Positions 1 through 64,000 of a stretch of 64,000 nucleotides of DNA are shown here, piece by piece. Each line of letters starts with the position of its first letter. Within the stretch, counting starts at the first letter, position 1. The notes beneath the pieces were generated by a model, which saw nothing but the letters and a program-made list of their open reading frames with translations, had not been told where the DNA came from and did no database searches. A program made the translations under genes and the position numbers. The DNA is from Candidatus Babeliales bacterium. GTDB taxonomy: Bacteria > Babelota > Babeliae > Babelales > Vermiphilaceae. The stretch covers positions 45,224 through 109,223 of the forward strand of contig DATIEE010000006.1 of NCBI GenBank assembly GCA_035455925.1. Reading direction: 5' to 3'.

Positions 1-202
1 CTACGATCGTTATAGACACGATGGTCGGTATGGTCGTCGTTCTAGATGGAATTACTAAAAAAAACTACAGGCAGATGAATATGTAAGGGCATACCTAATT
101 GGTACGCCCTTTTTTTTACATCATCCCCATTGCTCAATATTTCAATATTAGCTATGCTCAGTAATAATCACGTCTATATTTGAACAAAAAGGAGATCTAT
201 CT

Positions 203-1312
203 GTGCATCCTCTTATGCAAAATAATGAATTAAAAAAAGAAAAAAGTGATCACATATTTTCAGGCAATATTCTTATCTTATGGGCATATGACGTTGGCGA
301 AGATATTAATCTTCAAAAAATTGAAGAATCCGATACTATTATTAAACTACCATTGCAATTACCCAAACATTTTAAACAATATAATGTCCCTGTTGCTATT
401 GAACTTCCTCATTCAGATAATCATTCGCTATGTATTGGCAATAAAATACATAGCTTTGGAGCAGTTTCAATAACCTATAAAATACCATTCACCGATACAT
501 TAGAAAATCTACGCGTTAACTGTAATGAACTTGCCAATAAATATCAACAGCAAAGCATTCAAGATGCACAATCTATCTATCAAAAAATAGAACCTTTTAT
601 CATTCAACCAAAATTTTTTCAAACAAGTGCCTCCTATGTTATTATCCAAGTTGACCCTCAGCCAATGTCACTTGATTTGCCTCAATTACAAAAAGAATAT
701 GGTAGCACCATTGCGTCCACACTCAGATTTGAAACAGAAATATTATCGGAAGTACAAAAAAATGAAATTTTAGATTCTGCTATTGGCTATTTTCGTGGTA
801 GTTTAATTGTCATTGATATTGATGCAGCTTTTGTTTATGAAGAGGATTATGACGACATTATAGATCTTTTTGAATTTGCTAATATCCAACAGCTTGAATT
901 ACGTTTTTTTGATCGACTTCTTGACCACCAGATAAATACTATTTATGAACGAAAAGAAACAACATTGTCCTGGGGCGCATATTTACCCTTTTTTGGCACA
1001 TTTTTTAGCGATCCTGTTGGCCAACTACGCAAATTAAAAGCTGATATTTCAGTAATTACCGAACGCTTAGAGAGCAGTATAAAAATTGCAGGTGAACCAT
1101 ATTATTCAGAAATTCATAATCTTCTTGCGGATAAACTTGATCTAAAAAATTGGCATGACGGTATTGATAGAAAGTTACGCATTGTCGAAGATGTGCAAAC
1201 AGTATTTCAACAAAAAATTGATGCTAATCGAGAAGATCTTTTTTCTGTACTTATTATAATTTTAATTTTTATTGAGCTTATGTTTGGTATTTTAAGTTAT
1301 TTAAAAGGATAA
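203..1312 (+). CDS. DUF155/RMD1(YagE)-like protein with single C-terminal transmembrane helix
   Basis: 369-aa ORF whose hydrophobic C-terminus (LFSVLIIILIFIELMFGILSYL) matches the characteristic C-terminal TM of DUF155 proteins; N-terminal ILILWAYDVGEDINL resembles the family N-terminal block. Judged from memory of the family only. Confidence 0.4.
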   Translation: MHPLMQNNELKKEKSDHIFSGNILILWAYDVGEDINLQKIEESDTIIKLPLQLPKHFKQYNVPVAIELPHSDNHSLCIGNKIHSFGAVSITYKIPFTDTLENLRVNCNELANKYQQQSIQDAQSIYQKIEPFIIQPKFFQTSASYVIIQVDPQPMSLDLPQLQKEYGSTIASTLRFETEILSEVQKNEILDSAIGYFRGSLIVIDIDAAFVYEEDYDDIIDLFEFANIQQLELRFFDRLLDHQINTIYERKETTLSWGAYLPFFGTFFSDPVGQLRKLKADISVITERLESSIKIAGEPYYSEIHNLLADKLDLKNWHDGIDRKLRIVEDVQTVFQQKIDANREDLFSVLIIILIFIELMFGILSYLKG

Positions 1313-1369
1313 ATTCTTTACCAGATGCTTAACATTGCTAAACTGACTAAAAAAAAATTTGAATAAATA

Positions 1370-1446
1370 TGGCGCGTCCAACAGGACTTGAACCTGTGAC
1401 CTACAGATTAGGAATCTGTCGCTCTATCCAACTGAGCTACGGACGC
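1370..1446 (-). tRNA. tRNA-Arg (anticodon CCT)
   Basis: Reverse complement folds as a cloverleaf: gcgtccg acceptor, gtagctcagttggatagagc D-arm, anticodon stem acaga/tctgt with loop ttCCTaa, ggttcaagtcc T-arm, encoded CCA. Confidence 0.85.
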
Positions 1447-1775
1447 AATAGACTATAATTTCTAAGAAAAATGGTACATTAAATATTAGACATTTTCAGG
1501 AACTATAAAATATAGTTTACCGTTAGTTTACATCCCATGCAAACACTTTTTTACAAAATAAAAATATTTATTAATTTACTGCAAGAAAAAATACCATCGC
1601 GATGCTTAAAAAAAAATAAAACCCGAACAATACTTCTTATGCCTGCTTTGCTGTGCTAATGGGTTTTTCTGCATAGTTTATATATTTATATCGCTTTTAT
1701 GGGATTTTTTGACATTTTGAAATAAAAATATAAAATTATAAGTATGCTGCACAAAGCAATACTAACTATAATTAT

Positions 1776-2483
1776 ATGAGGATGATTATGAATAAAAAAA
1801 ATATGATATTAGCAATCAATGTGATGGTATGTTGCACAACATCAATGCTCCCAATGAGTGATAGTGAAAAGCGTGCAATTCGCAAAGAATTATATTCGAA
1901 CTATGAACACAACCGCATCAATACAGCTACGTTAGCAGAAAATGATCTAACATTATCAGAAGTTATTGATCGTGATATTCAATTATTATTTGATCATAAA
2001 AACGTACTACAAGCTAAAATTGATCTTTGTAAAAGTACTTCTGTCCGCAGCACTGTGCCTTTTCTGAATAAATTAGCAGCGGGATTTTTTGGAAGCATTA
2101 CTCTGCTAACAGGGACTATTCATGCTATTGCTGCAGATAAAGTAAGACAAGCTACCCAAAATGGTAATTTATTTAAAAAAACTGGGAATTTGTACACTGA
2201 TTATGTTGCGTATTATCAGATGACAACCAGTGACTATGAAAAAGTAGTAGCGCAAAATTTAGCATGGAAGTTAAACCAAAATCCTGAAGTAATCAAGGCT
2301 GTTGAATGGTTATTACCATCCTTCTTTCTTGCTCTTGCTTCCGGCGGCGTATGCTTAACGATACTTTATCACATTTGTAGGTACCATGGCAAATTGAATG
2401 CATGTACTAAAAAGCTTCAAAAACGTTTTGAACGTGATCAAGCGATTATTGTACAATTAAAAGAAATTAAGCAAACAGTTTAA
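1776..2483 (+). CDS. hypothetical membrane/secreted protein
   Basis: 235-aa ORF with N-terminal hydrophobic segment and two further hydrophobic stretches; no recognisable motifs. Confidence 0.4.
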   Translation: MRMIMNKKNMILAINVMVCCTTSMLPMSDSEKRAIRKELYSNYEHNRINTATLAENDLTLSEVIDRDIQLLFDHKNVLQAKIDLCKSTSVRSTVPFLNKLAAGFFGSITLLTGTIHAIAADKVRQATQNGNLFKKTGNLYTDYVAYYQMTTSDYEKVVAQNLAWKLNQNPEVIKAVEWLLPSFFLALASGGVCLTILYHICRYHGKLNACTKKLQKRFERDQAIIVQLKEIKQTV

Positions 2484-2594
2484 AATCGCAGAAAGCAACT
2501 ATAAAAAAATTTATACATCACTGAAAAATACATATCAATTCTATCAACTATTGTCTACGATTTGTTAAAAAGTTTGAAGTTGAATAAAAATAGT

Positions 2595-2790
2595 GGCAAC
2601 TTATTCAAGTTGCCACTATCAAATCTACGCCTAAGGGACAAAAATCTGTTATTTAACGCGAAAAAAACCGTTCGATTTGATGCTGGGATTTTTCTGATCA
2701 TCAAGTATGGCGCGCCTGGCAGGATTCGAACCTGCGACCTACTGATTCGAAGTCAGGCGTTTTATCCGACTGAGCTACAGGCACAATTCA
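2595..2790. repeat. attL-like direct repeat (copy 1): remnant of recombinase 3' end plus degenerate tRNA-Arg copy
   Basis: ~196 bp aligning at roughly 85 percent identity to 7151..7346. It includes a 53-bp block identical in both copies (tggcgcgcctggcaggattcgaacctgcgacctactgattcgaagtcaggcg) corresponding to the 3' half of the tRNA. Confidence 0.6.
2711..2786 (-). pseudogene. degenerate tRNA-Arg(TCG) copy (D-arm mutated)
   Basis: Same sequence as the tRNA at 7263..7338, except the D-stem 3' strand reads aaac (+strand gttttat) instead of gagc (gctctat), so it cannot pair with gctc. Also one acceptor-stem G-C to G-U change. Likely non-functional. Confidence 0.5.
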
Positions 2791-2835
2791 ATAAGAACAG
2801 TACGGCCTTGTATTTGCAGCCATTTATCCCGTATG

Positions 2836-3165
2836 TCACAATGCAATGTGCGTTGTAATTTGAAAATTGTGATCCATAAGATCAATTCTTTTACCAACAA
2901 CTCTTTCAAGACGACTAAAGGCATTACAAACTGCTTGCTGAACTTCGCTCGTTCGTATTTGATTTTGAGTAAAATCTATTTTTGTTTGTAAAAATGTAAC
3001 CATAGTTATTTGCATAATTTGTTCAAATTTATCTGTATAATCAATTGCTTTTTCATAAATAGGAAGAATAGTATTTTCATAATACTTTGCTAATGCTTCA
3101 TCCCAAAAATTTACTCCGCTAAAGCGTCGAAGACCAAGGCCTTTCATAGCATAGTATCCAAACAA
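2836..3165 (-). CDS. hypothetical protein (TTG start; cargo of integrative element)
   Basis: 109-aa ORF starting at TTG (verified by reverse-complementing 3163..3165). Bounded upstream by an in-frame TGA. No recognisable motifs. Confidence 0.3.
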   Translation of the reverse strand: MFGYYAMKGLGLRRFSGVNFWDEALAKYYENTILPIYEKAIDYTDKFEQIMQITMVTFLQTKIDFTQNQIRTSEVQQAVCNAFSRLERVVGKRIDLMDHNFQITTHIAL

Positions 3166-3369
3166 AACGGTACCAAAAAAAGAACTCTTAAACGGGATAT
3201 ATAAACCTCATCTTACTTTGGCATACTACAGGAGTGTGCAAAAGGTCATTGAACTCTTGAGGCTAAAATAATATTAAAAATACGACATAATGCTAAAAAT
3301 TATTTAAACTGTCTCTATTTATCTTCCTTCGCATAAAATTCGAAGAACAAAAAAAAAGAGAGAGAGACA

Positions 3370-4848
3370 ATGCATACACCCTACAATCGCTTTCACATTA
3401 TCACACTATTTTTTTCTGCTTTACTCTGCATTCCTATTACTGCAGAATATTCTATGGTAAAAATGACAGTCAATTCAGGAAATCAAACACATAGTGTAGA
3501 CTTTACAAGAAATAGATCTCAGCATGACTTTTCTCATAATAACAAATGGGACAATCCTAATGTTAATAAAAGCTCCTCGCACAGAAATCACTTTGATCGC
3601 TATACACCTCAGGATTTTCAGCAACATTTTATTGCTCAGCAATATGCAGAAAGCCAAATATTAAATCAGCATTGTTTATATATGTTTGATAATTTTGTAA
3701 AATTTGCACAAACATATTCCAGCTACCAATGCGCTATACAACAGCTCTATACTGAATTAAACAACCTTAACATTATACAAAAAGCTCATTGCATAATTAA
3801 AGGCACTTATTGTCCTGGATTACAAAAACGCATCCACTTTTTATATGATCAATTAAACACACTTAAACATAAAGCTCCCGCTTATACAGCCTCAGCATAC
3901 AAAGAACATTCGCTTGAAACATTCCCTGCGCAACAGTCTGAGTATAAGGCTTTACAGTCGACGTATAATACACATACACCATCTCTATCTACTGCTATTG
4001 GAAAACGGGTAGATGCATATAAAGATATGACCAAAGGTGATTACGCTCTGCAATACACAAGCAAATCATATAACCTCAACAATAATGTTCAACAACTATT
4101 ATCGCACCACGAACATGATGCAACACGCTTTACCCAATGCTATGGCCATCAGTTACACCATGTTATTCATCAGGAATCTTTGGACATTCTTAATCGCATT
4201 GATACCTTACCACACAATTCAATGCTGCACGATCACCAAGAAGCGTTAATCGATTTTACGGTAGCAATGGTAGATTATAATCATGAAAACCTTACTGATA
4301 AAGCTATGCACATTGGTGATCTGTGTTGGACCCTTCTTGATTATGGCCAAGCAGTTGCTGAAGGAGCTGCACTTGGCGTATATTCTGCCGCAACTGATAT
4401 TCTGAATAATCCTATCCAGGTAACAATAAGCATAGTTGCGGGCAAACAGGTTTTTACCTATCAACTCTGTAAAGTTCTTTATAATGTTGCCGACATTGGT
4501 GTAACCGCCATAAACAATCTTAATAATGCAAAAGAAAAATGGAACAAATATACTGAACCATTAAACGACATTATTGATGCTATCTATAAAAAAGAATTAA
4601 CAGTGCGCGATGCCATTAAAGGTGGCACTGCTTTTGTTGTCGGATATAAAGCACAAGGTAAATTACTTGGTGGATTAGGCAAATTTTGCAATACCATTCA
4701 ACAAAAAGCTGTACGTTTTGCGCAAAATAATGTTTCTTCTTTTACCATACAAGAATATTTAGCAACCCCTGAAGGATATTTGTTACAAAGCGTCGCTAAA
4801 ACATCTTGTACTGCATCTTGTCCTAATCAATATGATAATTTAAAATAA
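3370..4848 (+). CDS. hypothetical secreted protein, His/Gln/Asn/Tyr-rich (element cargo)
   Basis: 492-aa ORF with N-terminal signal-like hydrophobic segment (IITLFFSALLCIPITAEY), many H/Q/N/Y residues and no recognisable catalytic motifs. Confidence 0.5.
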   Translation: MHTPYNRFHIITLFFSALLCIPITAEYSMVKMTVNSGNQTHSVDFTRNRSQHDFSHNNKWDNPNVNKSSSHRNHFDRYTPQDFQQHFIAQQYAESQILNQHCLYMFDNFVKFAQTYSSYQCAIQQLYTELNNLNIIQKAHCIIKGTYCPGLQKRIHFLYDQLNTLKHKAPAYTASAYKEHSLETFPAQQSEYKALQSTYNTHTPSLSTAIGKRVDAYKDMTKGDYALQYTSKSYNLNNNVQQLLSHHEHDATRFTQCYGHQLHHVIHQESLDILNRIDTLPHNSMLHDHQEALIDFTVAMVDYNHENLTDKAMHIGDLCWTLLDYGQAVAEGAALGVYSAATDILNNPIQVTISIVAGKQVFTYQLCKVLYNVADIGVTAINNLNNAKEKWNKYTEPLNDIIDAIYKKELTVRDAIKGGTAFVVGYKAQGKLLGGLGKFCNTIQQKAVRFAQNNVSSFTIQEYLATPEGYLLQSVAKTSCTASCPNQYDNLK

Positions 4849-5116
4849 TGGCTTAAAATCAAAGAATTTACTTCCATTCTCAAAACAAGTCGACATGGCA
4901 TAGAAAGATTTATTGAACGAGATTTCACACCAAAAGAAGTAGAAGCTCTCATAAAAACTCCCTCTTTTGTAAAAATACAAAACGACGGTGCACTAGCATA
5001 TGTAAAACAAATAGGAGAAAAATTTAACGTCATTGTTTTAAATGAACACACAGAAGAAGTTGTAACATCTCTAAAAAACACCACTCAAAAAAAATTAACT
5101 CAAATGGGGAAAAATT

Positions 5117-5344
5117 ATGGTTGGAAATGAAATAAACAATAATTATCTTTGTTGTTTTTGTAATACGTTAATCATTCCTTCACACGGAAACCCTATGGAA
5201 ATAGATATTTTAATAAATTTTGACAAACCAAAAAGCAAACAAGATAATCAGACTTTTTATTGTCACATGGAATGCTTTAAAGAACAGTTAGACCCCAAAC
5301 TAAAAATACATTTTCACTTGGATAGCTTTATCAAAGAAGATTAA
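5117..5344 (+). CDS. small Cys/His-rich zinc-ribbon-like protein (paralog 1)
   Basis: 75 aa. Shares CCFCN...DKPK...Q.FYCH.ECFK..L...HF.LD with the adjacent ORF, which suggests a CxxC...CHxxC metal-binding fold. Confidence 0.45.
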   Translation: MVGNEINNNYLCCFCNTLIIPSHGNPMEIDILINFDKPKSKQDNQTFYCHMECFKEQLDPKLKIHFHLDSFIKED

Positions 5345-5390
5345 TATTTTTCAATATTTTTATAATCATCCAACAGTCAAAGTATAAAAA

Positions 5391-5657
5391 ATGAAAATAA
5401 AACAAATATTACAAATTATATGGTCAAAAATAAGTGTCAATCCAATGAATGAAAAACTAGGGTTTTCATGTTGTTTTTGTAACAAATCAATAATGTCACT
5501 TGATCAATATCCTGCTGATCTTAATCTTGTCGTTAACATTGATAAACCAAAAAAACAACAACATGATCAGTTTTTCTATTGTCATACAGAATGCTTCAAA
5601 AACAAATTACATAACAATGTAAAATCACACTTTATTTTAGATAAAATTAACGACTAA
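5391..5657 (+). CDS. small Cys/His-rich zinc-ribbon-like protein (paralog 2)
   Basis: 88 aa. Tandem paralog of 5117..5344 with the same conserved Cys/His pattern. Confidence 0.45.
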   Translation: MKIKQILQIIWSKISVNPMNEKLGFSCCFCNKSIMSLDQYPADLNLVVNIDKPKKQQHDQFFYCHTECFKNKLHNNVKSHFILDKIND

Positions 5658-5700
5658 GAATTGTGATTAAAAAATAAAATCTGCTTCATGAGACCCCAAA

Positions 5701-7326
5701 ATGATAGATACTATAGTTTTATCACTTACACCTGAATTATACCAAATCAGTGAACTTGATAAATTTAAATCATCTGCTATAACACCAAAACAAGCAATGA
5801 TGCTGTTGGGATTTAAAAGAGCCATGGAAGCAGCTCCATTGCGAGAGCTTAAATCCATAATAGGCAAACATAAACCACAATCTTGGTATCGCCTTATTAC
5901 TGAGGCAAATAAGATTACATTGCCTATGATGCATAGTCCACTTAAAGAAATACGTAAAAGTGCTTACAAAGATGATCGTTCAGAGTTTGATGCCATCTTT
6001 AACTTTATTATTGAACAGAAAGAAAAAATTGCCGTCTGTTGCGACAAAGTAAATCGGTTATCTCGTAATATATTTGATAAACGCGTTTCACACCTTTATG
6101 ACAAAGCATTATGTGACGAAATCGAATTACACTTCACTTCAGACGGGCAAATCATAAATAGCAAAATTTCTGCTGCAGAGAAGTTCCATTTTGGAATCAG
6201 CCTTGGACTTGCAAAGTATTATTCAGATGCCATTAGTGATAACGTCAAACGTGCAATGGAACAAAAATGGCAACGCGGTGAATGGACAAGCAGAGCGTCT
6301 CATGGATATAAAAATATCACCATAGAAGGCAAAGCCACCGTAATTGTTGAAGAGTATGACTCACGCATTGTACAGAAAGCTTTTGAACTCTATGCAACAG
6401 GAGCATTTTCTTTGGCTCTGTTATGCAAAAAAATTAATACCGAATACATACTTAATTGGACAACAAGCAAACTAGACTGGATACTCAATAATAAATTCTA
6501 TCATGGCATCATGGTGTTCAAGAGTAGAGAATATCCTCATAAATACCCATCTCTTATTAGTCCCACTCTTTTTGAACAGGTACAACAAGTGAAAAAAAAC
6601 TTCAACAAGAAACCAATAAAATATGCCGGCAAACCATACATATACCGTGGTCTTATCCGTTGCGCTGATTGCGGTCTTGCAATCACACCAGAAAAGCATA
6701 AAGGACACGTCTATTATCATTGCACACAATACAATGGCAAACATGGTGCCCAATGGTTACGAGAAGAAGAGATTACAAGACAATTGGAAGCAGTATTCCA
6801 GAATATGCGAATACCTGATGATATCGTTGATCAAATTGTTGAAACACTTAATGAAGTGCATCAAAGTAAAATTGAATTCCATAATCAGCATTTCGATAAG
6901 CTTACAAAAGAACACAAAGAAACCACCAAGATGCTCGATAATTTATACCTTGATAAACTAAAGATGAGAATTACTGAGAGCGACTATGACAGATTTTACA
7001 CATCACTACGGGATAAAGTTGCTGACTTGAGTATGCAATTAAGTAAATTACAAGAAGCTGAAGATAACTACTATATCACTGCAAAATACATACTAGATCT
7101 ATCAAAACGTGCTTATGATTTATTTAAAAGTTCTGAAGTTGAGGAAAAACGGCAACTTATCAAGCTGATACTATCGAACCTACGCTTAAGTGGCAAAAAC
7201 CTGCTATTTAACGCGGAAAAACCGTTCGATTTGATACTTGATTGTTCGGATCATCAAGTTTGGCGCGCCTGGCAGGATTCGAACCTGCGACCTACTGATT
7301 CGAAGTCAGGCGCTCTATCCGACTGA
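5701..7326 (+). CDS. large serine recombinase (resolvase/invertase-family integrase), N-terminus divergent
   Basis: NRLSRN block, recombinase-domain block (GYKNITIEG..IVQKAFELY) and zinc-ribbon block (YRGLIRCADCG...VYYHCTQY) align well with SpoIVCA/TnpX/phiC31-type large serine recombinases, followed by a coiled-coil-like C-terminus. The 3' end runs into the tRNA-Arg gene. Confidence 0.8.
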   Translation: MIDTIVLSLTPELYQISELDKFKSSAITPKQAMMLLGFKRAMEAAPLRELKSIIGKHKPQSWYRLITEANKITLPMMHSPLKEIRKSAYKDDRSEFDAIFNFIIEQKEKIAVCCDKVNRLSRNIFDKRVSHLYDKALCDEIELHFTSDGQIINSKISAAEKFHFGISLGLAKYYSDAISDNVKRAMEQKWQRGEWTSRASHGYKNITIEGKATVIVEEYDSRIVQKAFELYATGAFSLALLCKKINTEYILNWTTSKLDWILNNKFYHGIMVFKSREYPHKYPSLISPTLFEQVQQVKKNFNKKPIKYAGKPYIYRGLIRCADCGLAITPEKHKGHVYYHCTQYNGKHGAQWLREEEITRQLEAVFQNMRIPDDIVDQIVETLNEVHQSKIEFHNQHFDKLTKEHKETTKMLDNLYLDKLKMRITESDYDRFYTSLRDKVADLSMQLSKLQEAEDNYYITAKYILDLSKRAYDLFKSSEVEEKRQLIKLILSNLRLSGKNLLFNAEKPFDLILDCSDHQVWRAWQDSNLRPTDSKSGALSD

Positions 7327-7346
7327 GCTACAGGCGCAATTCAAAA
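7151..7346. repeat. attR-like direct repeat (copy 2): recombinase 3' end plus intact tRNA-Arg
   Basis: Direct repeat of 2595..2790 (see above). Confidence 0.6.
7263..7338 (-). tRNA. tRNA-Arg (anticodon TCG)
   Basis: Reverse complement gcgcctgtagctcagtcggatagagcgcctgacttcgaatcagtaggtcgcaggttcgaatcctgccaggcgcgcca has a proper cloverleaf with anticodon loop ctTCGaa and encoded CCA. Confidence 0.85.
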
Positions 7347-7591
7347 TGTAACTATCTATTAAGCTATTAAGAAAAATTCATTTATCATGCTTAAAAAGAT
7401 GAATAATAAATAAACTATTATTAGTTTACCAGTTTTAACTAATTAATATAGAGCCCATATCATATTTTTAATAAAGATATAGTATCATACTCCTATAAAT
7501 CGGGTACTTTGACATTTTTCATGTATCCGCTAAGCTTGAGAATAAAAATATACAAAATAACTATAACTTTTTATGTGAAAGAACAAATATT

Positions 7592-8194
7592 ATGAATATA
7601 AAACACACATTACTCATAACAACTATTATTTTTTGTGCGGCAAGTAATGTAGCCTTGGCGAATGAATCAAAAGAAGAATTGCCAAGTAATCCAAGTAATC
7701 CTATGTCTCAAAATAAATCTGGTCAAGTTTTTGATGAAGGACTTTATACCGAAATTAATGGTAATAGCCTATATCATTATCTGAACAATGATCGTTCCCA
7801 ATATAACCCCGATACTACATTTAAAAAAATAGAAGTTATCGAACACACAAAAAATGGAACTTTTCAAAAAGTAGGAACGCTTGGATCAATTGAAAAAAAT
7901 AGAATGCAACAGCAAGCAATTGATACAAGAACAACAAAAAAACAGCAAATTTCTAAAGAGCTCAGAACTAAATTTACCAAACATGCAAAAATGAATAATG
8001 CTATATTTTGTCCTAATGTCATTCAACGAAAAGATTATGATGGTAATCTAAAAAATGTAGGTGTTATAATTTATCGTACACAAAATACAGATCTTTGCGA
8101 TACTTACAAAAATTACCTGATAGAAATGGAAAAAGAAAAAACAGCTCAAGCAGCCGCAAGAGCTATAGGCATTGAAATTGCAAATAAACTATAA
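7592..8194 (+). CDS. hypothetical secreted protein
   Basis: 200-aa ORF with N-terminal signal-like segment (LLITTIIFCAASNVALA). Confidence 0.4.
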   Translation: MNIKHTLLITTIIFCAASNVALANESKEELPSNPSNPMSQNKSGQVFDEGLYTEINGNSLYHYLNNDRSQYNPDTTFKKIEVIEHTKNGTFQKVGTLGSIEKNRMQQQAIDTRTTKKQQISKELRTKFTKHAKMNNAIFCPNVIQRKDYDGNLKNVGVIIYRTQNTDLCDTYKNYLIEMEKEKTAQAAARAIGIEIANKL

Positions 8195-8229
8195 TCCATT
8201 AAGAAATCACTGACCACGTGTAAACATTC

Positions 8230-8265
8230 TAAAAAACCTCATGCATATAAACATGAGGTTTTTTA
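8230..8265. terminator. bidirectional rho-independent terminator
   Basis: aaaaa-AACCTCATG-catataaa-CATGAGGTT-tttt, a 9-bp perfect stem flanked by an A-run and a T-run, between convergent genes. Confidence 0.7.
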
Positions 8266-8288
8266 AATTAAAAAACTAAAATTAAACG

Positions 8289-9794
8289 CTATTCCTTCAT
8301 CCGCAATGTTGGAAATAAAATTACATCACGAATAGATGGTGCGTTGGTCAAAAACATCGTCAAACGATCAATGCCAATACCAGATCCAACTGTTGGTGGC
8401 ATGCCATACTCAAGAGTTGTTACAAATTCAGCATCATAAAAATGTGTTTCATCTTCTCCTGCCGCACGAGCTTTTGCTTGATCATTAAAACGCTCAGCCT
8501 GATCGAATGGATTATTTAATTCACTAAAACCATTTGCTAGCTCCATGCCTGCGATATACAGTTCAAAACGATCGGCAAAATCATTATTATCAGCATTACG
8601 TTTTGAAAGCGGTGATACTTCAATAGGAAATTGCGTAATAAATGTCGGTTGAATAAGCGTTGATTCTACTAACTCTTCAAATAATATATTAAGTTTATAA
8701 CCCCATGATGGATTATTTTGCTCAACTTTTATAGCATGTTGAGTAATATATGTATCAATTTTATCACCAATAATATCCTCAACAGTACATTTAAGAACAG
8801 CCGCAACGGCTTCTTGCATAGTCATACGAGCAAAAGGTGCAGCAAAATTCAATACATACTCACCAAAATGAAGGTCAGTTGTTCCGCAGACTGTTTGCAC
8901 AATATGATGAAGTAATTGTTCAGTAAATGACATCATAAAAATATAATCTTGATTAGCTATATAATATTCTACCGTGGTAAATTCTGGATTGTGGCGAATA
9001 GATAATCCTTCATTTCTAAAACAGCGATTAATTTCATACACGCGATCGAATCCGCCAACTATCAAGCGTTTTAAATAGAGCTCTGGTGCAATACGTAAAT
9101 ATAACTCCATATTTAGCGCGTTATGATGTGTTACAAATGGCTTTGCAATCGCGCCACCAGGAATTGGGTGCAACATTGGCGTTTCTACTTCTAAAAATCC
9201 ATGTTCATTAAAAAATGAACGCATTGTTGCAACAATATGCGAACGTTTTTTGAAACGATCTTTACTTTCAGCATCAGTAATAAGATCAAGATATCGTTGA
9301 CGATATTTAATTTCCTTATCAGCGATACCATGAAATTTTTCTGGTAATGGATGAAGGCATTTACTCAGTAATGTAACTTCTTGTGCTTTAAGAGTTATTT
9401 CACCTGTTTTAGTACGAAACGATGTGCCCTTGCACCAAATAATATCACCGAGATCAAGGAAATTATTGACGAAAGAAAATGCTTGCTCACCAATAATATC
9501 TTCACGTAGATACAGCTGTAATTTTCCATTGCTATCTTGAATGGTAAGGAATCCTGCCTTGCCATGCATACGAGAGGTTAAAATACGTCCAGAGACTTCA
9601 TAGATTCGTGATTCTTGTGTATCAGTAAATTCTATTAAAACATCGCTACTTGTTGCATTTGTTAGTTTAGATGCTGGCCATGGATCAATCCCAAGAGCCT
9701 GCATTTTTTTTATTTTTTCTACACGAATTTGATATTGTTCTTCTGGTAGTTCATGTAACCCATTTTTTAATTCCATACGAGATATCCTATACAA
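8289..9794 (-). CDS. lysS: lysyl-tRNA synthetase, class II
   Basis: Class II motifs (FLEVETPML, GGFDRVYEINRCFRNEG, GIGIDRL), OB-fold N-terminus and typical length of 501 aa. Confidence 0.95.
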   Translation of the reverse strand: MYRISRMELKNGLHELPEEQYQIRVEKIKKMQALGIDPWPASKLTNATSSDVLIEFTDTQESRIYEVSGRILTSRMHGKAGFLTIQDSNGKLQLYLREDIIGEQAFSFVNNFLDLGDIIWCKGTSFRTKTGEITLKAQEVTLLSKCLHPLPEKFHGIADKEIKYRQRYLDLITDAESKDRFKKRSHIVATMRSFFNEHGFLEVETPMLHPIPGGAIAKPFVTHHNALNMELYLRIAPELYLKRLIVGGFDRVYEINRCFRNEGLSIRHNPEFTTVEYYIANQDYIFMMSFTEQLLHHIVQTVCGTTDLHFGEYVLNFAAPFARMTMQEAVAAVLKCTVEDIIGDKIDTYITQHAIKVEQNNPSWGYKLNILFEELVESTLIQPTFITQFPIEVSPLSKRNADNNDFADRFELYIAGMELANGFSELNNPFDQAERFNDQAKARAAGEDETHFYDAEFVTTLEYGMPPTVGSGIGIDRLTMFLTNAPSIRDVILFPTLRMKE

Positions 9795-9851
9795 TAAAAA
9801 AATATCAAAGCTATTTTCTATCAGTATAAGATATCTGTATTTTTTTACTAC

Positions 9852-10475
9852 TTACTCAACAACAGCACGATAATTTTCTTCTATCATATCCCAATTAATA
9901 ACATGCCACCATGCGCTAATATAATCAGGCCGTTTGTTTTGGTACTTGAGATAATATGCATGTTCCCATACATCAAGACCCATTATGGGAGTTGCATTAT
10001 ATAATAAAGGTGAATCTTGGTTTGGTAAAGCTGTTAAGACCAATTTTTTATCATTATCAACCGAAAGCCATGCCCAACCGCTTCCGAAAACAGATTTTGC
10101 CTGTGCATTAAAAATCGCTTGAAATTCAGCAAATGAACCAAATGTTTTTTTAATAGCATCTCCAACTAAGCCATTTGGCTCGCCACCCCCATTTTTTTTC
10201 ATAATGCGCCAAAATAATGAATGATTATAATGTCCACCAGCATTATTACGTACTGCAGTACGGATGCTTTCAGGTATCGCAAATAAATCAATAAGCAAAC
10301 TTTCAACTGATGTTGGCTGAAATTCGGGGCATGTTTCGAGTGCTGCAATCAGATTATTTATATAGGCTTGATGATGTTTGTCATGATGAATTTCCATTGT
10401 TTGCGCATCAATATATGGTTCAAGCGCGCCATACTCATAGGGTAAAGCTGGTAATGCATATTTCATGTTATGCAA
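9852..10475 (-). CDS. Fe/Mn superoxide dismutase
   Basis: HHDKHHQAYINNL and DVWEHAYYLKYQNKR signature motifs; 207 aa. Confidence 0.9.
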   Translation of the reverse strand: MHNMKYALPALPYEYGALEPYIDAQTMEIHHDKHHQAYINNLIAALETCPEFQPTSVESLLIDLFAIPESIRTAVRNNAGGHYNHSLFWRIMKKNGGGEPNGLVGDAIKKTFGSFAEFQAIFNAQAKSVFGSGWAWLSVDNDKKLVLTALPNQDSPLLYNATPIMGLDVWEHAYYLKYQNKRPDYISAWWHVINWDMIEENYRAVVE

Positions 10476-10516
10476 TCCTTTATATTATGTAAGATTAAAA
10501 CTATTATATCAAAAAT

Positions 10517-10801
10517 CTATATTCCTATATAAAAAAGTTCATCACCTTTACGCGCCATTTGCAGTTGCTCACGGGCAACTTTCTCTTTATAAAAATCATC
10601 TGTTTGCCATGCATGAATCTCTTTTTCTACTTTAATAACTTCTTCGCGTAAGGTATCAATTGTTTTTTTTAATGTAAAAACAACCTTTTCTTGATTTCGT
10701 AACTCTACAATACCATTCGGTCCAAAAAAATACAATTGTGTAAACAATGTTATTTCAAGAAGCACTACACATCGTATAAATATTTTTTTTATATATATCA
10801 C
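10517..10801 (-). CDS. septum formation initiator family protein (FtsB/DivIC-like)
   Basis: N-terminal TM, coiled-coil, and a C-terminal block EKVAREQLQMARKGDELFY typical of FtsB. Confidence 0.55.
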   Translation of the reverse strand: MIYIKKIFIRCVVLLEITLFTQLYFFGPNGIVELRNQEKVVFTLKKTIDTLREEVIKVEKEIHAWQTDDFYKEKVAREQLQMARKGDELFYIGI

Positions 10802-10918
10802 TTAAACTCCTTTTATGCTATGAGCTACCATTACATTAGTTCATATAACTTATTTTATTCTTCAATTATATTGACTTGTGTTACAATATTTAGCTTTTAC
10901 TAAAGAAAAGGAATTATA

Positions 10919-12409
10919 ATGAAAAAAATATCTATTATTACTATAATAAGCTTGCTCATTACCTGCATCATAGCTGAAGATGTACCGGTAAAAACAACTA
11001 ATACTTCTGATGAAAATTTTGATGAGACAATTTTTGATTGGTCACGTACTTTTGCCCAAGTAGTAGACATAGCACATAAAAAACATTATGCCATAACTGA
11101 TCCTCAGGCAAATATGATTAAAGCAATCGATGGATTTGTTAATTCATTGGATGCACATTCGAATTTATTAGATCCAACAAAATTTAATGATTTGCATACT
11201 ATGATCTCAGGTGAATTTTATGGGGTGGGGATTATGATTGATAATATGAGAAAGCAAAGTGATAAATATTTAACCATTGTTGACACAATTCCCGATGGTC
11301 CTGCAGATAAGGTTGGTATTCAACCAATGGATAAAATTGTGGAAATAAATGGTGAAAAACTTGAAGGACTAATGACAGAGAAAATAATTTCTTGGCTTAA
11401 AGGAGAACGTCATTCAATAGTCAAAGTAAAAATAATGCGTGAAAATAGTTCTGATTTATTAGCTTTTGATATTGTACGTGATGTCGTCAAAGAACAACAT
11501 TCTTTAAGTTTTAATATAAAAAATCATAATGTAGCATATCTGTCTCTTACCATGTTTACCGATACGGCTGTTAAGCAAATTGAAGAATTACTTAAAAAGT
11601 CACATACCCAAGAAACAAAGGGCTTAATCCTTGATTTACGTAATAACTCAGGTGGATTACTTACCGCAGCAATTGATATTGCAGGACTTTTTTTGGAACA
11701 AGGAAGCTTAGTAACATTAACGAAAGACAAAAACGGTAAAAAAATTGAAGAATATAGTACCACAAGAAAACCAATTATAAACAATAAACTCCCTATCTTT
11801 ATTCTTATCAATAATTATACTGCTTCTGCAGCTGAAATTATTGCGGGATGCCTCAAAATTAATTCTGACACAACAAATAATTTTTTAGTTTTCTTAGTTG
11901 GCACAAAAACATTTGGTAAGGGTTCAGTTCAAGAAGTTATACCAATAAGTAATAATTGTGCGCTTAAAATAACAACGTGTCTCTACTTTCTGCCAGATGA
12001 TACCACTATTCAAGGACGAGGCATTGAACCAGATTTTATAATTGAACGCACCCTGCCTATAACAGAACAAGTTCAATGGTTTATTAAAAATTATGGTCGA
12101 GAAGAAACACTGGACAACAGCATTAAAGTAACTGAAAAGGGCATTCCGTTGCCCAAAGAAATAAAAGAAAAAAAAGAAGAACCAACATTAATAACAACAA
12201 AAAAAAGTGGTGATAAACGATTTGATCGCGCAAAAGAAATGCTTCAAAACGATAACCAGTTACGTGAATGTATATCTCTTATCACTATGCTTAACACCGC
12301 CCAAACTTATATGCCGCAAATTGTCACAAAACGTGTAGATGCTATCTCGTATCTTAAAAAAAACTACATCTGCCATGATAGTTTAGAAATCGAAGAGGTT
12401 AAAATATAA
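10919..12409 (+). CDS. ctpA: carboxyl-terminal processing protease (S41 family, PDZ-containing)
   Basis: S41 motifs ILDLRNNSGGLL, TASAAEIIAGCL, TFGKGSVQ; signal peptide and PDZ region. Confidence 0.85.
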   Translation: MKKISIITIISLLITCIIAEDVPVKTTNTSDENFDETIFDWSRTFAQVVDIAHKKHYAITDPQANMIKAIDGFVNSLDAHSNLLDPTKFNDLHTMISGEFYGVGIMIDNMRKQSDKYLTIVDTIPDGPADKVGIQPMDKIVEINGEKLEGLMTEKIISWLKGERHSIVKVKIMRENSSDLLAFDIVRDVVKEQHSLSFNIKNHNVAYLSLTMFTDTAVKQIEELLKKSHTQETKGLILDLRNNSGGLLTAAIDIAGLFLEQGSLVTLTKDKNGKKIEEYSTTRKPIINNKLPIFILINNYTASAAEIIAGCLKINSDTTNNFLVFLVGTKTFGKGSVQEVIPISNNCALKITTCLYFLPDDTTIQGRGIEPDFIIERTLPITEQVQWFIKNYGREETLDNSIKVTEKGIPLPKEIKEKKEEPTLITTKKSGDKRFDRAKEMLQNDNQLRECISLITMLNTAQTYMPQIVTKRVDAISYLKKNYICHDSLEIEEVKI

Positions 12410-12412
12410 AAA

Positions 12413-13198
12413 ATGAAAAAACTTGCTCTACTTTCTATGATTTTGCTTTTTGGTTCTATTCTCTACATTATTTCAGAAAAATCGGATGATAGTATTATTG
12501 TTGAAAGTAATCAACTTTCAACAATAATCAATTATATTAATTCTCCCGACACTCTCGTTATTTTTGACATTGATAATACATTAGCTCATCCTACACAAGA
12601 ATTAGGCAGCGATGAATGGTTTTGTTTTTTGGTAGATAAAAAAATGTCAGAAGGCTTTGATCGTTTGACAGCAGTATATTATGCGTTACCAAAAATTTTC
12701 TACGCTCAATTTAATATTCCTTTAAAACCAACAGAAGACGGTATATCTGAATTAATTTCACAGCTTGCAAGCAATAATATTGCTATAATGGCGCTTACTG
12801 CACGCAGTATTTTTATTGCGGAACGAACTATCGAGCAACTGCATAATATTGATATTGCTTTTTTTATGTCTGGCATAAGTAATGATGATCTTGTATTACC
12901 AATGCAACATCCTTCTTTTTATAAAGAAGGTGTTTTATTCAGTGGCGATAATGATAAAGGTGAAACATTACAATATTTTTTAAATTTCATGAATTATCAT
13001 CCACAAAAGATAATATTTATTGATGATAAAATGAAATGTATTGAGTCTGTTAAAAAAGGAGCTCAGAAACTTAACATCCCATTTGTTGGTATTCGCTATT
13101 CTTACTGTGATGAGCGCGTTAAACAATTTGATCCAGCAAAAGCCGAAAAACAATGGTATGAGCTATTGCAACAAAACCGGATAACATCAGCTATATAA
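12413..13198 (+). CDS. HAD-superfamily hydrolase-like protein (secreted)
   Basis: DIDNTL motif I of HAD phosphatases after an N-terminal signal-like segment. Confidence 0.4.
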   Translation: MKKLALLSMILLFGSILYIISEKSDDSIIVESNQLSTIINYINSPDTLVIFDIDNTLAHPTQELGSDEWFCFLVDKKMSEGFDRLTAVYYALPKIFYAQFNIPLKPTEDGISELISQLASNNIAIMALTARSIFIAERTIEQLHNIDIAFFMSGISNDDLVLPMQHPSFYKEGVLFSGDNDKGETLQYFLNFMNYHPQKIIFIDDKMKCIESVKKGAQKLNIPFVGIRYSYCDERVKQFDPAKAEKQWYELLQQNRITSAI

Positions 13199-13204
13199 AA
13201 TTAT

Positions 13205-13252
13205 TAAAAATGAGTAATGCATTGTTTGTTCAATAGCATTACTCATTTTTAA
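13205..13252. terminator. bidirectional rho-independent terminator
   Basis: 12-bp stem AATGAGTAATGC/GCATTACTCATT flanked by aaaaa and ttttt, between convergent genes. Confidence 0.7.
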
Positions 13253-13280
13253 TAATTGTATAATAAATTGCAATTTTTCA

Positions 13281-14687
13281 CTAATACGGTAGCCGATTTT
13301 TATTTCCCGTTAGTTGACGCGTATTTAAGGTATTCACTACATTATTACCTGGGAAATTATACCCTATAAGGGCTTTTCTAGCTACCATTGGGTCTTTTAA
13401 TATTGCCCTCACTTCATTATCTTGTGCATACTCAAATGGTTTTTTACCTTGAACATCTTTTATTTCAGGATCCGCTCCTCGAGAAAGCAAACAAAGCACA
13501 AGCTCTTTATCAGTAAGATCACTTGCTGGGTTTCTCTTTATATCATGACTTTGAGCCCAAGAAGAAAAATTCTGTGAAGCAAAATCATGAAGAACAGTCG
13601 ATCCCGATCTTTCTCTTTGCATATTTATATTACAATGTTCATATGTTAATACATAATCTAAAAAACCTACATTCGCATGATAAAGAATAGTAAGCATAGC
13701 TACATATTGCAGATGTTTATCTTTATCAGACAATCCTAAAGATGCTCCATTTGAAATAAGTAAGTTAGCTACATTATAAGCACCATTCTGATTTGCCCAG
13801 AATAGAGGAGTTAGGCCTTCATTATCTTTAGCGTTTACGTCTGCTCCATTGCTAATGAAACATTCTGCAACCGGAACATTATCCCCTATTTGCATTAACG
13901 GTGTTAAACGTTTTTTACTACGTCTATCAACCGCATATCCTCTATTAATAGCCTCTTGCGCAATTAAAGCAGGATTTTCAAAAATATCAAAATTAAAAGA
14001 CGCCATACCTGTGCCATCAACAAACTTTAAATGTGGGCCGGCACCTTTTTTAAATAAATATTCCCTTACTTGTTTTGAGCAAGCCCTTATAAGTGGAACA
14101 TCTTCAAAATCACTATTGGGATTTATACCAGCAAGATTTATATCCGCATTTTTTTCTTCAACAAGATACTTAACTATATCAAAACAATTTTTTTCGCAAG
14201 CAATACCCAATAAGGTGTCTTTGGCTTTCTCTAATGATTCAGCATATACGTATGTAGGCTCACCATTTCTATTATCAACAAATAGGCCTGATAAACGCAC
14301 GCGATGATTAACTGCAACTTCCTTTTCACGTATCATTTCATTAATATCATCAACATATGAAGATAAATGCTTTACCCTCTCAAGATCTTTTTTTTCACAT
14401 GCATCAAAGATTTGACGATACAACATATTGCTCCAACCACATTTATACCAAAACGATGCTTTATCATCATCATTGGATGAAAGATATAAATAAGTTCCTG
14501 CACCACCAGCAATTAAAACTGCTGCTACACTAAGACCAATTGCCTTATTATTTTGTTGCATTGAATGATTATTACTCACCGATAAAAATAGACTAAAAAT
14601 CATTAGCTTTTTAAAATTATTCATATAAAAATCCTTTGAAAAAATTAAACATAATTCATATTGTATTGATAGCGCATAAAAAAGCAA
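13281..14687 (-). CDS. ankyrin-repeat protein with N-terminal signal/TM segment
   Basis: Multiple ankyrin repeats (e.g. NGADVNAKDNEGLTPLFWANQNGAYNVANLLISNGAS); hydrophobic N-terminus. Confidence 0.8.
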   Translation of the reverse strand: MLFYALSIQYELCLIFSKDFYMNNFKKLMIFSLFLSVSNNHSMQQNNKAIGLSVAAVLIAGGAGTYLYLSSNDDDKASFWYKCGWSNMLYRQIFDACEKKDLERVKHLSSYVDDINEMIREKEVAVNHRVRLSGLFVDNRNGEPTYVYAESLEKAKDTLLGIACEKNCFDIVKYLVEEKNADINLAGINPNSDFEDVPLIRACSKQVREYLFKKGAGPHLKFVDGTGMASFNFDIFENPALIAQEAINRGYAVDRRSKKRLTPLMQIGDNVPVAECFISNGADVNAKDNEGLTPLFWANQNGAYNVANLLISNGASLGLSDKDKHLQYVAMLTILYHANVGFLDYVLTYEHCNINMQRERSGSTVLHDFASQNFSSWAQSHDIKRNPASDLTDKELVLCLLSRGADPEIKDVQGKKPFEYAQDNEVRAILKDPMVARKALIGYNFPGNNVVNTLNTRQLTGNKNRLPY

Positions 14688-14776
14688 ATTTATATTAAGT
14701 AGTACACAAACATTAAAACAATTTCATCCTGAAAAACCGAAAAAGAAGAAAGAATTATTGTGACAGAATAGAATTT

Positions 14777-16630
14777 TTATTCAACCGTGACTGACTTTGC
14801 AAGATTGCGTGGTTTATCAATCGGACAACCACGTAATCTTGCAATTGTATAGATAAAATATTGCATGATTCCCAGCATCGCCAATGGCCCAAGTAATGGT
14901 GGCACATCGCTAGATACAATGAATGAAGTTTCTGCAAGCGAGCATAGTTCATTTTGTCCGCTATAAGCAAACGCAATAATACGTCCGCCCCGAGCCTTAA
15001 CCTCATGAGCATTAGAAAGAATTTTTTGATAAATAACAGGATCACCATGAGAAAAAATATAAATCAACATCGTAGTATCAACTAAAGCTAACGAGCCATG
15101 CTTTAATTCACCTGCAGGATAACTTTCAGCAAATACGTAGGCAATTTCTTTTAACTTTAATGCACCTTCCATTGCAAGAGGATAACTAATATGTCTACCT
15201 AAAAATAATGCTTTATCATATGATGCATAGCGTTGCCCATCTATGGTATCAATACGATATGTATATTCTTTTAAAGAATCTTCCAGTAATTGTGCTACTC
15301 GTAATAAATCTTCTTCTGCTTTAAACAAATCCGCATAATTTATGATTTTTTTTTCAAGAGCAATACGATACGCAAACCAATAGAGAACTGTAAGTTGAGT
15401 GGAGAAAGCTTTTGTTGAAGCAACAGCAACTTCAAATCCAGCGTGTGTTAATAAATAACCATGAGCTTCGCGTATTATGGTACTCGTTGCAACGTTAGTA
15501 AGCGCAATCGTTGGCAAATTATAGATATTAATTAATCGTAATGCCTCAAGCGTATCTGCTGTCTCGCCCGATTGAGAAATAACAATATATAAAGCCTTAT
15601 CTTGCGGAAAAAAAGAAGTGTACCTAAATTCAGAAGCCAAATGCACTGTCACCGGGATATGCGCAATTGATTCAAAAAAAAACTGCGCTATTCGCGCCGC
15701 GTGCCACGAGCTGCCGCATGCTAATAAAACTATATGTTGCAAGCTTGCTAATTGTTGTGCCGTTATGCCCAACTGATCAAATAAGGATAAACCGACTTCT
15801 AAATCACGTAATGATTTTATCGTTGCGGTAATAGCATTATTTTGTTCGTATATTTCTTTGAGCATAAAATGTTCATACCCATTTTTATCAATATGCTCAA
15901 AAATAGTTGCAACGGTTTGGGCAGTAACAGACAATTCATTACCAGCAAAATCGTATACTTTAACGGAATTTTTATAGACAAAAGCAAAGCTTTCATCAGG
16001 TAAAAAAAAGTATGTATCTGTTTTTCCTGCAAATGCTAGAACATCTGACGCAACAAACATTTCATCATTACCAATACCGATATATAATGGTGATTTCTTA
16101 CGAACAGCAATAAGTACGTTGGGAAATTTTTGAAGCATAATAACAAAAGCATATGCTCCTTGCAATTTCTGCGCCAAAACACCTATTTCATCTGGCGCAA
16201 TTTCAATTGATAATGCAATGGACTCAAAAAGGTGGCTGATAACTTCAGTATCTGTATCAGACTGAAATACATGATTTAATTGAAGTAACTGAGACTTTAA
16301 AATATCATAATTTTCGATAATACCATTATGCACAACAGAAATAGTGCCAGAGCAATCAAAATGAGGATGGGCATTACGCTCTGAAATATCACCATGAGTT
16401 GACCATCGAGTATGACCTATACCCAAAAAGCCGTCGATGGGATTTTGTTTGACTTGTTTAGCTAAAAAAAGAAGTTGACCAGCTGCTTTAGAATATAAAA
16501 GTTTCTGATTTACTGGTTCGATACACGCAAAACCTGCAGAATCATAACCACGATACTCTAGTCGAGCTAGTCCTTCAAAAATAAATGTGCTACACAGAGA
16601 CTTTCCAATATAGCCAATAACAGCACACAT
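14777..16630 (-). CDS. glmS: glutamine--fructose-6-phosphate aminotransferase
   Basis: N-terminal MCAVIGYIG Ntn-amidotransferase start, SIS-domain motifs (SQSGETADT) and the characteristic C-terminus NLAKSVTVE. Confidence 0.95.
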   Translation of the reverse strand: MCAVIGYIGKSLCSTFIFEGLARLEYRGYDSAGFACIEPVNQKLLYSKAAGQLLFLAKQVKQNPIDGFLGIGHTRWSTHGDISERNAHPHFDCSGTISVVHNGIIENYDILKSQLLQLNHVFQSDTDTEVISHLFESIALSIEIAPDEIGVLAQKLQGAYAFVIMLQKFPNVLIAVRKKSPLYIGIGNDEMFVASDVLAFAGKTDTYFFLPDESFAFVYKNSVKVYDFAGNELSVTAQTVATIFEHIDKNGYEHFMLKEIYEQNNAITATIKSLRDLEVGLSLFDQLGITAQQLASLQHIVLLACGSSWHAARIAQFFFESIAHIPVTVHLASEFRYTSFFPQDKALYIVISQSGETADTLEALRLINIYNLPTIALTNVATSTIIREAHGYLLTHAGFEVAVASTKAFSTQLTVLYWFAYRIALEKKIINYADLFKAEEDLLRVAQLLEDSLKEYTYRIDTIDGQRYASYDKALFLGRHISYPLAMEGALKLKEIAYVFAESYPAGELKHGSLALVDTTMLIYIFSHGDPVIYQKILSNAHEVKARGGRIIAFAYSGQNELCSLAETSFIVSSDVPPLLGPLAMLGIMQYFIYTIARLRGCPIDKPRNLAKSVTVE

Positions 16631-16700
16631 TATACTATACCTTTTTCTTGGTTTTACTGGCTAGTGGTTAATTTAGCAATGCTAAATTATATTAACGTTA

Positions 16701-17120
16701 TTAACGTTTTACAAATTGAAATTTAGCACGAGCGCCTTTTTGACCATATTTTTTACGCTCTTTTTTACGAGCATCAACAGTCATAAGTCCGTGTTTTTTT
16801 AAAATAGATTTTGTATTAGCATCGAATTGAACAAATGCACGCGCAATGCCCAACTTAACTGCATCTGCTTGTGCTACTTTACCGCCACCGCATACATTCA
16901 CTTCAACATTAAAATCGGTCCCTATCGGACAAACTCTAAATGGAGTAGTTGCAACATCAGCCGCAACTTGAGTATCAAAATAACTTAAATAATCTTGCCC
17001 ATTAACTTTAACTTGACCATCACCTCGACGTAACCATATACGAGCAACTGCAGTTTTTCGGCGTCCTACACCATGAGCAACAGGAGAATTGGCCGTTTTC
17101 TTTGTCATTTCTTTTGCCAT
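16701..17120 (-). CDS. rpsI: 30S ribosomal protein S9
   Basis: GRRKTAVARIWLRRGDG..., GGGKVAQADAVKLGIARAF, and a C-terminal basic tail. Confidence 0.95.
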   Translation of the reverse strand: MAKEMTKKTANSPVAHGVGRRKTAVARIWLRRGDGQVKVNGQDYLSYFDTQVAADVATTPFRVCPIGTDFNVEVNVCGGGKVAQADAVKLGIARAFVQFDANTKSILKKHGLMTVDARKKERKKYGQKGARAKFQFVKR

Positions 17121-17283
17121 ATCGCACTATAACCTTCTCAATATGATTTAATAGATTTCTTTTTTAGTACTATGATTTTGCTAATTAGTATAAAACCATA
17201 AATTTTAATTGTCAAAAATTACTGCTGTTTTATATACATTTTTATTAATTTCAAATTTGATTAATAAAAGTTCAATCAATATA

Positions 17284-17359
17284 TGGAGCCGATGATCGGA
17301 TTTGAACCGATGACCTACTGATTACGAATCAATTGCTCTACCACTGAGCTACATCGGCC
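17284..17359 (-). tRNA. tRNA-Thr (anticodon CGT)
   Basis: Reverse complement gccgatgtagctcagtggtagagc...attga/ttCGTaa/tcagt...ggttcaaatcc...cca forms a cloverleaf with anticodon CGT. Confidence 0.8.
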
Positions 17360-17434
17360 ATTTAATTCACGCAAATATTCCTTTAATTATCACATACAAC
17401 AATTTAAAAGTAAAAATATTATTTGTTATGATAT

Positions 17435-17797
17435 TTAATGTGCACCTTGATCAAGTTTTTCTTCAAAATTTTCTTGGCAAGCTAAACAACGCATTGTACC
17501 GGGAAATGAACTAAGCCGTTTTTCGGAAATTGGATTGCCACAATCAATACATAGCCCATATTCACCTTCTTTTATCCGCTCTAAAGCTTTTGATATACCA
17601 CGGTATTCCTCTAATTCTGCATCTTGAAGTGACATGCGAAGTGATTCCATGGTTGCAGTTAAGGCCTGATCGCCCGGATCTTGTACTTGTCCATCGGAAA
17701 ATTGTTCTTTAGACATTTCCGTTAATTTTTGTTCAAGCTCTAATTTTCGCTTGAGCAAATCAGCTTCAATTTTTTTTAAATTACGTTTTTCATCCAT
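17435..17797 (-). CDS. DksA/TraR-family C4 zinc-finger protein
   Basis: Coiled-coil N-terminus and C-terminal CIDCGNPI...CLAC zinc finger. Confidence 0.8.
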   Translation of the reverse strand: MDEKRNLKKIEADLLKRKLELEQKLTEMSKEQFSDGQVQDPGDQALTATMESLRMSLQDAELEEYRGISKALERIKEGEYGLCIDCGNPISEKRLSSFPGTMRCLACQENFEEKLDQGAH

Positions 17798-18091
17798 TTT
17801 TTCCTCTTATCTTTAAAAAAATTCTTGAGCAACAATGTTACCTCACCAATAAAAAAAACCCTTTTATTCGTAAAGGCATCCCTTTTGTATACTCAAAGAC
17901 TCTCATAGTTGTCAAGAAAAATACTCAAGGGATTGCATTTCATTTTTTGTTTTTTTTATTCTTTGTTCTTTATACTTTGCTTTTGTGGAATTGGTTTTTT
18001 TAGTGTGCAATAATAAATATAATTATAAACTAAATTCCTAATAGACAGAATTGTTAATATTTTTTAAAAAAGAACATTTTTTTCGTAAATA

Positions 18092-19030
18092 TTATGTTGT
18101 TTTAGTTTCAATAATTTTTACATTACCATTGATGCTGTGAAGTGCAATACTTGCTTCACCAGTGCCAATGGTACCGTCAACTGCTTTTTTAAACTTATTC
18201 CATGCTGAATTATTAAGTTGCGTTGTGTAGGGTCGCAAGGTAATAGGGTGATCAGATATAAGAGTTCCATGTTCCGTATATCCATGAATTTCAGCATTAG
18301 TTTCAACAGGTAGCGCGAGTACAATGTTGCCTGATATAGTTTTTAAATTAATTGCGCTTATCGAGGGCACTTCCTTGCAGTAAGCAATTACTTTACCTGA
18401 TGAGGAATGTGCGTTAAAACTATGACTAATATTTTCTCCATAAATGTTTCCATGATAGGAATGAACATTTACTGGGCCTTGGGTGTTTGCAATGGTAATT
18501 GATCCCTTTTTGTGTGTGTAAGCGGTTACTGATTTATGTGTGTTTATTATGGTAATATTATCATTTGTATTAACATTAATAGTTCCGTAAATATCTTTTA
18601 TGAATGCGTCGCCATTTCCTGATATTGTAAGAGCGATATTGAGTGATGTAGGAACGATCAGTTCGTATTCAACAGAGCCAGTCAGTTTTGGGTTGATATA
18701 GTTTGTCGTGATGGTAAGATAATTATTTTTGCTGGAATCAACCATAACTTCAATATTATTGAGATCCTCCTGTTTTCTTGCTCGTTTTGTTGTTTTTAAT
18801 AAAAGTGAATTTTTTTTCCAACCGGTTTTAATCGTGATAGGGCCATTAATATTATCAATAGAGATATTTTTTACTGATAATGTAGAAAATTCCTGTTGAT
18901 CTGTTTTTTCTAACTTATAATTAGTAAAAAAAGTTTTTATTTTTTTACAATAGTGTTGGGCATAACAATTAGTTGTCATTAATGTGCATGTGATAGCGAG
19001 TGCAAGGGTTATACACATAGTTTTATTCAT
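18092..19030 (-). CDS. secreted beta-rich repeat protein (DUF4097/putative-adhesin-like)
   Basis: Signal peptide. Repeated G-x-I/V-x-V strands (NGNVKI, SGNIVLALP) typical of beta-helical DUF4097 proteins. Weak assignment. Confidence 0.4.
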   Translation of the reverse strand: MNKTMCITLALAITCTLMTTNCYAQHYCKKIKTFFTNYKLEKTDQQEFSTLSVKNISIDNINGPITIKTGWKKNSLLLKTTKRARKQEDLNNIEVMVDSSKNNYLTITTNYINPKLTGSVEYELIVPTSLNIALTISGNGDAFIKDIYGTINVNTNDNITIINTHKSVTAYTHKKGSITIANTQGPVNVHSYHGNIYGENISHSFNAHSSSGKVIAYCKEVPSISAINLKTISGNIVLALPVETNAEIHGYTEHGTLISDHPITLRPYTTQLNNSAWNKFKKAVDGTIGTGEASIALHSINGNVKIIETKTT

Positions 19031-19137
19031 TCGTTATCCTTTGATATAGTAAGATATTCAATTTTTTGATGTGTTTGTAGCATACAAAAAATGTTGTGCT
19101 AATTCAAAGAACAGTATTGTTATAATAAGGAAAAACG

Positions 19138-20517
19138 ATGAAATTAATGGGCCAGCAGTATGATAAAATACATGAAATTATTGAAGTAATTAGTCAAAAT
19201 AAAGGCCGTGCTTTGTTAGTTGGTGGCGCAGTGCGTGATATGGTTTTAGGTTTATTATTAAAGGACATTGATATTGAAGTTTATGGTCTTTCGCAATCTC
19301 AATTAGAAAGTATTTTACAAAAATTTGGTCATGTAAATTTAGTAGGAAAATCGTTTGGTGTGTTACGAGTTAGTGGTCTTGATGCTGATTGGTCATTGCC
19401 ACGTGTAGATAGTTCAGGACGCAAACCGACTGTTGAGGTGGATCCGTTTATGTCCATTGAAATTGCTGCACGACGCAGAGACTTAACGATGAATGCAATG
19501 TTGTTTGATATGATAACAGGTGAGCTAATTGACCCGTGTAATGGGATAGATGATATTAAAAAAAAAGTATTACGAACTCCTGATGCACGTTTTTTTATTC
19601 AAGATCCATTACGGTTTTATCGTGTTATGCAATTTATTGCGCGATTTGAAATGATACCAGATGATGAATTGAATGCACTATGCGCCGAGATGGATATTAC
19701 ATCTATTTCACGGGAACGCATTGAAGAAGAATTTAAAAAAATGTTTTTATATGCACAACGGCCCTCACTAGGGATTCGTTGGGTGCATAAAATTGGACGT
19801 TTGTCTGATGTATTACCTGAGCTTGCGGCTACTGTTGGGATAAAACAAAACCCACAATGGCATCCTGAAGGAGATGTTTTTGAGCATACAATGCAATCCC
19901 TTGATGCCGCAGCAGTTATAGCTCAGAGCTATGATAAAGAGTTCGACAAATTAATACTTTTATATGCTGCACTATGTCACGATTTGGGAAAGGTGACGAC
20001 AACTAAAATGGTTAATGGAGTTCTTAAAAGTATTGGCCATGAAAAAGAAAGTAAAAGATTGGCTTGTTTGTTAATGAAACGTATTACGCATAATAGTGAT
20101 TTGATTAATGCAGTTGGCTGTTTAGTTTTACATCATATGGCACCATTGCAATTTGTGCGTAATAAAGCAAAACTGCCTGCATATAAACGTCTAGCAAATA
20201 AATTAGTACATAATGTCACCATGCTTATGCTTATTGATTTATGTAGTGCTGATAGACAAGGTCGAAATGATACAGGGCATGAACCATTAAAGGATAATTT
20301 TTCGGATTTAATGGTTTTTAAACAAAAAGTGGAACAAGCCGGAGTTTCTACAGGTCGTATCGATCCGTTATTAAAAGGTGCTGACCTGCTTGATATATTA
20401 TCGCCAGGGCCTCAAATGGGAAAATTGTTGACATACGCATATGAAAAACAACTTGCGGAGGATATTAGTGATAAAGCTATTTTAAAAAAACATGTTATTA
20501 AAAAAATGAAAAAATAG
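19138..20517 (+). CDS. cca: CCA-adding enzyme / tRNA nucleotidyltransferase with HD domain
   Basis: LLVGGAVRD, DIDIEV, RRRDLTMNAM nucleotidyltransferase motifs plus an HD motif (ALCHDLGK). Confidence 0.85.
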   Translation: MKLMGQQYDKIHEIIEVISQNKGRALLVGGAVRDMVLGLLLKDIDIEVYGLSQSQLESILQKFGHVNLVGKSFGVLRVSGLDADWSLPRVDSSGRKPTVEVDPFMSIEIAARRRDLTMNAMLFDMITGELIDPCNGIDDIKKKVLRTPDARFFIQDPLRFYRVMQFIARFEMIPDDELNALCAEMDITSISRERIEEEFKKMFLYAQRPSLGIRWVHKIGRLSDVLPELAATVGIKQNPQWHPEGDVFEHTMQSLDAAAVIAQSYDKEFDKLILLYAALCHDLGKVTTTKMVNGVLKSIGHEKESKRLACLLMKRITHNSDLINAVGCLVLHHMAPLQFVRNKAKLPAYKRLANKLVHNVTMLMLIDLCSADRQGRNDTGHEPLKDNFSDLMVFKQKVEQAGVSTGRIDPLLKGADLLDILSPGPQMGKLLTYAYEKQLAEDISDKAILKKHVIKKMKK

Positions 20518-20647
20518 TCAAAAAAAAGAGATTCTTGCTTACTGCTTATTGTTTTTCATTGCAATTATTATGCGTAAATGTATACTAATTTGGTGACTAT
20601 AAGGGTAATATGCATTATTAATAATTTTTTTAAAGGCGTGGAGATAC

Positions 20648-21166
20648 ATGAATAAGTTTTATAAGCAAATGAGTTTATTATTATTTTTTGTAATTTTTGG
20701 CACAATATTGCCGAGTCATGATGTAAATAATGAAGGTTTAGAACTGGAAGTTTTTATTTCATCGCAAAATGAACTAATATCATCACAAGAGCAACAAGTT
20801 AATTGTTATAAAAAATATTCATTACGCATCGCGAGCGCGCTTATTATAGCAGCGATTATAACCTATCTATATGCCCTACGTAATGATAAAGTTATATCAC
20901 CATTGACGTTGTTGTCAGGAATGTTTTTTGTAACAAAGAAGATTAAAGAAAATAATATGAATGACAATTCGTCGTCTAATACATTAGAATTAACTGATAA
21001 AGATGTAAGCAATGAAAACAATAATAATGACGATGAACGGGATAAAAAGCAAAACTTTAAAGATGAGGTAATAGAAATCGTTAATGATTGGCTTGATCCA
21101 AACAAAAAAGATAATACGTATGTTTCTGAGTTAGGTATAGATCTTGGTGATAAGTTTGGCCTATAA
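20648..21166 (+). CDS. hypothetical membrane protein with acidic/Asn-rich C-terminus
   Basis: 172-aa ORF with two hydrophobic segments. Confidence 0.35.
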   Translation: MNKFYKQMSLLLFFVIFGTILPSHDVNNEGLELEVFISSQNELISSQEQQVNCYKKYSLRIASALIIAAIITYLYALRNDKVISPLTLLSGMFFVTKKIKENNMNDNSSSNTLELTDKDVSNENNNNDDERDKKQNFKDEVIEIVNDWLDPNKKDNTYVSELGIDLGDKFGL

Positions 21167-21199
21167 TAGTTAATTTACTTACGAATGTAAATAATGTAT

Positions 21200-21254
21200 G
21201 CCTGCTGTCTTAATTATACAAATTAAGACAGCAGGCTCTTTATTTTGATTTTTT
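21200..21254 (+). terminator. rho-independent terminator
   Basis: 16-bp perfect stem GCCTGCTGTCTTAATT/AATTAAGACAGCAGGC with a 5-nt loop, followed by tctttattttgatttttt. Confidence 0.75.
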
Positions 21255-22374
21255 CACCACTATCACTAAGAAAATTTACGTGCCACTGCCACTGTCACCA
21301 GATCCGCCAATCGATATGGCGCAAGTATATTTGTACTTAGATAAAGCCGTCTATGCAGTTGCTGAGTTAAACGGGGTTGCAAAATCAATTCCAAATATTT
21401 CTCTTTTTACTTATATGTACGTACGTAAAGAGGCATTACTATCGCCCCAAACAGAAGGCACGCACAGTTTCTTTGCAGATTTGATTTTATCTGGAAATGC
21501 TCAAAGCCCTCATGTAGCAAGAGAAGATGTTGAAGAAGTTTAATCTATGTTGCTGCGCTTAATCATGGTTTACAACGCATAAAAGATCGGTTTCCTTTAA
21601 GTTTACGGTTAATCCGAGAGATTCATAGTGTATTGTTGAGTGGTTGTCGGGATAAACATAAAAGTCTTGGTGAATTTAGAAAATCACAAAATTGGATTGG
21701 TGGGTCAAGGCCAGGTAATGCTTTATTTGTACCGCCATCACCTGAATATTTAAAAGAATGTTTGGCTGATTTGGAAAGTTTTTTTTATGATACAAAGCAG
21801 CCATATCATATCCTCATTAAGGCAGCATTAGTTCATGTACAGTTTGAGACAATACATCCTTTTTTAGATGGTAATGGTAGACTTGGACGTCTTTTTGTTA
21901 TTTTAATGTTGTGCGAAGATGGTTTTTTTACCAGCACCAATTTTGTATATCAGTTTATATTTAAAGCAACATTGCAATCAATACTATGAGTTATTGCAGC
22001 AGGTACGTGAACAAGGTGCGTGGGAAGCGTGGGTTGAATTTTTTTTACAAGGCATTACCCATTCGGCTCAACAAGCTTGTCTAACGATAGACAAAATTAA
22101 TGCACTATTTGCATATGACATAGCCATGGTTAACACGCTTGGTAGAGCGTGATTTTCAGCAACATTGGTTTTTGAAAATTTAAAAAAATTACCTCAAGTA
22201 TCTGTCGCATTTATTGCACAAGAGCTTGATATATCAGAACCTACAGCGAGAACTGCATTGGTTCATTTGCAACAATTAAATATTGTTGCAGAAGTGACGG
22301 GTAAATTACGTAATAAAACATATGTTTATAAAAAATATCTTACTATTTTAGAGCAGGGCGCTGAACCATTATAA
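21250..22374 (+). pseudogene. Fic/Doc-family protein, disrupted by multiple frameshifts
   Basis: Fic-family blocks appear in order but in different frames: KEALLSPQTEGT (21280..21543), HPFLDGNGRLGR Fic motif (21633..21989), LYISLYLKQHCNQYYELLQQVREQGAWEAW (21919..22152), and C-terminal winged-helix TGKLRNKTYVYKKYL (22165..22374). Confidence 0.75.
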
Positions 22375-22382
22375 AATAAATA

Positions 22383-22410
22383 TTGACAAATTGATTATTA
22401 TTAATATAAT
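22383..22410 (+). promoter_or_regulatory. consensus sigma70-like promoter (TTGACA-16-TATAAT)
   Basis: Exact TTGACA at 22383..22388 and TATAAT at 22405..22410 with a 16-nt spacer, ~40 nt upstream of the ORF starting at 22452. Confidence 0.5.
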
Positions 22411-22451
22411 ATCGATACTAACAATAATATTATTATATTAAAGGTTTTTTT

Positions 22452-23270
22452 ATGAATAGGAAATATAATAGCCTAATCATGATACTGATACTTTATTCGA
22501 CCTCATTGAGTTCCACTACCAATAATAGTTACGATACCGTTAATAAAACTCGCTATGATAAAATGGTTAAATCTTTATTAAGTTTGACTGCCAAAATAGC
22601 TACGGTGACGTTTGATAAGGCTCGCTATACTGAAATTGTTAAGGCTTTTTCTGATTATTCTGTTCCTTTTGCTAGTGGTGATTTTATAAAAACTGATAAA
22701 GATATTAATATCGTCAAAGATCATCAAGCAATTCTAAAAGAATTATTAGCAAAAAAAGAAGAAAAAAAATCTTTTTTTCATGAAATAATTGAGCCTGAGC
22801 AGTTAATTAACTTTATCGCGGGTGGATCAATTATAGGAGCTTTTTTTTTGGGTAGTTACTATATTCACGGACTTTTTGATATATTACCTGTTTTAAATAC
22901 GCCAGAAAATGCATTGGGTTTAAGTTACTGGGATTTTATGAAAAAAAGTATATTTGGTATTGAATTAGATAGAGAAAAGGCTACCATTACATCTAATGTT
23001 GTAAGTACACTATCACCTCTTGAACAAAAGTTGTTTTTGATAAATGAGCAATGGCCCCTTAATGGTGTGAGGGCGCTGGTCTTGGCAGGTATTGCTAAAT
23101 ATTTGTTTAATAAATTCTATGTTTTTGAGGAGATAGGATCTTTTCCGAAGCGCAAAATTTTTGATTATGAGCGCCAAATTCTTTATTATGAGACATATGA
23201 GAAAGAAATTTTGAAAAAGTATATTGAGTATGACCATAAAATCATTAAAGCTTTAGAAAAACTTGAATAG
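22452..23270 (+). CDS. hypothetical secreted protein
   Basis: 272-aa ORF with signal-like N-terminus. Confidence 0.4.
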   Translation: MNRKYNSLIMILILYSTSLSSTTNNSYDTVNKTRYDKMVKSLLSLTAKIATVTFDKARYTEIVKAFSDYSVPFASGDFIKTDKDINIVKDHQAILKELLAKKEEKKSFFHEIIEPEQLINFIAGGSIIGAFFLGSYYIHGLFDILPVLNTPENALGLSYWDFMKKSIFGIELDREKATITSNVVSTLSPLEQKLFLINEQWPLNGVRALVLAGIAKYLFNKFYVFEEIGSFPKRKIFDYERQILYYETYEKEILKKYIEYDHKIIKALEKLE

Positions 23271-23415
23271 TAATATTTATTAAATTAAAGATAAATAAGA
23301 AAAACATTTTAAAATTATGCCTTGACGCCTAAAGATTTTTTTATTTTGTTACCTATCGAGGACTTCATATTTGTGCTAAAATACACACTATATAAGACTT
23401 AATAGGAAAAATAAT

Positions 23416-25062
23416 ATGAATAGTATCGACTGTATTCAAAAAACATTTACAACACACGTCAAAAAGTTATTTAACATAAATATTGCTGTTGATGTGTGTC
23501 GTTTGCATATTAATGTTGACGAGGCCAAACAGGCATTTGGTAATTTATCCACAAGCGTAGCATTGGTGCTTGCAAAAGAGTTGAAGCAAACTCCTCGTGA
23601 TATAGCGATGGAGATTATTAAATCATTTGCGCATCCGTTAGTGGAAAAAGTTGAAATCGCTGGTCCTGGTTTTATTAATATATATCTGACGCCAAAAGCA
23701 TTTATCTATCTTGCACTGGAGTTACATGAACAAAAAAACTATTTTTTTAAACCTGACACGCTAGAAAAAAAATATAATTATTCTCTTGAATTTGTAAGTG
23801 CCAACCCCACAGGACCTTTACATTTTGGTCATGGGCGAGGTGGTATTATTGGAGATGTATTAGGTAATGTATTACGTTTTATTGGACATAATGTTACGAA
23901 AGAATTTTACATCAATGATGCAGGAAATCAAATTCAAAAACTTGGTGAGTCATTTAAAATTCGTTGTTTACAAGTTATAGGTATAGAAGCATCAATTTCT
24001 GAAGATGGTTATCATGGTGAATATCTTTTAGAGCTTGCGCGAGATTGTTTTGCTGAATATGGTAAGGAACTTTTTGAAAAACCTGATATTTTTTTTGCTG
24101 AATATGCAAAGGAAAATTTGCTTGCTGCATTAAAGAATACACTTAAAGAGTATGGTATTGAATACGATGTATGGTTTTCCGAAAAAACATTACATAAGGA
24201 TGGCCTCATACAACAAGCTTTAGATTTGTTACAAAATCGCGGTTTTTTGTTTGAAAAAGATAATGCATTATGGTTACGAACAACACAGTTTGGTGATGAT
24301 AAAGATCGTGTGGTGCGTAAATCAACAGGAGAGTACACATATATTGCGGCAGATATCGCTTATTTAAAAAATAAAGTTGATCGGGGATTTGATAATCTTA
24401 TCCTTGTTCTTGGCCATGATCATCATAGTTATGTTGTGCGTCTTAATGCAGTAAAAGAGGCATTAGGCTACAGTTGCCCACTTGTGGGTATTTTGTATCA
24501 ATTAGTGAAAATATCAGAGGGTGGAGCATTAGTACGTATGTCAAAGCGCGCGGGTGCGATAGTTAGTTTACAAGATATAATTAACACTGTTGGTAAAGAT
24601 GTAGCTCGATTTTTTTATTTGCATCGCAAGGCTGATGCTCAGCTTGAATTTAACCTTGATCTTGCGTTAAAAAGAACAGAGGAAAATCCTGTTTATTACG
24701 TACAATATGCATATGTACGTATGGGTAGTATATTAGAAAAAGCTAAAAAAAATATAAACTTGGCTGATATTAATGCTAATGATGCACATTATATTGGCAA
24801 AGAAGAAGCCTTTTTACTTAAAAAAATTATTTTTCTTGAGCAATTATTATGTGATATTGCTATTAATCATCAAACTCATTTATTGACATATTATGTTGTT
24901 GAATTATCACAGTTATTTCATCGATACTACAGTCATGTACGTGTTATTGATGTTGAAAATAGTGAAAAAAGCCGCGGACGATTGCTGTTAGTAAGCATTT
25001 TGAGAGACACCATTGCGCTCGTTTTAGATCTTCTGGGTATTAGTCATCCGGAAAAAATGTAA
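23416..25062 (+). CDS. argS: arginyl-tRNA synthetase
   Basis: Class I HIGH-region SANPTGPLHFGHGR, DALR anticodon-binding C-terminus; 548 aa. Confidence 0.95.
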   Translation: MNSIDCIQKTFTTHVKKLFNINIAVDVCRLHINVDEAKQAFGNLSTSVALVLAKELKQTPRDIAMEIIKSFAHPLVEKVEIAGPGFINIYLTPKAFIYLALELHEQKNYFFKPDTLEKKYNYSLEFVSANPTGPLHFGHGRGGIIGDVLGNVLRFIGHNVTKEFYINDAGNQIQKLGESFKIRCLQVIGIEASISEDGYHGEYLLELARDCFAEYGKELFEKPDIFFAEYAKENLLAALKNTLKEYGIEYDVWFSEKTLHKDGLIQQALDLLQNRGFLFEKDNALWLRTTQFGDDKDRVVRKSTGEYTYIAADIAYLKNKVDRGFDNLILVLGHDHHSYVVRLNAVKEALGYSCPLVGILYQLVKISEGGALVRMSKRAGAIVSLQDIINTVGKDVARFFYLHRKADAQLEFNLDLALKRTEENPVYYVQYAYVRMGSILEKAKKNINLADINANDAHYIGKEEAFLLKKIIFLEQLLCDIAINHQTHLLTYYVVELSQLFHRYYSHVRVIDVENSEKSRGRLLLVSILRDTIALVLDLLGISHPEKM

Positions 25063-25182
25063 GAAATAAACCATTCTTATTATATTACATTGATAAAAAA
25101 GTCATTTATGGCACAATTAAAAATAGTATTAAGAATAATATTAGATTTTATTTGGGGTATGTATGCCTCATGGAGAAACTAT

Positions 25183-25779
25183 ATGGTAAAAATTGATAAA
25201 GCGCTCCTACAAGAATTAAGAGATCATACAGGTCTTGGTCTTATGGATTGTCGCAAAGCATTGGAAGAGACTGCAGGTAATTTTGATGAAGCACTTGATT
25301 TGCTGCGTAAAAAAGGTGCATTAGTTGCCGCAAAACGTGCAGATAAGGAAACCGGCGAAGGAATTATAAAGGCATACATTCATCCTGGTGATCGCCTTGG
25401 CGTTCTCCTTGAAATTAATTGTGAAACTGATTTTGTTGCTAATACCGATGCAGTACGACAATTCGCACAAGATCTTTGTTTACAAATTGCAGCAAATAAA
25501 GCAATGTACGTAGCACCTGAAAATGTAGACCAAGCATTTTTAGATCATGAAAAAACTATTTTTAATGAGCAAATGGCTGATTCAGGTAAATCTGAAAAAA
25601 TAATTGCCCAAATAGTTGAAGGCAAGGTTAAAAAACTTTACAGTGATATTTGTCTTCTTGAGCAATCATTTATTAAAAATGATCAACTTACCGTAAGAGA
25701 TGTTCTACAGGAACTAATCGCTAAAACTGGTGAAAGCATACGAATCAGAAGATTTTGCCGATTTGAATTGGGCAAGTAA
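25183..25779 (+). CDS. tsf: elongation factor Ts
   Basis: LRDHTGLGLMDCRKALEE N-terminal UBA-like motif. ORF track starts at 25090, but the EF-Ts homology begins at the internal Met (MVKIDKALLQELRD). Confidence 0.85.
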   Translation: MVKIDKALLQELRDHTGLGLMDCRKALEETAGNFDEALDLLRKKGALVAAKRADKETGEGIIKAYIHPGDRLGVLLEINCETDFVANTDAVRQFAQDLCLQIAANKAMYVAPENVDQAFLDHEKTIFNEQMADSGKSEKIIAQIVEGKVKKLYSDICLLEQSFIKNDQLTVRDVLQELIAKTGESIRIRRFCRFELGK

Positions 25780-25800
25780 TATCAAATCAAAGGAACAATT

Positions 25801-26388
25801 ATGGCAGAAATTATTTTGATAGAAAATGATATTAAAAGCTTTCAAAAACCCATGGAAGCTGAAATGGAAAATCCATTAAAGCATTATGAGCGTGAGTTAA
25901 TTAAGATTCGTACGGGTAGAGCACATACATCTATGATAGAAGATATCCCCGTTGCTGTATACGGCCAAGATCCAATACCGCTAAAAGGCCTTGGTGTTGT
26001 ATCTGCACCAGACCCACGCTTATTAACTGTTCAACCATGGGATACATCGATAATTGTTGATATCGAAAAGGCAATCGTTGCATCAGGCATTGGTGTATCG
26101 CCAGCTAATGATGGTAAAACCATCAGATTGCGCTTGCCTGAGATGAGTTCTGATCGTCGCGAAGAACTTGTTAAGATATTGCATAAAAAACTAGAAGAAT
26201 GTAAAGTTTCTATTAGAAATGTTCGTAAAGATTTTAAAAACCTTATTATGGACGCTAAAAAAGATAAAAAGATTTCTGAAAACTTTCATAATCGATTAGC
26301 AGATGTTTTACAAGAAATTACTGATCTCTATATCGGTAAAGTCGAAGTAATGGCTAAGAAAAAAGAAGTTGAACTTTCGACTGTTTAA
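25801..26388 (+). CDS. frr: ribosome recycling factor
   Basis: RTGRAHTSMIEDI motif and typical length. Confidence 0.9.
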   Translation: MAEIILIENDIKSFQKPMEAEMENPLKHYERELIKIRTGRAHTSMIEDIPVAVYGQDPIPLKGLGVVSAPDPRLLTVQPWDTSIIVDIEKAIVASGIGVSPANDGKTIRLRLPEMSSDRREELVKILHKKLEECKVSIRNVRKDFKNLIMDAKKDKKISENFHNRLADVLQEITDLYIGKVEVMAKKKEVELSTV

Positions 26389-26417
26389 AGTTTTTTCCTC
26401 TTTGATCACCTATACAT

Positions 26418-26462
26418 AAAAAAAAGCGAGTGATTATTATCATATAATCCTCGCCTTTTTTA
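26418..26462 (+). terminator. rho-independent terminator downstream of frr
   Basis: Imperfect hairpin gcgagtgattat/ataatcctcgc with A-run before and cttttttt after. Confidence 0.5.
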
Positions 26463-26498
26463 CGATAATGTTTGTAACATGAAAAAAAGGAAATTGTT

Positions 26499-27752
26499 AT
26501 GAAAAATACAAAGAAAATATCTATTATTGTATTGATATTGTTTGTTCTAATATCAAATATAACTATTTGTAGTTTGGTTACAAGGAATCGTAGTGAAATG
26601 TTCCCTGCACTTGAAGTAGTGAAAGCATCAACAACGGCGGAATTAGAAAAACAAATGCATTTGCCTATTGACGATGAATGGTATAAAAAAACAGATGATT
26701 TATTATTAAATTTGCTAACTGTTTATCGACAATTGGCAGCTGATTATTTGAAAAAAATTCATCATATTGAGGAAAAAGCACCTGCGATCCACAGCGAGGA
26801 AGAAGTTGTTGAAAAATTAATTAATAAAGATGAAATAATAAAAAAATTAGAAGTGCAATTTCAGCTACCTAGAGACAGTGAATGGCATAAAAAAGTTTCG
26901 GATTTAATTTTTGATCTTGCAATATTTGATCGTCAATTGGCAAATAGTTATCTCAATCGAGTTTACGAAATCATCAGTGATGATGTACAAAAAATTGCTG
27001 AAAAGGCTGCTATGTCAAGAGATACATCTTCCATTGCACCACCAACTACAACTGGCGGAATGAAGAAAGGCGCACCACCTACTGCTTCTGGTACTGGCGG
27101 CATGAAAAAAGGCGCACCACCTACCGCCCCTAAAGGTGGGCCTGGTAAAAATGGATCGAAAAAGTCTGCCGCAACAACAAAAACCCCCGAAGCAGCAGTA
27201 AAAGAGCCAAAGATTGCAGAACAAATTTTTAGTATAGCTAAGCTTAGTGAATTAGATAATGAGAAACTTCTTGAACTGTTTAATGGACTTTTAGATAAAT
27301 TACCAAGTAATTGGAATGGGCAAGCAGTTGAAAGAATTGAAGAAAAAACGAAGTATGGTTCTAAAGTTTATAATGTATATGGAATTCCTATACCAAAGTG
27401 GTCTAATGACATTGGAACATTAAAAAAAGTTCTTATTATGAAAAATATTATGACAGAAAATGATGTCACAAAAAAAATAATAGATCGCATTAACTTTGTA
27501 CGATCTGAAAAAAATAAAAAGACTGAAGCTAATGTACCATCAGAAGAAAAACCAAAGGAAGAGTTGACAGAGGGAGACATTATTAATTTGATTAAGATAT
27601 TATTAGCAGAACCTAAGACAACAGAAATTGGTTGGGTGGTTTCAACTAAAGGTAACATTAAGGCTCTCGACAAAATGAATCATGAAAAAGCTCTAGAATA
27701 TCATGATCAATTTATTAATCTTACCAAAGAAAGACCTTTTTTAAAAAAATAA
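26499..27752 (+). CDS. hypothetical repeat-containing protein (internal module duplication plus Gly/Pro-rich tandem repeat)
   Basis: N-terminal TM. Two related ~45-aa modules (MHLPIDDEWYKKTDDLLLNLLTVYRQLAADYL vs FQLPRDSEWHKKVSDLIFDLAIFDRQLANSYL) and GGMKKGAPPTA x2. Confidence 0.45.
   Translation: MKNTKKISIIVLILFVLISNITICSLVTRNRSEMFPALEVVKASTTAELEKQMHLPIDDEWYKKTDDLLLNLLTVYRQLAADYLKKIHHIEEKAPAIHSEEEVVEKLINKDEIIKKLEVQFQLPRDSEWHKKVSDLIFDLAIFDRQLANSYLNRVYEIISDDVQKIAEKAAMSRDTSSIAPPTTTGGMKKGAPPTASGTGGMKKGAPPTAPKGGPGKNGSKKSAATTKTPEAAVKEPKIAEQIFSIAKLSELDNEKLLELFNGLLDKLPSNWNGQAVERIEEKTKYGSKVYNVYGIPIPKWSNDIGTLKKVLIMKNIMTENDVTKKIIDRINFVRSEKNKKTEANVPSEEKPKEELTEGDIINLIKILLAEPKTTEIGWVVSTKGNIKALDKMNHEKALEYHDQFINLTKERPFLKK
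27054..27137 (+). repeat. 42-nt tandem repeat (2 copies), GC-rich, inside CDS
   Basis: ggcggaatgaagaaaggcgcaccacctactgc... repeated as ggcggcatgaaaaaaggcgcaccacctaccgc... with a 42-nt period. Confidence 0.6.
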
Positions 27753-27815
27753 GGATTGTAGAAAAAAATAGTTTTCTTTATTTATTTGTATGGTACAATA
27801 TTAACAAGTTAATAT

Positions 27816-27891
27816 GGGTTGCTAGCTCAATTGGCAGAGCAACAGACTCTTAATCTGTGGGTTCTTGGTTCGAGTCCAAGGCAGCCCACCA
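27816..27891 (+). tRNA. tRNA-Lys (anticodon CTT)
   Basis: gggttgctagctcaattggcagagc...acaga/ctCTTaa/tctgt...ggttcgagtcc...gcagccc-a-cca. Confidence 0.85.
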
Positions 27892-27903
27892 TCTTTAAAA
27901 TGT

Positions 27904-27988
27904 GCAAGAGTGGCGGAATTGGCAGACGCGCTGGACTTAGGATCCAGTGCCGAAAGGCGTGTGGGTTCAAGTCCCTCCTCTTGCACCA
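27904..27988 (+). tRNA. tRNA-Leu (anticodon TAG), long variable arm
   Basis: gcaagagtggcggaattggcagacgcg ctgga/ctTAGga/tccag, a long variable arm (tgccgaaaggcgtg), ggttcaagtccc, and ctcttgc-a-cca; 85 nt. Confidence 0.85.
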
Positions 27989-28154
27989 TTATTTTTTAAT
28001 TCTTTTTCTTGTTATCATAACCAATCATTGAGAAAACTAAAAAAATAAAAATACAGACTTGCAAATTTTGATGAAGTGATGCACTATTTAAAAAAAAGTT
28101 TATTGTCAAAGTTTAGTAGGGTATTTATTAAGCTTTTGGCATAGAAAGGTATGT

Positions 28155-29474
28155 ATGAAGCAAAATGTATCACTAGATAACAATATTTTTTTTAGTTTAG
28201 AAAATAATTATGAACAACCAACGGTGTGTTCGGCAAAAATAATTGTTTCCAAATTTTTGGTAAATGTTTTTTTTGAAGAGACGGCAGTTGCGTTACAAAG
28301 CAATATTCAGGCTTATGGATTTCAACATGGGGAGGTACCAATAGAATATATTGTTAAGCAATATAAGATAAATATTATTGAGCACTTGAAAGAATTTTTT
28401 TTTAAGTTCGGTATTGTCAATTTTCTTTTTCAAGAAATAAGGACACGAAAATTACTCGTTGCGGGAGAGCCGCGTCTTATCGATATCTTTTTAGACTATG
28501 ATCATGACGCTCGGTTTATTTTTGAATTAAGCATTTTTCCTGCGATTTCTTTAAATGAATGGAAATATTTTCCCTTTAAAACTCCGAATCGTAAAAATTA
28601 TAAAGATCTTGATAGGCAGGTTGAAACATTCATTCAAGAAGAAGAAAAAAATTTAGAAAAATATATTCCGGACAATGGAATAGCGATTGGTGATTGGGTA
28701 AATTTTGATGTTTCAGTTGTTGATAAGGCCCATACATTTTTGGATGAACGTTTTTCGCAAAATTTTTGGCTTAAATTGGGCAATGAAGATGTTGAAAATC
28801 ATTTGAGATCTTTGTTTTTAGGCAGAAAAAAAGGTGAACAATTTGTCGTGCACAATAAGGGATTACAAGATTATTTTAGTGATCAGTTGCGAGCTTGTTA
28901 TAATTTTAAGGTAACTATCGTTGATTTCGTTTCCTATGCTTATTTTTGCTTTGATCAATTTAAAGATCATTTTAAAGTAAAAACTAATAAAGATATGCAT
29001 AAAAAATTAATTGAAGTTTTTTCCTATCGTAATGATGTATCGCAACGTCTTGCGATGGTAGAAGAAGCATTTAAGTTGCTTCTTTCGCGTCATCGCTTTT
29101 TTGCACCAAATCACCTTGTGTTGCGACAAAAAAAAATTATTTTAAGTGCAATTCAAACTAATCCTGATTATAATGTATATAGAAAACAAAAAGATTTTAA
29201 CTTCTGGATTCAACAGTTGGCTGAAAAACAAGTTAAGGAAATGTTATTAATAGATCAGGTAATCTATCGTGAAAACATTGTTGTTTCTAATGAAGATATA
29301 GTGAACTATTTAAATTTTGATAAGCGCTCTCGCATGAAAGAATTCATTTATTTTAGTTTACCCAACTCTAAGCTGTATGGGCAAGAAACACCATTAGCAA
29401 CACATGAGTTAGGACGTGTATGTGCACGTGAAAAAGCTATTAATTATGTAATTCATTATTTAACAAAAAAATAA
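28155..29474 (+). CDS. tig: trigger factor (divergent)
   Basis: N-terminal ribosome-binding signature GFQHGEVP (GFRxGxxP) and TF-like length of 439 aa. Confidence 0.6.
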   Translation: MKQNVSLDNNIFFSLENNYEQPTVCSAKIIVSKFLVNVFFEETAVALQSNIQAYGFQHGEVPIEYIVKQYKINIIEHLKEFFFKFGIVNFLFQEIRTRKLLVAGEPRLIDIFLDYDHDARFIFELSIFPAISLNEWKYFPFKTPNRKNYKDLDRQVETFIQEEEKNLEKYIPDNGIAIGDWVNFDVSVVDKAHTFLDERFSQNFWLKLGNEDVENHLRSLFLGRKKGEQFVVHNKGLQDYFSDQLRACYNFKVTIVDFVSYAYFCFDQFKDHFKVKTNKDMHKKLIEVFSYRNDVSQRLAMVEEAFKLLLSRHRFFAPNHLVLRQKKIILSAIQTNPDYNVYRKQKDFNFWIQQLAEKQVKEMLLIDQVIYRENIVVSNEDIVNYLNFDKRSRMKEFIYFSLPNSKLYGQETPLATHELGRVCAREKAINYVIHYLTKK

Positions 29475-29507
29475 ATATCGATTAAATTTTAAATAAGAAA
29501 AAACATC

Positions 29508-38057: not shown

Positions 38058-40778
38058 ATGTTTTTTTTAGAATATTTTGAATCAATACTGGGATCCTTTT
38101 ATTTTATATTACCCGCTACATCTATTTCATTTGTACTGAAATTAGTAATATTAATTATTCTAATTCAAAAATCGTTGCTTATGGATACAATGGCTAAGCC
38201 ACTTTTCTTCTTATTTACAATACTTATTGGTAATATGTTTTCTGATTTGGCATGGATACTTAAATTATCTCAAGAACTTTTTTTCCCTCAACTGGGCTAT
38301 CAAATTGTCTTATTGATTATTCGTATTGCATGGATATTTTTTTTAGTACAATATCAATCAATATCATTATTTATAGAAAGTCTTGTAGTTGATAGTTATT
38401 ATATTCCAATTAGACAAAAAATTCTTTGTTGTATAAGTAGTGTCTTTGGTTTATTATTTGCAATAATAGCTATCATTGATTTTGATTGTATAAGTTTAGC
38501 GCAGAGAAAATTTTCATTTGAACCAAGAGTCCAAAATTTTGCTACATTTTATGCTCTTTTTATTGTTATGCTTCCCAGTCTATTTATTGCAATTCAAAAA
38601 ATACGCTCATCTGAATTACCTCACTTGTTGAAAAAACAGCTTAAAGTTCTAATACAGGGTTTAATTATGCCTTTTTTAATGGCTGATTTTATCCAATTAT
38701 TTCCCTTTAAAGTATATGCTATAACCTGGATTGCTCATAGTTATGCAGGCGTTGGATTTTCAACAATATTAACGACATTATCTATTTATTTTTGTGCACG
38801 TAAAATTTTTGGTTTGCGATTTTTAAATTTAAAAAATCATATATATCAGCCCATGAATATTAATTTTATTAATGATTTTAAGGGAGTTTTAGAGCGATTA
38901 AGTGATGTAACTAATTTGCGTGAACTTGGTCATATTACGCAAAATTTTTTTAAAGATACTTTTACTATAGTATCTCATAAAACTCGTCTGTATTTAAGAA
39001 ATAGTAATACCATAGAACATAAGATACATTTGAATATAATCGAAGATAGTACAATTTCACTTGTTGATACATTTTTAGCAACACATGCAACTATTATTGA
39101 ACGGGCATTACGAGAAGAAAAAATTCTGATTTATGATGAAATTGATTTTACTCATTTTTATCATTCATGTGAGAAGAGTGAAGTGCTTTTAAAGTTTTTG
39201 AATAGTATAAATGCAGATATCTTTTTGCCTATTTATGAAAATGAAAAGTTACTTGCATATATTATCGTTGATCGACATGCTCGTGGGGAGAATTTTTATA
39301 GTAATGTTGAACGTGACGAATTTATTGTTTTCGGTAGTTACTTGGGTAACATTATCAATTTATTACAAAATAAAAGTTTAGATATTTTGATTGAACAAGA
39401 ACAAAACTTACGTTTTGAGTTGTATCATAAGCATCAACAGATAGAACAGTATAAAGAAAGTATTAAATCGTTTTTGCGTAAAGGCAAGACGAAACATATT
39501 GGCATATTATTTTATAAAAATAGACATTTTGCATATGGTAATCAGGCAGCAATCGAGTTGATAGATATTAATATTAATCAACAGCATGGACATCCGCTTG
39601 CACAATCTTTACGTCATTTGGCGCAGCAAGTTGAATCTTGTAAAGGACCGAAAACAGTATTTGTTAAAGACACACATGATAATACATTGGTTATTTCTGC
39701 TGTTCCCCATTTAGAAAAAAACACCGTTATTATTACCGTTTCATATCCATCTATTTCTGATGCAGTTAAACACCATATTGATTTATTAAATGATCCAAGT
39801 GAGTGGGATTATTTACTTTATTTGCAGACGACACAATCAGGTAAGTTAATTAATCAACTTATTCCTAGCTCAGGATCAATTTTATTAAATTTTAAAATAC
39901 AACTCCTTAAAATCGCATTAAGTAAAAAAGCAATCTTATTAGAAATGCCCGAACAAGATTTACAACCTACAGCAGAAATATTACATCATATTAGTATGCG
40001 AGATGACTTGCATATTATGACATTGCAAGGACCCTCTTGTAATTTTGACATAGCAGTTGCACTTTTTGGTATTAATCCTATTTTTGGGGTTCAGGAAAAG
40101 TATAGTCAACCTTTATTAGAAAAACTTGATAATGTTGGAACTCTTTTCATAAAAAATATTCATTTCTTGGATAAAGAAACACAAGAATATTTGGCAATGT
40201 TTATTCGAACGGGGACGTATAGTCAATTTAAAAATGATCAAAAAATTGCAAGTAATGTTCGTATTATTTGTTCGACAAATAAAAATTTAAGTTTGTTAGT
40301 TCAAGAAGGAAAGTTTAGTAAAACATTTTTTAATGAATTAAAGTCAACTGTTGTAACATTGCCATCATTATTGACATTGCCTGAAGATGAATTACATGCA
40401 TTAACCGATGGCTTTACGCAGCAAGCATTAATGTCTGATGCATTACAGCATGTCCTTGTGTTAACTGATAAAGAAAAGAATGTTTTAACTCATGATCGAC
40501 CGATAAGCTTGCAAGAATTGAAAGTTCGTGTCCAGCAGACTCTTATAAAAAAATCTAAAAAAAATCATATACATCAGGAAGTTTTATTTGATCCTGCATA
40601 TGATATTACCGATCCTGATCTTATTGAAGCAGCTCGACTCGGTAAAAAAGCATTGCAAGAACCACGCATCATGGGCCTTTTATGGAATAAGTTTAAAAAT
40701 CAAAATAAAATTGCATTTTTTTTAGGAGTTAATCGTTCTTCTGTCAATCGTCGCTGTAAAGAGTATAATTTGTTATAG
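38058..40778 (+). CDS. polytopic membrane protein fused to a GAF-like region, a catalytically degenerate sigma54-activator (EBP AAA+) domain and a C-terminal Fis-type HTH
   Basis: ~8 hydrophobic helices in the first 260 aa. Residues ~640-780 align with Sigma54_activat (GTLFIKNIHFL...VRIICSTNKNL...GKFSKTFFNELKSTVVTLPSLLTLPED) but have lost Walker A (LQGPSCNF), the Walker B DE (IKNI) and GAFTGA. The C-terminus KIAFFLGVNRSSVNRRCKEY is HTH-like. Confidence 0.5.
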   Translation: MFFLEYFESILGSFYFILPATSISFVLKLVILIILIQKSLLMDTMAKPLFFLFTILIGNMFSDLAWILKLSQELFFPQLGYQIVLLIIRIAWIFFLVQYQSISLFIESLVVDSYYIPIRQKILCCISSVFGLLFAIIAIIDFDCISLAQRKFSFEPRVQNFATFYALFIVMLPSLFIAIQKIRSSELPHLLKKQLKVLIQGLIMPFLMADFIQLFPFKVYAITWIAHSYAGVGFSTILTTLSIYFCARKIFGLRFLNLKNHIYQPMNINFINDFKGVLERLSDVTNLRELGHITQNFFKDTFTIVSHKTRLYLRNSNTIEHKIHLNIIEDSTISLVDTFLATHATIIERALREEKILIYDEIDFTHFYHSCEKSEVLLKFLNSINADIFLPIYENEKLLAYIIVDRHARGENFYSNVERDEFIVFGSYLGNIINLLQNKSLDILIEQEQNLRFELYHKHQQIEQYKESIKSFLRKGKTKHIGILFYKNRHFAYGNQAAIELIDININQQHGHPLAQSLRHLAQQVESCKGPKTVFVKDTHDNTLVISAVPHLEKNTVIITVSYPSISDAVKHHIDLLNDPSEWDYLLYLQTTQSGKLINQLIPSSGSILLNFKIQLLKIALSKKAILLEMPEQDLQPTAEILHHISMRDDLHIMTLQGPSCNFDIAVALFGINPIFGVQEKYSQPLLEKLDNVGTLFIKNIHFLDKETQEYLAMFIRTGTYSQFKNDQKIASNVRIICSTNKNLSLLVQEGKFSKTFFNELKSTVVTLPSLLTLPEDELHALTDGFTQQALMSDALQHVLVLTDKEKNVLTHDRPISLQELKVRVQQTLIKKSKKNHIHQEVLFDPAYDITDPDLIEAARLGKKALQEPRIMGLLWNKFKNQNKIAFFLGVNRSSVNRRCKEYNLL

Positions 40779-40811
40779 TAGCTAATTATAGCATTATATC
40801 TTAACGCAGGA

Positions 40812-41735
40812 ATGCATATGAAAAAAGAAGAATTTGAACTTCATAAAGATGCTTTTTTACTGTATCTCAAGACAGAACGGAATTTTTCTGAACATACCCT
40901 ACGTGCATATTATTTGGATCTTAATCAATTCATTTCTTTCTGGTTAGTCTTGTCAGAATATGATGCACACCATCTTGGACTACGTCAGATTATTGAACGA
41001 TATTTGGTCACTCTCTTTTATAAAAAAATTAGTAAAAATTCCATAGCAAGAAAATTTTCCTGCTTTACTTCATTTGAAAGGTTTTTAAAAAGTAAAGGTA
41101 TTGATCTTAAACTTAATCTTAAAAGACCGCCCATTGATAAAAAATTGCCTATTTATTTCAGTATTGATGAATTATCTCATATTCTTGATAGCATATCTCA
41201 TGATACATTATCAACTCGCTATCCCGTGCGTGATAAAACTATTTTTGAACTATTATATGCAACAGGTGTTCGATGTTCTGAGTTGGTTAACATGAAAATT
41301 GAAGATATTGATATGAATAATAAAACCATTCGCATTGTAAGTAAGAATAAAAAAGAGCGAATTGTTTTATTTGGTCTCAAAGCACAAGAAAAAATCTTGG
41401 AATATTATATGACAGAGCGCCCTGCAATACAAAATCAACAAGAACCATTGTTCCTTAATTATCGCTATGAAAAATTAACATCACGCTCAGTACAACGTAT
41501 TATTAAAATGTTTAGAGTTCTTTTGCCACTAGAACGACAATTGACACCACATAAATTACGTCACTCATTTGCAACACATTTACTTAATCAAGGTGCTGAT
41601 TTACATGTAGTACAAGAATTACTTGGGCATAAAACATCTGCAACAACTGAAAAATATACCTATGTTTCTCTTGAAAATCTTTCTAAATTATGTGACGATA
41701 TTCACCCTATTAATGAAATGATACATAAAAAATAA
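40812..41735 (+). CDS. tyrosine recombinase XerC/XerD family
   Basis: C-terminal catalytic block RHSFATHLLNQGADLHVVQELLGHKTSATTEKYTYV and an N-terminal SAM-like domain. Confidence 0.85.
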   Translation: MHMKKEEFELHKDAFLLYLKTERNFSEHTLRAYYLDLNQFISFWLVLSEYDAHHLGLRQIIERYLVTLFYKKISKNSIARKFSCFTSFERFLKSKGIDLKLNLKRPPIDKKLPIYFSIDELSHILDSISHDTLSTRYPVRDKTIFELLYATGVRCSELVNMKIEDIDMNNKTIRIVSKNKKERIVLFGLKAQEKILEYYMTERPAIQNQQEPLFLNYRYEKLTSRSVQRIIKMFRVLLPLERQLTPHKLRHSFATHLLNQGADLHVVQELLGHKTSATTEKYTYVSLENLSKLCDDIHPINEMIHKK

Positions 41736-41739
41736 AGCA

Positions 41740-43461
41740 ATGCATATATCTACCGATACGATTAATAAAAAAATAATATGTATTTTAATTGGTGCAATAT
41801 TATCATTCGTGATTATTTGTTTGCGGCTTTTTTTTCTTCAAATATATTGTGGTGATTATTTTGCTGTGCGTAGTCAGAAAAATTTTATTCGCTATACAAC
41901 CATTTATTCTCCTCGTGGAAGCATTTGCGATATTCACGGTAATCTTCTTGCAACAAATCGTCCAGTGACTACTATATATTGGAAAGGAACGGGAAATAAA
42001 GTATTGTCGCATGAGCAACTGGCGTTGTTACATTTAATTGAAGAAATTGTACAAGTAACGTTAACGACGGGAACAAAGCTTGATTTAATTGTATTAAGTG
42101 AAAAAAAAAATAAAAAAACGGTACTGATTTCTGATATTGATTCTTCCTGCTTGGGTAAATTAATGGAAATTTTTCCGAATCATGAAAATATCCTTATTGA
42201 GACTAACTTTAAACGATTTTACCCTTACCATTCCTATGGCAGTCATGTAGTGGGTTATTTGGGTGACATTGCTGCAATTGCTCATGGTAAATTAGGATTA
42301 GAAAAATTGTTTGATGAAAATTTATCCGGTAAAAAAGGATCTATGCAAAATATAGTTAATTCAGCAGGTCAATGTATATCCCAGGTTGAACTTGAGAAAG
42401 CATTAATTGGTAATGATGTACAGACAACTATCAATATTGATATCCAGGTTTTGTGTGAAAAAATTTTTCCTGACCATAGAACAGGTAGTCTCATTTTACT
42501 TAATCCAGCAAATGGAGCAATTGCTTCATTAGTATCACGTCCTAATTTTGATCCAAATATTTTTCTTGACCCAATTTCTTATAAAACATGGCAAGATTTA
42601 CAAGAAAAAAATCCATTTTTGAATCGTGTTTTTGACGCTAGCTATCCTTCAGGGTCTATTTTTAAACTCGTTGTTATTAGTGCAGCACTTGAATGTGGCA
42701 TTATTAATGAAGATTCATTATGGAATTGTAAGGGATACACGTTTTTTGGTAATCGTAAGTATTGGTGTGCTCGTCGTTCGGGACATGGCGAAATATCGAT
42801 AAAAAAAGCAGTGGCAGAATCATGTAATACATTATTTTTTGAAATTGGCAAACAAATTGATATTGACGTTCTTGCTGAATATGCGCACAAGTTTGGTTTA
42901 GGTAAAAAAACTAATATTATTTTTCCAGAAAAAATGGGATTGATTCCAAGCAGAGAATGGAAATTTGGCTATAAAGGTGAGTGTTGGTGGCCTGGAGAAA
43001 CCTTATCTGTTGCAATTGGTCAAAGTTTTTTGCTTGTAACACCTATTCAAATAGCATGCATGATTGGCAGCATTTTTACTGGATATCATGTTACGCCGCG
43101 ACTATTGATTGATGAGCCGATAATCATGAATAATTTGAATATTAAAGCTGAAACGATTACTTTTTTAAAAAAATCAATGAAATCTGTGGTAAAAAGTGGT
43201 ACGGGACGTAGCGTACGTAAAGTAAAAGATATTACTATTTATGCAAAAACTAGTACTGCTCAAACAAGTGATTTTAGTAAACGTAAGTTAGATGAAAAAT
43301 ATTTAGAGCATGGATGGTTTGTTGCATATTTTCAATATAAAGACTATGACCCAATGGTTATTGTAATTCTTGTTGAACGAGTTGGTACTGCTCAAGTTGC
43401 CACAAATATTGCAAAAAATTTTTTAATCGAATATAAAAAGTATATGGATTTAGTATGTTAA
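41740..43461 (+). CDS. penicillin-binding protein 2-type transpeptidase
   Basis: N-terminal TM, dimerisation domain, SGSIFK (SxxK) and a KTS/GT motif (AKTSTAQ). Confidence 0.85.
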   Translation: MHISTDTINKKIICILIGAILSFVIICLRLFFLQIYCGDYFAVRSQKNFIRYTTIYSPRGSICDIHGNLLATNRPVTTIYWKGTGNKVLSHEQLALLHLIEEIVQVTLTTGTKLDLIVLSEKKNKKTVLISDIDSSCLGKLMEIFPNHENILIETNFKRFYPYHSYGSHVVGYLGDIAAIAHGKLGLEKLFDENLSGKKGSMQNIVNSAGQCISQVELEKALIGNDVQTTINIDIQVLCEKIFPDHRTGSLILLNPANGAIASLVSRPNFDPNIFLDPISYKTWQDLQEKNPFLNRVFDASYPSGSIFKLVVISAALECGIINEDSLWNCKGYTFFGNRKYWCARRSGHGEISIKKAVAESCNTLFFEIGKQIDIDVLAEYAHKFGLGKKTNIIFPEKMGLIPSREWKFGYKGECWWPGETLSVAIGQSFLLVTPIQIACMIGSIFTGYHVTPRLLIDEPIIMNNLNIKAETITFLKKSMKSVVKSGTGRSVRKVKDITIYAKTSTAQTSDFSKRKLDEKYLEHGWFVAYFQYKDYDPMVIVILVERVGTAQVATNIAKNFLIEYKKYMDLVC

Positions 43462-43489
43462 AATTATTAGATATGAAGGATATAGAAAT

Positions 43490-43900
43490 ATGAATATGCG
43501 AGCAATGATGTTTACTGTTGCATTCTTTTTATCTAGTGTGCCGATTACATCGATGGCGGAATATAAATTTAATACACAAAAAAAACTCTATTCATCATAT
43601 GCTGCATCATACATACTTTCATTAGTGTTGAGTGGTTGTGTTGGCGTAACCACCGGTAGTACAATACGCTATGTTGAAAGGAAATACGATTTTGAATCAT
43701 CTACGTTATTATTGTTTTTAGGTTGGATGGTTGAATATGAAATACGTAATAATATTATTACGTATTTACAAAAAGATTTTGATATGTATAAGGTTAAATA
43801 CAAAAAAGAATCTATGTTTACTATTGGATGGATTGCATCATGGCTTGCATATTTATATAAGAATGACATCATTTCGAGAGATATTTTTTTGCATAACTAA
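43490..43900 (+). CDS. hypothetical membrane protein
   Basis: 136-aa ORF with signal/TM segments. Confidence 0.3.
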   Translation: MNMRAMMFTVAFFLSSVPITSMAEYKFNTQKKLYSSYAASYILSLVLSGCVGVTTGSTIRYVERKYDFESSTLLLFLGWMVEYEIRNNIITYLQKDFDMYKVKYKKESMFTIGWIASWLAYLYKNDIISRDIFLHN

Positions 43901-43991
43901 TTATTTACTAGTTGGTTAAATGGATAATTTTTATTATATTACTACATAGGTATTGATTTTTATTAGTGTATATTTATGTAGATGAGGTAAA

Positions 43992-44774
43992 ATGAAAAGG
44001 TATTTGTTATTAATGAGTTTGGTCAGTGTAGTGAATAATTATACAATGAATCCAACAATCAACTACAAAGATAATACTAAACTTCAATTGATAACATCCT
44101 TACAAGATAACTCTTTTGATGCGGTGGTAAATCTATTACACGATAATCCGAAGTTGCTTCATGATAATAAGAATCCTTATATTGATCAACTTTTCGCGCG
44201 CAAATTCGTTACGCTGCCGCCCCAGTTCCTGAATAGTAAATTGGGAGATGGGTTGACACCTGATCAATTAGCTTTGATAAGAAAAAATAATAATGCATAT
44301 GATTATATGAAAAAATTAGTACATGTGGGATTTGATCTTGATGTACGTGGTGAGGATGGAATGCCTTTATTGTGTCAAGCAATTCTATATACATACGATG
44401 ATAGATATTTAGAATTATTAAAGGGTGGTGCACGGGTAAATGTTTATGATAATTTTGGCAATACGCCATTAGCTTTTGCAGTTTTTTTAGATCATCCAGA
44501 AAAAGTATCAAAGCTACTTGCTTATGGCGCAGTAGTTAACATAAATACGTATCAAATACATTTAAATTCCGGCTTTCAAATATTAAACACTTTATTATTA
44601 ATATTCTGGCAGCAAAAATGTATTCTGTGCAACACGCATAATTATGATTTATATAATATTCCATGTGTTAATCGCCACCTAGAGCATTTCCTGTGTATAA
44701 ATTGTTATAAGGATATGGAGTATGAATATAAAAAGTGTCCTTTATGCCGTAGGAATCTTGATAAGGAAATTTAA
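43992..44774 (+). CDS. eukaryotic-like ankyrin-repeat protein with C-terminal RING-like zinc finger
   Basis: Ankyrin repeats (DGMPLLCQAILYTYDDRYLELLKGGARVNVYDNFGNTPLAFAV) and a C-terminal Cys/His array CILC-x11-C-x3-H-x2-H-x2-C-x2-C-x10-CPLC resembling C3HC4 RING. Confidence 0.65.
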   Translation: MKRYLLLMSLVSVVNNYTMNPTINYKDNTKLQLITSLQDNSFDAVVNLLHDNPKLLHDNKNPYIDQLFARKFVTLPPQFLNSKLGDGLTPDQLALIRKNNNAYDYMKKLVHVGFDLDVRGEDGMPLLCQAILYTYDDRYLELLKGGARVNVYDNFGNTPLAFAVFLDHPEKVSKLLAYGAVVNINTYQIHLNSGFQILNTLLLIFWQQKCILCNTHNYDLYNIPCVNRHLEHFLCINCYKDMEYEYKKCPLCRRNLDKEI

Positions 44775-45024
44775 TCTATATAATTTTAAGTTGTTTTTTA
44801 ATCTCTTTTTTTAGTTTTATTCTATCGCATTTTTAATGTTTCAACTTTTTAATTGCTTGATCGATAGCGCTTTTGCATAGCATTTGATTTTTTACTCATC
44901 ATAATAATCATAGATTTGTGGTAAAAATAATGTTCGATAAAATAACGAAGATGAATAATGAGTAAAAAACAACCAGAAAAACAAGGTTGCTCGTGAAATT
45001 TTCAAAAGACTTTATATCCGAATA

Positions 45025-45078
45025 AATACATAATCCCATTTGTAAGTAATCACAAATGGGATTATGTATTCAATTTTG
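45025..45078. terminator. bidirectional rho-independent terminator (19-bp perfect stem)
   Basis: AATACATAATCCCATTTGT-aagtaatc-ACAAATGGGATTATGTATT followed by caattttg, between a convergent plus-strand gene and rpsT. Confidence 0.75.
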
Positions 45079-45085
45079 TACTATA

Positions 45086-45358
45086 TTACGCTGTTCTTGT
45101 AGCAGCAGCAACTTTTTTTGCTAATTTACTGATTTTGCGAGCAGCTGTATTGCGATGCATAAGGCCTTTACCTTTTGCGCGAGCAATTTTGCTTTCTGCA
45201 AGTATTAATAGTGACTTTGTAGTCTCGATGTCAGCTGTTTCAATTGCGGTAACTACTTTTTTAATAGCTGTTTTAACAGAAGATTTTCTTGCTTGATTGC
45301 GCAATTGACGTTTTGCTGTTTGTAGAACACGTTTTTTTGCAGATTTTATATTTGCCAT
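45086..45358 (-). CDS. rpsT: 30S ribosomal protein S20
   Basis: MANIKSAKKRVLQTAKRQLRN start; 90 aa. Confidence 0.9.
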   Translation of the reverse strand: MANIKSAKKRVLQTAKRQLRNQARKSSVKTAIKKVVTAIETADIETTKSLLILAESKIARAKGKGLMHRNTAARKISKLAKKVAAATRTA

Positions 45359-45384
45359 AATTGTTTGACCTTGATCCTATTATA

Positions 45385-45588
45385 TTAAACAACTTTCTTA
45401 ATTTTGCCTGCTTTCATACACTTTGTGCAGACTTTTGAATGATGAACATGTTTATGAGCATCACCCGTTAATGTGTACCGTATTCTGTGTACGTTTGGAT
45501 ATACCCAACGCTTTACTTTATTATTAGCATTACTTACTAAGTTTGCTACCTGTGGTCCTTTTGAACATACTGAACAAATTCTTGACAT
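45385..45588 (-). CDS. rpmB: 50S ribosomal protein L28
   Basis: MSRICSVCSKGPQVANLVSNANNKVKRWVYPNV matches L28; 67 aa. Confidence 0.85.
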   Translation of the reverse strand: MSRICSVCSKGPQVANLVSNANNKVKRWVYPNVHRIRYTLTGDAHKHVHHSKVCTKCMKAGKIKKVV

Positions 45589-45659
45589 GATGTTTACCTT
45601 TCCTAAAGTCTATTTACTTACTTTTAACATAACAAAAAGAGAAAAATTTACAAGTGCGT

Positions 45660-47492
45660 TTAGTTAAATTTATGAGATTCCCGAGGAGTTATACCTAATA
45701 ATTCATAAATCTCATCAGCATGCAAGGTCTCTTTTTCAATTAATGCATTAGCAAGAAGATCAAGTTTGTCGAGATTGTCTTCAAGCAATTTACGAGTTTT
45801 CTCGTGATATAATGCGGTTAATCGTTGAACTTCAGCATCAATTTTTTCAGCTGTTTTTTGAGAATATTCGAATTCACCATGCTGTTGACTATAAATTATA
45901 GTACCAAGGTCCGGAGACATACCGTATTTGCAGACCATGTTACGAGTGATACGATTTGCTGCTTGAAAATCACTATAAGCGCCAGTGGTAAGTGTATTAA
46001 ATATAATTTCTTCTGCAACACGACCACCAAGTGCCGACATAACTGATGCTTCCATTTCTTCTTTAGTAGTGATGTATTTTTCACGTTCTGGTAAAAAATG
46101 AGTTACACCTAATGCAGATCCACGGGGGATAATAGTCACCTTATGCAATGGATCGGATGTTTCTGGTAATAAAAGACGTACAAGAGCATGACCTGCTTCA
46201 TGATATGCTATGAGTTTTTTATCCTCGGTGGTGAGCATAATACTTTTTGTTTCTTTTCCAAGCATTATTTTATCCCGAGCTTCCTCAAAATCAGCCATCG
46301 TGACTAAATTAGCATCTTCTTTTTTTGATGCATTTATTGCGGCTTCATTGACTAAGTTTGCAAGATCAGCTCCAGAAAACCCCGGGGTTCCTTGAGCAAT
46401 TTTTTTTACATCAAGATTTTTTTCTACTTTTATATTCTTGATATGCACGGTTAAAATAGATTCACGACTTTTTAGATCAGGATATGGTACAGTAACACGA
46501 CGATCAAATCGTCCTGGCCGTAACAATGCTTTATCTAATACATCAACTCTATTTGTTGCGGCTATAACAATGATGGGCGAGGGAGATACTTCAAAACCAT
46601 CCATTTCAGCAAGTAATTGATTAAGAGTTTGCTCACGTTCATCATTTCCTCCACCCATACCGCTTCCACGATGACGTCCCACTGCATCAATTTCATCAAT
46701 AAAAATAATGCTTGGAGAATGTTTACGTGCTTGTGCAAAGAGATCACGAACGCGTGCTGCGCCTACACCAACAAAAACTTCAATAAAATTTGATCCGCTG
46801 ATGCTAAAAAAGGGACAGTTTGCTTCACCGGCAACTGCACGTGCTAATAAAGTTTTACCATTTCCAGGTTCGCCAATTAAAAGGATCCCACGAGTAATTT
46901 TTGCACCGAGTCGTTGATATTTTTTTGGATTTTTCAAAAAATCTATGACATCAGCGAGCTCTTCTTTTGCTTCATCTGCACCAGCAACAGAATTAAAATT
47001 TTCTTTAATGCTTGAAGGCAAAAACATACGAGCACCACTTTTTCCCATAGTAAAAATATTACCACCGCCGCTATTGCCAGCATTACGAGAGCGAACAAAA
47101 TACCAAATGGCCCAAATGGCCACAAACAAACATGAAAAAAGGAAAAGATACCAAATGCCTAATTGATTTGATGGAGAGATTATCGAAAACTCTACGCCAT
47201 GCATACGTAAACGATCCCAATCATTTGCATTATTACCGACAACAGTTTCAAATCGAGTTCCATCGGTAAAGATTCCTTCAACATCTTGACCTGATACGTA
47301 TACTTTTTTGACTAAGTCTTGATCGACTTTTTCTAAAAATGTTGAATAGGAAACAATTTGAACGTTTCTTGCTAATTCGGTCAACTTATAAAGTACTAAT
47401 AATACTCCTGCAAGTATAATAAATACGAGGAGTATGTTTTTTATATTTTTTGGGCTAGGGGTCCACGAAATATTATTTTTATTTTTTTTCAT
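45660..47492 (-). CDS. ftsH: ATP-dependent zinc metalloprotease FtsH
   Basis: Two N-terminal TMs, AAA Walker [19 protein letters not shown], and zinc-binding HEAGHAL. Confidence 0.95.
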
Positions 47493-47598
47493 ATAAATTC
47501 ATTTGTTTTTGAGGTTTAAAGACATACTATATTGTAAAAATACCATTTTTAACCATTTTATTATACCATCATTGTGAATTTTGTCGATTTTAAATTTT

Positions 47599-48897
47599 TT
47601 AAGTTACTACAGGAAATTTCGTATAAATGGGTCCCCAGTGAGGGTAACTGCATTGTTCGTGTTCACCTGTTATATATTTTGTTTTATTAGTTAATAAATT
47701 AAGTGAAGCTAAACGACTTGTTTTATTAGGAACCTCATGTGCAAATAAAATCTGTGTGCCATCGGGTGACCAACTTGCTTCATGTTTATTTCCGTTTGTT
47801 GAAGTTATTTGCACATGTTCTTTTGTCGCACAATTATATATCATAATTTGCATAGTTCTCTGTATCATTTTATGATAAACAATTTTATTAGTTTTTAAAC
47901 AATAATTTGGTGATGTACAATAACCTCCTTTGGTAATTCGTTGAATATGTCCAGTTTTAAGGTTAGCAATATAAATTTGTGGATTACCTGTTTGAAAATC
48001 TGAACAAAAACATAATCGATCTTCATCGAGAAAGATGGGAGAAGTATTATTTCCACTGTTTTTAGTGCATCGTTTCAAAATATTATTTTCTTGTAAATAA
48101 ATTTGGCAACTTCCATTTCCTCGTGATGAGCAATAAGCAGATTTTCCATTAGGTGAAAAAGTCATAAGCATGTTAATACCATCAAAACTAGATATAATAT
48201 CGTTTTTTTTATTCATAGTGCTTGATATAAGGCGAACGTTAGTATCGGCATATTCGGAATAATAAACACAGGGTTTTGTTATATGCCAACGCGGCGCAAC
48301 AGTAATGGTAGAAGTGTCAACAAGAAGTTCTTCATGGGAACCATCAAAATCAGCTACGTAAATTTTTCTTACCGTAAGTCCTTTATTATTATTATTCACA
48401 TCTTTGCAATATACTAATCGTGAAGAAAAAAAACCATCATTAGCGGTGAGTGTTTTATATAACTCGTCAGCAACAGCATGCGCACAGGATCGCGCTATAT
48501 TTCCATTTTTTTTATATTTTTTTCCCTGAATCATAGTACATTGCATCGTTTCATATAATCTCCATTCAATATTTTCAGAAGAATCTATATTGATACATAA
48601 TACTATCGGAGTACCGATAGCACCATAATGAAGGATCTTTTTTCGCAGTTCTTTTTTTGATAGTTGCTCAGAAATTTCTTGTATGTTTAATTTGAATTGA
48701 TCAGTAAACTCTAAATCTTTTTTGATAGTTATTGCTACATCTTTTAGTTCATTATTATTGTTATTGAGCATTAAAATTGCAATTTGCATGTGTGTGGGTT
48801 GTGCATTTGACACCATAAGGGTTATTTCTTCTGGTAGCGTGCATATCGTAATAAGTAGTAATAATACTATACATAAATTTTTTATTTTCATTTCCAT
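47599..48897 (-). CDS. tolB: TolB-like periplasmic beta-propeller protein
   Basis: Signal peptide. Repeated propeller blades with SPNGKS/SWSPDG motifs. Located directly downstream of tolQ-tolR-tolA. Confidence 0.7.
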   Translation of the reverse strand: MEMKIKNLCIVLLLLITICTLPEEITLMVSNAQPTHMQIAILMLNNNNNELKDVAITIKKDLEFTDQFKLNIQEISEQLSKKELRKKILHYGAIGTPIVLCINIDSSENIEWRLYETMQCTMIQGKKYKKNGNIARSCAHAVADELYKTLTANDGFFSSRLVYCKDVNNNNKGLTVRKIYVADFDGSHEELLVDTSTITVAPRWHITKPCVYYSEYADTNVRLISSTMNKKNDIISSFDGINMLMTFSPNGKSAYCSSRGNGSCQIYLQENNILKRCTKNSGNNTSPIFLDEDRLCFCSDFQTGNPQIYIANLKTGHIQRITKGGYCTSPNYCLKTNKIVYHKMIQRTMQIMIYNCATKEHVQITSTNGNKHEASWSPDGTQILFAHEVPNKTSRLASLNLLTNKTKYITGEHEQCSYPHWGPIYTKFPVVT

Positions 48898-48913
48898 TTA
48901 CTCATTGCGTAAT

Positions 48914-49696
48914 TTATTGTTTAAAATTTATTATAATTGATTTTCCATATGTCCATGGTGGCATTTTCATTGAAAAAAGTGCTTGACGTGCCGAAATATC
49001 ATACATCATTACTCCAGATGCCTTGGTTATTTTTAAATTTTCTATTACGCCACGCTTATTAACAAAAAAAGATATATCGCAGGAACATTCTGCCGATACG
49101 CCAAATGGTGGTTTCCATTGTTGTACCAATTCTTTTTGTAATTGTGCATTACAACGCAACGCTTCAGCTTCACGATAATTATAGGATATTTGCGCATCTT
49201 TAGGAATTATTTGTTTAATTGTTTGTTGTATATCAAGAGCTTGAGCGATAGGTGTTTTTGCTACTACAGGTTTTTTTGGGATCTCTTTTTTTAGTTCGGT
49301 ATTTGTTGTATTACTATTTTGTTTATTATGAGTAATCGGTAATGGTTCTACTATTTTTTTTTGTTCGACATTTGCAATAGTCGTTGGTTTTTGTATGTTT
49401 ACTACTTTATTGAGTGCATTTGTTAAAGTTTTTGTTTGCATTATTTTTGGTTTTGGTGACGATGTTTTATTTGTACTATTTTTAGTGTGTGTTGTTTGTA
49501 GAGATGTGCCACATGGTACAAATATAATTGGTGCAGAATAATCTAATTTTTTATGTAGTGAAATTGTGTAGTGATGATCACGGTACATGCAAAATAACAA
49601 AAATAAAAAAATAAAATGTGAAAAAAAGCAGATGCTAAAAAGTTTAGCCCAAAGAAGATGTCGTTTTTGAATGTTTTTGTGTTGCCAGAGCCACAT
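48914..49696 (-). CDS. TolA/TonB-like energy-transducer (C-terminal TonB-type domain)
   Basis: N-terminal TM, Lys/Thr/Pro-rich linker, and a C-terminal domain typical of TonB/TolA C-termini. Overlaps tolR, so the true start is probably internal. Confidence 0.55.
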   Translation of the reverse strand: MWLWQHKNIQKRHLLWAKLFSICFFSHFIFLFLLFCMYRDHHYTISLHKKLDYSAPIIFVPCGTSLQTTHTKNSTNKTSSPKPKIMQTKTLTNALNKVVNIQKPTTIANVEQKKIVEPLPITHNKQNSNTTNTELKKEIPKKPVVAKTPIAQALDIQQTIKQIIPKDAQISYNYREAEALRCNAQLQKELVQQWKPPFGVSAECSCDISFFVNKRGVIENLKITKASGVMMYDISARQALFSMKMPPWTYGKSIIINFKQ

Positions 49697-50087
49697 ATTT
49701 TATACCACCAATATATTTAATGTCATCAACTAATTCAATCACTGTTCCGTAAGAAATTTCTGTATCAGCTTTTACATATACTGTTTTTTCGTGATCATCA
49801 CCGATTATTTTTTTTAGGTGCGCAATAAGATCAATTTTTGCAGTTTTTATATTGTTGATATAAAACTCACTATTTTTATCAATAAATATAATGAGTTCAT
49901 TTTGCTGGCTGGAAGCATTTTCTTGTGTGTTTCCACGTGGCAATGTTACCTTAATAGCGTTTTGTAATATTGGCGTTGCGATCATAAAAATAATTAGTAA
50001 TGTTAAAGCCGTATCAATCAATGGCGTCATCGAAAGATCAGTTAAGCTATTTTTTTGTCGAGTTAATCGTCTATTCATGCGACGCAT
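49644..50087 (-). CDS. TolR/ExbD biopolymer transport protein
   Basis: DLSMTPLIDTALTLLIIFMIATP single-TM signature; 147 aa. Confidence 0.75.
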   Translation of the reverse strand: MRRMNRRLTRQKNSLTDLSMTPLIDTALTLLIIFMIATPILQNAIKVTLPRGNTQENASSQQNELIIFIDKNSEFYINNIKTAKIDLIAHLKKIIGDDHEKTVYVKADTEISYGTVIELVDDIKYIGGIKYVALATQKHSKTTSSLG

Positions 50088-50091
50088 TTTA

Positions 50092-50772
50092 TTACCTTTC
50101 TCGAAGTTGATGCATAATAAATATTACTCGATCGGCTAGTAGGATAAGGCTATGCTCAAGTGAACGTGTTTTAGTATGTAGATAATTAAACATAATAAGA
50201 GCTGGAATGGCAATAATTAGTCCCGCCAGCGTGGTAATGAGTGCCTCTGCAATACCAGGAGCAATCGTTGTAATATCTGCAACTTGTGTTTCGCTAATAC
50301 GCATAAAAGAATGCACAAGGCCCCATACCGTACCAAAAAGGCCAAGCAAGGGTGCAACAGCAGCACTTGATGATAATAATGTAAGATATTCTTCATTATG
50401 TAGTAGTATTGTTTCAACTGAATTTTCGATATTTCTTTCTAAAAGTTCCCATTCATTATCCGTAATTTGTTGATTAAGATTACCATGCATTATTTCTTTT
50501 AAAAATAATATATTTTTAAAAATAAAATAATGAGGAGTTGAAACTTGTTCTCTTGTAGTAATTTCAATAAGATCAGTAATATTTTTTGCCATTTCAACTT
50601 TTTTATTTATTTTTTTAAATTGACGTTCTTTGATGCATAACAATGCAAGCTTACCGATAAAAACGGTCCAACAAAGTACAGACATAAGAAATAATATGAG
50701 CAATACAATTTTGCTAATTGAATCTGCTTGGCACACTAATTGCCAGAGAGAATTTCCAGAAAAAATATTCAT
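50092..50772 (-). CDS. TolQ/ExbB (MotA-family) proton channel
   Basis: Three TMs and the LGLFGTVWGL signature. Confidence 0.8.
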   Translation of the reverse strand: MNIFSGNSLWQLVCQADSISKIVLLILFLMSVLCWTVFIGKLALLCIKERQFKKINKKVEMAKNITDLIEITTREQVSTPHYFIFKNILFLKEIMHGNLNQQITDNEWELLERNIENSVETILLHNEEYLTLLSSSAAVAPLLGLFGTVWGLVHSFMRISETQVADITTIAPGIAEALITTLAGLIIAIPALIMFNYLHTKTRSLEHSLILLADRVIFIMHQLRER

Positions 50773-50923
50773 TATAATCCTTAATTACTAGGTAGTGATT
50801 GCTTGCATCTTAAAAAGTGATTTGAGCTTAACAAAAGTTTTTTGATTTTAAAAATAAATTTATATCTCTTATTGATATTTTTACTGGAGCTAGACTAAAG
50901 TGTAATAAAAAAAAGGAACATAG

Positions 50924-51289
50924 ATGAAAATAGAAACAAAAGAATTTTTTAATAAAAATATTTTTGATATCACCTTACAAAATACATTATATAGAAAAGA
51001 AATTGTTACAGGATTACATAGCCAAGTTGTAATCATGTGTATTCCTGAAGGTCAAGATATCGGAGAAGAAATTCATTCAGTAGATCAGATACTAGTCTTT
51101 GTAGAAGGTTCTGGGCAGGCTATTATAAATGATATTGTTTCGGATGTTGAATATGGCCACTTAGTATTTGTCCCTTCTGGTACAAAACATAATTTCAAAA
51201 ATATTGGCTCCGGGGATCTTAAGTTGTTTACTATATATGCTCCTGCTGAAGAAAAAATTGGAACTATTGAAAAAAAGAAAAATGAATAA
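50924..51289 (+). CDS. cupin-domain protein
   Basis: Cupin_2 motifs (G-x5-H-x-H...G...P...H...N). Confidence 0.55.
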   Translation: MKIETKEFFNKNIFDITLQNTLYRKEIVTGLHSQVVIMCIPEGQDIGEEIHSVDQILVFVEGSGQAIINDIVSDVEYGHLVFVPSGTKHNFKNIGSGDLKLFTIYAPAEEKIGTIEKKKNE

Positions 51290-51352
51290 TAAAATCATTA
51301 AAAATTCATATAAAAAAAGTATATCGACTTGATAGATGATAAGTAAAAAAAT

Positions 51353-51862
51353 ATGATAAAATATCAAGTTGGTTATGGTTTGAAAATTTTATTTATAGGA
51401 GTTAATCCTCATCCCGGTTCAGATAGACGCGGAGTTCCTTTTTCTAATAATAAAATGTTTTGGTATCTTCTTCATGCAGCAGGACTTTTGACCGAGCCGC
51501 GTGAAATATTACAAGATGAAGCGCAACTAAAAAAACTTTATCTGCAATCATTTAAAAAAAAATATCATTTTGGTTTATTAAATGTTGTAGATAGACCATC
51601 ACGAATGGCATCGGAACTTAAAAGAGTAGAAGCTATTCCGGGACGAAAACGTTTGTTGTCAGTTATTAAAAAATATAAACCTCAAGTGGTTTGTTTTGTT
51701 GGGAAAATAACATATAGTTTATTCGCTGATAAAATCAAAGTTTCTTATGGTTGGCAATCCGATATTTTTTTATCAAAAATATATGTAATGCATTCGCCAA
51801 ATCATGGTTTTGCACGCGTAAGAATTAAAGAACTTAAAGAGATCAATGAAATATTAATTTAA
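51353..51862 (+). CDS. mug: G/U mismatch-specific uracil-DNA glycosylase (Mug/TDG family)
   Basis: ILFIGVNPHPGSDRRGVPFSNNKMFWYLL matches the Mug active-site block. Confidence 0.7.
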   Translation: MIKYQVGYGLKILFIGVNPHPGSDRRGVPFSNNKMFWYLLHAAGLLTEPREILQDEAQLKKLYLQSFKKKYHFGLLNVVDRPSRMASELKRVEAIPGRKRLLSVIKKYKPQVVCFVGKITYSLFADKIKVSYGWQSDIFLSKIYVMHSPNHGFARVRIKELKEINEILI

Positions 51863-51931
51863 AAAATATTAATTAGATATATAATTGTAAAGAAGAATTA
51901 TTTGTTATCTATGAAATAATTATTAATACAC

Positions 51932-53311
51932 ATGATATACGTCGTAAATAAATTAATCTTTATTGTTAAGAAAATAGTACTATTTTTGTTAATCGCTATA
52001 GTTACCAACAATGTTCAAATGGTGAATGGTGCATTACAACCTTGTGTGCAAGAACAAATAGTGACCTTTAAAAGTTTACATGGATTTCCTTGTATTAGCT
52101 TATATCAATCAAAAAAATGGTGGAAAGCACTGTCTAATAACCACCAGCAAGAAGTACAACAAGCTATAAAAAACACTAACGATGAACGTTTATTAGCACT
52201 ATTTAATGTGGCCATTTTATTACCACAAGAATTACAAAAAAAAATTGCATTGGAATTATTAGATCAAAACAAAGAAGAAGTGGAAAAGTTTTTGAAGATA
52301 CCTATTTCAATAGATTATTCCTATTCAAATGCCTTTAAAATAGCTGCAGATAACATTTATTTCAATAGATTATGTAAAAATAATTCCAATTTTACGTCAG
52401 AAAATATCCTTATATTATTAGAAGAAATTCCTACTGTTAATACATGGTTAAGTGATTTAATTCAGTCAAGATATAATTCACCAGGTGATGATTATTCTCT
52501 TTTTACAGGTGATTATTATTCTCTTTTTATTAGAAATAGAACAATAAATAATCCGAATGTGATTGCTACTAAAACTTCATTAATGGCTATAGATAAAATT
52601 GCTAAAAAATTTCAAAACTCCTTTCAGCAAGACATGAACATAAACTACCAATTTTATAAAAAATTTACATTGAATAATATAATAAAAGAATTTAGTAAAT
52701 CTCAATTTAGTGCGTTACCCTTACTTTTGGCGCCTTTTATATCAAAGTTAATTTTCGAAGAAAAATGCTGGTTTGCGTCGATTGATCAGAATATAGTTAA
52801 TTCAAATTTAATACTAGAAAAACAAAATAAACAATTTGAATTATTAAATATATTTTTAAAAAATGAGTATATAAAAACAGGCGATACAAATTTTAATTTT
52901 AAATTTTCCCTTTTAGATCAAGCAGATCCAGTGAAATGGTGGCCGACTCCTTTTTTTTATATAGTAAATCCTTTAATATATTTGAGTGGTAGCATGTTAT
53001 CTTCTATTAGTATTTTATCTATCAAAGAAGTGCTAGATTCACTTAATAGTGGTAATGAACGTGATCGAGATACCGTTACTGCTATTTTTTTATTCTTGGG
53101 AAGTGCTTCTTGCGGCATAGGAAAATGTATGTTTTTTTGTTTTCCCTCATTGGCAAAAAATCCTCTTGTTTCTATTGGTTGCATAACGGGATTGTATGTA
53201 TTTGTTTGTCTGATATATAATATAATTACTATGCGATGTATTAAAACAAAAGGGATTCAATTAGAAGAACTTTCTGGTTTACTTAAACGCACAGATATTG
53301 TAATTGTTTAG
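51932..53311 (+). CDS. hypothetical membrane protein
   Basis: 459-aa ORF with an N-terminal TM and C-terminal hydrophobic segments. Confidence 0.35.
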   Translation: MIYVVNKLIFIVKKIVLFLLIAIVTNNVQMVNGALQPCVQEQIVTFKSLHGFPCISLYQSKKWWKALSNNHQQEVQQAIKNTNDERLLALFNVAILLPQELQKKIALELLDQNKEEVEKFLKIPISIDYSYSNAFKIAADNIYFNRLCKNNSNFTSENILILLEEIPTVNTWLSDLIQSRYNSPGDDYSLFTGDYYSLFIRNRTINNPNVIATKTSLMAIDKIAKKFQNSFQQDMNINYQFYKKFTLNNIIKEFSKSQFSALPLLLAPFISKLIFEEKCWFASIDQNIVNSNLILEKQNKQFELLNIFLKNEYIKTGDTNFNFKFSLLDQADPVKWWPTPFFYIVNPLIYLSGSMLSSISILSIKEVLDSLNSGNERDRDTVTAIFLFLGSASCGIGKCMFFCFPSLAKNPLVSIGCITGLYVFVCLIYNIITMRCIKTKGIQLEELSGLLKRTDIVIV

Positions 53312-55128
53312 CTTTTATTTAATTCATTTTCTCCGCCAAATGTAAATACGTATGCAATAATTCCTTGCGGGCATTGTAATGTAAGTGTATGACGTCCATA
53401 ATCATTTTTTAAATCAAGTAATTCATACATACGAGGTTGGTGTACAAGGATTTTTCCCTCACTGTTCATATCCTTAGTGTAATAGTTATGTGGAATAGGT
53501 TTATCATCAAGCAACAGTGTTATAAGCTGCGGTTTATCTGATTTCATAACAAGATACACATGCGTAGCCATAAAATTCAAAGATAGTTCGTTGGTATTAT
53601 TGTCACTATGTATACAGTCACTCCTTACGGTCCATTGGCCGCTAAGACTAACTTGATCAGCATCAAGGTCTTTTGTTGAGGTGTAATAGGTAGATTTATT
53701 TTGCTGTATGTGCAATGAGGAATGATATTTATCGCCACGTTCAAAGCCAAGATACGTTTCAGGAGTAAGCGGTTTAGTAGATGCGCATTCTTCTGTTTTT
53801 TGGCATGGTGGTAAATTAAGTAAGGCGCGTAGTGCATCTTCCATTTCTACATAATTACCTTCGCCAAAATGTGTTTTAACAATTATACCCTGTTGATTAA
53901 TTAAGTAGTGCGCTGGCCAGTAGAGGTTATTATAGGCGCGCCATGTTTGATAGTCATTATCAAGTGCCACGGGATAGGTTATATTAAATCGTTTAACTGC
54001 ATCTTGTACATGCGATTCATCTTTTTCGAAGGCAAACTCCGGCGTATGGACACCAATTATTTCTAATCCTTTATCCTTGTAGCTGGTATACCATTCGGTA
54101 ATATGTGGTAACGTACGAATACAATTGATACAGGTATATGTCCAAAAATCAACAAGAACAACTTTGCCTTTAAGTTGAGCAAGTGTTAATGGTTCTGAGT
54201 TGATCCAGGCTGTAATACCAACAAATTCTGGTGCAATCATTCCAGATGATGTTTCACTTGATAGATGAAGCATGTTTAATTCCTTCTGTAAACGATCGTT
54301 ATTTTCGATAGAAATATTTGGAAAAAAATGTGCAATTTTTTCTTGAATAAAAGTATCAACATGCATAATAATTGCTACTGCGCTGACAATAATAATTATA
54401 CCAAATACTTGTCGAATGATATGTGTATAGGGAATTAAGCTAGTTGTTGATTGCATTATTTTTGTTCCACCAAAGCAAAGAATAAGCATTGGTAATGCTG
54501 CACCAATACTATATACGCACGTTAGCAGAATAGTAGTTAAAGTAATACCGCTTGTTGCGGCAATGCTGGTAATTGTGGCTAAAATAGGTCCGGCGCAGGG
54601 AGTCCAAATTAAACCTAATGCTATACCTAATAATAGACCGCTAATAAATTCTGTTTTTATGAATGTTGATTGGTGTTCTATCACATTTCCGATCCGTGAT
54701 ATGCGATTAGTGATGATAATAAACGCATTTTCAAGTGCTGGAATAATCATAGTTAGGCCAAAAAATATAATAATACTCAGTGCGATATAGCGAAAAATAT
54801 TAGGTGATATACCGGTGGCTTGAATGATTGCTGTTAACGTTAGCGTAAAGAATGAAAAACTAATAATAACGCCGGTAATAATACCAAGTGGTTTGTAGTA
54901 ATTGTGCTGCATGCTTGCTGCAAGTAAAATTGGTGCGATAGAAAGAATACAAGGGGATAATATTGTTATAAATCCTGCAAAAAAAGCGAATAGTAGTAAC
55001 AAAATCATTGTTAATTCCTTTGTAGGTAAAATGAATGGTACATAAAGTATCTCATGCCGCATAAAGTAATCGAAAGAGTTTTGTACAGATGCAGTTTTTT
55101 TCTTTGTCATGTATTTGCACTTATCCAA
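53308..55128 (-). CDS. DsbD/CcdA-type disulfide-transfer membrane domain fused to a TlpA-like thioredoxin domain
   Basis: TM-embedded LSPCIL and WTPCAGP cysteine motifs, followed by a thioredoxin fold with WTYTCINC. Confidence 0.7.
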   Translation of the reverse strand: MDKCKYMTKKKTASVQNSFDYFMRHEILYVPFILPTKELTMILLLLFAFFAGFITILSPCILSIAPILLAASMQHNYYKPLGIITGVIISFSFFTLTLTAIIQATGISPNIFRYIALSIIIFFGLTMIIPALENAFIIITNRISRIGNVIEHQSTFIKTEFISGLLLGIALGLIWTPCAGPILATITSIAATSGITLTTILLTCVYSIGAALPMLILCFGGTKIMQSTTSLIPYTHIIRQVFGIIIIVSAVAIIMHVDTFIQEKIAHFFPNISIENNDRLQKELNMLHLSSETSSGMIAPEFVGITAWINSEPLTLAQLKGKVVLVDFWTYTCINCIRTLPHITEWYTSYKDKGLEIIGVHTPEFAFEKDESHVQDAVKRFNITYPVALDNDYQTWRAYNNLYWPAHYLINQQGIIVKTHFGEGNYVEMEDALRALLNLPPCQKTEECASTKPLTPETYLGFERGDKYHSSLHIQQNKSTYYTSTKDLDADQVSLSGQWTVRSDCIHSDNNTNELSLNFMATHVYLVMKSDKPQLITLLLDDKPIPHNYYTKDMNSEGKILVHQPRMYELLDLKNDYGRHTLTLQCPQGIIAYVFTFGGENELNKS

Positions 55129-55300
55129 TGGGCAGTATCGCTTTGGCTTATATCATTGAACTGTTATTATCAATCTGAAATTCAAGTAAAAGATATACCT
55201 TATTATTTAAATAATAGCTGGATTGTCATTAAATAATTCCAGTTTTCTGTTATACTAATAAAAAATATCTCTGGTGAATATTTAAAAGGTTTATACAAAG

Positions 55301-56365
55301 ATGAAAGTTGCAGTTCTTGTTTCTGGAGGCGTTGATAGCTCAGTTGCACTTCAATTGCTTAAAAACCAAGGTCATGATGTTACCGCTTTTTATCTTAAAA
55401 TTTGGTTAGAAGATGAGTTGGCATATCTTGGCGAGTGTCCATGGGAAGATGATTTATTGTTTGTCAAAAAAGTTTGTCAGCAACTTGATGTACCCCTTGA
55501 GATTGTTTCATTGCAGAAAGAATACAAGGATGAAGTTGTAGCTTACACTATTGCTGAGGTTAAGGCGGGTCGTACCCCAAATCCCGATATTTTATGCAAT
55601 CAGCGGATTAAATTTGGTCTTTTTCTAGATAAAATTGATGAAAGTTTTGTTAAAGTTGCTTCTGGTCATTATGCTCAGGTTAGAGAAAAAGATGGCATTG
55701 TTGAGTTATTTCAATCACCAGATGTTGTTAAAGATCAAACTTATTTTTTGTCTCATTTAAACCAAAAGCAGCTTAAACGCGTAATGTTTCCTATTGGGCA
55801 TCTGCAGAAAAGTGAATTGCGCGCGCTGGCTCATCAGTTTGATTTGCCCAATAAAGATCGTAAAGATAGTCAGGGAATCTGTTTTTTGGGTAAATTTAAA
55901 TTTAGTGACTTTATTAGACATCATCTTGGTACGCAATCTGGATTAATGATTGAATATGAAACAGGTAAAATTATGAGTAAGCATGATGGCTTTTGGTTTT
56001 ATACGATTGGTCAGCGACAAGGGCTTGGGTTGGGTGGTGGTCCTTGGTATGTTGTTGCAAAAGATATACTACAAAACATCATTTTTATTTCTCGTAATTA
56101 TTATGATGTTGAAAAAAAGCGAAATTCATTTTTTATAGAGCAATTTCATTGGATTTCTGGAATACAAAGTGAAAAAGAAATATTGTCAGTCAAATTGCGT
56201 CATGGTGTCCATCGGTATCAATCAGTTATAAAATATATTTCTGAGAATAAAGCCCTCGTGAAACTTTCTGATCGTGATCAAGGAATTGCTAGTGGTCAAT
56301 ATGCAGTATTCTATGAAGAGGATATTTGTCTTGGCAGTGGAGTAATTTCTTCCACATTTACATAA
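55301..56365 (+). CDS. mnmA: tRNA-specific 2-thiouridylase
   Basis: PP-loop VAVLVSGGVDSSV; 354 aa. Confidence 0.9.
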   Translation: MKVAVLVSGGVDSSVALQLLKNQGHDVTAFYLKIWLEDELAYLGECPWEDDLLFVKKVCQQLDVPLEIVSLQKEYKDEVVAYTIAEVKAGRTPNPDILCNQRIKFGLFLDKIDESFVKVASGHYAQVREKDGIVELFQSPDVVKDQTYFLSHLNQKQLKRVMFPIGHLQKSELRALAHQFDLPNKDRKDSQGICFLGKFKFSDFIRHHLGTQSGLMIEYETGKIMSKHDGFWFYTIGQRQGLGLGGGPWYVVAKDILQNIIFISRNYYDVEKKRNSFFIEQFHWISGIQSEKEILSVKLRHGVHRYQSVIKYISENKALVKLSDRDQGIASGQYAVFYEEDICLGSGVISSTFT

Positions 56366-56381
56366 TTTTAATCAATAGAGC

Positions 56382-57098
56382 GTGTTAAATGAATGTTCTT
56401 ATGCTATAATTATCTTAAGTTATATCATTGTATTACTAATGACGTTAAGCAAGCGTCGCTATATAGCATTCATGAAAAAGATTAATCTTACTAAATTTAC
56501 GTTGCATATATTTAAACATCTTCCTGATGCGGAAAAGCGTATTACTATTCCCACGCTTTTTACCGTTTTACGGATGCTTTTAGTGCCAGTTATTGTTGGT
56601 ACTATGATTTTTGGTTGGTGGGGCAGTGCATTTTTTTTCTTTGTTTTTGCCTGTTTTACGGATGTTATTGATGGGCTTTTGGCTCGTTTATTAAATGAAA
56701 AAACATTTCTTGGTGCATGTTTAGATCCTATAGCTGATAAATTACTTTTATTGGCATGTTTTTTTACATTAGCATTTGTTTCTACCCCATTGCTTTTGAT
56801 ACCACGATGGTTTGTATTTTTTGTAGTAAGCAAGGAGTTGATACAAATAATAGGAGCGTCTATTATTTATTACTTTCGTGGACATTTAAATGTTCAGCCA
56901 ACAGTTTTAGGAAAAATAACGACATGTATCCAAATGATTTTTATTATGTGGCTTTTTGCATGTTATTTTTTTTGTTGGATACCAATGAAGACTTATTATA
57001 CCATGCTGGGTGTTTTAATATTTTTTATTAGTGCAGCATTTGGTCAGTATACATGTATTGGATTGCGCATGCTTATTAATGAAGGTTATCAAAAATGA
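56382..57098 (+). CDS. CDP-alcohol phosphatidyltransferase (PgsA-like); start probably at the internal Met near 56472
   Basis: D-x2-DG-x2-AR...G...D-x3-D motif (DVIDGLLARLLN...LDPIADK); multi-TM. Confidence 0.7.
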   Translation: MLNECSYAIIILSYIIVLLMTLSKRRYIAFMKKINLTKFTLHIFKHLPDAEKRITIPTLFTVLRMLLVPVIVGTMIFGWWGSAFFFFVFACFTDVIDGLLARLLNEKTFLGACLDPIADKLLLLACFFTLAFVSTPLLLIPRWFVFFVVSKELIQIIGASIIYYFRGHLNVQPTVLGKITTCIQMIFIMWLFACYFFCWIPMKTYYTMLGVLIFFISAAFGQYTCIGLRMLINEGYQK

Positions 57099-57481
57099 AA
57101 AAAATGTTTATTGCAGGTATCGTTGTTATTTGTGTTTCTCTTATTTATACAATAGAGCAAGATTTTATTAAACCAAAAATAAAAAAATATTTTTCTGAAC
57201 AACAATGTATAGAGCTTAATGCTGATATTATTGTTGTAAGTACAGATATAACTGGTCTTTTGGCAGACATATCAAAGGCAATTTTTTTAATAACAAGAAA
57301 TTCTTTGAAAAAGGTTAATGCATATGTTGATGGCGAAAAAAACATATTAGATAAAACGGAAAGAACAGAGTTATATGAAAAAAATAAAAAATTATTACAT
57401 CAATTAAAATGTTGTAATGATGAACTACAAAAGATACAGATACTTCTAAAGCCGCATGAAGTAATGTTTCAATCTGAATAA
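57095..57481 (+). CDS. hypothetical protein (N-terminal TM, coiled-coil)
   Basis: 128-aa ORF whose start overlaps the preceding stop (atga). Confidence 0.3.
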   Translation: MKKMFIAGIVVICVSLIYTIEQDFIKPKIKKYFSEQQCIELNADIIVVSTDITGLLADISKAIFLITRNSLKKVNAYVDGEKNILDKTERTELYEKNKKLLHQLKCCNDELQKIQILLKPHEVMFQSE

Positions 57482-57573
57482 GATCGAAAAGATGTAGTAA
57501 TTTATTTTTCTGGTATAATTACATATAGAGTTAATAGGTAATATCTATTTTTATTGGGAAATTACGGAGGAAG

Positions 57574-59412
57574 TTGTTGTCTTTTAAATTGTTATCTTTA
57601 TTCTTTTTAATTTTTTATAGTAGCAATATATGGGCTGAAGAAAGTGTTTTTTTAAACTCTGCACAGACGCATATTATTAAGATGGTTTCTCAAAAATTGA
57701 TGTATAAACCTATCTTGGAATTTAAGCAAGCGGTTATTAGGTATGTCAAAAACGCTGATATACGTTGTTTGCAAGGATCGCACTGTAATATCAATGACCA
57801 TAATGTAACATATAAAAAAGAGTTATATTTTCTTTTCAAAAATTATGACAAATTTTCTATATTAACATTGCTTTCCCGAACACGTTCTGCTCATCAATCA
57901 ATGGTTACCTATGAATCTGACGCTAATTCTGATGAATATAAAAAATATGAACAAATATCGAGTGCTCTTTTACTAATATGCGCTCAGGTTATTTGTGATG
58001 ATGTACGCAATCAACTTTTAAATATTTTATATGAAATTGATAATAGAATTATTTATTGGTCGTATCAAAAGAATCATCCAATAACTTATTTTTTTAGAAA
58101 ACCACCTATTAAATGGCTTAAGGGTAAACCTCAAGAAAAAGAAGTTTTATCTAATATAAATCGATTAGAGCGTAAGCAAAGAGAATTATATACTAAGTTA
58201 GGTTTATTGACTGAACATCTACATATATTTGCTGAAGGGGACCTTTCTTATGATCATTGTTATATGTGGTTGGAAAAATTTCTTAGATTGTTATCATGCA
58301 TTAAAGAGAAATCTATTTATGGGCATAACGATATACAATTTGAATATATTGCAGCTACATTAGAATCAAAAATTAAATATAGTGATATTTTAAAAAAAGA
58401 TTTTTTTACCGCAACTATTTCTAGTAAAAAACCAAATCATTTTACTCGTAACTGGATAATATATATGACAATGGTGGCATTAACCAACTATGTAATGCAT
58501 TATCATGCAGCCAATCCAGATGTGCTGCCAGAATCCTTTCACACAACAGTTAATTTTATCTTCGTAATAGGGCATAGCGTGATAGTTGATCCAATGACGG
58601 ATTTATATCAGGTTTTTTTTGGAAGAGATTCACGTAGTTCAGTTGAAGAAATTGAAAATCGCGTTATTGATATAGAAAGATTGGCTAATTCTATTGAGGC
58701 AAACGTTGCCGAGGCAACGCAGCAAAGCGCTCAATCTTTACGAGAATATGCTGAAGATCTATTGGAAAAAAGATTGCAACATATGAAGATTGATAATGCT
58801 GAAGATATTATGAAAGATGTAAAAAAAAATAACTTTGAAAGTTTTAATGCATTATGTGAAAATACATCATTTTGGTACTATGACAATCGCCTTGATCAAG
58901 AAGAAGTGCGTATTCTCTTAGGATTAGATAATTTATTTAAAATATTACAGGAATACCCAGATCTTATTGATAAAAAAATTCTTCCTTTGGTTAAGGCAAT
59001 AGGGTTATTGATTTCTGATAGTGGAAAAATTATAGGTGCATTTGTTAAAAATAATTTTTGGACAGCAAAGCTTGCTGCATTCACCCCATTAGCTGCAGCA
59101 TGTATTAGTGTTGTGAGGACATATAAATGGGCTACTACGCGTAATTATTCGCCAATTCGCATTGCGCTTGCTGAAGTTAATTCTTTATTGATAGAATCAG
59201 CCGAACAGATTGATGATCATGATTATGGAAAATTAGTATATTTGATTTTTAAATTAAGAAATAAATCTTCTTCTTTGAAGGATTCTTTGTCTCATGAATT
59301 CTTAATTGATGTAGTAAAACTTGAATCAAAACAATACTCCGTGCAAAAAAAGCGCGGTATTATTGAAAATATGTTTAATAAATATACATTTTTGGGGCGA
59401 GTTATTTCATAA
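57574..59412 (+). CDS. large secreted hypothetical protein, paralog A of a two-member tandem family
   Basis: Signal peptide. Shares conserved blocks with 59541..61109 (LLNILYEIDNRIIYWSYQKNHPITYFFRKPPIKWLKG; C-terminal RNYSPIRIALAEVNSLL...KRGIIENMFNKYTFLG). Confidence 0.5.
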   Translation: MLSFKLLSLFFLIFYSSNIWAEESVFLNSAQTHIIKMVSQKLMYKPILEFKQAVIRYVKNADIRCLQGSHCNINDHNVTYKKELYFLFKNYDKFSILTLLSRTRSAHQSMVTYESDANSDEYKKYEQISSALLLICAQVICDDVRNQLLNILYEIDNRIIYWSYQKNHPITYFFRKPPIKWLKGKPQEKEVLSNINRLERKQRELYTKLGLLTEHLHIFAEGDLSYDHCYMWLEKFLRLLSCIKEKSIYGHNDIQFEYIAATLESKIKYSDILKKDFFTATISSKKPNHFTRNWIIYMTMVALTNYVMHYHAANPDVLPESFHTTVNFIFVIGHSVIVDPMTDLYQVFFGRDSRSSVEEIENRVIDIERLANSIEANVAEATQQSAQSLREYAEDLLEKRLQHMKIDNAEDIMKDVKKNNFESFNALCENTSFWYYDNRLDQEEVRILLGLDNLFKILQEYPDLIDKKILPLVKAIGLLISDSGKIIGAFVKNNFWTAKLAAFTPLAAACISVVRTYKWATTRNYSPIRIALAEVNSLLIESAEQIDDHDYGKLVYLIFKLRNKSSSLKDSLSHEFLIDVVKLESKQYSVQKKRGIIENMFNKYTFLGRVIS

Positions 59413-59540
59413 TTGTTTTTTTTAATAATAAAAAACGACGAGATGTATATTAGTCTTTTTCAGCATAATGTAGATTGCGATATAATTAGTTCGTTATAAT
59501 TATAGATAAAGAAAGATTTCATAAGGAAAAAGGAAAATTA

Positions 59541-64000: not shown

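What the first reader, a model, noticed from the sequence alone, without database searches (positions are those of the whole stretch)
2595..7346. ~4.7 kb integrative element at tRNA-Arg(TCG), bounded by ~196-bp imperfect direct repeats and encoding a large serine recombinase
Two copies of a ~196-bp segment (2595..2790 and 7151..7346, ~85 percent identical) bracket a block of non-housekeeping genes. Each copy contains a tRNA-Arg(TCG) sequence plus ~115 bp matching the 3' end of the recombinase gene. The 53 bp spanning the tRNA 3' half, from the CCA end to the anticodon stem, are identical in both copies, which is the classic crossover core for tRNA-targeting integrases. The right copy is an intact tRNA; the left copy is degenerate. 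The recombinase is of the large-serine type, which is less common than tyrosine integrases at tRNA sites. Because the left flank also carries a recombinase 3'-end remnant (ORF 2562..2858, LSNLRLRDKNLLFNAKK vs LSNLRLSGKNLLFNAEK), this looks like serial or tandem integration at this locus, or an attP that lies inside the int gene.
Basis: seen in the sequence. Interest (0 to 1): 0.7.

Follow-up and report, generated by a model that had tools for sequence, protein, structure and literature searches.

The report
Dead integrative-element relics at tRNA-Arg
The repeats are real, but they bracket the decayed remains of at least two mobile elements stacked at a tRNA-Arg gene, and the serine recombinase has lost its catalytic end, so nothing here can move; the undescribed element family behind it, widespread in Dependentiae bacteria, is the more interesting part.

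Summary
There are two tRNA-Arg(TCG) sequences, 2708-2784 (degenerate) and 7261-7337 (intact). Each follows a recombinase 3' end. The repeat is about 285 bp (83% identical), not 196, and the identical run is 52 nt.

ORF 5701-7326 is not an intact large serine recombinase. It is an in-frame fusion of two scraps of a neighbouring gene ("X") with recombinase residues 47-502, so the catalytic Arg/Ser N-terminus is gone. A second X scrap lies at 3097-3256, and an older recombinase 3' scrap at 2508-2707. The locus is a fossil stack of elements.

Related loci show the parent family: more than 1,400 recombinase homologues in Dependentiae/Babeliales. The module is X, then 0-7 kb of variable cargo, then the recombinase. 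X is a Rep_trans-like rolling-circle initiator by fold. In 60 of 79 loci the recombinase's 3' end overlaps the 3' end of a tRNA (eight tRNA species). Five junctions place the exchange 6-8 nt inside the tRNA, so integration leaves almost no direct repeat. The 285-bp repeat is therefore two right-end junctions of successive elements, not attL/attR.

How the whole tRNA became duplicated is unresolved. No empty site was found.

The parts
1370..1446 (-). Intact tRNA-Arg(CCT). It marks the left limit of the relic-bearing zone.
   Evidence: ARAGORN; Rfam 69.9 bits.
1487..1560 (.). Conserved ~45-70-nt motif (..AGACATTTTCAGGAAC..GTTTACCGTTAGTTTACA....ATGCAAACACTTTTTT). In relatives it sits directly after recombinase 3' ends, that is, at element left ends. 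It is possibly the left end of the oldest relic. Its function is unknown.
   Evidence: Alignment with L076 (three copies) and L080 6095-6140; blastn of window 1488-1552 against L076 6366-6430, 83%.
2508..2707 (+). Decayed 3' end of an older recombinase gene (about residues 417-480). It is frameshifted, 53% amino-acid identical to P0001 and 78% nt identical to the right copy.
   Evidence: tblastn; alignment.
2589..2620 (-). Perfect 14-bp hairpin followed by a T-run, inside the old recombinase relic and about 90 nt downstream of the left tRNA copy. It resembles an intrinsic terminator. The intact recombinase copy has no equivalent.
   Evidence: Terminator scan; comparison of the two copies.
2708..2784 (-). 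Degenerate tRNA-Arg(TCG) copy. Two of four D-stem pairs are broken and position 2 forms G-U. It is probably a pseudogene.
   Evidence: ARAGORN; Rfam 55.8 versus 74.1 bits with mismatches marked; three transitions relative to the right copy.
3097..3256 (+). Frameshifted scrap of gene X (about residues 22-79). It comes from a different X copy than the one at 5701.
   Evidence: tblastn with intact X proteins; blastn of window 3148-3224 against L001, 91%.
3370..4848 (+). 492-aa ORF of unknown function, probably cargo. Its homologues are two copies in the island region of L067 (53-57%), plus weaker matches in L018 and L025.
   Evidence: tblastn; no Pfam, PHROG, NCBIfam or PADLOC family.
5117..5657 (+). 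Two paralogous small Cys-rich ORFs (5117-5344 and 5391-5657, about 46% identical), probably cargo. Function unknown.
   Evidence: ORF list; mutual tblastn hits; no family hits.
5701..5958 (+). Remains of gene X, joined in frame: its first 26 codons (5701-5778) and its last ~60 codons (about 5779-5958). About 270 internal codons are deleted.
   Evidence: tblastn of the ORF's N-terminal 86 aa: the two pieces lie ~880 bp apart in intact X genes of many loci.
5956..7269 (+). Large-serine-recombinase body, residues 47 to ~485 of the family (88% identical to P0001). It is fused in frame to the X remnant and has no catalytic N-terminus.
   Evidence: tblastn; alignment A2; Pfam; conserved-column test; dN/dS.
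5701..7326 (+). The whole 541-codon chimeric ORF. Its last 22 codons (7261-7326) are the antisense strand of the tRNA gene.
   Evidence: ORF list; tRNA coordinates; the same antisense tail occurs in P0001-P0003.
7261..7337 (-). Intact tRNA-Arg(TCG), the integration target. Its 3' end overlaps the recombinase 3' end tail to tail.
   Evidence: ARAGORN; Rfam 74.1 bits.
2510..2794 (.). Left copy of the ~285-bp repeat: recombinase 3' relic, then the tRNA, then ~10 nt.
7068..7347 (.). Right copy of the ~285-bp repeat.

Best explanation
Window ~1450-7337 is a fossil stack of at least two, probably three, members of an undescribed Dependentiae family of integrative elements.

How a complete member is built and probably works:
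- It carries gene X, a ~370-aa Rep_trans-like rolling-circle initiator or relaxase.
- X is followed by 0-7 kb of variable cargo.
- Cargo is followed by a ~485-aa large serine recombinase whose last codons run antisense into the 3' end of a tRNA gene.
- By inference, the recombinase joins an attP at its own 3' end to an attB at the tRNA 3' terminus. The exchange lies 6-8 nt inside the tRNA. The element resupplies those few bases, so the tRNA stays intact and almost no direct repeat forms.
- By inference, X then replicates or mobilises the excised circle.

What happened in this window:
- An older element left only ~200 nt of recombinase 3' end (2508-2707) next to a now degenerate tRNA copy (2708-2784).
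- One or two younger elements left an X scrap (3097-3256), cargo ORFs (3370-5657), and a chimeric ORF (5701-7326) in which two in-frame deletions join X codons 1-26, the last ~60 X codons and recombinase codons 47-502.
- That protein has no catalytic serine, so the block cannot excise or integrate by itself.
- The two long repeats are the right-end junctions (recombinase 3' end plus tRNA) of successive occupants, not attL and attR of one element.

Shown: the anatomy, the family association with tRNAs, the junction positions and the loss of the catalytic region.
Inferred: circular intermediates, recombinase and Rep activity, and the order of events.
For: Loss of the catalytic end:
- Homology to canonical recombinases starts at window 5956, which is residue 47.
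- The Resolvase profile is matched only from position 38. NCBIfam XisF and CcrA matches also start near profile position 40.
- The window protein deviates at 16 of 132 columns that are at least 97% conserved in 118 homologues (median 0, next worst 8). Fifteen lie in the missing N-terminus; the other is D118N in VDRLSR.

X relics:
- ORF residues 1-26 and 22-86 match two parts, ~880 bp apart, of a conserved ~365-aa gene in dozens of loci.
- A second X scrap lies at 3097-3256.

The family:
- More than 1,400 recombinase homologues (60-88% identity among the 120 listed hits), several annotated Babeliales or TM6. About 1,500 X homologues.
- X sits upstream of the recombinase on the same strand in about 50 of 79 loci, with a 110 bp to 7 kb gap.
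- In 60 of 79 loci the recombinase 3' end overlaps a minus-strand tRNA: Glu-TTC, Asp, Asn, Gln, Arg-TCT, Arg-TCG, Arg-CCT or Glu-CTC.
- The nearest-neighbour recombinase shares the tRNA target in 45 of 57 cases, against 19% expected by chance.
- Right flanks are syntenic host genes. Left sides are variable, with extra X copies.
- Several copies occur per genome, including identical recombinases at two loci of one MAG.
- L080 carries two tandem ~6-kb elements.

Junctions (tRNA homology ends after):
- TGGCATG in L001 versus L002.
- TGGCGCGC at the L080 mid junction.
- TGGCGC in L076 and at the L080 left end.
- TGGCGG in the L030 94-nt repeat.
- No long repeat in 57 of 60 tRNA-adjacent loci.

X fold:
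- AF2 model pLDDT 83.5, pTM 0.82.
- PHROG 702 'replication protein' is matched by 6 of 25 members.

The recombinase profile hits the TP901-1 integrase catalytic domain.
Against: - No excised circle, empty attB or activity has been observed for any member. Mobility rests on comparative anatomy only.
- The 6-8-nt exchange does not explain why the left copy holds a complete tRNA plus ~10-16 nt of 5' flank. An extra event is needed: homologous recombination with a tRNA-carrying element, a pre-existing tandem tRNA, or gene conversion.
- The remaining recombinase body shows no relaxed constraint. dN/dS is 0.075 against the closest intact copy, within the 0.07-0.105 range of intact pairs. Only one conserved column outside the deleted region is changed. 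Both deletion junctions are in frame. A retained non-catalytic role is therefore not excluded.
- The window may come from a MAG, in which repeats can be misassembled.
Confidence: 0.72

Rival explanations
1. One intact, potentially mobile 4.7-kb element is bounded by attL and attR. The ~52-nt identical tRNA 3' segment is the crossover core, and the encoded large serine recombinase is functional.
For: Direct repeats containing a tRNA bracket non-housekeeping ORFs. The ORF is open for 541 codons and carries the Recombinase and Zn_ribbon_recom domains. dN/dS is low.
Against: - The catalytic Arg/Ser N-terminus is absent and the VDRLSR motif is mutated.
- The ORF's first 86 codons are scraps of another gene.
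- A second X scrap lies inside the block.
- Intact relatives exchange within 6-8 nt of the tRNA end and lack long repeats.
- The left recombinase relic is only 53% identical in protein to the family, so it is much older than the right copy.
Confidence: 0.04
2. The repeat arose by Campbell-type homologous recombination. A circular element had captured a whole tRNA-Arg(TCG) and ~10-16 nt of flank by imprecise excision or rolling-circle read-through. It recombined with a resident 'recombinase relic + tRNA' through the shared tRNA sequence. This would give two hybrid copies with the crossover inside the 52-nt identical run. It is a sub-mechanism compatible with the fossil-stack reading.
For: - The step-like divergence profile fits hybrid copies: relic 78%, tRNA 3' part 100%, 5' part with 3 changes, then a stop ~10-16 nt upstream.
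- Similar partial tRNA duplicates occur next to occupied tRNAs in L076 and L024.
Against: No element carrying a full tRNA was seen among about 80 loci. Purifying selection on a formerly functional second tRNA copy, or gene conversion, would also give 100% identity in the 3' part.
Confidence: 0.3
3. The recombinase family is a domesticated, vertically inherited host gene linked to tRNA genes (for example a regulator or inversion system) rather than the integrase of mobile elements. The window copy would then be a variant of that host gene.
For: Conservation is very high (60-88% identity among the 120 listed homologues), distribution across Dependentiae is wide, and dN/dS is low.
Against: - Copies sit at eight different tRNAs, with several per genome.
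- Identical copies sit at two loci in one MAG and diverge exactly at the tRNA junction.
- Tandem arrays exist.
- Cargo is variable and left flanks are non-syntenic, while right flanks are conserved.
- The recombinase is linked to a rolling-circle-initiator-like gene.
Confidence: 0.04
4. The chimeric ORF and the duplicated tRNA are assembly artefacts caused by collapsing or mis-joining repeated element copies.
For: Related elements often lie near contig ends (L001, L002, L042), which shows that they disturb assemblies.
Against: - An independent assembly (L076) carries a related relic with the same X(1-26)+X(C-terminus) arrangement and a truncated recombinase.
- The two repeat copies differ by indels and 17% substitutions, unlike a collapse artefact.
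- The left relic has evolved a perfect hairpin.
Confidence: 0.04

Closest known systems
Large serine recombinases (serine integrases: TP901-1, phiC31, Bxb1, A118; XisF; CcrA/B/C)
   Same: - The domain order Resolvase - Recombinase - Zn_ribbon_recom is seen in intact homologues.
- The family profile hits the TP901-1 catalytic domain.
- There are weak NCBIfam hits to XisF and CcrA/B/C.
- Junctions have almost no shared core, as expected for serine integrases (PMC10654092, PMC5704250).
   Different: - Identity to any annotated phage or plasmid recombinase is at most ~31%.
- The target is the 3' terminus of tRNA genes, and the gene's last codons overlap the tRNA antisense. Described serine integrases and serine-recombinase IMEs mostly insert within protein-coding genes (PMC5704250, PMC10654092). 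The large LSR survey does not mention tRNA at all in its main text (PMC10083194).
- The window copy lacks the catalytic domain's first 46 residues.
tRNA-targeting genomic islands, IMEs and prophages with tyrosine integrases
   Same: They insert at the 3' end of a tRNA and leave the tRNA functional. The integrase gene lies next to the tRNA-proximal junction. Tandem accretion and decay occur at the same tRNA (for example the composite island at tRNA-Lys in S. agalactiae, PMC5704250).
   Different: The enzyme family is different. Tyrosine systems duplicate tens of nt of the tRNA as the core. This family exchanges only 6-8 nt.
SCCmec-type cassettes (CcrAB/CcrC at the 3' end of rlmH/orfX)
   Same: Large serine recombinases target the 3' end of a conserved housekeeping gene. 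Elements stack in tandem and leave recombinase-less pseudo-elements (my knowledge of the SCC literature; NCBIfam similarity).
   Different: The target here is a tRNA, not a protein-coding gene. There is a single recombinase. It is linked to a Rep_trans-like gene. The host phylum is different.
Elements with Rep_trans/MobT initiators (pT181 RepC/RepD plasmids; Tn916/ICEBs1/ICESt3 relaxases; streptococcal IMEs) and AICEs such as pSAM2 (rep + int at a tRNA)
   Different: X does not match Pfam Rep_trans or any Pfam family. It has an extra C-terminal helical domain. No conjugation genes were seen. The hosts are Dependentiae. In the window X survives only as scraps.

Membership tests
Large serine recombinase (serine integrase) | N-terminal resolvase-type catalytic domain with the Arg/Ser nucleophile motif (..ARVSTxxQ..) | tested here: not met
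   Window ORF: the Resolvase profile is matched only at positions 38-145. Homology starts at family residue 47. Fifteen conserved N-terminal columns are absent or changed, and there is a D118N change. Intact homologues do have the motif.
Large serine recombinase (serine integrase) | Recombinase domain (PF07508) followed by the zinc-ribbon domain (PF13408) | tested here: met
   PF07508 E=2.7e-12 at residues 222-298; PF13408 E=4e-7 at residues 315-362. Both are above the gathering scores.
Large serine recombinase (serine integrase) | Catalyses attP x attB recombination with a very short (2-bp) crossover | not testable with these tools
   There is only indirect support. In five junctions of relatives the tRNA homology ends 6-8 nt into the tRNA.
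Intact tRNA-integrated element bounded by attL/attR | Functional integrase encoded within the bounded segment | tested here: not met
   The catalytic region is deleted.
Intact tRNA-integrated element bounded by attL/attR | The flanking direct repeats correspond to the recombination core of that integrase | tested here: not met
   Family junctions share at most 8 nt, and 57 of 60 tRNA-adjacent loci have no long repeat. The window repeat includes ~200 nt of recombinase coding sequence and a whole tRNA.
Intact tRNA-integrated element bounded by attL/attR | Empty site in related genomes | tested here: inconclusive
   Relatives with LysS 72-84% identical keep the sodA-side synteny but have no tRNA-Arg, recombinase or X near lysS. 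L076 has an unoccupied tRNA-Arg(TCG) next to a relic, but its flanks are not syntenic with the window.
Intact tRNA-integrated element bounded by attL/attR | Composition distinct from the flanks | tested here: not met
   GC is 0.26-0.39 inside the block and 0.28-0.36 outside, with no clear step.
Rep_trans (pT181-type) rolling-circle initiators / MobT relaxases (for gene X) | Rep_trans fold | tested here: met
Rep_trans (pT181-type) rolling-circle initiators / MobT relaxases (for gene X) | Sequence match to Pfam PF02486 or to solved Rep_trans proteins | tested here: not met
   No Pfam hit for any of 25 members. No PDB sequence hit. Only PHROG 702 'replication protein', matched by 6 of 25 members with best E=3e-5.
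Rep_trans (pT181-type) rolling-circle initiators / MobT relaxases (for gene X) | Catalytic tyrosine and a nick site (dso or oriT) | not tested
   An invariant ..YEVVFYDK.. motif exists. It was not mapped onto the RepDE active site, and no origin was sought.

The most novel reading that the evidence does not exclude
The catalytically dead chimeric protein (X N-terminus + X C-terminal helical domain + recombinase DNA-binding domains) is not a pseudogene. It would be an exapted, site-occupying DNA-binding protein that sits on the tRNA-Arg(TCG) 3' end or att site, for example to block further integrations or to control read-through at the tRNA. It is still translated from X's own start codon. This would be a domesticated serine-integrase remnant acting as 'integration immunity'.
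Probability: 0.07. Interest if true: 0.6.

Novelty: new variant of a known kind. Interest (0 to 1): 0.35.

Why it matters
The window feature itself is an ordinary decayed genomic-island relic.

Its value is that it points to an apparently undescribed element family found across many Dependentiae (TM6) genomes. My literature searches found no paper combining Dependentiae with serine recombinases. The family pairs a large serine recombinase with a Rep_trans-like gene. It inserts at the last 6-8 nt of at least eight different tRNA species. Closely related recombinases (62-67% identical) use different tRNAs.

tRNA ends are the classic territory of tyrosine integrases. A natural series of serine integrases with tRNA-end specificity could interest two groups:
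- those studying how serine-integrase target choice evolves;
- those mining such enzymes for genome engineering.

The family also accounts for variable islands and assembly breaks in genomes of these protist-associated bacteria.

Tried and rejected
- An N-terminal catalytic exon in other frames upstream of 5956: none found.
- My first guess that 'YRLITEANK' was a mutated 'ARVSTEEQK': rejected. That stretch is the C-terminus of gene X.
- Long tRNA repeats upstream of the recombinase in 60 loci: found only in L030 and L068, plus short hits in L024 and L042.
- A shared left-end (P') motif based on the L080 junction: no other match with up to 6 mismatches.
- The conserved motif at 1487-1560 read as a promoter: consensus scans were not above the shuffled expectation, so no promoter is claimed.
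- Similarity between window 2785-3100 and the L076 spacer next to its unoccupied tRNA: none above shuffles.
- Empty site via LysS relatives in metagenomes: synteny breaks at lysS, so this was uninformative.
- Relatives in IMG/VR viral contigs: none, so there is no support for a prophage.
- Gene X: no Pfam, PDB-sequence, Foldseek, NCBIfam or PADLOC hit.
- Cargo ORFs: no family in any library.
- Relaxed selection on the recombinase body: not detected.
- The Rfam hits HPnc0260 and Plastid-ycf2 are antisense or tRNA-overlap artefacts below their gathering scores.


Full report
**Observation**

ARAGORN finds two tRNA-Arg(TCG) genes on the minus strand, at 2708-2784 and 7261-7337, and a tRNA-Arg(CCT) at 1370-1446. 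It spans about 2510-2794 versus 7068-7347: 286 columns, 82.9% identity, 7 gap columns.

Identity changes in steps:
- the ~200 nt to the left of each tRNA, which is recombinase 3' coding sequence: 77.9%, with indels;
- the tRNA 3' part: identical for exactly 52 nt, 2708-2759 = 7261-7312;
- the remaining 25 nt of the tRNA: three transitions;
- the next ~16 nt: about 62%, and nothing beyond.

Rfam scores the right copy at 74.1 bits. The left copy scores 55.8 bits with two broken D-stem pairs.

**The recombinase is truncated and chimeric**

ORF 5701-7326 (541 aa) hits Recombinase and Zn_ribbon_recom. It matches Resolvase only from profile position 38. A database search returned more than 1,400 homologues. 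The 120 listed hits are 60-88% identical, typically 485-502 aa, and several are annotated Babeliales or TM6.

In the alignment every homologue begins MKAIIIARVSTEEQKEAG..., and the window protein does not. tblastn places the start of homology at window 5956, which is family residue 47. No other frame supplies the missing part.

Against 118 homologues, the window protein deviates at 16 of 132 columns that are at least 97% conserved. The median for the family is 0 and the next worst member has 8. Fifteen deviations lie in the missing N-terminus, including the Arg and the Ser nucleophile. One is D->N in VDRLSR. The family profile matches the TP901-1 integrase catalytic domain, while the window protein alone matches nothing in the PDB. 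This protein cannot be an active recombinase.

**Where the first 86 codons come from**

They match two separate parts of a conserved ~365-aa gene, which I call X. X starts MIDTIVLTL..PDKFxPSA and ends ..RSWYRLxADAxKVKLP..IRE. Codons 1-26 match its start and codons 22-86 match its end. In intact copies in dozens of related loci these parts lie ~880 bp apart.

The ORF is therefore X(1-26) + X(last ~60 aa) + recombinase(47-502), joined by two in-frame deletions. A second, frameshifted X scrap (residues ~22-79) lies at 3097-3256. To the left of the degenerate tRNA, 2508-2707 is a much older recombinase 3' relic, only 53% identical in protein to P0001.

**The parent family**

A scan of species-representative genomes gave 79 loci.
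- In 60 of them the recombinase 3' end overlaps a minus-strand tRNA by about 8 nt of conserved coding sequence. The targets are Glu-TTC (16), Asp-GTC (15), Asn-GTT (11), Gln-TTG (8), Arg-TCT (7), and one each of Arg-TCG, Arg-CCT and Glu-CTC.
- The invariant C-terminal Trp codon TGG is the antisense of the tRNA's CCA.
- The nearest-neighbour recombinase shares the tRNA target in 45 of 57 cases, against 19% by chance. Recombinases at different tRNAs are still 62% identical on average.
- X lies upstream on the same strand in about 50 loci. The gap is 110 bp to ~7 kb and is filled by unrelated cargo, for example a CAAX protease-like protein, a hydrolase, and a weak sub-threshold GNAT-like ORF.
- Right flanks are syntenic host genes within each tRNA group. 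Left sides are not syntenic, and often contain extra X copies or scraps.
- Several genomes carry two to four copies. L001 and L002, from one MAG, have identical recombinases.
- L080 carries two tandem ~6-kb elements before tRNA-Arg(TCG).
- There are no relatives in IMG/VR viral contigs. The closest annotated recombinases are only ~30% identical; they lie on plasmids of Legionella adelaidensis and Neochlamydia. Phage serine integrases are ~25-27% identical.

**Gene X**

**Where the exchange happens**

Five independent junctions agree.
- The identical L001 and L002 copies diverge after TGGCATG, 7 nt into the tRNA.
- At the junction between the two L080 elements, homology to the tRNA junction ends after TGGCGCGC.
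- In L076 (6350) and at the L080 left end it ends after TGGCGC.
- The perfect 94-nt repeat in L030 ends with TGGCGG.

In addition, 57 of 60 tRNA-adjacent loci have no long repeat upstream. This fits serine-integrase chemistry, which needs only a very short common core (PMC10654092, PMC5704250). Integration by this family therefore does not create a 285-bp repeat or a second tRNA.

**Reading the window**

The two repeat copies are both 'recombinase 3' end + tRNA' junctions, that is, right ends of successive occupants.

From left to right the locus reads:
- tRNA-Arg(CCT);
- a motif that in relatives follows recombinase ends (1487-1560);
- ORF 1776-2483;
- the old recombinase relic;
- the degenerate tRNA;
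- an X scrap;
- a 492-aa ORF whose only homologues sit in other islands;
- two small Cys-rich paralogues;
- the X::recombinase chimera;
- the intact tRNA.

L076, from an independent assembly, has a related mosaic with the same X(1-26)+X(C-terminus) arrangement. There the arrangement is out of frame and the recombinase is more truncated. This argues against an assembly artefact.

**What remains unexplained**

The first open point is how a full second tRNA with ~10-16 nt of 5' flank arose. The step-like divergence would fit Campbell-type homologous recombination with an element that had captured the tRNA. A pre-existing tandem tRNA or gene conversion would also fit. I could not discriminate among these. 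L076 and L024 show comparable partial tRNA duplicates.

The second open point is the state of the recombinase body. It shows dN/dS 0.075 against its closest intact relative, the same as intact pairs. Either the truncation is recent or the remnant is still constrained.

**Empty-site test**

Metagenomic relatives with LysS 72-84% identical keep the sodA-side synteny. None has tRNA-Arg, the recombinase or X beyond lysS, so the test was uninformative. GC content does not set the block apart from its flanks.

**Comparison with known systems**

The family works like a serine-integrase island or IME with a Rep_trans-type gene, and it stacks like SCC cassettes. It differs in three ways: it targets tRNA 3' termini, which is the habit of tyrosine integrases; its gene overlaps the tRNA; and its sequences are distant from annotated relatives.

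My full-text searches found no paper combining Dependentiae with serine recombinases. The large LSR survey does not mention tRNA in its main text (PMC10083194). The IME review lists only tyrosine recombinases at tRNA sites (PMC5704250).

**Verdict**

The window feature is a dead relic stack and is of low interest in itself. The family it belongs to is a new variant of a known kind and deserves a separate look.

Noticed in passing
window 2589-2620 (minus strand): A perfect 14-bp hairpin plus T-run lies about 90 nt downstream of the degenerate tRNA. It was built from the decayed recombinase relic by two small insertions and several substitutions. The intact recombinase copy has no such hairpin. 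It may be an exapted tRNA terminator.
   Followed up: partly
window 5117-5344 and 5391-5657: Two tandem paralogous small Cys-rich ORFs (75 and 88 aa, ~46% identical, motif CCFCN...YCHxEC). They hit no family in Pfam, PHROGs, NCBIfam or PADLOC.
   Followed up: partly
window 1487-1560; L076 ~2440-2480, 6385-6430, 7255-7300; L080 6095-6140: A conserved ~45-nt motif, GTTTACCGTTAGTTTACA....ATGCAAAC.CTTTTTT. In the window it lies upstream of tRNA-Arg(CCT). In relatives it lies directly after recombinase 3' ends. It could be an element left end or a tRNA promoter region. Consensus promoter scans were not above chance.
   Followed up: partly
L087 12734-12895, L088 13017-13103, L098 1619-1768 (and L088 8082-8174 for sodA): Relatives of the window's organism carry a duplicated lysS 3' end 1.2-1.5 kb downstream of lysS, and one carries a duplicated sodA 3' end. 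This is the signature of a different kind of integrative element that targets the 3' ends of protein-coding genes. Synteny with the window breaks exactly at the lysS 3' end.
   Followed up: no
L001 7035-8486 and L002 4309-5754: Two loci of one MAG (CAWAHQ01) carry identical recombinase genes that diverge exactly 7 nt into the tRNA. The L002 copy abuts a non-tRNA sequence with a faint TCGAACC resemblance. This could be an attP-like or secondary site.
   Followed up: partly
L076 12440-12700: A recombinase relic is followed by a tRNA-Arg(TCG) 3' half that is interrupted by a ~38-nt insertion and truncated at the anticodon loop. An intact tRNA-Arg(TCG) follows 110 nt later, and its downstream side is not recombinase sequence.
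   Followed up: partly
L080 2399-2761 and 8427-8792; L075 5114-5491: A small ORF (~120 aa, shared motif F..LLV(E/Q)I(D/N)) overlaps the start of gene X in some elements. It could be a regulator or directionality factor. It is absent from the window.
   Followed up: partly
window 1272-1446, 2710-2784, 7263-7337 (plus strand): The sub-threshold Rfam hits HPnc0260 and Plastid-ycf2 are antisense to, or overlap, the tRNA genes. They are artefacts of tRNA-like sequence.
   Followed up: yes
H11 NZ_LR134433.1 252461-253933; H12 NZ_AP017978.1 134941-136398: The closest annotated relatives of the recombinase (~31% identity) lie on plasmids of Legionella adelaidensis and Neochlamydia. Both are amoeba-associated bacteria, which hints at gene exchange within protist hosts.
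   Followed up: no

Follow-up and report, generated by a model that had tools for sequence, protein, structure and literature searches.

A conserved membrane protein of the Babeliales that joins a seven-helix input to a degenerate enhancer-binding-protein core and a Fis-type helix-turn-helix

The canonical enhancer-binding proteins (EBPs), such as PspF, NtrC, NtrC1 and ZraR, combine an AAA+ fold (PF00158), including sensor I and a lid, with a Fis-type helix-turn-helix (HTH), and in NifA, NorR and FhlA this core is preceded by GAF or PAS sensory domains. A second group, the atypical EBPs, works with sigma70 and includes TyrR, HupR, HsfA, PhhR, NtrX and VpsR; these proteins have lost the GAFTGA motif, in VpsR the Walker B motif is also non-consensus, and at sigma70 promoters they activate or repress in the ordinary way (PMC6158489). 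The atypical EBPs are soluble proteins whose N-termini are of the REC or ACT/PAS type, and a nucleotide-binding P-loop is retained in most of them. Two kinds of membrane protein are also relevant here. ToxR, CadC and TcpP unite sensing and DNA binding in one membrane-bound polypeptide, built from an N-terminal cytoplasmic OmpR-type winged helix, a single transmembrane (TM) helix and a periplasmic sensor. Proteins of the 7TMR-DISM type, such as RgsP, which has been linked to peptidoglycan growth (PMC6107284), connect a seven-helix input to cytoplasmic signalling domains, with an extracellular DISMED and a kinase or cyclase output.

The 906-residue protein described here has the AAA+ fold, sensor I, lid and Fis-type HTH of the canonical EBPs, and GAF- and PAS-like domains upstream as in NifA, NorR and FhlA. 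Unlike the canonical proteins, however, it has kept none of the residue sets required to hydrolyse ATP and remodel sigma54, and it is integrated in the membrane. It resembles the atypical EBPs in the loss of GAFTGA and in the succession of an EBP-type AAA+ domain and a Fis-type HTH, and by inference it may act at sigma70 promoters as they do, but its input is a seven-helix (7TM) domain and it has no P-loop, arginine fingers or sensor II arginine. With the 7TMR-DISM proteins it shares the seven-helix input and the cytoplasmic signalling domains, whereas it has no DISMED and its predicted output is DNA binding. The initial annotation of this DNA had likened the protein to ToxR and CadC; the comparison is apt for the logic of a one-component membrane regulator, but topology and domains are entirely different, since the order is reversed and the protein has seven TM helices, a Fis-type HTH and about 650 cytoplasmic residues.

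The gene lies at 38058..40778 of the window, by which we mean the whole 64-kb stretch of DNA that was analysed, and all features of the protein given below are on the plus strand. From the N-terminus, the open reading frame (ORF) encodes the 7TM domain, a GAF-like domain, a coiled coil, a PAS-like domain, a pseudo-AAA+ domain of the EBP type and the HTH. The family comprises at least 346 clusters; homologs are full-length at about 905 aa with identities down to 34%, and the 129 full-length representatives that were compared show 34-51% identity. All named members belong to the Dependentiae/Babeliales. Genomic context was taken from 79 Dependentiae loci, retrieved from 159 relatives among species-representative genomes, and each locus carries one or two copies. 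A pseudogene or an assembly artefact was ruled out by the full-length conservation across hundreds of clusters. Among homologs the first TM helix has an invariant or almost invariant lysine, K28, which favours a start at the ATG at 38058 rather than the later one chosen by NCBI for this protein (P0001), which would yield 862 aa.

Public databases name the family "sigma 54-interacting transcriptional regulator" or TyrR-like regulator, which is misleading, because the protein is without everything that is required for sigma54 interaction. No curated family covers the protein: every NCBIfam match fell far under its cutoff, and a Pfam search with a 30-member family alignment gave no match in aa 1-600 (E up to 0.05). 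The claim that the architecture is uncharacterised stands for the 7TM fusion, and a literature search found no description of a membrane-anchored EBP. It does not extend to the idea of a pseudo-EBP, which has precedents (PMC6158489); since dead or atypical EBPs that use sigma70 are already known, what is new is the 7TM fusion, an architecture undescribed for EBP relatives in which an AAA+ core is joined to a GPCR-like input, together with complete loss of the nucleotide site.

The AAA+ domain occupies aa 601-845 (39858..40592). PF00158 matched aa 639-764 over profile positions 39-165 of 168 with 43.5 bits, against a threshold of 20.2, and it matched all 30 aligned family members; PF14532 likewise matched the region, and a phmmer search of the PDB aligned aa 635-848 with PspF residues 42-256 (E 2.5e-11). 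The top structural matches from Foldseek were all EBPs (NtrX, NtrC1, ZraR, NtrC4, PspF, FlrC and VpsR; E 7e-8 to 1e-5), headed by the atypical NtrX. In the full-length model the AAA+ part reached only moderate confidence. The searches bear out the homology to NtrC-type AAA+ domains that the initial annotation had proposed, and alignment at the Walker A and B positions revealed no intact catalytic residues. In place of the PspF Walker A motif GERGTGKE the protein has EMPEQDLQ (aa 629-636, 39942..39965), with E629-MPEQD-L635 opposite GERGTGK42. The GxxGxGK pattern is absent family-wide, with no P-loop in any of the 129 representatives, while D634 is kept in 129/130 sequences. The loss of Walker A had thus been called correctly but located wrongly, at LQGPSCNF, a segment that lies opposite LNCAALNE, the strand of the switch asparagine in PspF.

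The other two motifs reported missing are indeed lost. Walker B, LFLDELA in PspF, reads LFIKNIH (aa 696-702, 40143..40163), so that the acidic pair DE has become K699-N700; across the family position 699 is K, Q or E, and N700 is present in 113 of 130 sequences. The L1 loop GHEAGAFTGAQ is replaced by GINPIFGVQ (aa 671-679, 40068..40094) with a deletion of two residues, the GAFTGA position reading "--PIFGV" and the family consensus being GINPLFG. The sensor II/arginine region, described as present, survives only in its backbone: sensor I (CSTN) is retained and a lid subdomain is there, but both arginine fingers are substituted (PspF R162 by S754, R168 by E760), as is the sensor II arginine (R227 by Q819), here and throughout the family. 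The evidence supports a genuine EBP-type AAA+ homolog, one that would be incapable of canonical ATP binding or hydrolysis and whose sigma54-contacting loop is gone, in agreement with the earlier prediction that it could neither hydrolyse ATP in the canonical way nor remodel sigma54 holoenzyme. The same catalytic losses recur in the 129 full-length representatives, and the alignments support the view that the dead state is ancient and under purifying selection family-wide. The substitute residues are themselves conserved, D634 and N700 being the clearest cases, which argues for a selected non-catalytic role. The family illustrates to what extent an AAA+ transcription engine can lose its parts (P-loop, acidic pair, arginine fingers and sigma54 loop) and yet stay conserved.

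The most conserved block of the protein is the C-terminal Fis-type HTH (aa 853-906, 40614..40775; LWNKFKNQNKIAFFLGVNRSSVNRRCKEYNLL), which is modelled as four helices. A profile of the last 61 residues matched Fis (E 0.0034), a Fis-like protein and the DNA-binding domain of TyrR, and almost nothing else, which agrees with the original assignment; the NCBIfam TyrR, NtrX, AtoC, DhaR and PrpR alignments also extend as far as the last few residues of the protein. A family-wide operator was sought in 66 upstream regions by k-mer and inverted-dyad enrichment and none was found; the enrichment returned only a putative -10 block, AAGTATAAT, and a hairpin confined to one clade.

At the opposite end of the protein, the polytopic membrane domain of about 260 residues that had been proposed appears as six hydropathy segments over threshold in aa 1-250 and as seven TM helices at aa 14-252 in both AlphaFold models (pLDDT 85, pTM 0.70 for the 7TM model), which supports a membrane anchor. 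The modelled domain (aa 1-253, 38058..38816) is a GPCR-like bundle oriented N-out/C-in, and since the first helix begins at residue 14 there is no ectodomain. The Pfam family 7TMR-DISM_7TM had no match in aa 1-600 of this protein at E up to 10. The 7TM, GAF and PAS folds were compared with PDB structures. The GAF-like middle region of the initial annotation was recovered as a predicted alpha/beta fold (aa 269-438, 38862..39371), from the order of secondary structure in the model and weak Foldseek matches to phytochrome PAS-GAF-PHY modules (E ~1e-3), but not at the sequence level, where neither Pfam nor the PDB gave a match; a profile of aa 262-566 also matched no PDB sequence. In both models a long connecting helix or coiled coil follows (aa 441-474, 39378..39479), with the highly conserved segment ELYxKHQEINQYKESIRSF, and then a PAS-like domain (aa 482-562, 39501..39743) modelled as five strands with helices between them, for which Foldseek returned PAS matches (E ~0.03) and Pfam a sub-threshold match to MEKHLA (15.5 bits). 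The GAF and PAS assignments are weak, as they come from predicted folds with low scores. The linker to the AAA+ domain, DPSEWDYLLYL(Q/E)TTxSGK (aa 566-600, 39753..39857), falls within the 30-residue segment that ranks second in conservation, behind the HTH only.

A reading to which we give somewhat better than an even chance is that the protein is an inner-membrane one-component transducer, that is, an ATP-independent, membrane-tethered DNA-binding regulator of sigma70-type promoters. The 7TM bundle would sense a membrane or periplasmic cue, and the signal would be relayed via the GAF-like domain, the coiled coil and the PAS-like domain to the EBP-derived AAA+ domain. Having lost nucleotide binding, hydrolysis and the sigma54-contacting loop, this domain would serve only for oligomerisation or as a scaffold that positions the HTH, and ordinary sigma70-type promoters would be regulated after the manner of TyrR, VpsR and NtrX. 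A likely target is the 85-nt divergent region that the gene shares with a small peptide gene; xerC and PBP2 may be further targets through co-transcription, and the small hydrophobic peptide is the best candidate for a ligand or membrane partner of the 7TM protein.

The same polypeptide could instead be an inactive precursor, from which FtsH, a site-2 protease or some other protease frees a soluble GAF-PAS-pseudoAAA-HTH regulator. The very conserved segments at aa 251-270, next to the membrane, and aa 566-634 are poorly modelled (pLDDT <50 in the full-length model) and could be processing or docking sites, and FtsH is encoded near the gene in the window and at several other loci. We consider this unlikely, however: no cleavage motif was identified, the proximity of FtsH is inconsistent between loci, and some 650 cytoplasmic residues already allow the HTH of an intact protein to reach DNA.

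Bacteria of the phylum Dependentiae (TM6) are widespread; they live as obligate parasites of protists and have reduced genomes. Hardly any of their regulators have been described so far; the Chromulinavorax genome paper listed only merR, yebC and fmdB, and our literature search for sigma54 or regulators in Dependentiae/TM6 found nothing. That such genomes keep a regulator of 906 aa, with one or two copies at each of the 79 loci retrieved, is consistent with a central role and marks the protein out as a strong master-regulator candidate.

The small gene on the other side of the control region is an unannotated ORF on the minus strand that encodes 36 aa (37862..37972; MKHYVNFITFVLSHHKQLLTITAFLLGLIGDAPPGG). 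The initial annotation did not include it in its account of the locus. The predicted peptide begins with a basic segment, continues as a hydrophobic helix and ends in (D/E)xPPxx. The window contains no other PP-tail small ORF. There are 90 PP-tail small ORFs in 966 kb of Babeliales loci, and 75 of these are divergent from a family gene and lie within 450 nt of it, with a median ATG-to-ATG distance of 83 nt. Sites resembling a Shine-Dalgarno sequence precede 64 of 79 of these ORFs, suggesting that they are translated. Several described systems offer parallels. At shp/rgg a short hydrophobic peptide gene likewise lies divergent beside a regulator, the PP-tail peptide shares with the Rgg/SHP and AgrC/AgrD systems a conserved acidic residue before a short C-terminal tail, and AgrC, like the 7TM protein, is a polytopic receptor without a large ectodomain. 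MgrB, a small membrane protein that modulates the membrane sensor PhoQ, is an alternative model. In contrast to these systems, the protein studied here is neither a cytosolic TPR-type receptor (Rgg) nor a histidine kinase (AgrC, PhoQ), and no processing or export genes adjoin the peptide gene, unlike in peptide signalling cassettes.

In almost every case the 7TM gene is accompanied by such a small peptide gene, and together with this neighbour it looks like part of an undescribed membrane-to-gene signalling cassette. A more ambitious version, which we hold only tentatively and think rather doubtful, is that peptide and protein form a self-contained ligand-receptor-transcription-factor cassette, diversified into cognate pairs, that times division or the developmental cycle. 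In that event the cassette would amount to a bacterial GPCR-like receptor with a built-in DNA-binding output, switched on or held in check by the product of the neighbouring peptide gene; after duplication within the Dependentiae, peptides with acidic tails would belong to one receptor group and those with R-aromatic tails to a second; and xerC and PBP2 would be the route to the timing of division or of the developmental cycle inside the protist host. The tails do vary in chemistry by paralog group, acidic in some and R-aromatic in others. Mutual information between tail class and receptor columns placed 32 of the top 50 columns in the 7TM domain (27% of columns), many of them in predicted periplasmic loops, but phylogeny and 7TM variability confound this result and it was not counted as evidence. 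The peptide gene gives a concrete signal hypothesis, and cultivable strains are at hand (Babela, Vermiphilus, Chromulinavorax, Noda2021).

SecM, MifM and ApdA-type monitoring peptides have an N-terminal hydrophobic segment and a C-terminal proline motif. The PP-tail ORF has the same layout, and it might therefore be an arrest or leader peptide, in which a stall at PP(G), relieved by EF-P or membrane insertion, tunes the gene downstream, here nth (endonuclease III; 37126..37803, minus strand, identified by Pfam). The stop codon always falls 1-3 codons beyond PP, and a hairpin, TAGCAT-N7-ATGCTA, lies between the small-ORF stop and the ribosome-binding site of nth. The hairpin is limited to six closely related loci, though, and the ORF also accompanies paralogs that lack a downstream nth and sits between tandem copies. 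Furthermore, some peptides (L049, L065, L070 and L082) carry two or three copies of the motif, and tail chemistry tracks the paralog group, so that arrest seems an improbable account beside a role as ligand or membrane partner.

The divergent control region (37973..38057, 85 nt) was examined in an alignment of nine related loci. A conserved element, AAGTATAATAAAGC, is a putative -10 for the receptor gene, and TTGCGA-17-TATACT on the minus strand is a putative promoter for the small ORF, the minus-strand site also being found by a consensus scan. The conserved -10 and -35 elements are of the sigma70 type; their promoter function is suggested by sequence. An Rfam search of 37000-44500 gave no match. 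Downstream, a XerC/D-type tyrosine recombinase (Pfam; 40812..41735, plus strand) begins 33 nt past the regulator gene, and a PBP2-type transpeptidase (Pfam PBP_dimer and Transpeptidase; 41740..43461, plus strand) follows 4 nt later. The consensus scan detected no terminator-like site on the plus strand, and xerC is probably co-transcribed with the regulator gene. In the 75 loci scored for neighbours, xerC is downstream in 57, with a gap below 40 nt in 23, and nth is the divergent neighbour in 62. The widely conserved order is nth, then the regulator gene, present once or as a tandem pair within the 5-kb flanks, then xerC and PBP2, so the reported adjacency to xerC and PBP2 is a matter of conserved synteny, often with operon-like spacing. 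The hint of envelope or cell-division regulation drawn from it is an inference from gene order, and the order PhoH-thrS-nth is conserved as well, so that general genome stability may explain part of it.

The place of the gene directly upstream of xerC-PBP2, and the joining of a polytopic membrane protein to an extremely conserved DNA-binding helix, would also suit a membrane-DNA tether that is not a transcription factor and that coordinates dimer resolution (XerC) with wall synthesis (PBP2) at division. We think this very unlikely, as signalling accounts better for the sensor domains, for a divergent promoter that looks regulated and for the pairing with a peptide gene, and to our knowledge a Fis-type HTH fused to an EBP core is a transcription regulator in every characterised case (NtrC, TyrR and NtrX).

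Regulation through sigma70-type promoters, the reading we prefer, can also be set against the sigma54 context. The window contains no exact match to the -24/-12 consensus TGGCAC-N5-TTGCW; with up to two mismatches 44 matches were found against 29 expected, but these are uninformative, as none is exact and most lie inside ORFs. A search of the window and of the 79 loci with their 5-kb flanks found neither rpoN nor a canonical EBP, which is weak evidence as regards rpoN and the window, since 64 kb is only a few percent of such a genome. HrpR/HrpS-type hetero-hexamers and dominant-negative ring poisoning are models for a non-catalytic subunit or anti-activator that co-assembles with an active EBP encoded elsewhere. 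Persistence of sigma54 control by this means is the least probable of the readings considered: AAA+ rings tolerate inactive subunits, and the fold and sensor I are retained, but no active partner gene was seen at these loci, the L1 loop carries its deletion, the arginine fingers that would complete a neighbour's active site are gone, and the tandem and dispersed paralogs examined are all equally dead.

[quoted passage not shown] The EBP-type AAA+ homology is well founded. The sigma-54 interaction domain PF00158 matches aa 639-764 with 43.5 bits (profile positions 39-165 of 168; Pfam threshold 20.2 bits), PF14532 gives a second Pfam match, and a phmmer search of the PDB aligned PspF residues 42-256 with receptor aa 635-848 (E 2.5e-11). 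The Pfam scan had no match in aa 1-600. Among NCBIfam models, similarity to PspF, TyrR, NtrX, DhaR, AtoC, PrpR and others was detected, all far below threshold; several of these alignments end a few residues short of the receptor C-terminus, and so include the models' DNA-binding ends.

The catalytic motifs were read in PspF numbering (K42, N64, GAFTGA 83-88, D107/E108, R162, R168 and R227). Walker A of PspF, GERGTGK, corresponds to E629-M-P-E-Q-D-L635 in the receptor, the switch-Asn strand LNCAALNE to LQGPSCNF, and the L1 loop GHEAGAFTGAQ to GIN--PIFGVQ, with a 2-residue deletion. Walker B changes from LFLDEL to LFIKNI and sensor I from CATN to CSTN, while the arginine fingers R162 and R168 become S754 and E760, and the sensor II arginine R227 becomes Q819. 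The reported loss of the Walker B acidic pair and of GAFTGA (here PIFGV) is borne out, and the initial observation as a whole was confirmed with two details corrected. Walker A is indeed absent, but the string LQGPSCNF assigned to it is the next beta-strand, the true site being EMPEQDL; and the sensor II/"arginine region" described as present retains its backbone but has lost its arginines.

All 129 full-length representatives aligned from the family share this degenerate state. The Walker A lysine position is L, I or V, the former L1 loop reads G-I-N-P-L-F, and the first and second arginine-finger positions are S and E, respectively. Two residues in the dead pocket are nearly invariant, D634 (codon at 39957-39959; kept in 129 of 130 aligned sequences) and N700 (40155-40157; 113 of 130), which suggests an unrecognised function, perhaps as ligand site, intramolecular latch or site for a partner. 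Activation of sigma54 needs both ATP hydrolysis and contact through GAFTGA (review PMC7175178), so the sequence of the receptor rules it out as a sigma54 activator of the known type. The window as a whole has no exact sigma54 -24/-12 site; neither rpoN nor an intact EBP gene is found in the window, which amounts to a few percent of a genome this size, and a literature search for either in Babeliales found nothing.

The polytopic membrane domain proposed initially is also upheld. A 19-residue hydropathy scan gave six hydrophobic segments within aa 1-250, and a seventh, weaker helix appears in the AlphaFold models. Two such models, one of the full length (mean pLDDT 71, from 30 aligned sequences) and one of the N-terminal aa 1-568 (pLDDT 85, pTM 0.70, from 88 sequences), agree on the architecture: seven predicted transmembrane helices (aa 14-41, 47-74, 81-110, 118-140, 155-183, 189-214 and 229-252), an alpha/beta domain (aa 269-438), a long helix (aa 441-474), a five-stranded alpha/beta domain (aa 482-562), a segment that is conserved yet modelled poorly (aa 566-634), the alpha/beta and lid subdomains of the AAA+ domain up to about residue 845, and a four-helix C-terminal bundle (aa 853-902). 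Lys/Arg clusters lie in loops 1-2, 3-4 and 5-6 and after TM7, and by the positive-inside rule these predict an N-out/C-in topology, which would place everything past residue 253 in the cytoplasm. The linker at aa 566-600, DPSEWDYLLYLETT (window 39753-39857), is highly conserved despite its low model confidence, and it too suggests an unrecognised function of the same kinds (ligand site, latch or partner site). Conservation along the protein peaks in the 30 residues 871-900, LWxKFKNQNKIAxFLGVNRSSVNRRCKEY. A profile of the last 61 residues matches Fis (E 0.0034), a Fis-like protein and the TyrR DNA-binding domain (E 0.096), with the helix-turn-helix NQxxxAxxLGxNRxxxxxxxKxY aligned residue for residue, which substantiates the Fis-type assignment; Pfam HTH_8 is marginal, in 2 of 30 members. 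Foldseek searches with the full-length model returned EBPs exclusively, led by NtrX (E 6.9e-8) and followed by NtrC1, ZraR, NtrC4, PspF, FlrC, DmpR and VpsR.

Relatives of the receptor are numerous. A word-indexed search found 415, and those listed are about 905 aa long with a PF00158 domain; their names are either [quoted passage not shown] (NCBI) or TyrR-like (JGI). An exhaustive HMMER search over 1.84 billion cluster representatives found 346 proteins at E <= 1e-30, nearly all of about 900 aa and matching end-to-end with identity down to 34%; the count rises to 466 at E <= 1e-10 and 4,753 at E <= 1e-3. When one genome per GTDB species was scanned, 159 relatives were confirmed, including one in the complete genome AP025250.1, and the lineage-named records among them are Dependentiae, Babeliales, Babelota or TM6, except for MAGs labelled Pseudomonadota/Proteobacteria. 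This distribution assigns the window to a Babeliales bacterium. Two tandem copies lie within the flanks examined in 30 of 79 non-redundant Babeliales loci retrieved for comparison (e.g. 12947-15664 in locus L001 and 12977-15739 in L003). These paralogs are 40-46% identical to each other and equally degenerate. The genome OY969622.1 (loci L047 and L071) has two copies far apart, and the lineage of the window has a single copy.

Alignment of the upstream regions of nine related loci revealed that a start on the minus strand, together with its ribosome-binding site GGAG, is conserved; it opens an unannotated 36-codon reading frame at 37862-37972, MKHYVNFITFVLSHHKQLLTITAFLLGLIGDAPPGG. An equivalent of 20-62 aa (median 33) is present in most upstream regions, very distant ones included (loci L001 and L004-L082), making it the divergent partner of nearly every family gene. 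The peptides have K/R near the N-terminus (71 of 79), then a hydrophobic helix, and end in a tail of the form [D/E/R/V]-[F/W/G/A/M]-P-P-x-x, with always one to three residues past the last PP (two in 51 of 79). A Shine-Dalgarno-like site precedes 64 of the 79 small ORFs, whereas only 9 of 79 receptor genes have one. When a PP-tail ORF is defined as hydrophobic with PP within the last six residues, 90 occur among 7,215 small ORFs in 966 kb of loci, and 75 of these are found upstream of a family gene, no more than 450 nt away and on the other strand; 37862-37972 is the sole such ORF in the 64-kb window. Because PP-tail ORFs also accompany family genes that lack nth as a neighbour (L029, L038, L047, L066, L071, L075 and L076 among others) and lie between tandem copies, upstream of the second, it is the receptor gene, rather than nth, with which they are associated.

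The tails fall into recognizable types. An acidic residue precedes PP in 40 peptides, including that of the window, and R-(W/F/Y/M/I)-PP, often followed by an acidic residue, is found in 10, mostly adjoining second or dispersed family copies; the PP motif is repeated two or three times in L049, L065, L070 and L082. By mutual information between tail class and receptor alignment columns, 32 of the top 50 columns fall in the 7TM domain, several in predicted periplasmic loops, a signal that is confounded by phylogeny and variability and is suggestive only. A conserved hairpin or palindrome, TAGCAT-N7-ATGCTA, which may be an RNA structure or a protein site, lies at 37826-37846 between the small-ORF stop and the nth ribosome-binding site, in 6 closely related loci only.

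The 85 nt between the small ORF and the receptor ATG (37973-38057) contain two conserved blocks in the nine-locus alignment. The first, AAGTATAATAAAGC, has the sequence of a sigma70-type -10 element, lies about 40 nt before the receptor ATG, and is the sole k-mer enriched across all 66 upstream regions. The second, CGCAATAT, immediately precedes the ATG and reads TTGCGA-17 nt-TATACT on the minus strand; a consensus scan found it independently, and it is positioned as a putative promoter for the small ORF. The conserved 5' leader CGCAATATAATTATG (38040-38057) would also serve as the predicted -35 element of this divergent promoter. The 66 upstream regions share no family-wide palindrome or operator, and an Rfam search of 37000-44500 gave no family match.

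The Pfam-assigned upstream neighbours are PhoH/PIN, ThrRS, a small C2H2-like protein and endonuclease III (minus strand). A XerC/D-type recombinase gene lies 33 nt downstream of the receptor gene and a PBP2-type transpeptidase gene 4 nt past it, followed by genes for a small membrane protein, an Ank-RING protein, FtsH and the Tol-Pal cluster. Of the 79 loci, 75 could be evaluated for neighbours: the divergent neighbour upstream is nth in 62, and xerC lies downstream in 57, with a gap below 300 nt in 38 and below 40 nt in 23, and PBP2 generally follows xerC directly. The adjacency to xerC/D and PBP2, taken initially as a hint of envelope or division control, is therefore real, but PhoH-thrS-nth is likewise syntenic, so that a stable gene order may by itself account for part of what is conserved. 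The window scan found no terminator-like site between the receptor gene and xerC-PBP2, and the three are probably co-transcribed. A promoter-like CTGTCA-17-TATAAT at 40741-40769 (plus strand), inside the 3' end of the receptor gene just before xerC, could be an internal promoter for xerC-PBP2. The nearby minus-strand envelope cluster at 45660-50772 comprises FtsH, a TolB-like beta-propeller, TonB/TolA-like, TolR/ExbD and TolQ/ExbB, and a DksA-type zinc-finger regulator is encoded at 17435-17797 (minus strand).

The nearest known kind of protein is the atypical EBP. TyrR, HupR, HsfA, PhhR, NtrX and VpsR lack GAFTGA, some also have non-consensus Walker motifs, and all work at sigma70 promoters (PMC6158489). 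Given this precedent and the exclusion of sigma54 activation, we propose that the receptor is a membrane-tethered, ATP-independent transcription regulator, in partial support of the initial interpretation. Our observations are of anatomy, conservation and association only, and we infer every functional step that follows. The 7TM bundle would perceive a signal and relay it through the GAF-like domain and coiled coil to the PAS-like domain; the dead AAA+ core would assemble differently as a result, and DNA binding by the Fis-type helix-turn-helix would change with it. The best candidate for the input is the small PP-tail peptide, which might act as a membrane-embedded or released ligand, with a logic like that of SHP/Rgg and AgrD/AgrC, or as a small-protein modulator analogous to MgrB acting on PhoQ. 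As outputs, the divergent promoter pair and the xerC-PBP2 transcript are plausible; if they hold, the system would be linked to division and to growth of the wall in the intracellular cycle. The family lacks most of the defining features of canonical EBPs, and unlike the atypical sigma70-type EBPs it is predicted to be neither soluble nor nucleotide-binding; its novelty beyond the latter lies in the GPCR-like 7TM input and the paired peptide gene. A complete peptide-receptor-transcription-factor cassette is a more novel reading, possible but less likely than not.

Elsewhere in the window, GC skew, negative up to about 18 kb, becomes positive beyond it (cumulative minimum; region about 17000-19500), where gene orientation also flips from mostly minus to plus. 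This switch resembles a replication origin; it is flanked by an unassigned 312-aa ORF and a CCA-adding/poly(A) polymerase-type enzyme, with no adjoining dnaA. The region 203-8194, which includes a large serine recombinase (5701-7326) and neighbouring ORFs at 203-1312, 1776-2483, 3370-4848 and 7592-8194 with no Pfam match, may be a mobile or integrated element. The window also encodes eukaryote-like or effector-type proteins of a kind typical of Dependentiae, namely a C2H2 zinc-finger-like protein (36581-37129, plus), an ankyrin and RING-finger protein (43992-44774, plus), an ankyrin-repeat protein (13281-14687, minus) and a Fic-domain protein (21633-21989, plus).

Follow-up and report, generated by a model that had tools for sequence, protein, structure and literature searches.

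A leader-bearing ankyrin-repeat protein with a C-terminal RING finger is a candidate E3 ubiquitin ligase mimic of a Babeliales bacterium

One gene (43992..44774, forward strand) in the 64,000 nucleotide stretch of Babeliales DNA analysed here, hereafter the window, encodes a protein of 260 aa made up of a hydrophobic N-terminal leader, a series of ankyrin repeats and a C-terminal C3HC4 RING finger. From the sequence, we think it moderately likely that the gene product is a secreted, eukaryote-like mimic of a RING-type E3 ubiquitin ligase, made by a host-dependent Babeliales (Dependentiae) bacterium. An earlier note on this DNA had proposed both the domains and a host-targeting role. The combination of ankyrin repeats with a C3HC4-type RING was borne out by Pfam scores above the gathering values, by profile matches in the PDB to RING E3 ligases and by an hhalign value of 93.7% to cIAP2. 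The host-effector reading appears to be supported by its fit to the Babeliales, by the N-terminal leader and by the lack of bacterial ubiquitin-like genes nearby.

Results

The gene and its neighbourhood

The reading frame opens with an ATG which is preceded, 4 nt to its 5′ side, by a Shine-Dalgarno-like GAGG (43984..43987, forward strand, from direct reading of the sequence). No GAGG-like motif was found ahead of the second Met codon (44046). The ribosome-site motif is thus present only at the first ATG, which supports this codon as the start and, with it, translation of the hydrophobic leader. An identical protein has been deposited as an ankyrin protein of "Candidatus Babeliales bacterium". 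Little was learnt from scanning the surroundings of the gene for promoter and terminator consensus sequences, with 8 promoter-like sites against 14.4 expected. A scan for terminator-like structures found a hairpin with a 19-bp stem (45025..45070) at the point where the ankyrin-RING gene and rpsT converge, and this is a possible bidirectional terminator.

The immediate neighbours are housekeeping genes according to precomputed Pfam tables (PBP2, rpsT, rpmB, ftsH and tol-pal). Upstream of the ankyrin-RING gene lies a co-conserved gene for a hydrophobic protein of 136 aa (43490..43900, forward strand), for which there was no Pfam match. The order PBP2, small protein, ankyrin-RING protein is identical in 3/3 genomes, two of them related genomes in which syntenic orthologues of the ankyrin-RING protein were found. 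Identity between the genomes is 40-44% for the ankyrin-RING protein, whereas it is 73-80% for the neighbouring genes; the 136-aa protein (44%) resembles the former and not PBP2 (73-80%). Recent horizontal acquisition was rejected, as the GC content of the gene (0.318) matches that of the window (0.323) and its position is syntenic in three genomes. No Pfam match to E1, E2, Ubl or JAB was found in the 40 window ORFs of at least 120 aa that were scanned, nor was any such gene found on either side of the orthologues in the two related genomes. On the negative scans of the window ORFs we dismissed an operon link with ubiquitin-like systems of bacteria.

The N-terminal leader

Residues 1-18 (43992..44045, forward strand) form a presumed Sec signal peptide, with an n-region of MKR, an h-region of 11 residues (YLLLMSLVSVV) and then NNYT. 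The Kyte-Doolittle 9-mer maximum is 2.7, and the leader is followed directly by M19-N20. A boundary motif, [GASCT]-M-[DENQ], is present in 24/34 leader-bearing family members compared with 2.8% of control windows (p ~4e-30), and the residue at -1 is A or G in 20 of these 24, so that the boundary is AxA-like. Cleavage just before Met19 is probable. However, the protein's own residues at -3 and -1 are N and T, which are atypical, and N-Y-T|M is, as far as the sequence can tell, a poor signal-peptidase site, which we count against the export reading.

The same leader is found on the two other eukaryote-like proteins in the window. One of them is a C2H2 zinc-finger protein in which basic runs resemble an NLS, and the other is a further ankyrin protein. 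In related organisms, a signal peptide is reported on 79/126 ankyrin proteins of Babela massiliensis (PMC4378268) and on 78% of those of Chromulinavorax (PMC6561590). In B. massiliensis a type II system was the sole secretion system found (PMC4378268).

The ankyrin solenoid and linker

The ankyrin-repeat solenoid spans residues about 28-190 (44073..44561, forward strand), with canonical repeats at about 100-185 and degenerate ones towards the N-terminus. Pfam Ank_2 matched the whole protein with 30.7 bits (cut-off 27.3), and fold searches with the whole AF2 model returned ankyrin proteins only. The protein thus has both the Pfam repeats and the stacked helix-turn-helix solenoid by which ankyrin proteins are recognised. 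A linker helix seen in the AF2 secondary structure (residues 195-207; 44574..44612, forward strand) leads into the RING. It is closed by a conserved F/Y-x-x-Q motif, the glutamine of which (Q208) is found in 46/53 family domains. The AF2 model used was built on an alignment of 33 sequences and has an overall pLDDT of 87.6; a run on 3 sequences had given a pLDDT of only 44-75 in the RING.

The RING finger and its ligands

The C3HC4 RING finger occupies residues 208-256 (44613..44759, forward strand), as judged by Pfam zf-C3HC4_3, ligand conservation and the AF2 model. The last 51 residues contain 7 of the 8 cysteines of the protein, and the C-terminal array reads C210-IL-C213-x11-C225-VNR-H229-LE-H232-FL-C235-IN-C238-x10-C249-PL-C252, a residue-by-residue match to the Cys/His array as it was first written down. 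Several results show that this array did not arise by chance. When all six frames of the window were searched with a relaxed RING regular expression, in ORFs of 60 aa or more, the ankyrin-RING protein was the sole match. Against zf-C3HC4_3, for which the cut-off is 27 bits, the whole protein scored 28.8 bits (E 1.1e-6) and the isolated domain 33.6 bits (E 3.5e-8); moreover, the model was matched by 46/53 family RING domains. The Pfam comparison that had been suggested for the two parts of the protein, RING and ankyrin, hence came out above the cut-off for both.

Conservation was examined over 53 homologous domains. The seven cysteines are present in 53/53 and H229 in 51/53, so the loss of these residues among homologues, which the earlier note had named as speaking against its proposal, is not seen. 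H232, on the other hand, is conserved in just 9/53. On this basis the ligands are C210, C213, C225, H229, C235, C238, C249 and C252. The spacing had been described as slightly non-canonical in a manner dependent on which histidine is used. The non-canonical spacing (H4-x5-C5) stands, but the ambiguity does not, as conservation in the family marks H229 and not H232 as the ligand. A RING-H2 register, with ligands C210, C213, C225, H229, H232, C235, C249 and C252 and with C238 left free, would fit the window protein exactly (C-x2-C-x11-C-x3-H-x2-H-x2-C-x13-C-x2-C), and phmmer, in its alignments with ARK2C, RNF165 and Arkadia, places H229 and H232 on the two histidines of their RING-H2 domains. 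However, C238 is conserved throughout and H232 is not, which indicates that selection acts on C238, and the orthologue P0003 carries a 4-residue insertion between the histidines which would break H4-x2-H5. We rejected this register on family conservation and consider it very doubtful even for the window protein alone.

The RING consensus is C-x2-C-x(9-39)-C-x(1-3)-H-x(2-3)-C-x2-C-x(4-48)-C-x2-C. Only the H4-C5 spacing of the window protein deviates from it, at 5 residues rather than 2-3, a difference confined to one loop that does not keep the profile models from recognising the domain. Among 59 family domains this spacing is 5 residues in 41, 4 in 13 and 8-13 in the other 5. By analogy with the standard RING cross-brace, zinc site 1 is predicted to consist of C210/C213/C235/C238 and site 2 of C225/H229/C249/C252. 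In the AF2 model the domain has a beta-beta-alpha order (strands 220-222 and 233-235, helix 236-241) with a pLDDT of 86-95. A U-box was rejected, since none of the eight zinc ligands is missing and their positions are conserved in the family.

Nearest RING relatives and the C-terminal tail

A search of the PDB with the family profile returned RING E3 ligases only, led by RNF4 (9e-7), RNF141 (1e-5) and cIAP2 (1.2e-5). In hhalign comparisons, in which RNF141 gave 90.8%, the window RING and that of cIAP2 have the IPC and CPxCR motifs in common. Residues of the E2-contact type in the window protein (L212, P250 and R253) align with the same positions in cIAP2. Across the 53 family domains the L212 position is aliphatic in 41, P250 is present in 51 and the R253 position is R or K in 31. 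More widely, the RINGs of cIAP1/2, MDM2, RNF4 and RNF141 have in common with the family a C-x-[VIL]-C with its aliphatic residue, an I-P-C motif ahead of ligand 3 and, ending in a linchpin-type Arg, C-P-x-C-R. The family differs from them in having 2 more residues between C3 and H4, 2-3 more between H4 and C5, and a shorter tail.

The C-terminal tail of the window protein, D257-K-E-I260 with the stop codon (44760..44774, forward strand), lacks the G-x-[FY]-G of most relatives. The column of residue 259 is F or Y in 39/53 family domains and E in the window protein, which ends in RRNLDKEI; an aromatic residue (F, Y or W) is found at -3 in 28/59 relatives. RING dimers of the IAP, MDM2 and RNF4 type depend for E2~ubiquitin priming on an aromatic residue at the third position from the C-terminus. 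Most family members likewise have this aromatic and the window protein does not, from which it follows that the window copy might, by comparison with those dimers, be a weaker RING or one that works differently.

A family of ankyrin-RING proteins

The extent of the family was measured with a RING-only profile, searched exhaustively against 1.84 billion representatives at E<=1e-3. This returned 65 cluster representatives, nearly all with the RING at the extreme C-terminus. The family comprises about 60 clusters (at 50% identity), most of which have the arrangement of leader, ankyrin repeats and C-terminal RING. Members whose source is named are few and all are from Babeliales; a handful of weak, atypical matches carry no taxon assignment. 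A protein search with the whole alignment of 33 sequences gave matches dominated by generic ankyrin proteins. A scan of genome contigs with ankyrin peptide patterns recovered three unrelated ankyrin proteins (L004-L006). When IMG/VR DNA was scanned for [DN]IPCVNRH, the four matches obtained lay in ORFs of other kinds and were due to chance, with no sign of the subfamily in viral contigs.

Paralogues are also present in the related genomes, with two more copies within 8 kb in one (L001) and another adjoining in the other (L002). Identity varies by region, being 53-59% in the ankyrin core and RING and 10-37% in the N-terminal repeats and linker. Family members evolve fast throughout, with the exception of the zinc ligands of the RING and the framework of the ankyrin repeats.

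Discussion

The favoured reading is that the protein acts on the host. The N-terminal leader would carry it through Sec, probably with a cut just ahead of Met19, and the literature on relatives suggests release through the type II system or within vesicles, followed by entry into the host cytoplasm. There the C-terminal RING, the identity of which is established as C3HC4, would bind two zinc ions and, with L212, P250 and R253 (the last of linchpin type) as its contacts, could dock a host E2~ubiquitin. The solenoid, made up of about five ankyrin repeats, may hold a host protein which would then be ubiquitinated and degraded or re-routed, with the fast-evolving ankyrin surface setting the choice of target. 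Counted against this effector reading is that a Cys-rich zinc domain would face passage through an oxidising periplasm. To our knowledge, no protein of the Dependentiae has a demonstrated route from the periplasm to the host cytoplasm.

A more far-reaching version of this reading is tentative, and we think it unlikely to be right. It proposes a Babeliales-specific class of ligases delivered by Sec and type II, and not by type III, IV or VI, that are stable in the host cytoplasm. Cleavage would expose an N-terminus of Met-Asp/Glu/Asn/Gln, which would be of the NatB type, safe from N-degron recognition and not destabilising. Most members would be IAP/RNF4-like dimers formed via the G-x-[FY]-G tail, and the tail-less copies, the window protein included, might be monomeric or regulatory variants. 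The leader could then serve as an effector tag and be used for predicting the effector repertoire of Dependentiae, being present on the C2H2 protein and the second ankyrin protein as well.

The module could be directed at the host without being a catalyst. Here the RING-like domain would only bind or dimerise, for example by sequestering a host E2, blocking a host E3 or docking on a host complex, with the remaining work left to the ankyrin repeats. The non-canonical H4-C5 loop is in keeping with such a role, as are the linchpin R/K in only 31/53 domains and the loss in the window protein of the tail aromatic of 39/53 relatives. Many RING folds are inactive partners, for example MDMX and BARD1. 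However, the aliphatic residue at C1+2, the Pro after C7 and the Arg after C8 have been kept beyond the needs of a plain scaffold, and the best profile matches are to active ligases (RNF4, cIAP1/2, RLIM and Arkadia). We consider a non-catalytic role unlikely.

Still less probable, in our view, is a role within the bacterium itself, either as a membrane-anchored or periplasmic envelope ankyrin protein unrelated to ubiquitin or as a component of a prokaryotic Ubl conjugation or conflict system. The statement in the earlier note that bacteria have no ubiquitin system was too strong. Ubiquitin-like conjugation systems of bacteria exist (for example PMC10557695), and so do prokaryotic RING families. 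Context, and not principle, was what had to weigh against an endogenous role. The context that favours it consists of the housekeeping surroundings with the co-conserved small membrane protein adjoining, and of the poor -3/-1 residues, with which the leader could act as a signal anchor that is not cleaved. Moreover, Prok-RING_4 (PF14447) recognises the isolated window domain at 29.8 bits (cut-off 27) and 31/53 relatives at E<0.01. However, the whole window protein scores 25.1 bits with this model, under the cut-off of 27. On any given sequence Prok-RING_4 is outscored by zf-C3HC4_3, both for the whole window protein and for its isolated domain, and zf-C3HC4_3 also recognises more members. No gene for the rest of such a pathway (E1, E2, Ubl or JAB) was found among the scanned ORFs of the 64 kb window or in the flanks of the orthologues. 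The fusion of ankyrin repeats to a cleavable-looking leader is a hallmark of the effector repertoire of Babela and Chromulinavorax, the evolutionary rate is twice that of the housekeeping neighbours, and paralogues have been amplified locally in a sister genome.

For the favoured ligase-mimic reading, the closest precedent is a RING finger protein of B. massiliensis, which is of the same phylum and lifestyle as the window organism and was proposed in 2015 as a potential E3 exploiting the host ubiquitin system (Pagnier et al., PMC4378268). That paper treats a single protein without architecture, ligand analysis or family, whereas the RING described here is joined to ankyrin repeats, in a protein whose family numbers about 60 clusters. 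The family is undescribed so far, but the kind of effector is already known; the comparison with the Babela protein is one of descriptions only. Eukaryotic E3s in which ankyrin repeats are joined to a C-terminal RING (plant XB3/XBAT, animal MIB1/2) have no detectable close sequence relationship with the family, which differs from them in being bacterial and in having a Sec-type leader and the longer C3-x3-H4-x4/5-C5 spacing. In a viral structure library the top Foldseek match was a giant virus protein with a RING-type domain (Terrestrivirus A0A3G4ZPD2), at a very low TM-score (0.24-0.28) and 14% identity.

Mimicry of E3 components is shared with Legionella AnkB (ankyrin and F-box), LubX, GobX and RavN (U-box-like), and Lpg2370 and MavM (RING-like). 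The E3-mimicking effectors of this amoeba-associated bacterium follow the same logic of a repeat domain with a eukaryotic E3 module (PMC5819833), as does NEX1b of Parachlamydiaceae, which pairs a RING/U-box with LRRs for targets (PMC4209131). There are also differences. The Legionella effectors are type IV substrates without a Sec leader, whereas the window protein has a Sec-type leader; U-box effectors have no zinc ligands, whereas the window RING keeps all eight; and in NEX1b the RING/U-box is N-terminal and accompanied by LRRs, whereas the window RING is C-terminal and accompanied by ankyrin repeats.

The copying of E3 modules by intracellular bacteria is well established, and the finding extends known biology and overturns nothing. 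Widespread as parasites of protists, the Dependentiae have hardly been cultured. For them this locus offers a concrete candidate for host control, namely a zinc RING, rather than a U-box, with target-binding ankyrin repeats that follow a Sec leader; type II secretion is the only kind reported for the lineage. If the ligase is active, the question is raised of how a Sec substrate makes its way into the host cytoplasm. RING E3 mimicry would then join the toolkit of the phylum, and host targets could be sought with the diverged ankyrin "adaptors" of the family, about 60 in number.

Domain architecture and predicted structure

The ankyrin-RING gene (43992..44774, + strand) encodes 260 aa from an ATG read from the sequence, with GAGG four bases 5′ of it. 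The second Met codon (44046) is not preceded by any such motif, which favours the first ATG as the start. The GC content of the gene (0.318) matches that of the window (0.323). Seven of the eight cysteines in the protein fall within its C-terminal 51 residues, C210-IL-C213-x11-C225-VNR-H229-LE-H232-FL-C235-IN-C238-x10-C249-PL-C252, a sequence identical to the Cys/His array described in the earlier note. A relaxed RING pattern matched this ORF only, among six-frame ORFs of ≥60 aa across the 64 kb.

Pfam searches with the whole protein placed Ank_2 at residues 100-185 (30.7 bits, cut-off 27.3) and zf-C3HC4_3 at residues 207-257 (28.8 bits, cut-off 27), which bears out the initial call of ankyrin repeats followed by a RING. 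Prok-RING_4 scored below its cut-off (25.1 bits, cut-off 27). When the RING domain was searched in isolation, the two RING families scored 33.6 and 29.8 bits, respectively. When all PDB sequences were searched with a profile built from 53 homologous RING domains, RING E3 ligases were the only matches, led by RNF4 (9e-7), RNF141 (1e-5) and cIAP2 (1.2e-5), with cIAP1, RLIM, Arkadia, AMFR, MDM2 and CBL ranked lower. In hhalign comparisons, the profile aligned to the RINGs of cIAP2 and RNF141 with 93.7% and 90.8% probability. The Babeliales family shares the I-P-C and C-P-x-C-R motifs with these RINGs, but its spacing is two residues longer from ligand 3 to ligand 4 and two to three longer from ligand 4 to ligand 5. 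The assignment of both domains is close to certain.

The RING was poorly modelled when AlphaFold was run from three sequences. With an alignment of 33 sequences the mean pLDDT was 87.6 and the pTM 0.84, and residues 201-260 had pLDDT values of 86-95. In the RING region the model has strands at 220-222 and 233-235 and then a helix at 236-241, the beta-beta-alpha succession of a typical RING. Residues 28-190 are predicted to form an ankyrin solenoid, of which Foldseek aligned ~180 columns to DARPins (target TM-scores 0.58-0.66); fold searches with the whole model found ankyrin proteins only. An insertion (PPQFLNSKLGDGLTPDQLALIR..., 44217..44282, residues 76-97) is unique to the window protein among the 33 aligned relatives, and is modelled with lower confidence (pLDDT about 71-82).

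Probable zinc ligands and E2-contact positions

The earlier note had made its reading depend on conservation of the array in homologues. All seven cysteines (C210, C213, C225, C235, C238, C249 and C252) are present in 53/53 family RING domains, H229 in 51/53 and H232 in 9/53. This conservation identifies the seven cysteines and H229 as the probable ligands, and on that alignment the window RING is a C3HC4 type with H4 and C5 five residues apart. The option of H232 serving instead of H229 is therefore not upheld; of the two spacings thought slightly non-canonical, H4-C5 is indeed so, and C3-H4 is not once H229 is the ligand. Textbook RINGs have an H4-C5 spacing of two to three. Among 59 family domains it is 5 in 41, 4 in 13 and 8-13 in the remaining 5. 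A RING-H2 register, using both histidines, would fit the textbook spacing of the window sequence perfectly, and phmmer aligns the window protein to ARK2C and Arkadia in that register. However, H232 is rare in the family whereas C238 is invariant, and one orthologue (P0003) has a four-residue insertion between the positions of the two histidines. We give RING-H2 little credence for the window copy, and the matter concerns structure rather than function.

L212, P250 and R253, which hhalign places on the cIAP2 RING, correspond to E2- and E2~ubiquitin-contacting residues of characterised RINGs. The first is aliphatic in 41/53 family domains, P250 is kept in 51/53, and the third is R or K in 31/53. 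Further conserved positions are I223-P224, F233, Y239, Q208 and H216 (42/53). A G-x-[FY]-G tail is carried by 39/53 relatives and is absent from the window protein. Dimers of the IAP, MDM2 and RNF4 type rely in part, for the activation of E2~ubiquitin, on an aromatic side chain at the third position from the C-terminus.

A putative secretion leader

The protein begins MKR-YLLLMSLVSVV-NNYT-M19-N, with the leader encoded at 43992..44045 (+). A hydrophobic start is found in 39 of 63 family members with intact N-termini. Of the 34 longer members with a leader, 24 have [GASCT]-M-[DENQ] after the hydrophobic stretch, whereas among control windows taken from these proteins the motif has a frequency of 2.8% (binomial p about 4e-30). 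In 20 of the 24, position −1 is occupied by A or G. This boundary looks like a signal-peptidase site, with the conserved Met first in the mature protein. The leader of the window protein would be cleaved likewise, its −3 and −1 residues (N and T) being atypical for such a site. More speculatively, a Met-Asp/Glu/Asn/Gln start in eukaryotic cytoplasm is NatB-type and not destabilising by N-degron rules.

The three eukaryote-like proteins of the window all have the same leader type (basic start, hydrophobic stretch, small residue, Met-[Asp/Glu/Asn/Gln]), which is also found at 9734.., 11768.., 12184.. and 13524.. of L001, a related-genome locus with an orthologue. A second ankyrin protein (13281..14624 or, in a longer version of the frame, 13281..14687, −; Ank_2 72.9 bits) has no RING; a second hydrophobic segment (AIGLSVAAVLIAGGAG) follows its leader, so it may be membrane-anchored. 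The third (36608..37129, +, 173 aa) has three C2H2-type fingers, with weak Pfam C2H2 matches below cut-off, and basic NLS-like runs (KKRKK, KRRKR). It is possibly a secreted, nucleus-targeted effector.

Family and evolution

An identical protein exists in NCBI as an ankyrin protein of a Candidatus Babeliales bacterium, under a record name that does not mention RING. Two orthologues (40-41% identical) occupy the same position in two other assemblies, and in all three genomes the gene order is PBP2, a ~130-aa hydrophobic protein, then the ankyrin-RING gene. Further upstream, the window and L001 both have genes for XerC/D and a sigma54-activator-like protein of 906 aa. Flanking housekeeping proteins are 73-80% identical between genomes, against 40-44% for the ankyrin-RING protein. 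Within the latter, identity is 53-59% in the ankyrin core and RING and 10-37% in the N-terminal repeats and linker; by these comparisons it evolves fast outside its cores. The upstream hydrophobic protein (43490..43900, +, 136 aa, no Pfam match), which precedes the gene in all three genomes, diverges equally fast (44% identity vs 73-80% for PBP2). Conceivably it is a chaperone or immunity-like partner of the ankyrin-RING protein, or just a separate effector.

When 1.84 billion cluster representatives were searched exhaustively with a C-terminal HMM profile, 65 proteins reached E≤1e-3, 25 of them E≤1e-10. Nearly all (87-733 aa in length) carry the RING at the extreme C-terminus, most with ankyrin repeats upstream, and every source-named member is labelled Candidatus Babeliales bacterium. 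Scanning IMG/VR DNA with the family motif gave chance matches only. Two paralogues with leader, ankyrin repeats and C-terminal RING (9734..11740, 668 aa; 13524..15515, 663 aa) lie ≤8 kb downstream of the L001 orthologue, and a further member (3210..4652) is the gene after the orthologue at the other related locus, L002. The window genome has rpsT/rpmB/ftsH at the paralogue position, which points to gain or loss of the cluster between close relatives.

Genomic context

Pfam scans of 40 further window ORFs identified housekeeping genes (tRNA synthetases, EF-Ts, RRF, trigger factor, SOD, DsbD, SSB), one serine recombinase and the other ankyrin protein, with no match to E1, E2, ubiquitin-like or JAB families; FtsH and Tol-Pal come from precomputed Pfam tables of L003, the locus matching the window. 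The convergent ankyrin-RING and rpsT genes have between them a hairpin (19-bp stem, 45025..45070) that may act as a bidirectional terminator. At ~17800..19140, with a dksA-like gene on one side and the gene for a CCA-adding enzyme on the other, negative GC skew gives way to positive and the genes switch from the − to the + strand, as is typical of a replication origin; no dnaA was seen adjoining this site. A ~290-nt repeat with tRNA-Arg(TCG) (2503..2791 and 7061..7344, 72-94% identical) flanks a 4.5-kb segment containing the serine recombinase (5701..7326) and a 492-aa ORF without Pfam match, an arrangement that resembles an element inserted at a tRNA gene. Tandem paralogues at 57574..59412 and 59541..61109 (+) have weak C-terminal NCA2 matches (22.0 and 25.6 bits, cut-off 20.6). 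NCA2 is a eukaryotic mitochondrial ATP-synthase regulation protein, and a cultured relative of the lineage remodels host mitochondria.

Discussion

Babela massiliensis encodes 126 ankyrin proteins, 79 with signal peptides, and a type II system is the only secretion system found in it (Pagnier et al., PMC4378268); type II secretion genes occur in all TM6 genomes studied (Yeoh et al., PMC4776705). Chromulinavorax has 98 ankyrin proteins, 78% with signal peptides, and shows vesicle budding, in a paper that does not mention RING domains (Deeg et al., PMC6561590). The ankyrin-RING protein would be exported by Sec and cut before Met19, and would reach the host through the type II system or in vesicles. 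There the RING would bind two zinc ions in a cross-brace and recruit host E2~ubiquitin, leading to ubiquitination of a host protein bound at the ankyrin surface. We consider this whole chain somewhat probable. Counting against it are the poor cleavage site, the need for a zinc-cysteine domain to cross an oxidising periplasm, and the further step that would be required to enter the host cytoplasm.

The non-canonical H4-C5 loop and the missing tail of the window copy also weigh against the chain. That the RING is non-catalytic, and serves for binding or to sequester E2, is an unlikely reading of a domain that combines these features with E2-contact-type residues. An endogenous role in the bacterium itself, for a leader-bearing protein with no ubiquitin-like genes among the neighbouring ORFs scanned, seems very unlikely. 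The host-targeting E3 mimic proposed in the earlier note is supported and the observation behind it confirmed; beyond the changes to the ligand histidine and the loop, its premise that bacteria lack a ubiquitin system was too sweeping.

Eukaryote-like E3 modules are already known from host-dependent bacteria. Legionella has RING- or U-box-like effectors, namely RavN and the RING-like Lpg2370 and MavM (PMC5819833), and the Parachlamydiaceae have families combining RING/U-box with LRR (PMC4209131). In the same phylum, a RING finger protein of B. massiliensis had also been flagged as a potential E3 exploiting host ubiquitin (Pagnier et al., PMC4378268). Full-text literature searches turned up no account of an ankyrin-RING family in Dependentiae. 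What is added here is the definition of a Babeliales family of some size, set apart by its ligand spacing, tail and leader.
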